NCBI RefSeq assembly: GCF_000015945.1
Contig: NC_009033.1
Location: 1,170,001 to 1,202,000, forward strand
Length of the DNA: 32,000 nucleotides
DNA from: Staphylothermus marinus F1
GTDB lineage: Archaea > Thermoproteota > Thermoprotei_A > Sulfolobales > Desulfurococcaceae
Direction: 5' to 3'
A model generated the notes under the pieces. That model was not told where the DNA came from, did not search any database, and saw nothing but the letters and a program-made list of their open reading frames with translations. Each line of letters opens with the position of its first letter. The first letter of the stretch is position 1. Of this stretch, positions 1 through 32,000 are shown one piece after another. The position numbers and the translations under genes were made by a program.

Positions 1-1004
1 TTGTTCACTAGTATTTTTCCATTAACTATTAGTTTAAAGATCATTTTTCCTGTTTCGCTCATATTTAATGGTGAATATAGTTCATAATTGATTTCCTTTA
101 TGATCATTATTGCAGGACCTTTTATCTGTATTATATTCATTAATACATCGATTTCATTCTCTCTTGAAATAATTTCTAATCTGGAGAACGCGTATCCACC
201 ACTATTAAATGTGACTGATCCATGTATTTTTAGATATTCTGTCTCCAGTAATGGATCGATTCTTAAATATATTTTTCTCGCGTACCCTTCTGAATAATTA
301 TCTGGATTGATCTGATTAAATATGAACAATAAGTCTCTCTTAAAGCTTGAGAACATATTTGAGACTAAAACAATACTTGTTCTTGTAGGCTTATTTATGA
401 GCTTAGCATAAACAAGTGTTTCCGTCTGGTTTGGAGCATTTAGTTTAATATTGAGCAATGTATTATTGAATCCTTTTAGGCTGATATTAATTCTAGCAAT
501 GCATTGTTTTGAATAAGTATAATAGTATTTACCGGTGCCGAGAGCATATATTGTTTCACCAACTCCATCTCTAATATTAAACTTATAGTTATAGTATACT
601 TCTACAATATATTTCTCCTCACCACTCATAACACGCCACATTATAAGCGGTAAAGGACCCATAACAGTATAGTATTTATGCTTATGTCCTTGGACAAATA
701 TGTCCCATGTAAAACCATAACTCATTTCCTCATCATTAACCAATACCCTAACACTTTTACGATCAGTTTCATTTGGAACAGGAAAATACATAGTAATAAC
801 ATCATAACCAGCATTTCTCATAGTATATTTACCATAAACACTAACATTAACAACCCCATTACTAAGATATGTGAAGTTAAAAGCAATATCTTCATGATCA
901 AGAATAATTGTTGGTGCAGGAATAGGGTTTGCAAATATTAATGGATGAATCATAACTATTAGAAGGAATACTAGGACAGTAATGAGTAAAATCTGCTTAA
1001 TCAA
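1..1004 (-). CDS. Hypothetical secreted or membrane-anchored protein; partial, 3' end lies outside the window
   Basis: My own translation of the minus strand is open from TTG at 1004 to the window edge (about 334 codons). GAGGTG lies 6 nt upstream of the TTG. The N-terminus LIKQILLITVLVFLLIVMIHPLIFA looks like a signal or anchor segment, and there are many N-x-S/T sequons (NFT, NVS, NET, NNT, NQT). It is absent from the ORF track because no stop falls in the window. Confidence 0.6.
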   Translation of the reverse strand, partial: MIKQILLITVLVFLLIVMIHPLIFANPIPAPTIILDHEDIAFNFTYLSNGVVNVSVYGKYTMRNAGYDVITMYFPVPNETDRKSVRVLVNDEEMSYGFTWDIFVQGHKHKYYTVMGPLPLIMWRVMSGEEKYIVEVYYNYKFNIRDGVGETIYALGTGKYYYTYSKQCIARINISLKGFNNTLLNIKLNAPNQTETLVYAKLINKPTRTSIVLVSNMFSSFKRDLLFIFNQINPDNYSEGYARKIYLRIDPLLETEYLKIHGSVTFNSGGYAFSRLEIISRENEIDVLMNIIQIKGPAIMIIKEINYELYSPLNMSETGKMIFKLIVNGKILVN

Positions 1005-1085
1005 TATCTTCACCTCTAAAACATTATATATTTAGAATTAAATATTTGAAAATGTCTTACTTATTTCTAGGAGAAGGTATTAGTA

Positions 1086-1394
1086 ATGCCACATCCTCTA
1101 GATGATTTCGTAGACAAATTCATTGCTGGAGTTTACGTTTGCCGAACAATAGATTGTGTTCTCGTCAATCTTTCCTCAGCCTTTTTTGTGTAAAAGATTA
1201 TCTATAAGTACTATATTGTGATAAGTTTAGATCCTTTTAAACCCTATAATCCATTATTTTACAAGCAATTTACGGATCTCCTCGTAAATACTGTGATAGA
1301 GTCATTAAGAAGTATTCCATACAGGATACAGAGTATTTGGGCTGTTATTATAGGAGATAAACTAATTGTCTATGTGTATAGTTCGCTCATGTAA
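1086..1394 (+). pseudogene. 102-codon reading frame interrupted by one in-frame TAA (1191-1193); either a nonsense-disrupted small gene or two short ORFs
   Basis: ATG at 1086 follows AGGAGAAGG. The frame reads MPHPLDDFVDKFIAGVYVCRTIDCVLVNLSSAFFV*KIIYKYYIVISLDPFKPYNPLFYKQFTDLLVNTVIESLRSIPYRIQSIWAVIIGDKLIVYVYSSLM*. A single stop in about 100 codons is unusual for this AT-rich sequence. Confidence 0.25.
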
Positions 1395-1465
1395 ATAGTT
1401 AAAAATATAGTTCAGCAAATAAATCATCTATATAATCATTGAAATTTCTATGCGAGGTTGATGAG

Positions 1466-1939
1466 ATGGTTGTTTTACGGCCTGAAGATATTAAATCCTT
1501 AATTGGTTTATCTGATGAATCATTGGATTGTAGTGGAATAAAGCTTACGTTAAAGACTATATATGTTCCTGAGACTGTTGGTGAGCTTAGGGTTGATGGG
1601 AGAGTTCTGCCCGAGTATGAGGAGTTAAGATGTGATCCTATGTGTAGGCTTAGTAGTGGGGCATATATTGTTCGGTACAATGAATATGTGAAGATACCTA
1701 ATGGATACATGGGTCTAGTATTTCCTCGTTCCTCATTGTTGAGAATGGGTGCTACAATATATACGGCAGTATGGGATCCGGGCTATGAAGGCCAGGGGAT
1801 AGGGTTGTTGGCTGTATTTAATAAACAAGGAATAGTTCTCGAAAAGAATGTTCAGTTAGCTCAACTTGTACTATTCAAGATGAGTGGTGAAACCATGTTT
1901 TCATATAAGGGAACATATCTTGGCGAGAAAGAAGCTTAG
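1466..1939 (+). CDS. dut: dUTP diphosphatase of the dCTP deaminase/dUTPase superfamily (short archaeal form, 157 aa)
   Basis: Motifs GLVFPRSSLLRMG and VWDPGYEGQGIGLL are typical of the family. GAGGT lies 8 nt before ATG 1466; the track ORF starts at TTG 1439. Confidence 0.8.
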   Translation: MVVLRPEDIKSLIGLSDESLDCSGIKLTLKTIYVPETVGELRVDGRVLPEYEELRCDPMCRLSSGAYIVRYNEYVKIPNGYMGLVFPRSSLLRMGATIYTAVWDPGYEGQGIGLLAVFNKQGIVLEKNVQLAQLVLFKMSGETMFSYKGTYLGEKEA

Positions 1940-2823
1940 TATCTTTTATATCTGATACGAGTTATAGAGTATAGCTTTAATAATCTAAGCTTCTTATACA
2001 TAGCATCTTTTAATCCCTTAATCTCGATATATGGTGTTCTGGTCTTAGCCAAGACTGTCTTAGTTTTTATTATATGGGTCTTAACAGCTCTATAGTATTC
2101 GCTCACCATTGTTTTTAATTCTGAACCTAGTTTTTCTAGATCATAGAATACATGGTATCCATCTAAGCTCGGAGGATTCAGTTCGAGCATTGTAGATACA
2201 AGTACTATGCCTAAACCAGTATTCATGGCGTGGGTTGTTGTTGCTAATACTTCGAATTCTATTGGATAATGTGCATAGTCTGTAATTAATAATAGTGTTT
2301 CTCTATTTCTAAGATTTTTAACGTAGTTCGAGAGTTTGATTAGGTCAATGCTTCCACTAGGATCTACTTTACATATAGTATTTAGTGAAAAATTAATTGC
2401 TTCTAAAGGATTTAGCCCATGTTTTATCAAGGGTTTTTCTCCATGTAAAATTATCAAATCAATTATATCTCCCAGACTATGAGCTATGCTTAGAAACCCT
2501 GTAAGCACATATATAGCTGATTCTATCTTGTCACCATATAGCATTGATTTAGAATAATCTAAGACAACAATGTTATTTACTAGTCTCTCCAATAAATGTT
2601 CTTTAACCATTAATCTATAATCACCGTCAGGCTTAATCATTCTAGCAGATGCTCTCCAATCTATGAACCTAATATCGTCTCCCGGAGAATACTCTCTTAA
2701 ATCAACATATTCAAAGCCAGGACCCTTAATCCTAGAAGGTATTACACCATACATTAGATTACTAAAATGAGCTCTAGACAGTTTTGATGCTAAACTTGCT
2801 CTTCTACATATCCTTGTAGGCAT
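1936..2823 (-). CDS. DUF58-family protein (vWA-like MoxR partner)
   Basis: Carries the DUF58 signature YSPGDDIRFIDWRASARM and a MIDAS-like VVLDYSKSM. It is divergent from the MoxR operon across an 84-nt spacer. Confidence 0.8.
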   Translation of the reverse strand: MPTRICRRASLASKLSRAHFSNLMYGVIPSRIKGPGFEYVDLREYSPGDDIRFIDWRASARMIKPDGDYRLMVKEHLLERLVNNIVVLDYSKSMLYGDKIESAIYVLTGFLSIAHSLGDIIDLIILHGEKPLIKHGLNPLEAINFSLNTICKVDPSGSIDLIKLSNYVKNLRNRETLLLITDYAHYPIEFEVLATTTHAMNTGLGIVLVSTMLELNPPSLDGYHVFYDLEKLGSELKTMVSEYYRAVKTHIIKTKTVLAKTRTPYIEIKGLKDAMYKKLRLLKLYSITRIRYKRY

Positions 2824-2907
2824 TTCTTCTCAGCTGTCAAGATTTTAAATCATAACCATTTATTTCAGATATACTATTTACCCACTATATATGTAGTATT
2901 TATCACG

Positions 2908-3768
2908 GTGATATGTTTGCAGAAATATTATTCTTATAGAGAAGTTATTGATGCTAAAATATATGATAGTACGGGTCTATATTTTGGAGATTTATGTGGT
3001 TTCTCAATAAATGAGAAACCCTTGTTAAAAGCATGTCTTAAATTCAATGTTGGCGATATGGTACCGGATATTAATAGGCTTAAGGGGTTACTGGAAGAAA
3101 GGGGTCTAGAGATCCCGCAGGATCTTACGCTGGAAGAGCTAGTATTGACAGCTAGGAATGAGGGTTTAGAGATTCCTATGAAGAAAGTTGTTTCGAAAGT
3201 AGAGTTTGTAAAGGCTTTTATCGACTTGGATAATGTGTTGTTGATTGATGTGGTTTATAGAAGGGTTTATAGAGGTAATTCGAGAATAGCTGTTATCCTC
3301 CTTAAATCTCCTCGAGAAGCAAAATATAGGGGTCTCCCCCTCCCAATAAATAATCCCTACATTGAATTAATAGATAAGACGATAGGTAAATTAGTGGTTA
3401 GCACTAGTAACGGGATAATAGGATATGTTAGTGAAGTAGTTTTTTCGCCTGGAAAAGTTGGGTTGAGAATTGAATCCGAGAATTATAGGAGTGGAGTAAT
3501 ATTGTGGAATAATTTCTTATCCATTCTTGAAACAAGAGGATTTAGTGAATTAGGAAATTTATTAAGAAACAATATTGGAGAACATGAAAGACTTGATCTC
3601 CACTTGTATGGATACATATATCATTTACTAGAAACATATAAGGCTCCAAGTCAAGTATTTGAACTGCTTAATTCTAATCTAGAATTTGAAGAATTACTTG
3701 TAGAGAAATACCAGGATATTGAATGGGATAATATATTGAAAATTGGTGATATAATCATAGCTAAATAA
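2908..3768 (+). CDS. Hypothetical protein with two PRC-barrel-like segments, immediately upstream of MoxR
   Basis: 286-aa ORF. The segments EVIDAKIYDSTGLYFGDLCGFSINEKPLLKACL and IGKLVVSTSNGIIGYVSEVVFSPGKVGLRIE resemble the PRC-barrel pattern. There is an internal RGLEIPQ / EGLEIPM duplication. The start could be TTG 2917, 5 nt after GGTGAT. Confidence 0.6.
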   Translation: MICLQKYYSYREVIDAKIYDSTGLYFGDLCGFSINEKPLLKACLKFNVGDMVPDINRLKGLLEERGLEIPQDLTLEELVLTARNEGLEIPMKKVVSKVEFVKAFIDLDNVLLIDVVYRRVYRGNSRIAVILLKSPREAKYRGLPLPINNPYIELIDKTIGKLVVSTSNGIIGYVSEVVFSPGKVGLRIESENYRSGVILWNNFLSILETRGFSELGNLLRNNIGEHERLDLHLYGYIYHLLETYKAPSQVFELLNSNLEFEELLVEKYQDIEWDNILKIGDIIIAK

Positions 3769-3780
3769 GAGGTTTAAACA

Positions 3781-4824
3781 ATGGATATAGATGAGATAAG
3801 TGAAAAAATAAATATGGTTATAAAGGAGATTCATAAAGCAATAATCGGCTATGATTATGAATTGAAGCTTCTTCTAGCATCACTCCTATCCGATGGACAT
3901 GTATTATTAGAAGGTGTTCCAGGCATTGCTAAAACAACTATTGCAAGAGCACTGGTTAGAGTATTAGGTCTTGAGGAGAGAAGGAAATACTTCATAGAGA
4001 ATATACCATTTACAGGATTTTCACGTATACAATTCACACCTGATCTTATGCCAAGCGATATAACGGGTTCTCTAATATTTAACCCTGTAACCAGAGAATT
4101 TGAGCCAAGACTTGGCCCTATATTTTCATATATCGTATTAGCTGACGAGATAAACCGTGCAACACCTAGAACACAATCAGCAATGCTTCAAGCAATGCAG
4201 GAGAGAGAAGTAACCATAGGTGATAAAACATATAAGCTTGAATACAAGGATAAAGGTAAGTTCTTCTTTGTAATAGCCACCGAGAACCCGATCGAGCAAG
4301 AAGGAACATATCCATTACCAGAGGCACAACTTGACCGCTTCATGATGAGAATAATTATGGGTTATCCAAAAAGTTTAGAGGAAGAAAAGAACATCTATAA
4401 ATTACATGCATATAGAATTGTTGAGCCAGTAGAGGATCTAGAAAAAATAGTTACACCGGACTGGGTGGTTGAAGCACAAAAAACAATAAGTAAGGAAATC
4501 ATGGTTTCCGACACCATGCTAGACTATATTGCACGGATAATTAGAGCAACTAGGCCCGAGATACTAAAAAGTATTAAGAAATACTTTGAATTAGGAGCAA
4601 GCCCCAGAGCAGGTATAATGCTAGTAAAAGTATCCAAAGCACTAGCAGCTATTAGAGGTAGTGATAAAGTAGAATATGTTGACCTTGAAAAAGCTTTATT
4701 CCCAGTTCTTAACCACAGAGTTATACCAAACATCGATCTTGTAATAGAGTATGGTGGAGACTTCGAGGCTAGGATGAGAGTGATAAGGGAAGGACTAAAG
4801 CATGCGGTCGAAGCTGTTACGTAG
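3781..4824 (+). CDS. MoxR-like AAA+ ATPase
   Basis: Walker A LLEGVPGIAKTT, the motif RIQFTPDLMPSDITG, and Walker B/sensor VLADEINRATPRTQSAMLQAMQEREVTI. AAGAGGT lies 8 nt upstream of the ATG. Confidence 0.9.
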   Translation: MDIDEISEKINMVIKEIHKAIIGYDYELKLLLASLLSDGHVLLEGVPGIAKTTIARALVRVLGLEERRKYFIENIPFTGFSRIQFTPDLMPSDITGSLIFNPVTREFEPRLGPIFSYIVLADEINRATPRTQSAMLQAMQEREVTIGDKTYKLEYKDKGKFFFVIATENPIEQEGTYPLPEAQLDRFMMRIIMGYPKSLEEEKNIYKLHAYRIVEPVEDLEKIVTPDWVVEAQKTISKEIMVSDTMLDYIARIIRATRPEILKSIKKYFELGASPRAGIMLVKVSKALAAIRGSDKVEYVDLEKALFPVLNHRVIPNIDLVIEYGGDFEARMRVIREGLKHAVEAVT

Positions 4825-4846
4825 TAATGTTTCAGCGGTGTAATAA

Positions 4847-5707
4847 ATGATAATATTTGATAACATAACTATGCAGGATCTTCTAGGTAGATCATATAAG
4901 TTATTCTTCCACATACCAACCCCAAGCATCACACTCATTATTACCCCCGCACTTTTCAATAAAACTCTTCTAGCAAACTATATTTTAGGAAATAAGAAAC
5001 CTTTTATCGGAAATATTGTTTCAAGAATAAAAATACAGGGAGTGAAAGGATTATTCATTCCAGAGCTAGCGCAAGGAAAGTCATTAATTTTAGACGAGAT
5101 ATTAACTATTGATGAAAAAGATGATACATTATATTCTGAACTACTTAACTTACTTAGACAATACGGGTACAAATTAGACAATAATCCTTTGATCATAAAG
5201 AATATTCCTAAGCCCCTATTATACTTAATTAGTACAATCTATGTTCTGAGGAAATCCGGGAACTTAACAGTACTTATAGAGCCTTTTAAAGAGTTGGATG
5301 AAATGCTTGGGTCAAGACTAGTCATGGAGATCTATGAGAAGAGAAGTAAGGGAAATACAATAGTGATTATTTCTTCCAACAAGAGTCTCATTGATAATAT
5401 AAACTATGAGCACTTAGTAATTATAAGGAGAGATGGCAAGATCTTCGAGACTAGTACTGGAGCTATCACCCTAAAAAATATTTTAAAAGAAACCATTCCA
5501 TTAGAAATAATTGCTGAAAAGAATAGCTTATCTGAACTGTTATCATTAAAGTGTTTAAAGGGAATAATTACTCTTAATAAGAACATATTTTATGTTTTTA
5601 TAGAAAAGTCTTTATATAGAACATGTTTATATCACCTAGTTAATCTACAACGGAAAAGAATAATTAGGAAAATGAGAGTTGTTAAACAGAGTTTTATTGA
5701 GGAATGA
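4847..5707 (+). CDS. ABC-type (ABC-2/DrrA-like) ATPase homolog with eroded catalytic motifs
   Basis: Collinear with ABC ATPases. P-loop position ITPALFNKT (versus GPNGAGKT), Q-loop LAQ, signature position NIPKPL (versus LSGGQ), Walker B position LTVLIEPFKELD (versus LLILDEPTxGLD), switch position IISSN (versus H). The C-terminal tail ends QSFIEE. Confidence 0.65.
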   Translation: MIIFDNITMQDLLGRSYKLFFHIPTPSITLIITPALFNKTLLANYILGNKKPFIGNIVSRIKIQGVKGLFIPELAQGKSLILDEILTIDEKDDTLYSELLNLLRQYGYKLDNNPLIIKNIPKPLLYLISTIYVLRKSGNLTVLIEPFKELDEMLGSRLVMEIYEKRSKGNTIVIISSNKSLIDNINYEHLVIIRRDGKIFETSTGAITLKNILKETIPLEIIAEKNSLSELLSLKCLKGIITLNKNIFYVFIEKSLYRTCLYHLVNLQRKRIIRKMRVVKQSFIEE

Positions 5708-5713
5708 TCATAT

Positions 5714-6313
5714 TTGAGGATTAATGGTGGTCAACTGATTTTATATATATTAGCGTCCCTTATTGGGGGCATGCTAGCTTTTATTCCTTTCACATATATT
5801 GTTCCACAAATGTTCTTTGGAGAATTAATTTTTCTCCACATAGTATTCATTCTAGTAATATATATTGAGTTATCTAGGATAATCGAGTGGTTTGAGGGAT
5901 TAGATAAGCTTGTCTATATTAATTCTGATGAGTCTAGCAGGATGAAAATGTTCAAGAAAGTCATTTCTATAATTACTGATAACTTATTAGTTTTTTCATT
6001 AGTTATACTTATCCCATGGATAATTATTCGTGGACAGTATCTTTCAAACTATATTTTCATAGGCTATTTCCTATCAATTTTTATATTAATAAATACTTTA
6101 TCAACACTTATCATGTTGATTAATATGGCGTTTATAAAAGATAAGTTAATTTCTATTTTACTGATATTTTCCACAGAGATCGTAATTATTTTGTCTATGC
6201 TTAATAGGTTAAATCAGATATTTAATTATGATCTCCTCTATCCAGTATCTTTACTCATATCTTCGCTGACTTTATTATTTATTGTCTACTATGGGTGGAA
6301 TAAATGGATCTGA
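5714..6313 (+). CDS. Polytopic membrane protein (about 6 hydrophobic segments), possible permease partner of the ABC-like protein
   Basis: TTG start 9 nt after GAGGAA and 6 nt after the previous stop. There are six long hydrophobic runs, for example LILYILASLIGGMLAFIPF and YIFIGYFLSIFILINTLSTLIMLI. Confidence 0.6.
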   Translation: MRINGGQLILYILASLIGGMLAFIPFTYIVPQMFFGELIFLHIVFILVIYIELSRIIEWFEGLDKLVYINSDESSRMKMFKKVISIITDNLLVFSLVILIPWIIIRGQYLSNYIFIGYFLSIFILINTLSTLIMLINMAFIKDKLISILLIFSTEIVIILSMLNRLNQIFNYDLLYPVSLLISSLTLLFIVYYGWNKWI

Positions 6314-7167
6314 AGCATTTATCGTTAATATTTTTTATTATCGCCTTAATTTGGTCGTTACTCTATCTCTTTGGCTCTCATGGATTTGTTTTCTATTCTT
6401 CGGAACTAACCGCTGTGGACAGGGGATATAATATTGTTTATTTAAATGATTATTCTCCAATACGTATATACATATATAATATTTATCAACTACACGGTGG
6501 AGGCAATATTAGAAACGATATAGTAATTAATTATCATGTTAAAAATCTAACTTATGCCTCATTACCTATAGTTAATATAAGGATCAAGTATTTCCTCAGC
6601 AATTATACTCCAATAGAACCCCCCTCTACTATTCTAACATATATGGATTATGTATCTCTATATGAGGGAAAAGTTAATCCTGTTCTAGTAGGGATGGGTT
6701 TAGAGGATAAACATATAGTTTTAGAAAATGTTCGGTCAAAATATCTTGTTGTAGTAGTTGTTCTCAGTATTAGACAGGATATAATAGTTGATTTATCAAA
6801 ATATGTGCCTCCACTAACATATTATCCCAGTCCCCCGCCTCAGCCAGACATATTTGCATACATTGTGAAGAGATCCTTTAATAATTCATACTATGAAACA
6901 ATGCTTTTGTATCTAGCTAAGAAAATATATGAAAATACTGGATCTCTAAGTGTTTTTCAGGAACACGTATTAACAAATAAAAACATTAGATTATCAAGCA
7001 TTCTTATTGTATGGATATTATCAATAACTTTTATTGAAGCATATGATTACAAATTCGTATTTAAACTGTTTAGAGAGTTGATTTATAAAGCAGTGATCTC
7101 AGGATCATATTTGCGAAGAAAACTAAGAAGGTTGCTAAAATATACGGTTCGACAACATAGTTCTTAA
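6304..7167 (+). CDS. Bitopic membrane protein with a large ectodomain, hypothetical
   Basis: ATG overlaps the upstream gene by 10 nt and follows GGGTGGA. N-terminal TM LSLIFFIIALIWSLLYLF, Y/I/V/N-rich middle, proline patch YYPSPPPQPD, second TM LSSILIVWILSITFI, and a basic tail. Confidence 0.55.
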   Translation: MDLKHLSLIFFIIALIWSLLYLFGSHGFVFYSSELTAVDRGYNIVYLNDYSPIRIYIYNIYQLHGGGNIRNDIVINYHVKNLTYASLPIVNIRIKYFLSNYTPIEPPSTILTYMDYVSLYEGKVNPVLVGMGLEDKHIVLENVRSKYLVVVVVLSIRQDIIVDLSKYVPPLTYYPSPPPQPDIFAYIVKRSFNNSYYETMLLYLAKKIYENTGSLSVFQEHVLTNKNIRLSSILIVWILSITFIEAYDYKFVFKLFRELIYKAVISGSYLRRKLRRLLKYTVRQHSS

Positions 7168-8068
7168 CATCGATTTTATAGTTTATATTACTTGTCAAAA
7201 TATAGTTTCCAGCCTTTGATACTGTTTTCTCAGCGAGTTTTTCGAATATATTGATTAGATTATTTGTTTGTTTTACATTATAGAATTGACCCTTCGTGAT
7301 ATTTGCTATTTCTCGTAGTCTCTGCTTAGCCATTATGTTCTCGTAGATATTCATTCCCGGTGTTTCGATGAAGATAGGGTATATTGTTATATTGTATCTA
7401 GCACATTTATATACTACTTCTCTATATAAGGGGGTGTCTTGAGCAAAAGGTAGGCCGTCAGTTACAAATATTATTGTTGGAGATAAGTTGAATTCGGCAA
7501 AGGGGACTAACCATTCATATGCTATTTCTAGTGGCTTACTATATATTGTTCCGCCGAAAGCTTTTATTTCTCCAAGCTTCTTATATAGAAGCTCCTGATC
7601 ACTTGTTGGGGGTATAGCTATTCTTACGTGGTCATTAAACGTTATTAGGCCAATTAATACATAGTCTATTGTTTGATCAATAAATTTTTTTACAGCGTTA
7701 ACTGCTGTTATGATTTTATCGCCTTTCATGCTGCCAGATGTATCTAAAACAATTACTACAGGGGGTTTTCTCTGCAAGCTAATCTTGGCTTCAAGTGTTT
7801 GTGTGGTCTTCACATATTTGGGTATTATAGTGTATGGTAGTGTTAGCGAAAACATTATTAATACAATTACTGTGGTGGCTAATGCTATGTTCAAATACCA
7901 TTTGATACTATGTTGTTTTCTAATATAGGACGAAATATACTGTGTTAACGGATGATTAAAAGAATAAATTTTGCCTAGAACCCTTCTTCTTCCCCATCTT
8001 AATAATACATACATAGCGAACAGGATTAACGGTATGATATAAATTATTATAGGGTATTCAAGCATCAA
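7070..8068 (-). CDS. TM-anchored von Willebrand factor A protein (BatA/BatB-like)
   Basis: BatA_N-like N-terminus LEYPIIIYIIPLILFAMYVLLRWGRRR. MIDAS VVIVLDTSGSMKG ... GGT ... FVTDG. C-terminal hydrophobic segment YILATFLVFFANMIL. Confidence 0.8.
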   Translation of the reverse strand: MMLEYPIIIYIIPLILFAMYVLLRWGRRRVLGKIYSFNHPLTQYISSYIRKQHSIKWYLNIALATTVIVLIMFSLTLPYTIIPKYVKTTQTLEAKISLQRKPPVVIVLDTSGSMKGDKIITAVNAVKKFIDQTIDYVLIGLITFNDHVRIAIPPTSDQELLYKKLGEIKAFGGTIYSKPLEIAYEWLVPFAEFNLSPTIIFVTDGLPFAQDTPLYREVVYKCARYNITIYPIFIETPGMNIYENIMAKQRLREIANITKGQFYNVKQTNNLINIFEKLAEKTVSKAGNYILTSNINYKIDVKNYVVEPYILATFLVFFANMILRSLLYKSTL

Positions 8069-8071
8069 TGT

Positions 8072-9013
8072 CTAGTACCCCTCAATACGTGATGCTAGAA
8101 ATAAAACTAAGCTCGCAACTAACAAGTAAATTGTTGGATATGGATAGACTACTTCTTTCGAAACCTTCACTTCTAATAGTTTCTTAGATATAAATGCTTC
8201 CAACCTCATCTGTCTAGCAGCATCTTCCGTCAACTTATTCAGTAATTTCTCAGTGAACTGATTAATGTTTATAACATATATATTAGAAGCCGTAAGCTCT
8301 TCGACTAATTGGTCGGCTCGTTTATCTAATCCTATTCTAACAAATAATACTGGATATCCAGACTTGTTTATTGAAACTATTTCATCATATGGGTCTCCGC
8401 CCTCATTATATGCTCCATCACTAACTATAACTATTATAGCTGGATACTGTGATGCGGTAACATATGAGTATGCATAAGCTAGTGCCGCGCTTAGATCAGA
8501 ATATCTTTTGTCGGGGGAAAGCTCCAATAATTTGGGGTGACAAAACGTTATGTTTCCTAGACAAATTTTTCTAGGATATTCTGAGAATCCAATGATCAAT
8601 AATTTATCTTTAGGTGATAAATAATTCATATACCTATAGGTAAAATTCAAAGCTCTAACAAATCTTGTAATGTTGGTTCCATCAGTATACTGCATGCTTT
8701 TTGATTCATCTATTAATAAAACGTGTAATGCTGTTATATTATACATTACTCTCTTGATCTCTGTTTCTTCAGGGTTTCCATGTACTGTAAACTGTATTGT
8801 TTGAACAGTAACTGGAAGCGTTGATGCTAGGAGTAATAATATTATTGATGCTATTTTGGAGGCTTGAATTATATGCCATAATATGTTATCTCTCTGATTT
8901 AATAGTTTTAGAAGGGTTCTTCTCCTAGAATAAACATATATGTATAAGAGTGTCAGTATTGGTATAATAATTAACATAACATTGGTCATTTCTGGATGCA
9001 ATAGTTTAATCAT
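8072..9013 (-). CDS. TM-anchored von Willebrand factor A protein (BatA/BatB-like), second copy
   Basis: N-terminus MIKLLHPEMTNVMLIIIPILTLLYIYVYSRRR. MIDAS LLIDESKSMQ ... VIVSDGAYNEGGDP. C-terminal TM IYLLVASLVLFLA. ATG 9013 is preferred because GGGAG lies 8 nt upstream; the track start is GTG 9040. Confidence 0.8.
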   Translation of the reverse strand: MIKLLHPEMTNVMLIIIPILTLLYIYVYSRRRTLLKLLNQRDNILWHIIQASKIASIILLLLASTLPVTVQTIQFTVHGNPEETEIKRVMYNITALHVLLIDESKSMQYTDGTNITRFVRALNFTYRYMNYLSPKDKLLIIGFSEYPRKICLGNITFCHPKLLELSPDKRYSDLSAALAYAYSYVTASQYPAIIVIVSDGAYNEGGDPYDEIVSINKSGYPVLFVRIGLDKRADQLVEELTASNIYVININQFTEKLLNKLTEDAARQMRLEAFISKKLLEVKVSKEVVYPYPTIYLLVASLVLFLASRIEGY

Positions 9014-9866
9014 CTTCCATACTCCCAGAGTATCCTCCACTTATTCCTCCAGGATTCTCGGTATTTGTCATATTGGTTTTCTGTTTCTTAACAATTTCTC
9101 CCATTGAAAGCTTTGTTAGGAACATTGATATTTGCCTAGCGAATGGCTTTAACTTCTCCATATCAACTTGTTTCGTAATGGATTCTGCAAGTTTTAATAA
9201 GGTTAGATTTGTATTGTTGTTTTCAATGTTTTCTATATTAGATGATAGGATTTCCATTAATTTTATGTATTCTAGGATAGTATTGAGAGTATCATTGATA
9301 ACCATGATCGAGTAATTTATTGTAGTATTGTGATCGTCGAGCAATATGCCTTTTTCTCTTACATATTTTAAAATTTTCAGTGATTCGTTAAGTTCATGCA
9401 CAATATTGTAGAGACGTAGTTTCATATCGTAATATATGTTTAGGGATTTCTTTATGTTTAAGTTGCTGAGTTCATCAAGGCTTTTCTCCATACCGGCCCA
9501 TATAATAGGTAGATCCATTGTAACATTAAATAGTTTCCTAGAAACAATTGTTATATTTTCATATGTAATTACAGTTACTAATTCTCTATACGGTGTTCCC
9601 GGAGTATTCAGTACTCTTGTTTTCTCTTCTTTAATGTATTTATGAAGCTTTAATAGATCAGCAGGATCTACATCATAGCTAGGATTCTTATATTGAATAT
9701 GGGAACTTGTCTTATTCAAGTAAGATATTGATTCTTGATAAGCACGATCTAGGCTATAATTTGAGCTGGAAATACTTGTTTTGATAAGCATGCTGTAAAA
9801 TATAAAACCAAGTATTATAGCTACTATTATAGTGGCTAAGATGCTTGTTCTATTTATTTTAAACAT
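9006..9866 (-). CDS. N-terminally anchored, sequon-rich helical surface protein, hypothetical; first gene of the vWA operon
   Basis: TM ILATIIVAIILGFIFYSMLI, at least 11 N-x-S/T sequons in the ectodomain, and a G/S-rich acidic tail NPGGISGGYSGSMEDD. ATG 9866 follows GAGAGGA; the track start is TTG 9884. Confidence 0.55.
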   Translation of the reverse strand: MFKINRTSILATIIVAIILGFIFYSMLIKTSISSSNYSLDRAYQESISYLNKTSSHIQYKNPSYDVDPADLLKLHKYIKEEKTRVLNTPGTPYRELVTVITYENITIVSRKLFNVTMDLPIIWAGMEKSLDELSNLNIKKSLNIYYDMKLRLYNIVHELNESLKILKYVREKGILLDDHNTTINYSIMVINDTLNTILEYIKLMEILSSNIENIENNNTNLTLLKLAESITKQVDMEKLKPFARQISMFLTKLSMGEIVKKQKTNMTNTENPGGISGGYSGSMEDD

Positions 9867-10091
9867 TCGTCCTAGTCCTCTCAAATAGACCTGTCTAAGA
9901 TATGGGTTATATTAAGATACTAATAACACTAACTCATTTACGTATCGTAGAATATTGTTAAGTTGTTATATAGTAGTTATAAAGTACAACGTTTTATCAC
10001 AAATAATGCTACATTATAGAACTTTATTCGGACATACATGTGCCTGTAAGAGGGTAAAAACGGGATAATAGTTATACTTGTGAAAGTGAGG

Positions 10092-10910
10092 TTAAATATT
10101 TTCTAGTATGTTAATTTCTTCTTCTCTGAGTCTCCATCCCATAGCTCCGATTATTTCCTTTATGTGTTCTATATTCTCAGTTTTTGGTATGGCAACGACG
10201 TTGGGTCTAGAGATTAGATAGTTTAGTGCTACCTGTACAGGTGTTCTATTTATTTTCTTTGCTATCTCTATTATGGTTGGATGATGAGATACACGGGTTC
10301 TTTCTAATGGTGTATATGCTTGAATCGTTATACTGTTTTTAATAACATATGGGAGCAGATCCTTCTCAATATCCTTTGTTAAAACACTATAATGGACTTG
10401 GTCAACTACTATCTCTGCTTTTCGAGTAGCATGAATAGCTTTTTCAAGCTCATATACATTGAAGTTGCTCACACCTATATATCTAGCTAGTCCCTCCTCA
10501 TAAACGATCTCAAAATTCCTTACTTGTTCTTCTATGGTTAGACTCTCATTGGGCCAGTGGATTAAGAATAAATCGACTTCGCTAAGACCAAGCCTCTTAA
10601 GACTTGCTTTAGCGGCTTTTAATACTTCATCAGATGATACGAGATGATGTGGAAGCATTTTAGTGGTCACAAATACTTTATCTTTTCCAACCGCTCTAAC
10701 AACCCTGCCAACGAATTCTTCAGCTTTTCCACCATCATACATTTCAGCAGTATCAATATTATCAATACCATTTTCTATAGCGTATACAAAAGCATTATAA
10801 GCTTTTGAATAATCTCTAATAGCCCATGTTCCAAGCCCTATAGCTGTGACTGTTTCACCAGTTTTTCCAATCGGTTTTCTATCACTATAATCTATGGGAA
10901 ATCTAGACAT
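10092..10910 (-). CDS. Aldo/keto reductase
   Basis: Motifs GLGTW, IDTAEMYDGGKAEE, LIHWP, and the typical 272-aa length. Confidence 0.9.
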   Translation of the reverse strand: MSRFPIDYSDRKPIGKTGETVTAIGLGTWAIRDYSKAYNAFVYAIENGIDNIDTAEMYDGGKAEEFVGRVVRAVGKDKVFVTTKMLPHHLVSSDEVLKAAKASLKRLGLSEVDLFLIHWPNESLTIEEQVRNFEIVYEEGLARYIGVSNFNVYELEKAIHATRKAEIVVDQVHYSVLTKDIEKDLLPYVIKNSITIQAYTPLERTRVSHHPTIIEIAKKINRTPVQVALNYLISRPNVVAIPKTENIEHIKEIIGAMGWRLREEEINILENI

Positions 10911-11187
10911 TATTCATCCCCAATTATAGTTGTTATTTATTATGTTTATTAAATGTACAGTGTAAATTGTAAATTCTATATAAGTAGCTTATGGTAGTTT
11001 AGTTCACTAGTTCTAAAGCTACCAAGACCTATAATGTACTATGTTGTTACATTATTAGCTATAAGTTGTTTGCAGGATCAATTCATTTGTAATAAAATTT
11101 AAAATTTATTATACTTGTTTATCTGTGTTAGTTAATTATAATTATGACATCATATGTTTGGAAATATTGCTTATGTAGGGATAAATA

Positions 11188-11985
11188 ATGGGTTTAGAAG
11201 TTTTGATGTTGATTGCTAACATTATTAGTGGATTGGTGATCGCCATTCTTTCAACAATGGCTGGTATCGGTGGAGGCGCATTCATGATCCCTTATTTCTA
11301 TTTTATAGGTTTGCCTATAAATGAAGCGGTTGGTACAAGTAAATTCGTTATCGTCTTCATATCATTATTTGGTACAATAAATTATCTTAGACTCCGAAAA
11401 GTCATGGTTAAACAAGGAATAATGATATTGATAGGTATGATTCCCGCCTCATACTTGGGTGCATATCTTGTTAGCATAATAGATAATAGAATTCTTAGGT
11501 TAATTATATCCGTATTTATTTTGTTCTACTCTATACGGTTAATCTACGGGTTTCTAAAGAAAAAATTTGGAAAGATAAAAACTAGTACTGCACAACAACA
11601 TGTTGGTGAAAATTATATAGTAGATAAGCCTTCTGTTGCTGTATTAATTGGTTTATTATCTGGGTTCGTAGCTGGTTTAACCGGTACTGGTGGGGGAGTT
11701 GTTAATATGCCTCTTTTTCTATCGGTCATGAAGATTCCTGTTCATTTTGCTGTTGCACTGTCTACGTTTGTAATATTTCCTTCATCTGTAGCTGCAGCTA
11801 TACGTCACGCGTTAAATAACGATATAAACTATTTTATTGGCTTACCATTTGTTTTGGGAGCGGTAATTGGTGCAAATATTGGGCCTAGAATAGCTACTAA
11901 AACGCATTCTCAGCATTTGAGGCTTTTTATAGGATTAATTTTATTTTATGCTGGAATTAGAATGCTTTATTCAACAATATTTTAG
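11188..11985 (+). CDS. TauE/SafE-family (DUF81) anion exporter-like membrane protein
   Basis: Two-fold repeated 4-TM architecture with G-rich first helices (AGIGGGAFMIP and LTGTGGGVVNMP) and a GTSKF motif. Confidence 0.75.
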   Translation: MGLEVLMLIANIISGLVIAILSTMAGIGGGAFMIPYFYFIGLPINEAVGTSKFVIVFISLFGTINYLRLRKVMVKQGIMILIGMIPASYLGAYLVSIIDNRILRLIISVFILFYSIRLIYGFLKKKFGKIKTSTAQQHVGENYIVDKPSVAVLIGLLSGFVAGLTGTGGGVVNMPLFLSVMKIPVHFAVALSTFVIFPSSVAAAIRHALNNDINYFIGLPFVLGAVIGANIGPRIATKTHSQHLRLFIGLILFYAGIRMLYSTIF

Positions 11986-11998
11986 GATTTATAAAAAA

Positions 11999-13516
11999 TT
12001 AGTTATGAGCTAATGCAACGCCGCCTCCTCTAAGATCGGCTGCTAAGTTATAGTAGCCTTCTTTGTAAGCTTTAATGGCTTGCACGTTGCCAACACTACT
12101 TGATAATGCATCGATGATCTCGATGTTCTCATTAACAGGGCTTATGCCTAGGCTTTTCTCTATGATTGCTCTTTGGATTCTTCTCCCATGATACTTCGTA
12201 ACTATGTATCTAGGTGCATGTATTGCTTTTGCTAAACTCATATTATAGTCTACGATATTTGTAAACACTATGCTGTGTATTTGTGGTCTAAGATCCCCTC
12301 CTGCACAACCTATTATATATGTTTCTTTATCGTTTTCAGCTAGTAGTATTGATAATGTATGTTTTGGTCTTTTTCTTGGAGCAGGGCCGTTAGGATGATT
12401 CTTTTCAGGAGTGAATCCTATGGCTCGATTCTGGAAAGGTATATTTTCAACTACTATTCCTGAGCCGAAAGGATAAAAGATACTCTGAATAAAACCTACA
12501 ATGTTTCCGTATCGATCACTTGTGACAAAGAAAGTTGTATCCATGGATGTTAGTTTATTGTTCCTGCCAGATGTAAATTCTTTTATCCTATTTACGAGGT
12601 AATCCCTAGACAATAGCTTGTATGGGTTAAATACGTAATGAGAAGGATCAGCAACATATTTATCTCTATCATCATAGGCTATTATAGCTAATTTAAAGAA
12701 TTCCATTATTCTCTCTATATTATCATATGGTTTTGTATTAATTCCTAAATATTCAATTAACTTTAAAAGTTCAAGTGTAGTTATGCCCTGAGTATTGGGT
12801 GGGAGTTCGAATAATGTATAGTCTTTATAGTTTGTCTTTAGCGGATTAACCGGCTCGCCTCTATGAGTAGAGAAATCCTCATATGTTATTGGAACGCCTT
12901 GATTTCGAAGTTTTTCTATAATTTCCTCAGCTAGTTTCCCTTCGTAGAATTCTCTAAATCCCCTCCTTGATATTATTTTCAATACCCTAGCATATCTTGG
13001 AAGTCTAACAATATCTCCGAGGCTATAGGCTCCATATGTGGATTTCCATGTGTTATATTGTTGTAGGTAATTATATGATGAACGTATTGCTTTGTCTAAT
13101 TGTTCTGATACATAGAAGCCGTTTTCAGCAAGACTTATAGCGTATTTAAGTATTTCAACAGGATCTTTCGAACCATAATTTTCCCAAACCCAATCCCATA
13201 AATCAACTAGTCCTGGCACAGTAATGGTTAGAGGTCCTCTTTCTGGTTTTTCTAAAATAAATTTATCTATAGGAAATATACTGGATGAACGACCTGATCC
13301 ATTATAGGCTATGATTTCATTATTTCCTGTTTTTGCAAGTAGAAAACCATCACCTCCAATACCACCAGTATAAGGTAGTACTATGGATAATACACTACTT
13401 ACAGCAATAGCAGCATCAAACGCGTTTCCTCCATTCTCTAGAACCCGTAAGCCAGCGAGAGTAGCAGTGTATATTTGAGAACTAACACCTTCTCGACCAA
13501 TTACTCCAAAAACCAT
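11999..13516 (-). CDS. ggt: Gamma-glutamyltransferase family protein
   Basis: 505 aa. N-terminal GGNAFDAAIA, autoprocessing and nucleophile region MDTTFFVTSDRYGN, and C-terminal GGG. Confidence 0.9.
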   Translation of the reverse strand: MVFGVIGREGVSSQIYTATLAGLRVLENGGNAFDAAIAVSSVLSIVLPYTGGIGGDGFLLAKTGNNEIIAYNGSGRSSSIFPIDKFILEKPERGPLTITVPGLVDLWDWVWENYGSKDPVEILKYAISLAENGFYVSEQLDKAIRSSYNYLQQYNTWKSTYGAYSLGDIVRLPRYARVLKIISRRGFREFYEGKLAEEIIEKLRNQGVPITYEDFSTHRGEPVNPLKTNYKDYTLFELPPNTQGITTLELLKLIEYLGINTKPYDNIERIMEFFKLAIIAYDDRDKYVADPSHYVFNPYKLLSRDYLVNRIKEFTSGRNNKLTSMDTTFFVTSDRYGNIVGFIQSIFYPFGSGIVVENIPFQNRAIGFTPEKNHPNGPAPRKRPKHTLSILLAENDKETYIIGCAGGDLRPQIHSIVFTNIVDYNMSLAKAIHAPRYIVTKYHGRRIQRAIIEKSLGISPVNENIEIIDALSSSVGNVQAIKAYKEGYYNLAADLRGGGVALAHN

Positions 13517-13621
13517 ATCCTTACCACCTAGAACAAATCTAGTCTTTTTTCATATAAATAGAATAATGAACGGTTTAAACTTGTTCATTATAATAAAAGA
13601 GTTTTGATAAAAGGATAAGTA

Positions 13622-13700
13622 TGGTGCGGCGGCCGGGATTTGAACCCGGGATCTCCGGCTTGGGGGGCCGGCGTCCTAGTCCAGGCTAGACGACCGCCGC
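13622..13700 (-). tRNA. tRNA-Gly(CCC), CCA encoded
   Basis: Hand-folded cloverleaf: acceptor GCGGCGG/CCGCCGC, D arm GTCT..GGAC, anticodon stem CCGGC/GCCGG with loop CCCCCAA, T arm CCGGG-TTCAAAT-CCCGG, then A-CCA. Confidence 0.9.
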
Positions 13701-13941
13701 ATATATACAATATTACTTTTATTGAGCATGGGTTTATAGTTTTTCTTTATATATATTTACCACAAGGTTAAATATTCGAAATACTATTGTAGGATCAAGT
13801 TTGATCATTGAATCTTATTATTAGCACTGTTTATATCATGTAGTTTATGAAATAATTAATAATCATTATTAAAAGATAAACTATTTTATTAACTAAGAAA
13901 ATAACTAGGAAAGTTTTTAAATGATATATAGGCTCAGCTCC

Positions 13942-14229
13942 CTATTGAGCGGGGGCTTTAATGTATATTGGTGTTCTACCACCACTATAAAGTATTATTA
14001 GTCCTCTTTTAGCAGCTTCACGTAGTAGCTTTTTTGCAACGCTTATTCTTATGCTATATGCTTGTGCTAGAGTATATGGAGTTAGTACATTGAATGAACC
14101 ACGTTTTAGTTCTCGTTCAAATCTCTTCATAAGCTCTGGTGTTAAATCTATTTGTGAAGCAATAGATATCTTAGGTGTTTCACTTCCTTCTTTTACTTCA
14201 GATGTTTTTTCTCTTTTACCTCTCGCCAT
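13942..14229 (-). CDS. rps25e: Ribosomal protein eS25 (S25e)
   Basis: 95 aa with a basic N-terminus and the winged-helix core VLTPYTLAQAYSIRISVAKKLLREAAKRGLI. GGGTG lies upstream of the ATG. Confidence 0.9.
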   Translation of the reverse strand: MARGKREKTSEVKEGSETPKISIASQIDLTPELMKRFERELKRGSFNVLTPYTLAQAYSIRISVAKKLLREAAKRGLIILYSGGRTPIYIKAPAQ

Positions 14230-14496
14230 AACTAAGCACCCTTAACATGTTGTCTTTTCTTAAACATCAATTATTATAAACAGATAAATAGTTTATCTCT
14301 CAATATATAATGTCTTTTCCGTCTTGTTTTTTCTTTAAATCTTCTATATGCAATCATTTACTCGGCAAGATCCACTCTAATATCTAATATCATAAACATA
14401 TAGAGATACGAGTATGATTCTAATAAATATTTAATAAACATGTGAATGTAAAAGAGTTAGATTATTAATTCATAGTGCTCCATATTAATATAGTAG

Positions 14497-16065
14497 GTGG
14501 TATTTTTGAGTATTAGAAATAATGATTCAATTGAAAAGTATACACCTCTCATTTTAGTAAAGTCTCAAACGGGGCTAAGGACGCTTAGCGAGGAAGAAGT
14601 TATAGGGTATATAATGTTTCAAGCTGAAACAAATAGGAAAAAACCAGGATTCTTTAAAAGAAAGGGTGAACATATAAGGCTTGTATCTTTACTATATTAT
14701 CCATTCATAGTTAAGAGTTACAGGGAGAGAATGGCCTTAATAATCGATCCAGTTAAGAAATCTAGTATAGAATTTGAATATGATTCAATTAATAAAGAAG
14801 TTATAAATAAAGAGTTAGAGTCGTTAAAAGATCTCACAGGCAAGGAATTTCTGGATCAAATGGTTAAGCTTGAAAAAATAGTGGAAAGCATTGTTTCGGG
14901 TAAGGAATATATTGATAAAAGAAAATATGTGATCGAATCAATTGTTAACGATGCAATAATGATAAAAGATCTAAGAATATTTATTGAAAACACTGTTAAC
15001 TATGAAATACCAGGTGGAAAAATAGAATATGAAAAAATCAATATAGATGAGATAATAGAGAAAGTTCAAAAAATTCTTGAAGAAACCCATTCTATACTAA
15101 CCTATATAAATGATTTCATAAAAAGACTCGACGGCTACGTTGATAAATGGAAAGAAAATATCGAGCTAGTATTTTCTGAGAAAATGAAGGAAATAGATGT
15201 AAAGATCGAAGAAACCAAATTAGAGGTGCAGAAAAACATTAATTTATTACGAAAGAAGCTTGAGGAAGAAATAAATGTTATAAAAGAGAGACATAAACCA
15301 ACAATTGAAACTATAGAGAAAAGGATCGATGAGATCAAGAGTGAAATTAAAACGATCGAGGAAGAAATAGAAAAAGCAAAACAATATGGTAAAGATACAA
15401 GTGATTTAAAGAAGAAATTGAATGATCTCAAGAAAACATTAAAGGATCTTGAAGAAGAGTTGAGAGAAGCTAATAAAAGAATGGAGGATGAAATTGAATC
15501 TGTTCAAAAACGATACAAGGAAATGATTGAGAGTGAAAACGAGAAAATAAAAAGACTGTATAATGAGAGAGAGAAGTTGCGTCTAGAGCTCGAAGCTCTG
15601 GAAAAAGAAGCTAATACAAGATACGATTCTATTAGGAAGAATCTGATGAAGTATAGAGATAAAATTATGGAAATTGAGAAAAAAATCTTAGGTATATCCG
15701 TTCTACTACCAACTAGCGGAGAAGGAAAATACTTGGTCCCATTAGCAGTTATAATGTACGGTAAAAACAGCGAGACAAGATACATGACAATAACACCTTT
15801 AATGTTTGAACATACAGGAAGAATAGCGTCGAGAATTAGAATTTACAGTGTAGAGTCAATAAACAAACACTTAGCCTGGATAATCAACATTCTTGAACAA
15901 CCACGCATTAGGGCTCAATTAGATGAAAACAATCTATTCAGGATCGTAGCGCTTGAGCGGATAGAAATAGGCTTATCTAGACTTTCAGATCTCGGTATAC
16001 TTAGTAGGGGAGAAATTAGAAAAATCATAAAGAATTTGAAGGATCAAATAGAAATGGTTGTTTAA
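14497..16065 (+). CDS. Large coiled-coil protein, hypothetical
   Basis: 522 aa: an N-terminal domain of about 100 aa, about 300 aa of E/K/I-rich heptad-like sequence, and a C-terminal domain of about 120 aa. The start could be TTG 14506, 5 nt after AGGTGG. Confidence 0.65.
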   Translation: MVFLSIRNNDSIEKYTPLILVKSQTGLRTLSEEEVIGYIMFQAETNRKKPGFFKRKGEHIRLVSLLYYPFIVKSYRERMALIIDPVKKSSIEFEYDSINKEVINKELESLKDLTGKEFLDQMVKLEKIVESIVSGKEYIDKRKYVIESIVNDAIMIKDLRIFIENTVNYEIPGGKIEYEKINIDEIIEKVQKILEETHSILTYINDFIKRLDGYVDKWKENIELVFSEKMKEIDVKIEETKLEVQKNINLLRKKLEEEINVIKERHKPTIETIEKRIDEIKSEIKTIEEEIEKAKQYGKDTSDLKKKLNDLKKTLKDLEEELREANKRMEDEIESVQKRYKEMIESENEKIKRLYNEREKLRLELEALEKEANTRYDSIRKNLMKYRDKIMEIEKKILGISVLLPTSGEGKYLVPLAVIMYGKNSETRYMTITPLMFEHTGRIASRIRIYSVESINKHLAWIINILEQPRIRAQLDENNLFRIVALERIEIGLSRLSDLGILSRGEIRKIIKNLKDQIEMVV

Positions 16066-16826
16066 ACAAGTATAACTGCTAAAGCTACTGCAAAAATACC
16101 AGATAAATATATTCCATCAAATGTTCCCGCTCCGCCTATGCTGAGAAAAGACGAACCATAAATGTTTACAAACTTATATAGCTCCTTTTTAAGCCTCAAA
16201 ATATCCGCACCTATAAGACTACCTAATACGCCTCCCACATATGCTATAGGAATAACATATATGGGTTCCTGTACTAGTAGTATGGTTATTAATGCTGAGG
16301 TTAGGGGTGGAACAAGTCCTGGAACGGCTATGCCTGCACCAGGTATTGCTCGTGAAAACATGTAGGATATAATCGTTGTAATTATAATTGCTACTAGTGA
16401 AGCTATGAAGTAATTGATATTTATTATTAATAATCTGTACAATAAGAAAATACTGATCGTTAAAGGTATTAGTGCGCCTCCAACATTGATTGCCAAAATT
16501 ATTTTACGTGCAATAATTACAGGTGTTATAATGGGTATTGGTATACCATAGAAAAACACATATCTTTGTTGAAAACTCAATGTATACCCTCCAGCCATGT
16601 ATTCTTTTAATACAATATTTACAGGGCTAAAAAGAAGACTTAATAAGAAAATCATGAAGCCTACGAGAATAGCAGCTCTTAGATTTAGTCCGAAAAAAAC
16701 TGTTAAGAAACCAAATACGCTAGGAGCTACTAGGCTTAGAGGGATTAAAAGTATTAGGTAAAACATGAAATAAAATGGATGAGTTGGGAAAGATACAATT
16801 ATTCTCTTATCCAAACCATTCTCCAA
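16062..16826 (-). CDS. Polytopic integral membrane protein (possibly DUF1614-like)
   Basis: 254 aa, almost entirely hydrophobic, with motifs INVGGALIP and GGAGTFDGI. TTG start. The family assignment is from memory only. Confidence 0.6.
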   Translation of the reverse strand: MENGLDKRIIVSFPTHPFYFMFYLILLIPLSLVAPSVFGFLTVFFGLNLRAAILVGFMIFLLSLLFSPVNIVLKEYMAGGYTLSFQQRYVFFYGIPIPIITPVIIARKIILAINVGGALIPLTISIFLLYRLLIININYFIASLVAIIITTIISYMFSRAIPGAGIAVPGLVPPLTSALITILLVQEPIYVIPIAYVGGVLGSLIGADILRLKKELYKFVNIYGSSFLSIGGAGTFDGIYLSGIFAVALAVILV

Positions 16827-16864
16827 TGCTGGTTCACGCCATAAAATCTAGTTAGTATAATGGA

Positions 16865-16927
16865 TCTGTGCGCGAAACCGTCGTCATCCCCCTACCCAAT
16901 ACGGGTCGAGGGAGTCATAGTCTTCAT
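16865..16927 (-). ncRNA. Candidate C/D box sRNA in a GC-rich island
   Basis: Minus strand reads AUGAAGA-12nt-CGAC-17nt-AUGACGA-12nt(CGGUUUCGCGCA)-CAGA. Both guide spacers are exactly 12 nt, but all four boxes deviate from consensus by at least one position (the putative D' CGAC by two). Confidence 0.35.
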
Positions 16928-17007
16928 CTCCTATTCTGTCCTACAGTGTTTTCTCTAAATAAGTTTTTATTTCGTAAATTTTTGATCATGTTTGTGGTGG
17001 TAATGTT

Positions 17008-18396
17008 TTGATTCGATGGAGACTTATTGCTTATTATTTAAGTAATATGCTTTATTTACTTGGTTTTTCCCAGATAGTTCCCATTATTTTCTCTATAATT
17101 GTTGGTGAGAGTATTGGGTTTATATTATTGTTAATATTTGATCTACTAATCATGGTCTCGTTAGCGTATATTCTGCGTAGAATAAGTTTTCTTGGAGAAA
17201 TAAATATTGTTGAAGCATATACTGTTATGGTTCTAGCATTTATTATACCCAGTTTTACATTTGCATTACCTGTTATGGTGTATAATGTAGACTTTATTAA
17301 TGCATTGTTTGAAGGAGCATCCGCTATTACAACAACTGGCTTATCAGCTCTTCCCCCTCATACACTCACTACTGGTGTGCATTTTCTACGATCATATTAT
17401 CAATGGCTAGGCGGTATAGGCATAGCATTATTAACTCTTTCATTTTTTCTCTCGCCGGGAACTGCAGCATACAATATATATGTAGCTCATTTAGGTAAGT
17501 ATAAGTTGAAACCATTAAGTATTTCAACCATAAAGATTATTGTTAAGATATACATTGCTTTTACGCTTCTCTACATATTCCTATATTTAGTCTCTGGAAC
17601 CCCGCTCTTAGATGCAGTTTTAAATTCTCTAACAACTATTAGTACTGGAGGTTTTTCACGTATAAGCTCATTTAAGAATGGATCCATGTATATGGCATTA
17701 TTTTTAATGTTCATGAGTGCTCAGCCAATTGCTATATATTATTTTTTATTTAGAGGAAAACTACGAGAGATATTAAAAGATCCTCAGCTCAGCTGTTTCA
17801 TATTAATCTCAATTATAGGTTTTATAGCTGTATCCATTAGTGTCGGAAATATAAGTTCAGAGATTCTGTTCCAGGTTATTTCAGCTCTTTCAACTACTGG
17901 TTATTCTGCATTTGATAATAAATTGTTGAGTGAACCAGCCAAATTTATTCTATCTATTTTAATGATTATAGGTGCAGGCTTCGGCTCTACTGGTGGAGGC
18001 TTAAAACAATTAAGGATTATCATTATTTTTAAATCAATTACTGCAAATATTAAAAGACTCTATATGCCTAAAGATGCGGTTATCCCAGTTAAGATAAGGA
18101 ACAAAGTGGTATCTAGCTCAGAAATATTGTTTTCTTATACCCTTCTAGGCATGTATTTAATAGTCTTAATAGTTTCCACATATATTATATCACTATATGG
18201 TTACAGCATAGCTGATAGTTTTTTCGAGGCATCATCTGCTCTCGCAACTACAGGTCTAAGTGTCGGTATATCTAGTCCATCACTATCTTTTATACCAAAA
18301 ATTACATTAATCATCGACATGTGGCTGGGAAGAGTCGAGATAATTCCATTTATTATTGTTCTGACTAATTTATACTATAGTACTAAGAAAAGGTGA
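17008..18396 (+). CDS. trkH: TrkH/KtrB-family K+ transporter membrane subunit
   Basis: 462 aa. Repeated pore-loop motifs TTTGLS, TISTGGFS, LSTTGYS and ATTGLS. TTG start 7 nt after GGTGGT. Confidence 0.85.
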   Translation: MIRWRLIAYYLSNMLYLLGFSQIVPIIFSIIVGESIGFILLLIFDLLIMVSLAYILRRISFLGEINIVEAYTVMVLAFIIPSFTFALPVMVYNVDFINALFEGASAITTTGLSALPPHTLTTGVHFLRSYYQWLGGIGIALLTLSFFLSPGTAAYNIYVAHLGKYKLKPLSISTIKIIVKIYIAFTLLYIFLYLVSGTPLLDAVLNSLTTISTGGFSRISSFKNGSMYMALFLMFMSAQPIAIYYFLFRGKLREILKDPQLSCFILISIIGFIAVSISVGNISSEILFQVISALSTTGYSAFDNKLLSEPAKFILSILMIIGAGFGSTGGGLKQLRIIIIFKSITANIKRLYMPKDAVIPVKIRNKVVSSSEILFSYTLLGMYLIVLIVSTYIISLYGYSIADSFFEASSALATTGLSVGISSPSLSFIPKITLIIDMWLGRVEIIPFIIVLTNLYYSTKKR

Positions 18397-18400
18397 TTAA

Positions 18401-19051
18401 ATGAAGATAGTGATTGCTGGTGGAGGAGAGACTGGAGCTGAGCTAGCAGAGGCTTTGATCAAGGAAGAACACGATGTAGTTTTAATTGAAGCAGATGAGA
18501 AACGCGCTGAAGAACTTGCTGAGAAACTTGACTGCCTAGTTATTAAAGGAAATGCCGCTCATCCCTCGGTTCTAGAGGAGGCTGGCATAAAAGATACTGA
18601 TGTAATAGTGGCTTTAACAGGGAATGATCGAGATAACATAATTATTTCTTTGATAGCAAAATCGATTGGGGTCAAAAAGATCATTGTTAAAATACAGGAT
18701 CCAATATATAATGATCTATTGATTCATATGGGTATAAATGATATAATAAATCCTGGAAGACTTGTTGTAGTTCAAGCTTTGTCTATGCTTAAAGGATTTA
18801 ATATACTAAATATATCGACAATTGTACGTAGCAATATTAGGTTAGTGATAGCAAAAATACCTCCTGAATATGATGGTAAAAAGATAAATGAATTACCAAT
18901 AGATACGGAGAATGCACGAATATTGATCCTTTATCGTGGACGAGAAGCTTATTTCCCAAAGGATGATCTAGTAGTAAAATCTGATGATAGCATATTATTA
19001 GCAGTTAAAGCTAATTACTACGATGAAATCTCAAAGGTGTTGAAGATTTGA
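18401..19051 (+). CDS. trkA: TrkA/KtrA-type RCK (NAD-binding) regulatory subunit
   Basis: Rossmann motif KIVIAGGGETGAELAEAL plus a C-terminal TrkA_C-like domain. It starts 4 nt after trkH, with GGTGA upstream. Confidence 0.85.
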   Translation: MKIVIAGGGETGAELAEALIKEEHDVVLIEADEKRAEELAEKLDCLVIKGNAAHPSVLEEAGIKDTDVIVALTGNDRDNIIISLIAKSIGVKKIIVKIQDPIYNDLLIHMGINDIINPGRLVVVQALSMLKGFNILNISTIVRSNIRLVIAKIPPEYDGKKINELPIDTENARILILYRGREAYFPKDDLVVKSDDSILLAVKANYYDEISKVLKI

Positions 19052-19503
19052 AACCTATTCTCCTCGTAACATGCAAAGCCGGGAGCGAGAAGTGGTGTGA
19101 AGAAGAAATAGGTAATGTACTTTTCATACATGATCCAGATGTGAAGATTGTTCGAACAAAGTATCCGGGCTTACTATTAGTATATTCTAATCTTGATCCT
19201 TACAAAGCATACGTATATGCAGTATCCTCCGAGTATGGATATGTAAAGAATATAATACCTGTTCATATCCATGATAAATTCAGCCTTGAAAATATTGATA
19301 AAATTCTAGATATAGTAGGTGTTCGGGAAAGAATTAAGGTTAAGCTTAGAATAAGGGGTAAGCGAGGTTTAAGCAAGATTTTATGGAAGCATATAATGGA
19401 TCTTTTGAAAAGTAAAAACTCCGTCCACGATCCTAGATCTAACATGTGTCTATACATTGAGATTATAAATAATGATCTTTTTATTGGTAGAGCTAAGTGC
19501 TAA
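19048..19503 (+). CDS. Small THUMP-domain-like protein (putative RNA-binding)
   Basis: 151 aa with the pattern ILLVTCKAGSEKWCEEEIG ... VKNIIPV ... KVKLRIRGKRG ... LYIEII, resembling stand-alone archaeal THUMP proteins. It overlaps trkA by 4 nt. Confidence 0.5.
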   Translation: MKPILLVTCKAGSEKWCEEEIGNVLFIHDPDVKIVRTKYPGLLLVYSNLDPYKAYVYAVSSEYGYVKNIIPVHIHDKFSLENIDKILDIVGVRERIKVKLRIRGKRGLSKILWKHIMDLLKSKNSVHDPRSNMCLYIEIINNDLFIGRAKC

Positions 19504-19575
19504 GGTGGATAGTTCATTTTTTAAAGGAAATAACTATAAGTGAATAGTAGAGTGAAAGTTTGGGTGTTGTACTCA

Positions 19576-20829
19576 ATGATCTACGATGATAAACCTAGTA
19601 CATGGAAGATTATTGAGGAAGAACTAAACAAGCCGACTATTTTTAAGAGCAGAGAGAGCCTGACACCTGAATATATTCCTGATAATCTACCCCACCGTGA
19701 AAAAGAAATTAAAGCATTGGTTTCAGCATTTAAACATTTAATTACTAGTCCAGGTAGCTTCTCGCAGAGAGTGTTAATTGTTGGCAGTGTAGGAACTGGA
19801 AAAACCGTGACAGCCAGGGTTTTCGGAAGAGACTTTACAAGAGCCGCTAAGATTAAAGGATACAATATCAGGTATGTACATATAAACTGTCACCGTAACC
19901 GTACACTTTATAATGTTGTAACCGAAATAGCTAGGCAACTAGAAATACCTTTACCATCAAGAGGATTATCTGTTAAAGAAATGTATGATGCTATCCTAGG
20001 ATATCTTGATGAAAGTGATACTTATGCTATAGTTACTCTAGACGAATTCCATTACTTTGCAAGTATTGCGGGCAGTGATGCAGTATACTTTATCGTTAGA
20101 ACATATGATGATATAAATGCTAGTATAAAAAGACTAAACTTTATCTTTATATCTCTTGATACATCTAAGCTATCATTACTAGATAGCACTACTGAAAGCT
20201 ACTTATTAAGACACATGATTAAGCTTAAACCATATACTTCAAGTGAATTATTTGATATTTTAAAATATAGAGCCTCTCAAGCATTCTATGAAGGAATAGT
20301 TGACGATGAGATTCTAAGATTTATAGCTGATTATGAAGGTAGTGATCGCGGTGGCGGAGGAAACGCTAGACACGCGATCGAAATATTGTTGTTGGCTGGT
20401 GATATAGCTGAGAGTGAAGGAGCAGATAAAATACAGTTAGATCATGTACGTAAAGCTATTATGAAGACCTCTAGAGAAATTATAAACATATCAGAATCCA
20501 TCCTATATAGCCCCGTCCACGAACTAATAATTCTATGGGCGATTATAAGGCTTCTCCGTAGGACTGGGAGACCATTTGTTAAAATGGGCGAGGTGGAGAA
20601 GGAGTATGAAGTGCTCTGCGAAGTTCTAGGCGAACAACCACGTAGACATACACAGATCTATGAATACATTATGAATCTTAAGAAAGCCGGGGTTATAGAT
20701 GCTAGAACTAGTGGTAAGGGTTTACGGGGTAGAACAACGCTGATAAGCATTCATTATGGACCCCTTGATCTATTTGAGAAGCATGTTGAAGACCTAATAT
20801 ATAGGAGGCTTGGTGTTAGTAAGAGATGA
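19576..20829 (+). CDS. cdc6: Orc1/Cdc6 replication initiator
   Basis: LPHREKEI, Walker A GSVGTGKT, Walker B VTLDEFHY, sensor GGGGNARHAIEIL, and a C-terminal winged helix. ATG 19576 is preferred because GGGTG lies 9 nt upstream; the track start is GTG 19540. Confidence 0.9.
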   Translation: MIYDDKPSTWKIIEEELNKPTIFKSRESLTPEYIPDNLPHREKEIKALVSAFKHLITSPGSFSQRVLIVGSVGTGKTVTARVFGRDFTRAAKIKGYNIRYVHINCHRNRTLYNVVTEIARQLEIPLPSRGLSVKEMYDAILGYLDESDTYAIVTLDEFHYFASIAGSDAVYFIVRTYDDINASIKRLNFIFISLDTSKLSLLDSTTESYLLRHMIKLKPYTSSELFDILKYRASQAFYEGIVDDEILRFIADYEGSDRGGGGNARHAIEILLLAGDIAESEGADKIQLDHVRKAIMKTSREIINISESILYSPVHELIILWAIIRLLRRTGRPFVKMGEVEKEYEVLCEVLGEQPRRHTQIYEYIMNLKKAGVIDARTSGKGLRGRTTLISIHYGPLDLFEKHVEDLIYRRLGVSKR

Positions 20830-21026
20830 ACAATAAATCTAGGCAAATTATTTTAGATATACTAAAGAAATATAATGAATTAAATATAAGTAGACTTGTA
20901 CGATTAACAGGTTTACATTACAGAGTACTCGTAAAAGAGCTAAAAGAGCTTGTTGAAGAAGGATATGTTGAGGAGCGAAGATTTGGTAGGTTAAGATTAT
21001 TTAGGCTTAGAGAAAAGAAAAGCTAA
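20826..21026 (+). CDS. Small winged-helix-turn-helix protein
   Basis: 66 aa, ILDILKKYNELNISRLVRLTGLHYRVLVKELKELVEEGYVEERRFGRLRLFRL. Its ATG overlaps the cdc6 stop (ATGA), and GGTG lies 10 nt upstream. Confidence 0.6.
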   Translation: MNNKSRQIILDILKKYNELNISRLVRLTGLHYRVLVKELKELVEEGYVEERRFGRLRLFRLREKKS

Positions 21027-21032
21027 TTTAAA

Positions 21033-22304
21033 TTATCTCTTAAGTCTTCTATAATAAGCTAATACCTCACTACTCTTAGGTCCTGCAAGCCATTTAATCA
21101 TTTCCTCCGTTAATCCATAACCCAATGCGATTTTAGCCGCATATTTGGGAGCATGTGTAAATATTATTTTCAGGAAAGGTATAACATCTCTTTTAATAGT
21201 TGCTCTACTTGTTAATAGTCTAGGAGCCAGTGTCATTGCTATGCCTTCTCTAACTTCTCTACTTCTCTTAGTTTGTGCTAATAATTGTAATCTTTTTGGA
21301 GAACGAAATGCTTTCCACTTATACCTATATATTTTCCTAGCAAATGCTACTCCAGGCCCCATCATATCGAAAACATAGCTTAAAAGATCCCATGAACCAC
21401 TCTTCCGAATCCTACCCATGTATACGTCTGCTCTACTAAGTGCTTCATATGCTCTCCAAATCTCTTCTGGATCATCGTAATAGGTTGGTATGTGCTCGTT
21501 TATCCAGATCATCATTGTTTCATAATCTATGTTTGCCTGAGATATTGCAGATTTAGCTTGAAATATATATCTTGCATTAAACATTTTCTGTAATGCTTCG
21601 AATGGTGCATATTCTCTAGTCCTATACGCCGATAATTCCCTTACCCAGTTAAGAGTTACTCTGCCAAATCCTTCAGCTATTGCTTGTAGATCATTTATTG
21701 CACTCCTAAGATCTCCTTCGCTTCTCCGAGCTATTTCTCTTAAAGCTGCATCTTCGCATTCTAGTTTTTCGAGTTGACATATTCTTTTTAGAACTATTAT
21801 TACATCTCTCTCACTTAGTCTCTTAAAAGCAATCATTAATGAAGCGTCTCTGAGAGGCTTAAGTTTTTGATCCCAGGGGTTATTAGCCGTCATAACTACA
21901 GGGTAACGTGTTATTTCTAGTAAGTGTAGTATAGCATCTATAGCTCCTCTATCAGCTGTTCCGCTTATGCCATCGACCTCGTCCAATAATATGATTTTTC
22001 CACGGGCGAAAAGGCTTCTCATAAAAGCAGCTGTTTTAGCTATTCTCTCAATATCTTGTCTTCTCCTAAAATCACTAGCATTCATCTCTACTATTTCTAA
22101 GCCATACTCGTTAGCTGCTGCTTCGACTAGACTAGTTTTACCACAACCCGCCGGACCATATAGTAGAGCGGCTTTCTTCGATGGTTTGCCTTTAAGCCAT
22201 GATTCAAGCCATTGGATAAATTGTTTTTTAGCGGAATCCTGATTAACTACATCTGCGATTTTCTTTGGCCTATACTTTATTATCCATGGAATTCTACGGG
22301 GCAT
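21033..22304 (-). CDS. rfcL: Replication factor C large subunit
   Basis: [14 protein letters not shown], Walker [12 protein letters not shown], Walker B ILLDEVDG. It lies 20 nt downstream of rfcS. Confidence 0.9.
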
Positions 22305-22324
22305 TCCGGATACCTTTGTTTAGT

Positions 22325-23314
22325 TTATGGTTTTAGTTTCTTTCCAAGGAATGCTAGCCTTGCTAGGAAAGCATTTAGCTGTATTTCATCATCAGCTCCT
22401 TCAACTAGTCTAAACTGTATTTCTCCTGCTAAGTCTGCTATAATTATTTTGAATTCATCTGGTATCTTGATATCTGTGCTGAATATTTCTCTATGAACCT
22501 GTTTAATAACGTCGACCCCGCTTAATCCATAATTGATCATTAGTTCTCTCAGCTTCTCGCGTGCATCGTTAAAGTTGCCTGCTAATGCTAACTGTATCAT
22601 TTGTCTTATTTCTCTGGGATGAGCTAATCCAACTACTTTATAGACGCTATCAACTGTTACCTTACCAAGTGCTGCAGCTGCTTGTAATATGTTGATTGCT
22701 CTCCTCATATCTCCCTCTGATAAATCATGTATTGCTTCCAGAGCTTCTTCATCTATCTCAACTTTCTCCTGTTCAGCTATCCATTTAAGCCTTGATATAA
22801 CATCTTCTTTTTTCAGCGGTGCAAACCTGAATACTGCGCATCGACTCTGGATTGGCTCAATTATTTTGCTTGGATAGTTAGCTATTAATATGAATCTTGT
22901 TGTTGCAGTATACATTTCCATAAGTCTACGAAGAGCTTGTTGTGCGTCTGCAGTCATATTGTCTGCTTCATCCAACAGGACTATTTTGAATGGAATATTA
23001 GCTGCAACCCTTGTTCTAGCGAATTCTTTTACCTTGCTACGTATAACATCTATCCCTCTCTCATCGCTAGCGTTCAGCTCCAACATGTATTGCCTATAGT
23101 TTTCTCCAAATAAGTCATGGGCTAAACAATGAGCAGCTGTAGTTTTACCAGTACCTGGAGGACCGGCGAATAGTAGGTGAGGCATATTTCTTTCCTTAAC
23201 AAACTGTTTGAGACGAGATACTATTTCTTCTTGATCAACTATTTCATCCAATGTTTTAGGCCTATACTTTTCAGCCCATAATAACTCAGCTATAACTTCT
23301 CGAGAGCTACTCAT
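22325..23314 (-). CDS. rfcS: Replication factor C small subunit
   Basis: WAEKYRPKTLDEIV, GPPGTGKTT, LLDEADNMT and QSRC. ATG 23314 is preferred because AGGTG lies upstream; the track start is GTG 23326. Confidence 0.92.
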   Translation of the reverse strand: MSSSREVIAELLWAEKYRPKTLDEIVDQEEIVSRLKQFVKERNMPHLLFAGPPGTGKTTAAHCLAHDLFGENYRQYMLELNASDERGIDVIRSKVKEFARTRVAANIPFKIVLLDEADNMTADAQQALRRLMEMYTATTRFILIANYPSKIIEPIQSRCAVFRFAPLKKEDVISRLKWIAEQEKVEIDEEALEAIHDLSEGDMRRAINILQAAAALGKVTVDSVYKVVGLAHPREIRQMIQLALAGNFNDAREKLRELMINYGLSGVDVIKQVHREIFSTDIKIPDEFKIIIADLAGEIQFRLVEGADDEIQLNAFLARLAFLGKKLKP

Positions 23315-23345
23315 ATGTTGACACACCTAACAAATATCTATGTCT

Positions 23346-23405
23346 GGGACAAACATATATTTGTACCCCACAACATGTTGTATGGGGGCCCCTTTTTAGG
23401 GGGCC
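23346..23405. promoter_or_regulatory. GC-rich structured element with a perfect 12-bp palindrome in the rfcS / gins-mcm divergent intergenic region
   Basis: GGGACAAACATATATTTGTACCCC / CCCCACAACATGTTGTATGGGG / GGCCCCTTTTTAGGGGGCC form three overlapping inverted repeats. ACAACATGTTGT (23370-23381) is a perfect palindrome. Confidence 0.4.
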
Positions 23406-23441
23406 TAGTTAAACTATTGGTTTAGAGGGGTGATTTAATTA

Positions 23442-24017
23442 TTGACAGGTATTCATACGGTTTTGGTTGATAAAATAATAGAGTTTATTATGAGAGATTT
23501 TATGGAGGAGGAGGTACGAGTAGAAGTTATAGGCGGTAATTTCAGGGTTTTAACACATGAGGGATTTATTGATCTAGTTAGAGGAGCCGAGTATAACTTG
23601 CCTAGATGGGTTGCTTACGAGTTATTGAAAAATGGGATCGTTAATATTAAGAGTGATGATATAAGTGTTGAGAAACTATCTAGTATAGCATACAACGAAG
23701 AATCAACCATTGGCCGTCCACAATTCGTAAAGGTTCCAAGATACTTCTACTTATTAATCAAAAAAGAAATAGAGGAAATACGTGAGAAGCTTAATAAAAA
23801 CGCTGACATCAACTTGTTACAAGAGCTTAAAACATATGAGGATCTAATCTATACAATTGGTAAGACACGTTTAAAGAAAATATTATATATTCTCTTATTA
23901 CCCCAAATCCCCCAGGATATTCTTGATAAACTAAGCGAGGAAGAAAAAACATTATTAAACCTGTTAAAGAGCTCTCTCGACGAGTGGATGAAGAGTCTGA
24001 GAATAGAAAAACATTAG
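23442..24017 (+). CDS. gins23: GINS subunit (Gins23-like)
   Basis: Sits directly upstream of mcm, as in Sulfolobus. GINS-like motifs NLPRWVAYELLKNG, TRLKKILYILL and LSEEEKTLLNLL. TTG start 7 nt after GAGGGGTGAT. Confidence 0.7.
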   Translation: MTGIHTVLVDKIIEFIMRDFMEEEVRVEVIGGNFRVLTHEGFIDLVRGAEYNLPRWVAYELLKNGIVNIKSDDISVEKLSSIAYNEESTIGRPQFVKVPRYFYLLIKKEIEEIREKLNKNADINLLQELKTYEDLIYTIGKTRLKKILYILLLPQIPQDILDKLSEEEKTLLNLLKSSLDEWMKSLRIEKH

Positions 24018-24056
24018 TTTAACTATAATATTTGTGTGTAGAGGAGGATATTCAAA

Positions 24057-27000
24057 TTGACATATACATTGGAAAAGGAAAAAACAGAACCAGATCTTGT
24101 AACAAGGTTTAAAAGGTTTCTATGGGATTTCAGAGATCGAAGAACAGGCATGTTTAAATACCGTGAAAGAATAAGCCATATGGCTCTAATGGGTCAGAGA
24201 AGCCTATTAATTGATTTCAACGACATAACATTGTTCGATAGAGGACTAGCACATATTATTGAAAACAATCCTGACACAGCCATAGAAGCAGCTAGTATAG
24301 CGATTAAGGAGCTAATGAGGAGAGAAAACCCAGAATATGCTGAGTCCGTAGATAAGTTTTATCCAAGATTCCGTAACCCAAGCAAAGTGTTAAGGATCAG
24401 GGAATTAACAAGCGAGTATATAGGGAAATTTGTCGCTGTAGAAGGTATATTGACTAGGCTGACAAGAGTTGAAGCTAGACTGGTTAAGGCTGTTTTTAAA
24501 CATGCAGAATGTGGAGCAGAGTTTGAATGGCCTGAAGAAGGAGAGATGGGGGAGAGAATAGAGAAGCCATCATACTGCCCTATATGTGGGAAAACAGGTA
24601 AGTTCCAGTTATTATTGAATAAGTCTAGATTTATTGATTGGCAAAAAATAGTTGTACAAGAAAAACCAGAAGAAATCCCTCCTGGCCAGATCCCAAGAAG
24701 TATTGAGGTTGTTCTTACCGGTGATCTAGTGGATTCAGCGAGACCTGGTGATAGAGTCTTAGTAACAGGGATACTACGAGTTATGCCCACAAGCTCTGTG
24801 CAGAGAGGTATTGGTAAATCCGTTTTTGGATTCTATCTCGAAGCAAACTATGTTGATGTTCAACAGAAAGTATTGGAGGAAATAGAGATAACGCGTGAGG
24901 ATGAGGACAAAATAAAGGAGTTGGCAAGAGATCCATGGATCAGGGAGAAAATTATAGCAAGCATTGCACCAGCCATTTATGGTCATTGGAACATTAAGGA
25001 AGCAATAGCATTGTTGCTTTTCGGAGGAGTACCTAAATTATTACCTGATGGAACAAGAATACGTGGAGACATACATATATTATTAGTAGGAGACCCAGGT
25101 ACTGCTAAATCCCAAATGCTACAATATACTGCAAAAATCGCCCCCCGCGGAATATATACTAGCGGGAAAGGATCGACAGCTGCTGGTTTAACAGCAAGTG
25201 TTCTCAGAGATAAAGCAACAGGAGAATATTATCTCGAAGCTGGAGCATTGGTATTAGCTGATGGAGGAGTTGCATGTATAGATGAGATAGATAAAATGAG
25301 AGAAGAAGATCGAAGCGCAATACATGAAGCATTAGAACAGCAAAGTTATCATAAAGATTTCAAAATAATGTTGGCAGATGGTAGGAAGGTTAGGATTGGA
25401 GATTTAGTAGATGAGCTGATAGGTAAGAATAGGGAAAAAGTCATTAAGGGTAAGGATACCGAGATACTTTTCGTAGATGACTTATTCCTTCTCTCATACA
25501 ATATGCGTTCAGGAGAACAAGTGCTTGTAAAAGCAGATAGAGTAAGTAGGCATAAAGCACCTGATCAATTTATAAAGTTAAGATTTAGTAATGGAGCAGA
25601 AATAATCGTTACACCAGAACATCCAGTGCTGATAATTAATAATGGAAAAATCAAAACAGTTAGAGCTGATACAGTTCGTAAAGGCACTCTAACCATAGGT
25701 GTGCTAGGTCATAAAATTATTAAAGAAGTAAATGAAGATGACATAATCAATAATATTAGGAGAAAGATCGTATTAGATAAAGAACTTCCATATATTCATG
25801 CCAAAAACATTTCTGAAGCCGTTGAAATGCGTGATCAATTAATGAGTATAGATATACCAACCTTCATTGTTAAACATAAAAACGAGATAAGACTTTATCC
25901 ATCTGGTCCATGTTCTCTAAGAAGACTTCTATTAATGCATGGAGTTGAAGAAGTTGTTTTCAGCGATGAATTACTATATGAAATCATGAACTGCCATTTA
26001 TACCCAGCAACATGGTACGAGCTATTATACTCAATGGGATTAACCAAGATAGCTAAGGAACTAAATGTCTACGACTTTGAAATATTAGCAGGTATTATCA
26101 AAAAAGTTGAGAAAGAAGTAATTATGTTATCCCAGGTTCTCGGATTGAGAAATGAAACACAAACAGAACTGTTACATCTTAAATCACGTAGAGAACTTCT
26201 CATAAGACTTAAGGATAAACTAGACATGTTAAGGAAAAGATTAAAGGATCTTGAAGAAGCATTAGGTAAAGACGCTGTCATTAGAATGATTACTGATGTA
26301 GAAGTAATTAAGAATACGGATTCGGACTGGGTTTATGATATAACTATTGAACCCTACCACTTATTTGTCTCGGACGGTCTCATACTACATAATACTGTTA
26401 GTATTGCCAAAGCAGGCATCGTTGCCAGACTAAATGCTAGAGCATCTGTTCTCGCAGCTGGTAATCCGAAACTTGGAAGATACGATCACTCATTACCAGT
26501 AAGTAAAAACATTGATCTCCCACCACCTATTCTATCAAGATTTGACCTAATATTTATAGTTGAAGATATACCGGAGAAAACCAAAGATACCCTACTAGCT
26601 AAGCATATACTAGATATACATACAGACTATGAGAAAGCAAAACCATTAATCGATACTCAGCTCCTCAAAAAATACATTAGTTATGCAAGAAGATATATTA
26701 GGCCAAAACTAACACAAGAAGCTAAAAAATTGCTTCTAGACTTCTATGTAAACATGAGGCTTTCAGGTGTAAAAGCTAGTAAGGAAGGCCCACCAGCCAT
26801 AGCTATGACACCTAGACAATTAGAAGCATTAATCAGATTATCAGAAGCTCACGCAAAAATGGCTTTAAAAACTAAAGCAACAATTGAGGATGCTGAAGAA
26901 GCTATTCGTTTAATGTATTATAGTTTGAGAAAAGTAGGTTACGATGTTAAATCCGGCAGATTAGATATCGACCTAGTAGAACTAGGTGTTTCTAGAAGTA

Positions 27001-27200
27001 AGCAGGTTAAAATGAAGGAATTCATGAAATTCATTGATAAAGTATTCGAGGAATACGATGAAATAGAATATAAGGAATTATATAATCTAGCTAAAGAGAA
27101 AGGATTTGATAAAGAATTCGTTATTGAAATGATAAGACGGCTTAAAAAAGACGGACTAGTATATGAGCCGAGACCAGGTGTTTTATCAAAAGTATATTGA
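24057..27200 (+). CDS. mcm: MCM replicative helicase precursor containing one intein
   Basis: Zn motif CGAEFEWP..CPICG, Walker A LLVGDPGTAKSQ, Walker B ACIDEIDKM, arginine finger SRFDLIF, and a C-terminal wHTH. TTG start 7 nt after GAGGAGGA. The protein is 697 aa once the insert is removed. Confidence 0.95.
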   Translation: MTYTLEKEKTEPDLVTRFKRFLWDFRDRRTGMFKYRERISHMALMGQRSLLIDFNDITLFDRGLAHIIENNPDTAIEAASIAIKELMRRENPEYAESVDKFYPRFRNPSKVLRIRELTSEYIGKFVAVEGILTRLTRVEARLVKAVFKHAECGAEFEWPEEGEMGERIEKPSYCPICGKTGKFQLLLNKSRFIDWQKIVVQEKPEEIPPGQIPRSIEVVLTGDLVDSARPGDRVLVTGILRVMPTSSVQRGIGKSVFGFYLEANYVDVQQKVLEEIEITREDEDKIKELARDPWIREKIIASIAPAIYGHWNIKEAIALLLFGGVPKLLPDGTRIRGDIHILLVGDPGTAKSQMLQYTAKIAPRGIYTSGKGSTAAGLTASVLRDKATGEYYLEAGALVLADGGVACIDEIDKMREEDRSAIHEALEQQSYHKDFKIMLADGRKVRIGDLVDELIGKNREKVIKGKDTEILFVDDLFLLSYNMRSGEQVLVKADRVSRHKAPDQFIKLRFSNGAEIIVTPEHPVLIINNGKIKTVRADTVRKGTLTIGVLGHKIIKEVNEDDIINNIRRKIVLDKELPYIHAKNISEAVEMRDQLMSIDIPTFIVKHKNEIRLYPSGPCSLRRLLLMHGVEEVVFSDELLYEIMNCHLYPATWYELLYSMGLTKIAKELNVYDFEILAGIIKKVEKEVIMLSQVLGLRNETQTELLHLKSRRELLIRLKDKLDMLRKRLKDLEEALGKDAVIRMITDVEVIKNTDSDWVYDITIEPYHLFVSDGLILHNTVSIAKAGIVARLNARASVLAAGNPKLGRYDHSLPVSKNIDLPPPILSRFDLIFIVEDIPEKTKDTLLAKHILDIHTDYEKAKPLIDTQLLKKYISYARRYIRPKLTQEAKKLLLDFYVNMRLSGVKASKEGPPAIAMTPRQLEALIRLSEAHAKMALKTKATIEDAEEAIRLMYYSLRKVGYDVKSGRLDIDLVELGVSRSKQVKMKEFMKFIDKVFEEYDEIEYKELYNLAKEKGFDKEFVIEMIRRLKKDGLVYEPRPGVLSKVY
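25344..26393 (+). mobile_element. Intein (350 aa) inserted in MCM between ...IHEALEQQ and TVSIAKAG...
   Basis: Ser1 with block A SYHKDFKIMLADGRKVRIGDLV, block B TPEHPVL, blocks F/G DWVYDITIEPYHLFVSDGLILHN followed by Thr+1. The insert is in frame, 1050 nt. Confidence 0.9.
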
Positions 27201-27266
27201 TCAGTGGGGCGAAAGAAGTTTTCTTCACAGCCAACAGGCTCAATGCTGGAACGCCTCATCACACGA
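27198..27266 (-). ncRNA. Candidate C/D box sRNA
   Basis: Minus strand reads GUGAUGA (perfect C box) -GGCGUUCCAGCA (12 nt)- UUGA (D') -GCCUGUUGGCU- GUGAAGA (C') -17 nt- CUGA (perfect D box). It is a GC-rich island directly after the MCM stop. Confidence 0.5.
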
Positions 27267-27336
27267 ATAAAATTAATAAGCCAAACAAACTCATAAACCT
27301 TTAAGACAGCAACATTTTAGAAATGGTGTAATCTAA

Positions 27337-27588
27337 ATGGCGGAGAAATCACCGAAATACGTGGTAAGAGTTGGAGATAAAGAAATAGAGATAAATGAGG
27401 AAACACTTGAGATCATAAAAGAGTACCTGCATAGACCTATGAGCCTAGATGAACTAGCCGATAAACTGAATCTTGAAAGCTGGGAAGAAGCATATGAATT
27501 CATCAAGAAAGTACCTGCATGGATAATATGGACCCCGCCAGCACTATGGAAGTATAGATCTGAATGGATAAGTAGGAAGACGCAGTGA
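27337..27588 (+). CDS. Small acidic hypothetical protein (83 aa)
   Basis: ATG preceded by GGTG, with coding-like composition. No family recognised. Confidence 0.55.
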   Translation: MAEKSPKYVVRVGDKEIEINEETLEIIKEYLHRPMSLDELADKLNLESWEEAYEFIKKVPAWIIWTPPALWKYRSEWISRKTQ

Positions 27589-27618
27589 GATACTGTAGTA
27601 GTGTTTTTCAATATAACA

Positions 27619-27882
27619 TCAGCGGAGCTTGTTTAAAATACTTTCCAACAAGCTATTAGTTTTTAAATAGTAAAATCTATATTTACCAACATTTTTCGTT
27701 CCAACAATGTTAGCTCTTCTAAGAACAGCTAAATGATGGGAAACCAAGCTTTGTTCAAGACCTAAAATAGACGAGATAATACAAACTGGAAGCTCTATTT
27801 GAGAGAGCAAAATGACTATTTTTAGCCTACGGGATTAGATAAGATGCTAAGATGTTCTGCTATTTTGTTAAGCTTTTATCAT
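27619..27882 (-). pseudogene. ArsR/SmtB-family wHTH regulator disrupted by two apparent frameshifts
   Basis: The intact ORF 27619-27810 encodes only the helix-turn-helix and wing (ELPVCIISSILGLEQSLVSHHLAVLRRANIV..GKYRFYYL). The missing N-terminus reads in another frame directly upstream (KLNKIAEHLSILSNPV, then RLKIVILL in the ORF frame). The ATG at 27882 is in a frame that stops after 4 codons. Confidence 0.6.
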
Positions 27883-28278
27883 TTGGAATTATAACTTCTT
27901 TTGAACTTTATCTCCCAGGTTCTTGTATACTTCAGTACTACATCCTAAAGGTTTTTTCTTAAACAGTTCACTAAAAGACACTGTCATCTTATATGTTTTC
28001 TCGGACATGTTAATCTCCATTATTTATTTATATTTTGTACCCTCTTCCTTAATTATATCTACCATAGTATAATCGCCAATATAACCCATTGGATGATCTG
28101 AGATGTTAATGTGATGTAAAGGTAGTTAGGTATATGATGTTATATAAAATTCTGTTGTATGACTGAAATGAATGCATATGAGTGGCAAAGAGGAAATAAA
28201 AAAGGATGCTCTTGGCAATAATAAGGGATTTTTCTAATGAAAACTGGTGGGGTATTCCTCGGAAGAAAAAACCAATAG

Positions 28279-28387
28279 TGGGGCCGCCGGGATTTGAACC
28301 CGGGATCACCGGCGCTCTGTGACACCAGGCCTGGCTAGCGGGGTGTCCCCCCAGGCCGGCATCCTAGCCAGGCTAGACTACGGCCCC
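28279..28387 (-). tRNA. tRNA-Pro(GGG) with an intron of about 34 nt; CCA not encoded
   Basis: Acceptor GGGGCCG/CGGCCCC, D arm GTCT..GGAT, anticodon stem CCGGC/GCCGG enclosing 41 nt (CUGGGG + insert + C), T arm CCGGG-TTCAAAT-CCCGG, discriminator A. The insert contains the stem GACACC/GGUGUC. Confidence 0.85.
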
Positions 28388-28493
28388 CTTCTTTTTCATT
28401 AAAGTTATTTAGAGATTTTATATTTTATTAAACAATAACCGAATAGTTAGAATACTTTCGCCCACCACTCTCCCACTTTTAAATAAAATCTTG

Positions 28494-28596
28494 GGTATTA
28501 CCGTATTCCTTGTTGAAATAAAATGGTATTACTATAGAAGAAATTAATAGATATTATTTAATCATTCATTGAAAGTATTACTAGCCAGTATTACTA
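28494..28596. repeat. Four direct copies of GTATTAC (three as GTATTACTA) upstream of the Zn-ribbon gene
   Basis: Copies start at 28495, 28526, 28575 and 28588. The last two are 13 nt apart. Confidence 0.5.
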
Positions 28597-28634
28597 AATA
28601 TAAATTTTACAAATTTAAATAAGTGGTGAAATAC

Positions 28635-28931
28635 ATGCCGGTGAAATATGTTTGCAAACACTGTGGAAACGTATTATGGGAGTTTAAAGAGGTTGGCCAA
28701 GACTACTATGGTATACCTACACCTGAAGAAGTCATCCGTGTTTATGGAGGTATTTGTCCAAGATGCAAACACGATCTATCAATACCTTCGATAAACGATA
28801 TTTCCATTAAAATAATGAGACGTTATTCGTTGATAAGCGCGTTAGAGAGAAAACTTATGAATGAGAAATCCAGCAGTCTGTTGAATATGAATATAAGGGC
28901 AGGTAACTTTATGGCTGCTCAAGAGATTTAA
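28635..28931 (+). CDS. Small C4 zinc-ribbon protein, hypothetical
   Basis: CKHCG...CPRCKH. ATG 28635 lies 5 nt after GGTGA; the track start is GTG 28623. Confidence 0.6.
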   Translation: MPVKYVCKHCGNVLWEFKEVGQDYYGIPTPEEVIRVYGGICPRCKHDLSIPSINDISIKIMRRYSLISALERKLMNEKSSSLLNMNIRAGNFMAAQEI

Positions 28932-29715
28932 TTAATGGTGATATATCCTTAATAGAAAGAGTTTTCTTGTACTTCTTTAGTAGTTTGATAATTTGATTTC
29001 TATTTAGTCCTAGAAGATTCACTAGTTCTTCTCTATGATTATATCTGTATAGAAGAAAAGACATAAACATTGTTAAATTATGAGGTTTCCTATAACCACT
29101 GCTTTCCCAATCTATTATTTTAACGTGTTCGCCTTTGCAGATGTATAGGTGATCATAAGGTCTGTTCAGTTCTCCGTGATCAATATTCAGTTTATCAATG
29201 AAATACAGTGCTAGAATTACTTTCTTAAGCAATTTCATAGTTCTTTTCCTATCTTTTCTAATCAAGCTTTGTGTAATTACTTTGTCTATACTAATACATT
29301 TTTGGGGATCAAGGTATTCCATAAATATGAATTCGTTGCTCCATAGATATAATTGTGGAACCAATAATGTTTTATCAAGATAATCAAGTATCATGCCTTC
29401 ATAGCCTAAACTTGATCTCCTACTATCGAGTCTACGGAGCTTTAAAGCTCCATATCCATAAAATTTGTTATGAGCCAATACAATTATTGATGAATATCCC
29501 TTGCCAATAATTTTGTATCCAAGAATATTTTTGCCTGTTTCAACAATATAGTCGAAACCGGATTTTTTAAGAAGGAGAAGTCTTTTTTCATAAAGGGAAC
29601 AACTAGTTTTCGGAAAGCAAAGAATATAGGAGAGGAACTCATCTGTTGATTCATTTGCTATTCTATGCACTTCTCCATCCATTTCGGTCTTCTTAAAATA
29701 GATTTCATTAACCAT
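28909..29715 (-). CDS. Atypical protein-kinase-fold protein (RIO/Bud32-like, COG2112-type)
   Basis: Glycine-loop-like IGKGYSSIIV, a lysine in ALKLRR, a catalytic-loop-like IDHGELNRPYDHLYI, and a metal-binding-like KIIDWESS. ATG 29715 is preceded by AGGAGG 8 nt upstream. Confidence 0.7.
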   Translation of the reverse strand: MVNEIYFKKTEMDGEVHRIANESTDEFLSYILCFPKTSCSLYEKRLLLLKKSGFDYIVETGKNILGYKIIGKGYSSIIVLAHNKFYGYGALKLRRLDSRRSSLGYEGMILDYLDKTLLVPQLYLWSNEFIFMEYLDPQKCISIDKVITQSLIRKDRKRTMKLLKKVILALYFIDKLNIDHGELNRPYDHLYICKGEHVKIIDWESSGYRKPHNLTMFMSFLLYRYNHREELVNLLGLNRNQIIKLLKKYKKTLSIKDISPLIKSLEQP

Positions 29716-31082
29716 TTACTAATTCCTCCTTGGCCCCATATTTTTTCTAAAAAGTCTCTTGTTACAACGTGTATTTTCGGAGTTAGCCCTTTGAAATGAG
29801 GAGTGACAATATATTCCCAGCTCCTTTCGATAAGGAGATTTTGAGCACTCTCATATTTTCTTTTTTTGAGAGATACTAGTTGTCCATGCATATTGATCCA
29901 TGGGCCTATAGCGTTGTGTTCAATGTGTTTAGCTATAAACCTTAGAACTCTATCTTTGGCCCAATATTCAGGTCCTTTATATAGTCTAGGATTTTTCTTT
30001 TCACAGTAATCGAGCTCATATAGTATATATGATTTTTCTTTTTCATCCGTCCAAACATCCCAGTATATCACATTGAAATCATTGTTAATAAGAACCTTAG
30101 CTCCTCGATCCCCTACTCTCTGAATCTCTCCCCAAATAATATCTGGAGGTAACTTCTCCTTTAATGGCAATTCAACAAGTAATAAACATCTATTATCCAA
30201 GGATTCAACTACTATTTCTTGATTAAGAGTTTGTTCATCAAAGAAAAACACTAGATCAGGTTTTCTAAGATAACATCTTGAAGCCACCACGAATATAGCT
30301 AAACTTCTCAGAGAAACAGATGCAGCAGCATTCCTATATGGATCAACCGGATCTGGGATGTATAGAACTGATTCGGGATATTTTTGCTTTAAAAGCCTTT
30401 TTATTTTTTTGAATTCTTCCTCGTTATCCAGTGTGTTAATATATACTGGATGCTTCCAATTAGTTGCTTCTCTAAGTAGGTTTCTAAAACTACCATATTT
30501 TATTATTAAAAGCTCAGCGACATATCCGGAAAATCCCTTAGTTTTTATTTCTGCTCCATAAATACCGAGATTCTTTAGGAATTTTTTAAGTATGCGAACC
30601 TGATCCCTCATTTTATCGTCTAGTTTTGAGTTAACATATTGTGTATGAAATGGAGTGCGGTCAACTGCTGTTCTAATATCTTTATTGCTGACAACCTCGT
30701 ATCCAGGAACAAGATCCGCTCTTATATCTCCTATATAAACTCTAACATATGGATGTTGAGAATATCGTATTTCATATTTTCCAATTCTTTTCGCTGCTTC
30801 TAATAATATATTAAAACCTTTATCCCTTAGATCCTCTATACTCCAATCAGGTGGAAACAATACAAATACATCGAGATCATTGTCTCCCGACAGCCAAGTA
30901 TCATGCGCAAAACTTCCTTGAAGAGTTACTTTTGCTTTTACATTATTTTCTTTTAAGACATTTTCAACATGTTTTTTAATAAAATTGAATGCTTTCCTTA
31001 ACTTACTATATTCTTCTTCTTTAGGCTTTATTCTAGCAAGAACGAGTTTTTCTATATAATCATATTTATCGTTTGAAACCAT
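29658..31082 (-). CDS. cca: CCA-adding enzyme (class I archaeal tRNA nucleotidyltransferase)
   Basis: LQGSFAHDTWLSGDNDLDVFVLFP nucleotidyltransferase motif, RTPFHT, and a length of 474 aa. Confidence 0.92.
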   Translation of the reverse strand: MVSNDKYDYIEKLVLARIKPKEEEYSKLRKAFNFIKKHVENVLKENNVKAKVTLQGSFAHDTWLSGDNDLDVFVLFPPDWSIEDLRDKGFNILLEAAKRIGKYEIRYSQHPYVRVYIGDIRADLVPGYEVVSNKDIRTAVDRTPFHTQYVNSKLDDKMRDQVRILKKFLKNLGIYGAEIKTKGFSGYVAELLIIKYGSFRNLLREATNWKHPVYINTLDNEEEFKKIKRLLKQKYPESVLYIPDPVDPYRNAAASVSLRSLAIFVVASRCYLRKPDLVFFFDEQTLNQEIVVESLDNRCLLLVELPLKEKLPPDIIWGEIQRVGDRGAKVLINNDFNVIYWDVWTDEKEKSYILYELDYCEKKNPRLYKGPEYWAKDRVLRFIAKHIEHNAIGPWINMHGQLVSLKKRKYESAQNLLIERSWEYIVTPHFKGLTPKIHVVTRDFLEKIWGQGGISKWLMKSILRRPKWMEKCIE

Positions 31083-31654
31083 TATTCCCTAGCCTTTGCT
31101 ACACATATGTCTCTGTAGATTGGCCCACTAGGGGTTAAAATACTTCTTTTTAATACTATTCTGTCAACCAAGACTTCGCCGAAATCAGTATCAGCTATAC
31201 TCTCTATGATCTTTACTAGCCTTGAAATATTTCTGCCGCTTTTCACTCTAGCTAATGTAATATGGGGTATGAATTTTTCTCTCTGTGGAGGAACTCCATG
31301 TTTTCTAAGGATTTTTTCCACAATATCATGTAGTTTAGAAAGATTCTCTACTCCTTGACTAACTCCAGCCCATATAACTCTTGGTCTTGCAATATTTGGG
31401 AAGACACCAACACCTTTTATTCTTATCTTAAACGGTTCAAACTCTATTTTTCCTAGATCATTACATATACTGTTTACTAAATGTAATGGTGTCTCACCAA
31501 TGAATCTCAATGTGATATGCATGTTTTCAGTAGCGACTGGTTTTAAATCAGCTTTGCTTTCCAGCAGTAAATCTCTGATTTTGCTGAGCTGGTCTAGTAC
31601 ATTAGGTTCTAATATATCGATTGCTACAAATACTCTAAGATTCTCCCCGGACAT
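31082..31654 (-). CDS. thpR: RNA 2',3'-cyclic phosphodiesterase / 2'-5' RNA ligase family (ThpR/LigT)
   Basis: Two HxTx motifs (HITLRF and HITLAR). ATG 31654 is preferred because GGAGAGG lies 9 nt upstream and the N-terminus reads MSGENLRVFVAIDI. The stop overlaps the cca ATG (TAATG). Confidence 0.85.
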   Translation of the reverse strand: MSGENLRVFVAIDILEPNVLDQLSKIRDLLLESKADLKPVATENMHITLRFIGETPLHLVNSICNDLGKIEFEPFKIRIKGVGVFPNIARPRVIWAGVSQGVENLSKLHDIVEKILRKHGVPPQREKFIPHITLARVKSGRNISRLVKIIESIADTDFGEVLVDRIVLKRSILTPSGPIYRDICVAKARE

Positions 31655-31787
31655 TATTCGCATCCTCTCCCTACTAGCTCTATGATTAGAAAATAATAAA
31701 TTCAAAGCTAATAAACAGTATTGGTTAAAACAAGTTATTAACATCAATTATGTGAAAACAACTAGCTTAGACGCCTAGGTGTTCATA

Positions 31788-32000
31788 ATGAAACTATTTA
31801 TAGTATTAGTAGCAGGCATGCCTGGTGCCGGCAAAAGCATAGTTTCTAAGGCAGCTCGAGACCTAGGTCTCCCAGTATATAATATGGGGGATGTTATTAG
31901 GATGGAAACATCAAGGCTTTACGGGATAATAACTCCTGAAACTATGCGCGAAACATCTAGAAGAGTCAGAAAATTATATGGTGAAGACTATGTTGCTAGA
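31788..32000 (+). CDS. P-loop nucleotide kinase-like protein (UPF0200 / adenylate-kinase-like); partial, 3' end outside the window
   Basis: MKLFIVLVAGMPGAGKSIVSKAARDLGLPVYNMGDVIR. Open to the window edge, with AGGTG 7 nt upstream of the ATG. Confidence 0.7.
   Translation, partial: MKLFIVLVAGMPGAGKSIVSKAARDLGLPVYNMGDVIRMETSRLYGIITPETMRETSRRVRKLYGEDYVAR

Follow-up and report, generated by a model that had tools for sequence, protein, structure and literature searches.

Bat-type (Bacteroides aerotolerance) operons, such as Borrelia bb0170-0176 and the Leptospira Bat locus, encode a MoxR ATPase, a DUF58 protein, the vWA proteins BatA and BatB, and the proteins BatC-E. MoxR-vWA pairs are chaperone and co-chaperone, and MIDAS sites bind extended or unstructured peptides (PMC7159879). 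In the BatA-like protein BB0173 the vWA domain lies in the periplasm (PMC5700661). For archaea, surface systems of MoxR with vWA/DUF58 and GldG-like proteins have been predicted to act as complexes for secretion or membrane remodelling (PMC5898192). Archaeal PRC-barrel genes often adjoin AAA+ (Cdc48) genes; MoxR is not mentioned in this PRC-barrel census (10.1101/2023.03.28.534520).

The window analysed here is a stretch of 32,000 nucleotides from Staphylothermus marinus F1, in which nine genes (O1 to O9, Table 1) occupy positions 1936-9884 among housekeeping genes (dCTP deaminase, Cdc6, RFC, MCM). The nine genes probably constitute a single MoxR system that is conserved, associated with the envelope and specific to Thermoproteota. 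The block appears to be one membrane-associated machine around a chaperone-like MoxR ATPase, with a composition not described before. A preliminary description had called it an undescribed archaeal envelope variant, which holds for its composition; an envelope MoxR system in archaea is not in itself a new idea, because Makarova et al. 2015 predicted a partly analogous one (PMC5898192).

Table 1. Features of the nine-gene block in the window
Feature	Position	Strand	Basis
O1 DUF58 protein, 295 aa	1936..2823	-	Pfam PF01882 E 6e-13
O1/O2 divergent intergenic region	2824..2907	.	read directly from sequence
O2 PRC-barrel protein, 286 aa	2908..3768	+	AF2 model + Foldseek
O3 MoxR AAA+ ATPase, 347 aa	3781..4824	+	AAA_3 + AAA_lid_2
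O4 degenerate ABC-type ATPase, 286 aa	4847..5707	+	family profile vs PDB ABC ATPases
O5 6-TM membrane protein, 199 aa	5714..6313	+	six hydrophobic segments
O6 bitopic protein, 287 aa	6304..7167	+	hydropathy scan
O7 vWA protein, BatA/BatB architecture, 332 aa	7070..8068	-	VWA_2/VWA + TM segments
O8 second vWA protein, BatA/BatB architecture, 322 aa from GTG 9040	8072..9040	-	VWA_2
O9 N-anchored sequon-rich protein, 292 aa	9006..9884	-	one TM, sequons, hhalign

Layout of the locus and its Bat-type core

All nine ORFs were recovered at the positions given before, in three facing units: the DUF58 gene O1 on the minus strand, the genes O2 to O6 with MoxR (O3) on the plus strand, and the vWA genes O7 and O8 with O9 on the minus strand again. 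On the plus strand, gaps of 12, 22 and 6 nt separate the genes O2 to O5, and O6 overlaps O5 by 10 nt; among the spacings given earlier, only the first (13 nt) had to be corrected. On the minus strand, O7 and O8 lie 3 nt apart, and the 8-nt overlap of O8 with O9 holds provided that O8 starts at ATG 9013. This start (313 aa) is probably the true one, because orthologues measure 313-315 aa. For O2 the probable start is TTG 2917, giving 283 aa as in its orthologues, and O9 probably starts at ATG 9866 (286 aa). In the O1/O2 intergenic region, A/T-rich TATA-like boxes are situated ~20-25 nt upstream of each start and represent putative archaeal promoters for near-leaderless transcripts. The converging units O6 (+) and O7 (-) share 98 nt at their 3' ends (7070-7167), an overlap that had gone unmentioned.

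The core of the block is the known Bat-type MoxR operon, as had been proposed, with Pfam matches for all four proteins. O3 matches AAA_3 (E 8e-55) and AAA_lid_2 (E 8e-14), its nearest solved structure is 2r44_A (E 2.5e-63), and it is of the MoxR-proper type. O7 has two N-terminal TMs, a vWA domain (VWA_2 E 2e-15, VWA E 1.4e-14) and a C-terminal TM; its MIDAS motif DxSGS (DTSGS) is kept in 7/7 loci. The same applies to the D-x-S-K-S motif (DESKS) of O8 (VWA_2 E 2e-9), a protein with 2.3-fold enriched sequons. O1 carries a vWA-like DxSxS motif (DYSKS) and is predicted to be cytoplasmic; it has no TM segment and is depleted in sequons. The three motifs quoted in the preliminary description were all found, those of O7 and O8 being invariant. 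The O1 motif is present in only four of the seven loci, so that the phrase "three MIDAS-bearing proteins" is true of this window only.

Like Bat-type operons, the locus encodes a MoxR-proper ATPase (AAA_3), a DUF58 protein and, in succession, two vWA proteins that each have a pair of N-terminal TMs, a MIDAS domain and one TM at the C-terminus; their vWA domain probably lies outside the membrane, as it does in BB0173 (PMC5700661). It differs in its archaeal, hyperthermophilic host, in the division of the genes among facing units, in the lack of the TPR proteins (BatC/E) and BatD, and in its extra conserved partners: an ABC-2 module, a PRC-barrel protein and an acidic-tailed ectoprotein. A Pfam domain search revealed no TPR domain in any of the nine proteins, in agreement with the reported absence of TPR-type BatC-E. 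The BatA N-terminal Pfam domain had no match in the window proteins, and the NCBIfam BatB model gave only insignificant matches there (E 0.04-0.09).

The arCOG01314 (DUF4350, GldG-like) system (Makarova, Galperin & Koonin 2015, PMC5898192), for which the described examples are mostly euryarchaeal, is partly analogous. Both combine archaeal MoxR and DUF58/vWA proteins with membrane-anchored large-ectodomain proteins, and both can be related in concept to the GldA/F/G ABC transporter of gliding motility; on the present side this link lies in the intact ABC ATPases, scoring best against GldA, and in the two-anchor GldG-like topology of O6. However, DUF4350, Ig-like S-layer and DUF1616 proteins were not detectable here by domain searches, while the arCOG01314 system is without an ABC ATPase/permease, a BatA/B-type vWA pair and a PRC-barrel protein.

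Partners added to the core

The Pfam PRC match of O2 is weak (E 0.068), and weak PF05239 matches occur in 8/39 members of its family. Its confident AF2 model (pLDDT 87.4, pTM 0.83) found PRC-barrel proteins as all of its best Foldseek PDB matches (CdpB1/B2, A. fulgidus PRC1/2, RimM, CdvA, MTH1859), which supports the earlier label "PRC-like"; as modelled, O2 is a cytoplasmic tandem PRC-barrel protein. It contains the invariant motif P-R-E-A-x-x-R-G, and the family counts 73 representatives in 1.84 billion proteins. Among close relatives, MoxR follows downstream of O2 in every locus, directly except for one inserted gene in two loci, while distant paralogues were found away from MoxR (L020, L022). 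The archaeal cell division proteins CdvA and CdpB1/B2 have the fold of the O2 barrels and are also small cytoplasmic adaptors working at the membrane. In contrast to these, O2 (283 aa) has more than one barrel and helical inserts, forms a narrow family of its own and is tied to MoxR rather than to genes for FtsZ/SepF or ESCRT.

The O4 family profile matched solved ABC ATPases (1sgw, E 3e-7), and O4 aligns collinearly with the intact ABC ATPase of a distant locus (L014). In this alignment all four motifs are eroded: the glycines of Walker A, the LSGGQ signature, the Asp of Walker B and the His of the H-loop are gone, so the designation "eroded ABC ATPase" could be retained. O4 bears a C-terminal extension and is represented by only 4 clusters in 5.8 billion proteins. 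It is kept under purifying selection despite the lost catalytic motifs (dN/dS 0.14). Comparison with intact homologues (hhalign probability 73.5%, E 3e-5, 253 columns) suggests, with moderate confidence, that they are orthologous. The ABC ATPases of the three distant loci (L014, L018, L021) are intact, with GldA as best family match (TIGR03522, E 1e-47 to 1e-55). Judging by the motifs, inactivation is confined to the Staphylothermus clade among the lineages compared; the inactivated module, put forward earlier as a feature of the system, is one of this clade and not of the distant loci. The module derives from an intact transporter of the ABC-2 type (GldA/DrrA class).

O5 has six hydrophobic segments, occupies the ABC-2 permease position and has no Pfam match. 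Its positional counterparts in the distant loci match the ABC-2 permease PmtD (E 5e-5), and similarity between O5 and these counterparts was not detectable (hhalign probability 0.2%). O6 runs from an N-terminal TM through a ~200-aa ectodomain, which includes a Pro-rich stretch, to a C-terminal TM with a basic tail in the cytoplasm; its sequons are enriched 2.0-fold across loci. It gave no Pfam or PDB match, a low-confidence AF2 model (pLDDT 37.9) and no link by sequence to its counterparts in the distant loci (hhalign probability 2.4%). The GldG analogy of O6 is one of topology alone, because its fold could not be modelled, and outside the Staphylothermus clade the presumed counterparts of both O5 and O6 were assigned by position and topology alone. 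The GldAFG, DrrAB, PmtCD and NosDFY exporters (ABC-2, type V) resemble this module in NBD homology, in a ~300-aa ATPase with C-terminal extension, in a 6-TM permease and in the order ATPase-permease-accessory. They differ in that the NBD of this window is without catalytic motifs, O5 is 199 aa versus ~258 aa and not alignable to known permeases, and the module is embedded in a MoxR/vWA system.

For O9, 12 N-x-S/T sequons were counted against 3.8 expected, a number reached in 0/500 shuffles, and one TM was found at the N-terminus, as befits the "sequon-rich anchored protein" noted previously; the protein is probably N-glycosylated. A hydropathy scan reproduced this topology as well as the six-TM O5 and bitopic O6. 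The O9 C-terminus comprises a conserved Gly-rich G-x-G-[AG]-G-[YR] segment and then an invariant terminal Asp-Asp, and the protein matches its counterparts in the distant loci (hhalign probability 96.5%, E 9e-10). Sequon enrichment amounts to 1.6-2.6-fold in O6-O9, and there is depletion in O1, O3 and O5, which fits ectodomains located outside the cell.

Conservation of the nine-gene block

Recurrence of the same set in related and distant genomes indicates an association beyond chance. The five partners of MoxR and the vWA proteins, whose co-conservation had been in question, are part of this recurring set, and no matches to well-characterised families with unrelated roles arose among them. 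The block has at least four gene arrangements, whose flanks are unrelated, namely in the Staphylothermus clade and in a Pyrodictiaceae, a Korarchaeota-labelled and a Thermofilum-labelled MAG; four arrangement types were sampled, MIDAS motifs were counted over 7 loci, and the taxon labels of the distant loci derive from MAG binning. Common to them are orthologues of 6/9 proteins, with an ABC ATPase, a permease and a bitopic protein in matching positions. HMM/profile comparison shows orthology outside the Staphylothermus clade for O1 (E about 1e-40 in L014, L018 and L021), O2, O3, O7, O8 and O9, and profile comparison supports it for O4.

The window's order of all nine genes was found on at least six Staphylothermus-clade contigs, some with different flanking genes, and the locus is syntenic with S. 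hellenicus. In the distant loci the set has three gene orders. All genes of L014 are co-directional and the bitopic gene is duplicated; L018 has the ABC unit, then vWA-vWA-O9-DUF58, then O2, then MoxR; L021 follows the order of the window, interrupted between modules by toxin-antitoxin genes. Foreign insertions between modules in the distant genomes comprise a K+-channel-like gene, an SDR gene and toxin-antitoxin pairs. MoxR is the most conserved member (80% identity to the L002 orthologue, 79-83% within the Staphylothermus clade, 58-62% to the distant loci), compared with 23-43% within the clade for O4, O5, O6 and O9, and 29-33% for O2 towards the distant loci. Purifying selection acts on each of the nine genes (dN/dS 0.07-0.27). 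Database records contained no functional annotation for the five partner families, and a literature search yielded no paper linking a PRC-barrel protein or ABC-2 module to a MoxR/DUF58/vWA operon.

Alternative readings and proposed working

It is highly improbable that an ordinary Bat-type MoxR operon merely lies beside functionally unrelated neighbours, adjacent by descent in one genus. Most exact-order loci do come from one clade (MoxR at least 73% identical), O5 and O6 homologues were not detectable outside it, and distant O2-like proteins exist without MoxR. This reading is largely refuted by the three distant loci, where the full set is present at the MoxR and O2 divergence given above and stays within about 10-12 kb although order, flanks and insertions differ; L002 and L007 also retain the block despite flanks unlike those of the window.

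A role in virus defence or conflict, after the manner of the "ternary" MoxR-vWA systems and with fast-evolving surface receptors sensing invaders while MoxR deploys an effector, seems quite unlikely. O4, O5, O6 and O9 evolve several-fold faster than MoxR, and toxin-antitoxin genes sit inside the L021 locus, but dN/dS values of at most 0.27 mean that diversifying selection was not seen, and the locus lies among housekeeping/replication genes in synteny with S. hellenicus, not in a variable island. O3 passes the bpMoxR Pfam threshold (29.5 bits, cut-off 27), yet scores 184.7 bits for AAA_3. Pfam searches of the nine proteins found no VMAP, iSTAND, FtsH or beta-propeller third component (definitions PMC7159879) and no effector or EAD domain, and PADLOC matches were all insignificant. 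There is a small chance that the block serves extracellular metalloprotein maturation, the ABC-2 module with its ectodomain partner delivering metal or cofactor outside, as NosDFY does for N2O reductase, and MoxR with vWA/DUF58 carrying out the insertion in the manner of NorQ/NorD or CoxD/E/F. Insertion of a metal or cofactor is a frequent task of characterised MoxR-vWA pairs (NorQD, PMC9976466), a MIDAS is itself a metal site, and NosF is among the closest solved relatives of the L021 ABC ATPase (E 1.6e-41). NosF is not distinctive, however, being one of several similar-scoring ABC-2-class relatives, with ABCA and GldA/DrrA equal or better; no candidate metalloenzyme client is conserved beside the block in the four arrangements, and active metal export is difficult to reconcile with ATPase motifs that the Staphylothermus clade has lost.

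For the favoured single envelope-associated MoxR system, a function can only be inferred. Its core would be MoxR, cytoplasmic DUF58 and two membrane vWA proteins with MIDAS domains facing outward. Three added modules would stand in for the bacterial TPR proteins BatC-E: an ABC-2-type (GldA/DrrA-class) ATPase with 6-TM permease and bitopic accessory protein, the cytoplasmic PRC-barrel protein O2 encoded next to MoxR, and the N-anchored, probably N-glycosylated ectoprotein O9 with its conserved acidic C-terminus. Outside, the MIDAS sites of O7 and O8 may hold acidic or unstructured peptide ligands, for which the invariant Asp-Asp tail of O9 would, purely by inference, be the prime candidate, and the vWA domains, O9 and the O6 ectodomain would form a surface complex. 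Inside, MoxR, DUF58 and the PRC-barrel adaptor would spend ATP on assembling or remodelling this complex, reaching it via those loops and tails of the membrane subunits that lie in the cytoplasm. The ABC-2 module may export a component or pass a conformational change across the membrane. In the Staphylothermus clade O4 could act as a scaffold, because every catalytic motif is lost yet the protein is conserved, and MoxR would be the system's only predicted ATPase.

The nine-gene block and its Bat-type core

The nine genes, referred to here as O1 to O9, were all found between positions 1936 and 9884 of the window, in the three facing units claimed in the preliminary description, whose gene spacings were correct to within one base and whose three quoted DxSxS motifs were found in the window proteins. 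The window has a G+C content of about 33% and shows close synteny with Staphylothermus hellenicus; the CP002051 counterparts of the nine proteins are 72-95% identical to them. By comparison with the orthologues, the most likely start codons are the ATG at 9013 for the second vWA gene (O8) and the ATG at 9866 for O9. Pfam matches were obtained for O1 (DUF58), O3 (AAA_3 and AAA_lid_2), O7 and O8 (vWA), and none for O4, O5, O6 and O9. At their 3' ends the convergent genes O6 and O7 share 98 nt, and an overlap of about 50-115 nt is also kept in L002, L004, L005, L007, L009 and L018 (contigs compared below), pointing to antisense transcripts that overlap at their 3' ends or to a common region of termination.

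Positions of the nine genes and of the other features mentioned in the text
Contig	Positions	Strand	Feature
Window	1936-2823	minus	O1, DUF58 protein (Pfam)
Window	2908-7167	plus	Five ORFs: O2 (PRC-barrel protein), O3 (MoxR), O4 (degenerate ABC ATPase), O5 (6-TM protein), O6 (bitopic protein)
Window	7070-9884	minus	Three ORFs: O7 and O8 (membrane vWA proteins), O9 (N-anchored, sequon-rich protein)
Window	7070-7167		O6 (+)/O7 (-) overlap
Window	13622-13700		tRNA-Gly(CCC), normal
Window	14497-16065	plus	522-aa ORF
Window	19540-20829		Cdc6/Orc1
Window	21033-23326		RFC large and small subunits
Window	24057-27200	plus	MCM helicase, 1047 aa
Window	28279-28387	minus	Rfam tRNA match, 109 nt
L002	6099-7103		Alg14/GT28-C-type glycosyltransferase
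L007	6886-7884		Alg14/GT28-C-type glycosyltransferase
L008	1352-2350		Alg14/GT28-C-type glycosyltransferase
L013	776-1783		Alg14/GT28-C-type glycosyltransferase
L002	15132-16892		Gene pair downstream of O9
L007	18428-20043		Gene pair downstream of O9
L014	9257-11243		Two O6-like genes in tandem
L021	10735-11539		Toxin-antitoxin pair
L021	14392-15097		Toxin-antitoxin pair

Few prokaryotic gene clusters of still-unknown molecular function are as widespread as the MoxR/DUF58/BatA/BatB operons. O3 is a MoxR protein proper (AAA_3, E 8e-55) with MoxR 2r44 as its closest solved structure (E 2.5e-63), and it is accompanied by the adjacent DUF58 gene O1 (Pfam, E 6e-13). The tandem membrane proteins O7 and O8 have the BatA/BatB architecture: both matched VWA/VWA_2, both show a 2+1 TM pattern (an N-terminal pair and a C-terminal TM segment), and their DxSxS motif is invariant in seven of seven loci. 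The curated BatA/BatB models were not reached (NCBIfam VWA_BatB_Lepto, E 0.042 and 0.094, far under the 350-bit cut-off), and the N-terminal Pfam domain of BatA gave no match at E <= 1. No TPR (BatC/BatE) or BatD-like domain was matched at E <= 1 in any of the nine proteins, in line with the absence of BatC-E proposed beforehand. By architecture, the core of the block is a Bat-type MoxR operon without BatC-E.

Conservation of the set in other loci

Among 5.8 billion proteins, four clusters were counted for O4, ten for O2 and three for O6, all of them unannotated. All Staphylothermus-clade contigs recovered via these proteins have the block in an unchanged gene order (L002/L003, L004, L005/L006, L007 and L009, with partial loci in L013, L016 and L017). 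The genes that flank the block in L002 and L007 are unlike those of the window; MoxR there is 77-83% identical to that of the window, and O4, O5, O6 and O9 are down to 23-43% identity. In these two contigs O9 is followed just downstream by a conserved pair of genes that the window lacks; their products are an HD-like protein of 261 aa and a protein of about 245 aa with a PA14 domain.

Outside the clade the gene contexts come from a small sample of three loci, whose taxon labels were taken from MAG binning. In L014 (Pyrodictiaceae MAG) a single strand encodes, in order, an O9-like protein, two vWA proteins, an O2-like protein, MoxR, an ABC ATPase, a membrane protein, two O6-like proteins and DUF58, and a K+-channel-like gene is inserted on the opposite strand between the O2-like and MoxR genes. 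In L018/L019 (Korarchaeota-labelled) the genes vWA-vWA-O9-DUF58 face a converging unit of an ABC ATPase gene and two unknown genes; this row of four is followed by O2, which an inserted SDR gene separates from MoxR. L021 (Thermofilum-labelled) has the order of the window, with toxin-antitoxin pairs between the modules; these are DUF3368/UPF0175 and PIN plus a small partner, located exactly at the boundaries of the three modules, and the DUF3368/UPF0175 type also occurs near the L002 locus. HMMs of the Staphylothermus clade recovered O1, O2, O3, O7 and O8 in all three distant loci and O9 in two of them, and profile-profile comparison of O9 with its distant counterparts gave a probability of 96.5% (E 9e-10). 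The co-conservation of the five uncharacterised partners with MoxR and vWA proteins, on which the preliminary description had made its proposal depend, thus held in the Staphylothermus clade and in L014, L018 and L021, where O5 and O6 were matched by position and topology only. Four different arrangements, unrelated flanks, and foreign insertions by which the set is never dispersed speak strongly for a functional linkage. Gene contexts were sampled mainly from 12 individually examined contigs; a genome-contig scan by weakly conserved MoxR peptide patterns yielded two loci, L014 and L015 (Bacteroidota), and a metagenome-contig scan by a narrower O2 alignment yielded two close loci only.

Partners of the Bat-type core

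O4 had been described as an eroded ABC ATPase, and its family profile indeed matched solved ABC ATPases (1sgw, E 3e-7; RLI, about 1e-4). It also aligned with the intact homologues of the distant loci (hhalign probability 73.5%, E 3e-5, 253 columns), end to end in the case of L014. The catalytic motifs (Walker A GxxGxGKS/T, LSGGQ, Walker B hhhhDE and the H-loop) are degenerate in O4 and PF00005 was unmatched: relative to L014, Walker A changed from GPNGAGKT to TPALFNKT, the signature from LSRGY to IPKPL, Walker B from LLLLDEPT to TVLIEPF and the H-loop from STH to SSN. In L014, L018 and L021 the motifs are intact (PF00005 E 2.6e-24 for L014). The best model for these intact proteins was GldA TIGR03522 (E 1e-47 to 1e-55, under the equivalog cut-off), the DrrA subfamily was also matched, and their nearest solved relatives are ABCA-family nucleotide-binding domains and NosF. 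Since these ATPases are intact and the membrane proteins next to them resemble the ABC-2 permease PmtD (E 5e-5), sequence comparison points to an ABC-2/type V transporter as the ancestral module and to an erosion of the motifs specific to the Staphylothermus clade. O4 diverges faster relative to MoxR, with 26-34% identity where MoxR has 79-83%, against 41-50% where MoxR has 56-62% for the intact ABC proteins. A decaying pseudogene was ruled out by the full-length ORF kept in seven of seven clade members and by a dN/dS of 0.14 versus S. hellenicus.

O5 has six hydrophobic segments, matched no family and does not align with its counterparts in L014, L018 and L021. O6 has an ectodomain of about 200 residues, including a Pro-rich stretch, between its N- and C-terminal anchors, and its tail is basic. 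Its profile gave no significant match to PDB sequences, and its AF2 model, built from 4 sequences, was unusable (pLDDT 37.9); O6 and its counterparts did not match DUF4350 or ABC_transp_aux, and the likeness to a GldG-like ectoprotein is in the two-anchor topology only. In L014 the bitopic O6-like gene is duplicated in tandem (335 and 328 aa), and a Y-D-Y-K motif at the C-terminal anchor is kept in both copies.

The model of O2 is confident (pLDDT 87.4, pTM 0.83), and its best 20 or so Foldseek matches in the PDB were all PRC-barrel proteins, including CdpB1/B2, the A. fulgidus PRC1/PRC2 pair, RimM, CdvA and MTH1859. Probabilities reached 0.99; as O2 is multi-domain, with more than one barrel, the E-values were modest (best 6e-3) and the TM-scores low. 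Judged by its predicted structure, O2 has the PRC-barrel fold, which bears out its earlier description as PRC-like. At the sequence level O2 scored below the gathering threshold of PF05239 (E 0.068, 13.6 bits versus 21.2), 8 of 39 relatives gave weak matches (best E 0.002), and the family profile had no significant match among PDB sequences. An exhaustive profile search yielded 73 representatives, all annotated as hypothetical, from MAGs labelled Staphylothermus, Thermofilum, Thermoprotei and Korarchaeota. The linkage with MoxR holds for the core O2 subfamily and not for every relative, since the distant O2-like proteins of contigs L020 and L022 lie outside a MoxR context. To the archaeal PRC-barrel proteins, until now connected with cell division, the block adds a MoxR-linked family. 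The literature search found no paper naming both 'PRC barrel' and 'MoxR', and a neighbourhood census of archaeal PRC-barrel proteins noted a linkage with Cdc48 and never mentioned MoxR (10.1101/2023.03.28.534520).

O9 has one N-terminal anchor, 12 sequons versus 3.8 expected, and a Gly-rich C-terminus whose last two residues are Asp-Asp in each of the six orthologues compared; the O9 profile had no significant match among PDB sequences. This C-terminus was rejected as a PGF-CTERM-type sorting signal, having neither a C-terminal TM segment nor a basic tail. Across seven loci, O6, O7, O8 and O9 have 1.6-2.6 times the expected number of N-glycosylation sequons, O2 and O4 about the expected number, and O1, O3 and O5 fewer than expected. 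Based on this pattern and on the vWA domain of the BatA-like protein BB0173, which is periplasmic by experiment (PMC5700661), the vWA domains of O7 and O8, the O6 ectodomain and O9 are predicted to lie outside the membrane, and MoxR, DUF58, O2 and O4 inside. In four loci the DUF58 gene has as its neighbour a gene for an Alg14/GT28-C-type fusion glycosyltransferase (about 333 aa), of the kind that serves archaeal N-glycan chitobiose synthesis; the 32-kb window has no such gene. This neighbour may be relevant, as O6-O9 look glycosylated.

Nature of the system and alternative readings

The nearest archaeal precedent is the arCOG01314 system, in which a DUF4350, GldG-like protein, MoxR and DUF58/vWA proteins were predicted to form a secretion or membrane-remodelling complex (Makarova et al. 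2015, PMC5898192). MoxR, DUF58 and the GldG theme are common to both, whereas the arCOG01314 system has Ig-like S-layer proteins and is devoid of the ABC ATPase, the BatA/B pair and the PRC barrel; no Ig-like S-layer or DUF1616 protein was found in the window block, L014, L018 or L021. The composition is therefore not described before, with a recognisable Bat-type core, and the proposed archaeal envelope-associated variant is supported by the co-conserved ABC-2, PRC-barrel and O9 partners.

That the nine genes form one conserved system of this composition is very probable. The distant loci largely rule out an adjacency by chance. A conflict system of the MoxR-vWA ternary kind would agree with the score of O3 against the ternary subtype model bpMoxR (29.5 bits, cut-off 27), yet AAA_3 scored 184.7 bits over the same region and the P-loop reads GVPGIAKT, not the GxxxTAKS variant. 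No VMAP, iSTAND, FtsH pair, beta-propeller or effector/EAD domain was found with Pfam, following the third-component and effector definitions of Kaur et al. 2020 (PMC7159879); PADLOC matches were insignificant, the genes are under purifying selection and the locus lies amid housekeeping and replication genes, so this reading is unlikely. A defence island was rejected on the same PADLOC result and neighbourhood. Metal or cofactor maturation, combining NosDFY-like and NorQD-like logic, is improbable given that no conserved client gene lies nearby.

For the conserved system, the following working can be proposed. Outside the cell, O7 and O8 would bind acidic or unstructured peptide ligands through their invariant MIDAS sites, in keeping with the general role of MIDAS (PMC7159879), with the invariant Asp-Asp tail of O9 as the obvious candidate ligand. 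Inside, a MoxR hexamer, DUF58 as vWA-like co-chaperone and O2 as adaptor would use ATP to assemble or remodel a membrane complex. The ABC-2 module would export a component or act on O6 by passing on a conformational change; the Staphylothermus clade would keep this module only as a scaffold, so that MoxR would be the sole predicted ATPase there. This specific mechanism, with MIDAS sites and O9 tail outside and MoxR-driven remodelling inside, is tentative and rather doubtful on its own; system and mechanism combined we consider somewhat favoured. More speculative, and improbable at present, is a so far unrecognised archaeal trans-envelope machine of the nine proteins in which the Bat-type unit is mechanically coupled via the PRC-barrel adaptor to the ABC-2 scaffold, MoxR replacing the pseudo-enzyme ABC ATPase as power source in the Staphylothermus clade. 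If true, it would show that the general role of Bat-type operons is to assemble or hold a glycoprotein surface complex by MIDAS capture of an acidic C-terminal tail.

The block ties the Bat core to three testable partners, namely an ABC-2 module, a PRC-barrel protein encoded beside MoxR and an acidic-tailed surface protein, O9, whose invariant tail could be a vWA ligand. Interactions can be hypothesised between the O9 tail and the MIDAS sites, between O2 and MoxR, and between O4/O5/O6 and the vWA proteins. The active and naturally inactivated ABC-2 modules of sister lineages represent a natural experiment on a non-hydrolysing ABC ATPase.

Elsewhere in the window, the MCM helicase gene adjoins Cdc6/Orc1 and the RFC subunits in a replication-gene neighbourhood and bears an intein, with the Intein_splicing domain at residues 437-779, inside the P-loop domain. 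The 522-aa ORF had a sub-threshold apolipoprotein-like repeat match (34 bits versus a cut-off of 90) and probably encodes a long helical or coiled-coil protein. Besides the normal tRNA-Gly(CCC), the Rfam tRNA match (53 bits), not called by ARAGORN, is probably an intron-containing archaeal tRNA.

Follow-up and report, generated by a model that had tools for sequence, protein, structure and literature searches.

The reading frame at positions 4847–5707 (+) encodes a protein of 286 amino acids that is a true homolog of the nucleotide-binding domains (NBDs) of ABC proteins, and that is probably a catalytically dead NBD of the ABC-2 type, kept as a non-hydrolysing structural subunit of a MoxR/VWA gene cluster. 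Its description as a degenerate NBD (hereafter pseudo-NBD) with a C-terminal alpha/beta domain is based on the open reading frame, on hhalign alignments, and on AF2 and Foldseek. The frame starts with an ATG codon, which is preceded at 7–10 nt by a Shine-Dalgarno-like core (GGTG), and its product belongs to a family with 13 representatives (22–84% identity) found only in the Desulfurococcaceae.

An earlier, sequence-only reading of this DNA had described the protein as a homolog of ABC-2/DrrA-type NBDs, and this was borne out both by the alignment of the family with canonical ABC proteins (hhalign probability 99.5%, E = 1.9e-22, 204 columns) and by structure comparison. A profile built from four family sequences retrieved canonical PF00005 proteins from a library of 1.84 billion proteins at E-values of 3e-8 to 1e-3, and a canonical ABC profile scores the pseudo-NBD at 59 bits. 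Canonical ABC proteins that occupy the same slot in related clusters (the slot-mates of the L020/L027 type, see below) align over residues 19–286 in hhalign. This similarity sits under curated thresholds: Pfam gives no match to the protein even at E ≤ 1, below the gathering threshold of PF00005, and none to PF13732; the NCBIfam ABC models score 12–17 bits against cut-offs above 200; and a single-sequence search of the PDB returns only weak matches.

The AF2 model was obtained with a 13-sequence input and has a pLDDT of 83 (an earlier four-sequence model, with a pLDDT of 52, was dropped). This predicted structure matches 1141 PDB chains at E ≤ 1e-3 in Foldseek (best E = 5.9e-11), and the best 50 of the 1141 matches are all ABC NBDs. 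The model thus supports the earlier suggestion that the NBD fold, that is, the RecA-like core and the helical subdomain, is retained. The C-terminal domain (residues ~210–286, positions 5474–5704, +), delimited by AF2, Foldseek and hhalign, is predicted to have a beta-alpha-beta-beta-alpha-beta arrangement, with a pLDDT of 81–92 over most of its length. Full-length Foldseek alignments were obtained with NosF, PmtC and TM_1403, and the canonical proteins closest to it in sequence are ABC-2 NBDs that have ABC-2 permease partners or a DrrA1-3_C domain.

In the window, the whole 32-kb stretch of DNA analysed here, the pseudo-NBD gene lies in a cluster of nine genes. The MoxR operon begins with a conserved cytoplasmic protein of ~282 residues and no known family (2908–3768, +), defined by ortholog alignment, which has 77 invariant columns in six orthologs and a dN/dS of 0.078, and which served as the cluster marker. 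It is followed by MoxR, an AAA+ ATPase of the MRP type (AAA_3; 3781–4824, +; PF07726, E = 8e-55) whose Walker A (GVPGIAKT) and Walker B (DEINR) motifs are intact, and which is the only intact ATPase of the cluster. Downstream of the pseudo-NBD, a membrane protein of 199 residues with six transmembrane segments (6-TM protein; 5714–6313, +) and a bitopic protein of 287 residues (6304–7167, +) were identified from their reading frames and predicted topology. A DUF58 protein with conserved position is divergently transcribed (1936–2823, −; PF01882, E = 6e-13). On the same strand as the latter, an N-terminally anchored protein of ~286 residues and no known family (9006–9884, −; reading frame, topology and alignment), with a conserved C-terminal GGYSGSxEDD tail, opens the VWA operon, which continues with two membrane-anchored proteins recognised by Pfam VWA_2 and VWA, namely VWA protein 2 (8072–9040, −; MIDAS DESKS) and VWA protein 1 (7070–8068, −; MIDAS DTSGS), both with an intact MIDAS. 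The cluster marker at 2908–3768 (the upstream 286-residue protein) was considered as a second hidden NBD and rejected (hhalign probability below 1%, and a fold that is not ABC); its PDB matches to EcfA1, at E ~0.9, are weak and were judged to be noise. A defence system was also considered and rejected, as PADLOC returned nothing significant.

The genes are closely packed. MoxR and the pseudo-NBD gene are separated by 22 nt, the stop codon of the latter lies 6 nt from the start of the 6-TM gene, and the 6-TM and bitopic genes overlap by 10 nt; the bitopic (+) and VWA protein 1 (−) genes converge and overlap by ~100 nt. The position between MoxR and a 6-TM protein, correctly noted before, is strictly syntenic: the pseudo-NBD gene lies directly 3' of MoxR and 5' of a gene for a multi-TM protein of ~200 residues in each of the 15 distinct contigs recovered, which makes 16 loci when the window is counted. 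The pseudo-NBD is a fixed and probably translationally coupled member of a nine-gene cluster specific to the Desulfurococcaceae.

The two membrane proteins encoded downstream of it resemble no recognisable Pfam or PDB family. The 6-TM protein is predicted to have both termini in the cytoplasm (N-in/C-in) and a basic TM2–TM3 loop of 28 residues, also cytoplasmic. This loop would be available for contact with an NBD; it is not the best-conserved part of the protein (0.44, against 0.41–0.49). Pfam and PDB sequence searches gave no match to the 6-TM protein, its HMM matches neither the partner of the canonical ABC protein P0014 nor the L020 permease, and its hhalign comparison with the L020/L027 permeases is not significant (probability 0.2%), with a collinear post-TM2 region aligned; enrichment of the permease profile found three sequences only. 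The identification of this protein as a recognisable ABC-2 permease is consequently unsupported by Pfam, PDB, HMM and hhalign searches. The bitopic protein consists of an N-terminal TM segment, an ectodomain with a conserved YVPPxxYYPxPPP segment, a C-terminal TM segment and a basic tail. It has no family match in Pfam or the PDB, and kinship with GldG/DUF4350 is unsupported by family and PDB profile searches with six orthologs (no DUF4350/GldG match at E ≤ 10); likewise, its comparison with the bitopic proteins found in the canonical clusters gave nothing significant.

Canonical counterparts of this module exist in related archaea, in paralogous clusters where the gene for an intact ABC ATPase is accompanied by genes for a multi-TM and a bitopic protein. 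The order in L020 is MoxR, intact ABC, a TM protein of 272 residues, a bitopic protein of 279 residues and two VWA genes, and its ABC protein (PF00005, 90.5 bits) has the motifs GPNGSGKTT, LSRGY, LLLLDEP and ATH. In L027, DUF58, an intact ABC, a TM protein of 260 residues and a bitopic protein of 263 residues are found beside up286-MoxR. The equivalence of the modules is defined by gene position and membrane topology only. The presence of an intact ABC protein in the same module suggests that the pseudo-NBD is a degenerate descendant of a native transporter ATPase, so that the ABC module would have been native to the cluster and would have decayed afterwards. The earlier proposal of a degenerate transporter in the MoxR/vWA machine is supported by L020 and L027, with the qualification that decay in place is suggested rather than the recruitment of something already degenerate. 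Descent from the lineage of the slot-mates themselves is unproven, because these are not the best canonical relatives of the family (29 bits, against 73 bits for P0014).

The arrangement of the genes also bears on a different reading, in which the pseudo-NBD would work off the membrane as a soluble accessory of MoxR, that is, as an adaptor, a substrate-recruiting factor or a regulator of the MoxR hexamer or of DUF58, in the way that VWA partners target MoxR. Its gene always comes right after MoxR, the 6-TM protein has no detectable permease homology, and the helical subdomain (residues ~60–125), through which an NBD normally meets the coupling helix of the TMD, has the lowest conservation and the lowest model confidence in the protein, all of which would fit such a role. 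Against this, the coupling to the downstream 6-TM gene is tighter than that to MoxR, since the 6-nt gap becomes an overlap of 4–14 nt in L001 and L003, and the canonical ABC of L027 travels with the TM and bitopic genes, apart from MoxR, which links the NBD with the two membrane proteins rather than with MoxR. We regard a soluble accessory as rather unlikely.

The degeneracy of the protein is best appreciated motif by motif, with positions assigned by hhalign columns and residues counted in the 13 family representatives. The Walker A relic TPALFNKT (residues 33–40, positions 4943–4966, +; canonical GxxGxGK[ST]) falls on the GPNGAGKT columns, from T33 to K39 and T40. Position 33 is never Gly in the family, nor is position 38, which is Asp or Asn in 11 of the 13 members; Pro34 is invariant (13/13), Lys39 is present in nine and replaced by Gln, Ile, Glu or Gly in the other four, and Ser or Thr is found at position 40 in two. 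The signature or C-loop relic IPKPL (residues 120–124, positions 5204–5218, +), aligned from I120 to L124 with the LSxGx columns of the canonical LSGGQ, follows the pattern [IL]-P-x-x-x in 13/13 members, with Pro121 invariant and Gly in none. In the Walker B and D-loop region (residues 140–151, LTVLIEPFKELD; positions 5264–5299, +) Ile144 stands where Walker B normally has its Asp, and Glu145, Pro146, Leu150 and Asp151 are kept. Asp does not occur at position 144 in any of the 13 members (Ile in 11, Val in one, Glu in one), the catalytic position 145 is Glu in ten and Asp in three, Pro146 and Leu150 are invariant (13/13 each), and Asp151, which with Leu150 makes up the D-loop in hhalign, is present in 11/13. 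Finally, the H-loop position (5378–5380, +) holds Asn178 instead of the switch His, with Asn in 11/13, Thr in 2/13 and His in none.

The first reading had placed Walker A, the signature, the Walker B Asp lost beside a kept Glu, the His-to-Asn change and the persisting D-loop in the same way, and hhalign agrees with it on all of them. It had erred on the Q-loop, whose Gln was said to persist: hhalign puts Glu73 (of FIPE) at that position, and not Gln76 (of LAQGK), and canonical relatives also have Glu there (YLPE, YMPE). Its statement that every motif is eroded goes slightly too far, as its own wording partly concedes: the protein keeps the catalytic Glu, the D-loop and the residue at the Q-loop position. 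Its view that hydrolysis and dimer-sandwich chemistry look lost was upheld: the residue losses in 13 members strongly imply that the catalytic chemistry has disappeared.

In the Staphylothermus protein, weak or non-canonical nucleotide binding may be possible, since Lys39-Thr40 and Glu145 survive. From these residues a cryptic sensor can be imagined, that is, a nucleotide-gated regulator that would still bind ATP, ADP or some other ligand carrying phosphate, in a reshaped pocket involving Lys39/Thr40 and Glu145, and the D-loop of this protein, as well as the aromatic residue found at the A-loop position in 8/13 family members, could be accommodated by it. The family as a whole speaks against such a pocket: Lys39 is lost in 4/13 members and Ser/Thr40 is missing in all but two, the P-loop glycines at 33 and 38 are gone throughout, the Asp/Asn directly before the Lys position in 11/13 should repel phosphate, and the Mg-coordinating Walker B Asp is absent in 13/13. 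This makes a nucleotide sensor distinctly improbable. Very unlikely, too, is an asymmetric heterodimer, in which the pseudo-NBD would pair with a canonical NBD encoded elsewhere (for instance in a paralogous cluster) in a transporter with one active site. The two kinds of cluster do occur together in two MAGs (L015 and L020 in one, L017 and L019 in the other), and heterodimeric ABC transporters commonly have a degenerate site (PMC7756269). In the pseudo-NBD, though, degeneracy affects the Walker A face as well as the signature face, so neither composite site would be canonical; known degenerate sites keep their P-loop and still bind ATP (PMC7756269); and neither the cluster nor the rest of the 32-kb window encodes a canonical partner.

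The degeneracy is a conserved state and not the product of random decay, which settles the matter of whether orthologs share the substitutions. Reading frames are intact in the 13 representatives (279–290 residues), the replacement residues are themselves conserved (Pro34, Asp/Asn38, Pro121, Ile144, Asn178), and the pseudo-NBD is under purifying selection, with a dN/dS of 0.137, against 0.07–0.27 for neighbouring and housekeeping genes. A decaying pseudogene, or a mis-annotated frame with a chance resemblance to ABC proteins, would agree with the blank Pfam result and the uniformly weak single-sequence PDB matches, but it is hardly credible in view of this dN/dS, which shows that the gene is not a pseudogene, of the 13 full-length frames with conserved replacements, of the hhalign E-value and of a confident AF2 fold that matches ABC NBDs. 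Two partly degenerate ABC proteins in the tail of the search were looked at as possible intermediates; P0024 was rejected because its gene is part of a bacterial TetR/MFP/ABC-2 efflux operon with no relation to the cluster, and P0026 was found to have no genomic context. P0015 is an ordinary importer ATPase of the ZnuC type.

Taken together, these observations are most consistent with the structural subunit proposed at the outset. Stripped of its P-loop glycines, of the LSGGQ signature and of both the Walker B Asp and the switch His, the pseudo-NBD would most likely form no ATP-sandwich dimer and hydrolyse no ATP, but it has kept the NBD fold in full, along with the C-terminal domain, from the native transporter ATPase from which it appears to descend. 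Its most likely role would be that of a non-hydrolysing cytoplasmic subunit, a scaffold or coupling piece, that stays docked on the adjacent 6-TM protein and connects MoxR and DUF58 in the cytoplasm with the components in and outside the membrane, with MoxR as the sole ATP-driven motor. We infer that nucleotide binding has been lost, that the pseudo-NBD associates with the 6-TM protein and that it acts as a scaffold, and also that the 6-TM protein is a relic of a permease. A bolder extension of this proposal, unlikely as it stands, is that the pseudo-NBD makes up, with the 6-TM and bitopic proteins, a naturally ATP-independent membrane module of the ABC type, in which conformational work would have moved to the MoxR AAA+ hexamer; with DUF58, MoxR would act on a dimer of dead NBDs and drive or gate transmembrane movement that reaches the extracellular VWA/MIDAS proteins, the paralogous cluster with its canonical ABC being the ancestral, self-powered state. 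If true, this would amount to an energy-source swap inside one machine.

Partly degenerate ATP sites are well known among ABC proteins. The literature searched yielded no account of this pseudo-NBD family or of an ABC NBD in MoxR/VWA clusters, nor of a stand-alone NBD with losses of this extent on both faces that is kept by selection beside a membrane partner. A three-gene module of ABC type (NBD, multi-TM protein and bitopic ectodomain protein) appears to be integral to one class of archaeal MoxR/DUF58/VWA clusters, and it is found in an active and in a dead version. The family could reveal, as an experiment of nature, which contributions an ABC NBD makes beyond ATP chemistry, and MoxR-VWA systems, whose substrates are mostly unknown, gain a concrete membrane-spanning component to be tested. 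The immediate impact is modest, given that the family is small and confined to hyperthermophiles of the Desulfurococcaceae.

Among the closest known systems are the ABC-2/DrrA-type (type V exporter) ATPase subunits NosF (7osf, 7o0y), PmtC (6xji), TM_1403 (4yer) and Rv1218c (8k1m), which have the same NBD fold and C-terminal alpha/beta domain, and with which the pseudo-NBD also has in common the EPFxxLD string of Walker B and the D-loop and the Glu at the Q-loop position. Unlike them, it lacks a working Walker A motif and signature as well as the Walker B Asp and the H-loop His, and its partner membrane protein is shorter (199 residues) and not recognisable as an ABC-2 permease. In heterodimeric ABC exporters (TAP1/2, CFTR, ABCC1 and TM287/288, with Pdr5 as the extreme case) one of the two sites is degenerate, ATP is still bound there, a canonical site is present in the same transporter, and the hallmark of the degenerate site is the loss of the catalytic Glu (PMC7756269). 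Like the pseudo-NBD, these sites have kept the NBD fold and carry substitutions at the H-loop His and in the signature, to which Pdr5 adds the Walker A Lys (PMC7756269); the pseudo-NBD differs in that it stands alone, is degenerate on both dimer faces and keeps the Glu, and no second NBD was found beside it in the cluster with Pfam and hhalign.

The surrounding genes recall the MoxR operons of the Bat/MRP type, that is, the Bacteroides aerotolerance operon and its relatives, composed of MoxR-DUF58-VWA-VWA-TPR (PMC11834572). An AAA_3 MoxR, DUF58 and two membrane-anchored VWA proteins are present in both, the MIDAS being intact in the Staphylothermus cluster, and MoxR/DUF58/VWA synteny is conserved in related loci. 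No TPR family (BatC/BatE-like) was matched by Pfam in any of the nine cluster proteins. Unlike Bat operons, the cluster is found in archaea and its genes are distributed over divergent and convergent operons, and compared with their description in PMC11834572 it has four lineage-specific proteins and the ABC-derived module. A further parallel is the archaeal arCOG01314 (DUF4350, GldG-like)/vWA/MoxR system, predicted to act in secretion or membrane remodelling (Makarova et al., 2015, PMC5898192). Its description there has no ABC NBD component, intact or degenerate, and the bitopic protein of Staphylothermus differs from arCOG01314 in giving no DUF4350/GldG signal in six orthologs. As in the cluster described here, an archaeal MoxR (COG0714) and vWA occur in that system with membrane and ectodomain proteins, and its arCOG01314 component, which is related to GldG, an accessory subunit of ABC-2 transporters, has the same topology as the 287-residue bitopic protein, with an N-terminal signal or TM segment and a C-terminal TM segment.

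The protein encoded at 4847-5707 (+; 286 aa, ATG start), in a window with a G+C content of ~33%, is a degenerate ABC nucleotide-binding domain (pseudo-NBD). Its single sequence has no match in Pfam; it reaches NCBIfam ABC models at E=0.002-0.14 (residues 100-214) and, by phmmer against the PDB, Rv1218c at E=0.056, all these weak matches being collinear with the ABC NBD. Despite this weakness, the homology is settled by profile comparisons. In a search of 1.84 billion proteins, a profile of four sequences recovered 11 family representatives and then a tail (E=3e-8 to 1e-3) in which 10 of 10 scanned members are PF00005 (ABC_tran), one with DrrA1-3_C besides. When the 13-sequence family alignment was compared by hhalign with ten canonical tail proteins, 204 columns were aligned with a probability of 99.5% (E=1.9e-22). 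The AlphaFold2 model built from the 13 sequences (pLDDT 83, pTM 0.68) matched 1141 PDB chains at E<=1e-3 in Foldseek, the best 50 of which are all ABC NBDs, with full-length alignments to NosF, PmtC and TM_1403, ABC-2-type ATPases that carry a C-terminal domain. The collinearity with ABC NBDs proposed in a sequence-only reading is thus borne out. Two ABC_tran proteins of the search tail are partly degenerate and keep Walker A: P0024 (L028, 8001-8684), from a bacterial TetR/MFP/ABC-2 efflux operon that is unremarkable in other respects, has the signature IPCGM and lacks the H-loop His, and P0026 (L029, 99-857) has ILDNP (catalytic Glu replaced by Asn), the signature LEPSL and no His.

The hhalign columns against canonical ABC proteins locate the motif relics: Walker A (GPNGAGKT) is T33-P-A-L-F-N-K39-T40, the signature (LSxGx) is I120-P-K-P-L124, Walker B (D-E-P) is I144-E145-P146, the D-loop (LD) is L150-D151 and the H-loop His is N178. 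This placement against PF00005 proteins agrees with the sequence-only reading for TPALFNKT, IPKPL, the loss of the Walker B Asp with retention of the Glu, the persistent D-loop and the exchange of the switch His for Asn. The exception is the Q-loop, where a retained Gln (Gln76) had been claimed wrongly: the position, Gln in canonical proteins or Glu in this subfamily, falls at E73 in 'FIPE'. Since canonical relatives also carry Glu there (YMPE, YLPE, VLHE), E73 is the ancestral state for the subfamily.

The same substitutions recur among orthologs, so that the degeneracy is conserved across 13 representatives (22-84% identity, all 279-290 aa), the 84% being that of the Staphylothermus hellenicus protein. 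The P-loop Gly positions 33 and 38 hold Gly in 0/13, position 38 being Asp or Asn in 11/13, and Pro34 is invariant. The Walker A Lys (position 39) persists in 9/13 and is otherwise Gln, Ile, Glu or Gly; position 40 is Ser/Thr in 2/13. The signature has become [IL]-Pro-x-x-x, with Pro121 invariant and Gly in none of the 13. Position 144 (Walker B Asp) is Ile in 11, Val in one and Glu in one, position 145 (catalytic Glu) is Glu in 10 and Asp in three, Pro146 and Leu150 are invariant, and position 178 (H-loop His) is Asn in 11 and Thr in two. Against the S. hellenicus ortholog the gene has a dN/dS of 0.137; MoxR is at 0.068, the VWA genes at 0.08, the 6-TM gene at 0.26 and the housekeeping genes of the flanks at 0.08-0.15. 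The value of 0.137 and the conserved replacements refute a pseudogene reading; as judged from sequence comparison, the replacement residues are themselves under selection. It appears very unlikely that the protein binds ATP canonically, forms the sandwich dimer or hydrolyses ATP, because the P-loop Gly, the Mg-coordinating Asp, the signature and the switch His are lost and Asp/Asn stands beside the Lys position (motif roles as reviewed in PMC7756269).

The gene lies, as had been noted, between those for MoxR (3781-4824, +; Pfam AAA_3, E=8e-55) and a six-TM protein (5714-6313, +; 199 aa). It starts after a gap of 22 nt from the MoxR stop; a Shine-Dalgarno-like core (GGTG) lies 7-10 nt 5' of its ATG, and the six-TM gene starts 6 nt past its end, overlapping by 10 nt a gene for a bitopic protein (6304-7167, +; 287 aa, TM segments at both termini). 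Upstream are a divergent DUF58 gene (1936-2823, -) and the first gene of the MoxR operon (2908-3768, +; ~282-286 aa, true start likely the TTG at 2917 from comparison with S. hellenicus). The latter encodes a conserved marker protein of unassigned family, without a match in Pfam, NCBIfam or PDB, which in conservation is second only to MoxR within the cluster (dN/dS 0.078, and 77 columns invariant across 6 orthologs). Next come two VWA genes (7070-8068 and 8072-9040, both -), whose MIDAS motifs are intact; the first gene of their operon, in conserved position, encodes an N-terminally anchored protein (9006-9884, -; ~286-292 aa), of unassigned family and with an invariant acidic C-terminal tail, 'GGYSGS-x-EDD'. 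The bitopic and first VWA genes overlap convergently at their 3' ends (7070-7167), by 98-122 nt in each degenerate-type cluster examined (window, L001, L003, L006, L007) and by only 4 nt in the canonical-ABC cluster L020, with both reading frames conserved throughout. Elsewhere in the window, a 1047-aa MCM helicase (24057-27200, +), its P-loop domain split by an intein (Intein_splicing, residues 437-779), lies in a replication-gene neighbourhood (also 23442-24017, 19540-20829 and 21033-23326) with GINS (Sld5-like), Cdc6/Orc1 and RFC large and small subunits, and a 522-aa protein (14497-16065, +) matches solely coiled-coil or apolipoprotein-like helical-repeat models, all sub-threshold.

The pseudo-NBD gene is directly 3' of MoxR in 15/15 distinct contigs with a family member (16 loci once the window is added; L008 and L025 are a single contig). 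A ~200-aa multi-TM gene comes next wherever the contig reaches, and on all contigs of sufficient length the nine-gene arrangement recurs complete. The family is rare, with about a dozen clusters among ~15 billion proteins; the named ones belong without exception to Desulfurococcaceae, and their annotations are either 'hypothetical' or ABC labels assigned automatically.

The marker protein, of a family closely linked to MoxR, occurs in paralogous clusters as well, and with this highly conserved protein as a probe such clusters were found at 35-37% identity. L020, from the Desulfurococcales MAG ex4484_58, runs DUF58 (-), marker, MoxR, ABC ATPase (303 aa), multi-TM protein (272 aa), bitopic protein (279 aa) and two VWA genes (-); the ATPase is fully canonical (GPNGSGKTT, LSRGY, LLLLDEPTANLD, ATH; PF00005 90.5 bits). 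MoxR of L020 (9850-10873) is divided between ORFs of 141 aa and 219 aa that overlap, either an assembly frameshift of the MAG or a real disruption. L027 with L026 comes from an organism of higher G+C; here genes for DUF58, a canonical ABC with GPNGSGKT, a TM protein (260 aa) and a bitopic protein (263 aa) share one strand beside the marker-MoxR pair; in L026 an unrelated beta-propeller gene follows MoxR, the ABC triad being behind DUF58. In the paralog-type locus L019, a gene for a PIN-domain protein and a small ORF on the minus strand separate the marker gene from a MoxR fragment, and DUF58 is flanked by an unrelated sugar ABC importer, so the rearrangement pattern differs from that of L026/L027. 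The MAG of L020 also holds an ortholog-type marker-MoxR locus (L015), whose contig ends inside MoxR, before the ABC slot; probably, then, a single genome harbours both cluster types.

Since L020 and L027 hold canonical ABC, multi-TM and bitopic genes, this triad is a native module of this MoxR/DUF58/VWA cluster class, of which the Staphylothermus-type cluster seems to carry a catalytically degenerate version. The 6-TM and bitopic proteins have no Pfam or PDB family match and no detectable similarity between degenerate- and canonical-type clusters, their equivalence being by position and topology only. An alignment of the pseudo-NBD family with the L020/L027 ABCs spans 263 columns and takes in the C-terminal domain completely (E=3.1e-9, probability 96%). 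These slot-mates are not its top-scoring canonical relatives (29 bits, vs 73 bits for P0014, an ABC-2 NBD paired with a classic ABC-2 permease), a comparison that is biased because those top matches were drawn from the extreme tail in a search of 1.8 billion sequences. Direct descent from the cluster-resident ABC lineage is likely, though not proven. Of the earlier proposal that a degenerate transporter was recruited into the MoxR/vWA machine, the degenerate transporter component is supported; recruitment in a degenerate state is the less likely history, as the ABC module was apparently a native part of the cluster that degenerated later.

It is proposed that the pseudo-NBD is a non-hydrolysing NBD that would still serve as the cytoplasmic subunit of a relic membrane module and would touch the 6-TM protein (predicted N-in/C-in) at the latter's basic cytoplasmic loop between TM2 and TM3. 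In this way the membrane and ectodomain parts (bitopic and VWA/MIDAS proteins) would be coupled to DUF58 and to MoxR, which has intact Walker motifs and would be the sole motor. Rival readings make the pseudo-NBD a soluble adaptor of MoxR or a cryptic nucleotide sensor; a third, in which it pairs with a canonical NBD encoded elsewhere, is disfavoured, both of its dimer faces being degenerate.

PADLOC gave no support for a defence system in the cluster, and literature searches turned up no paper that describes the pseudo-NBD family or reports an ABC module within MoxR/VWA clusters. What is new is that the degenerate module has canonical-ABC counterparts in related MoxR/DUF58/VWA clusters. The cluster frame is like that of Bat/MRP-type MoxR operons (PMC11834572), although no TPR protein was detected here, and it resembles the archaeal arCOG01314 (GldG-like)/vWA/MoxR systems (Makarova et al.; PMC5898192), but has no DUF4350 signal. 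Degenerate ABC sites are known as one of the two sites in heterodimeric exporters, where ATP binding is retained and the usual loss is that of the catalytic Glu, Pdr5 being an extreme case (PMC7756269). In the pseudo-NBD, which stands alone, this pattern is nearly reversed: the Glu is kept and almost all else is lost.
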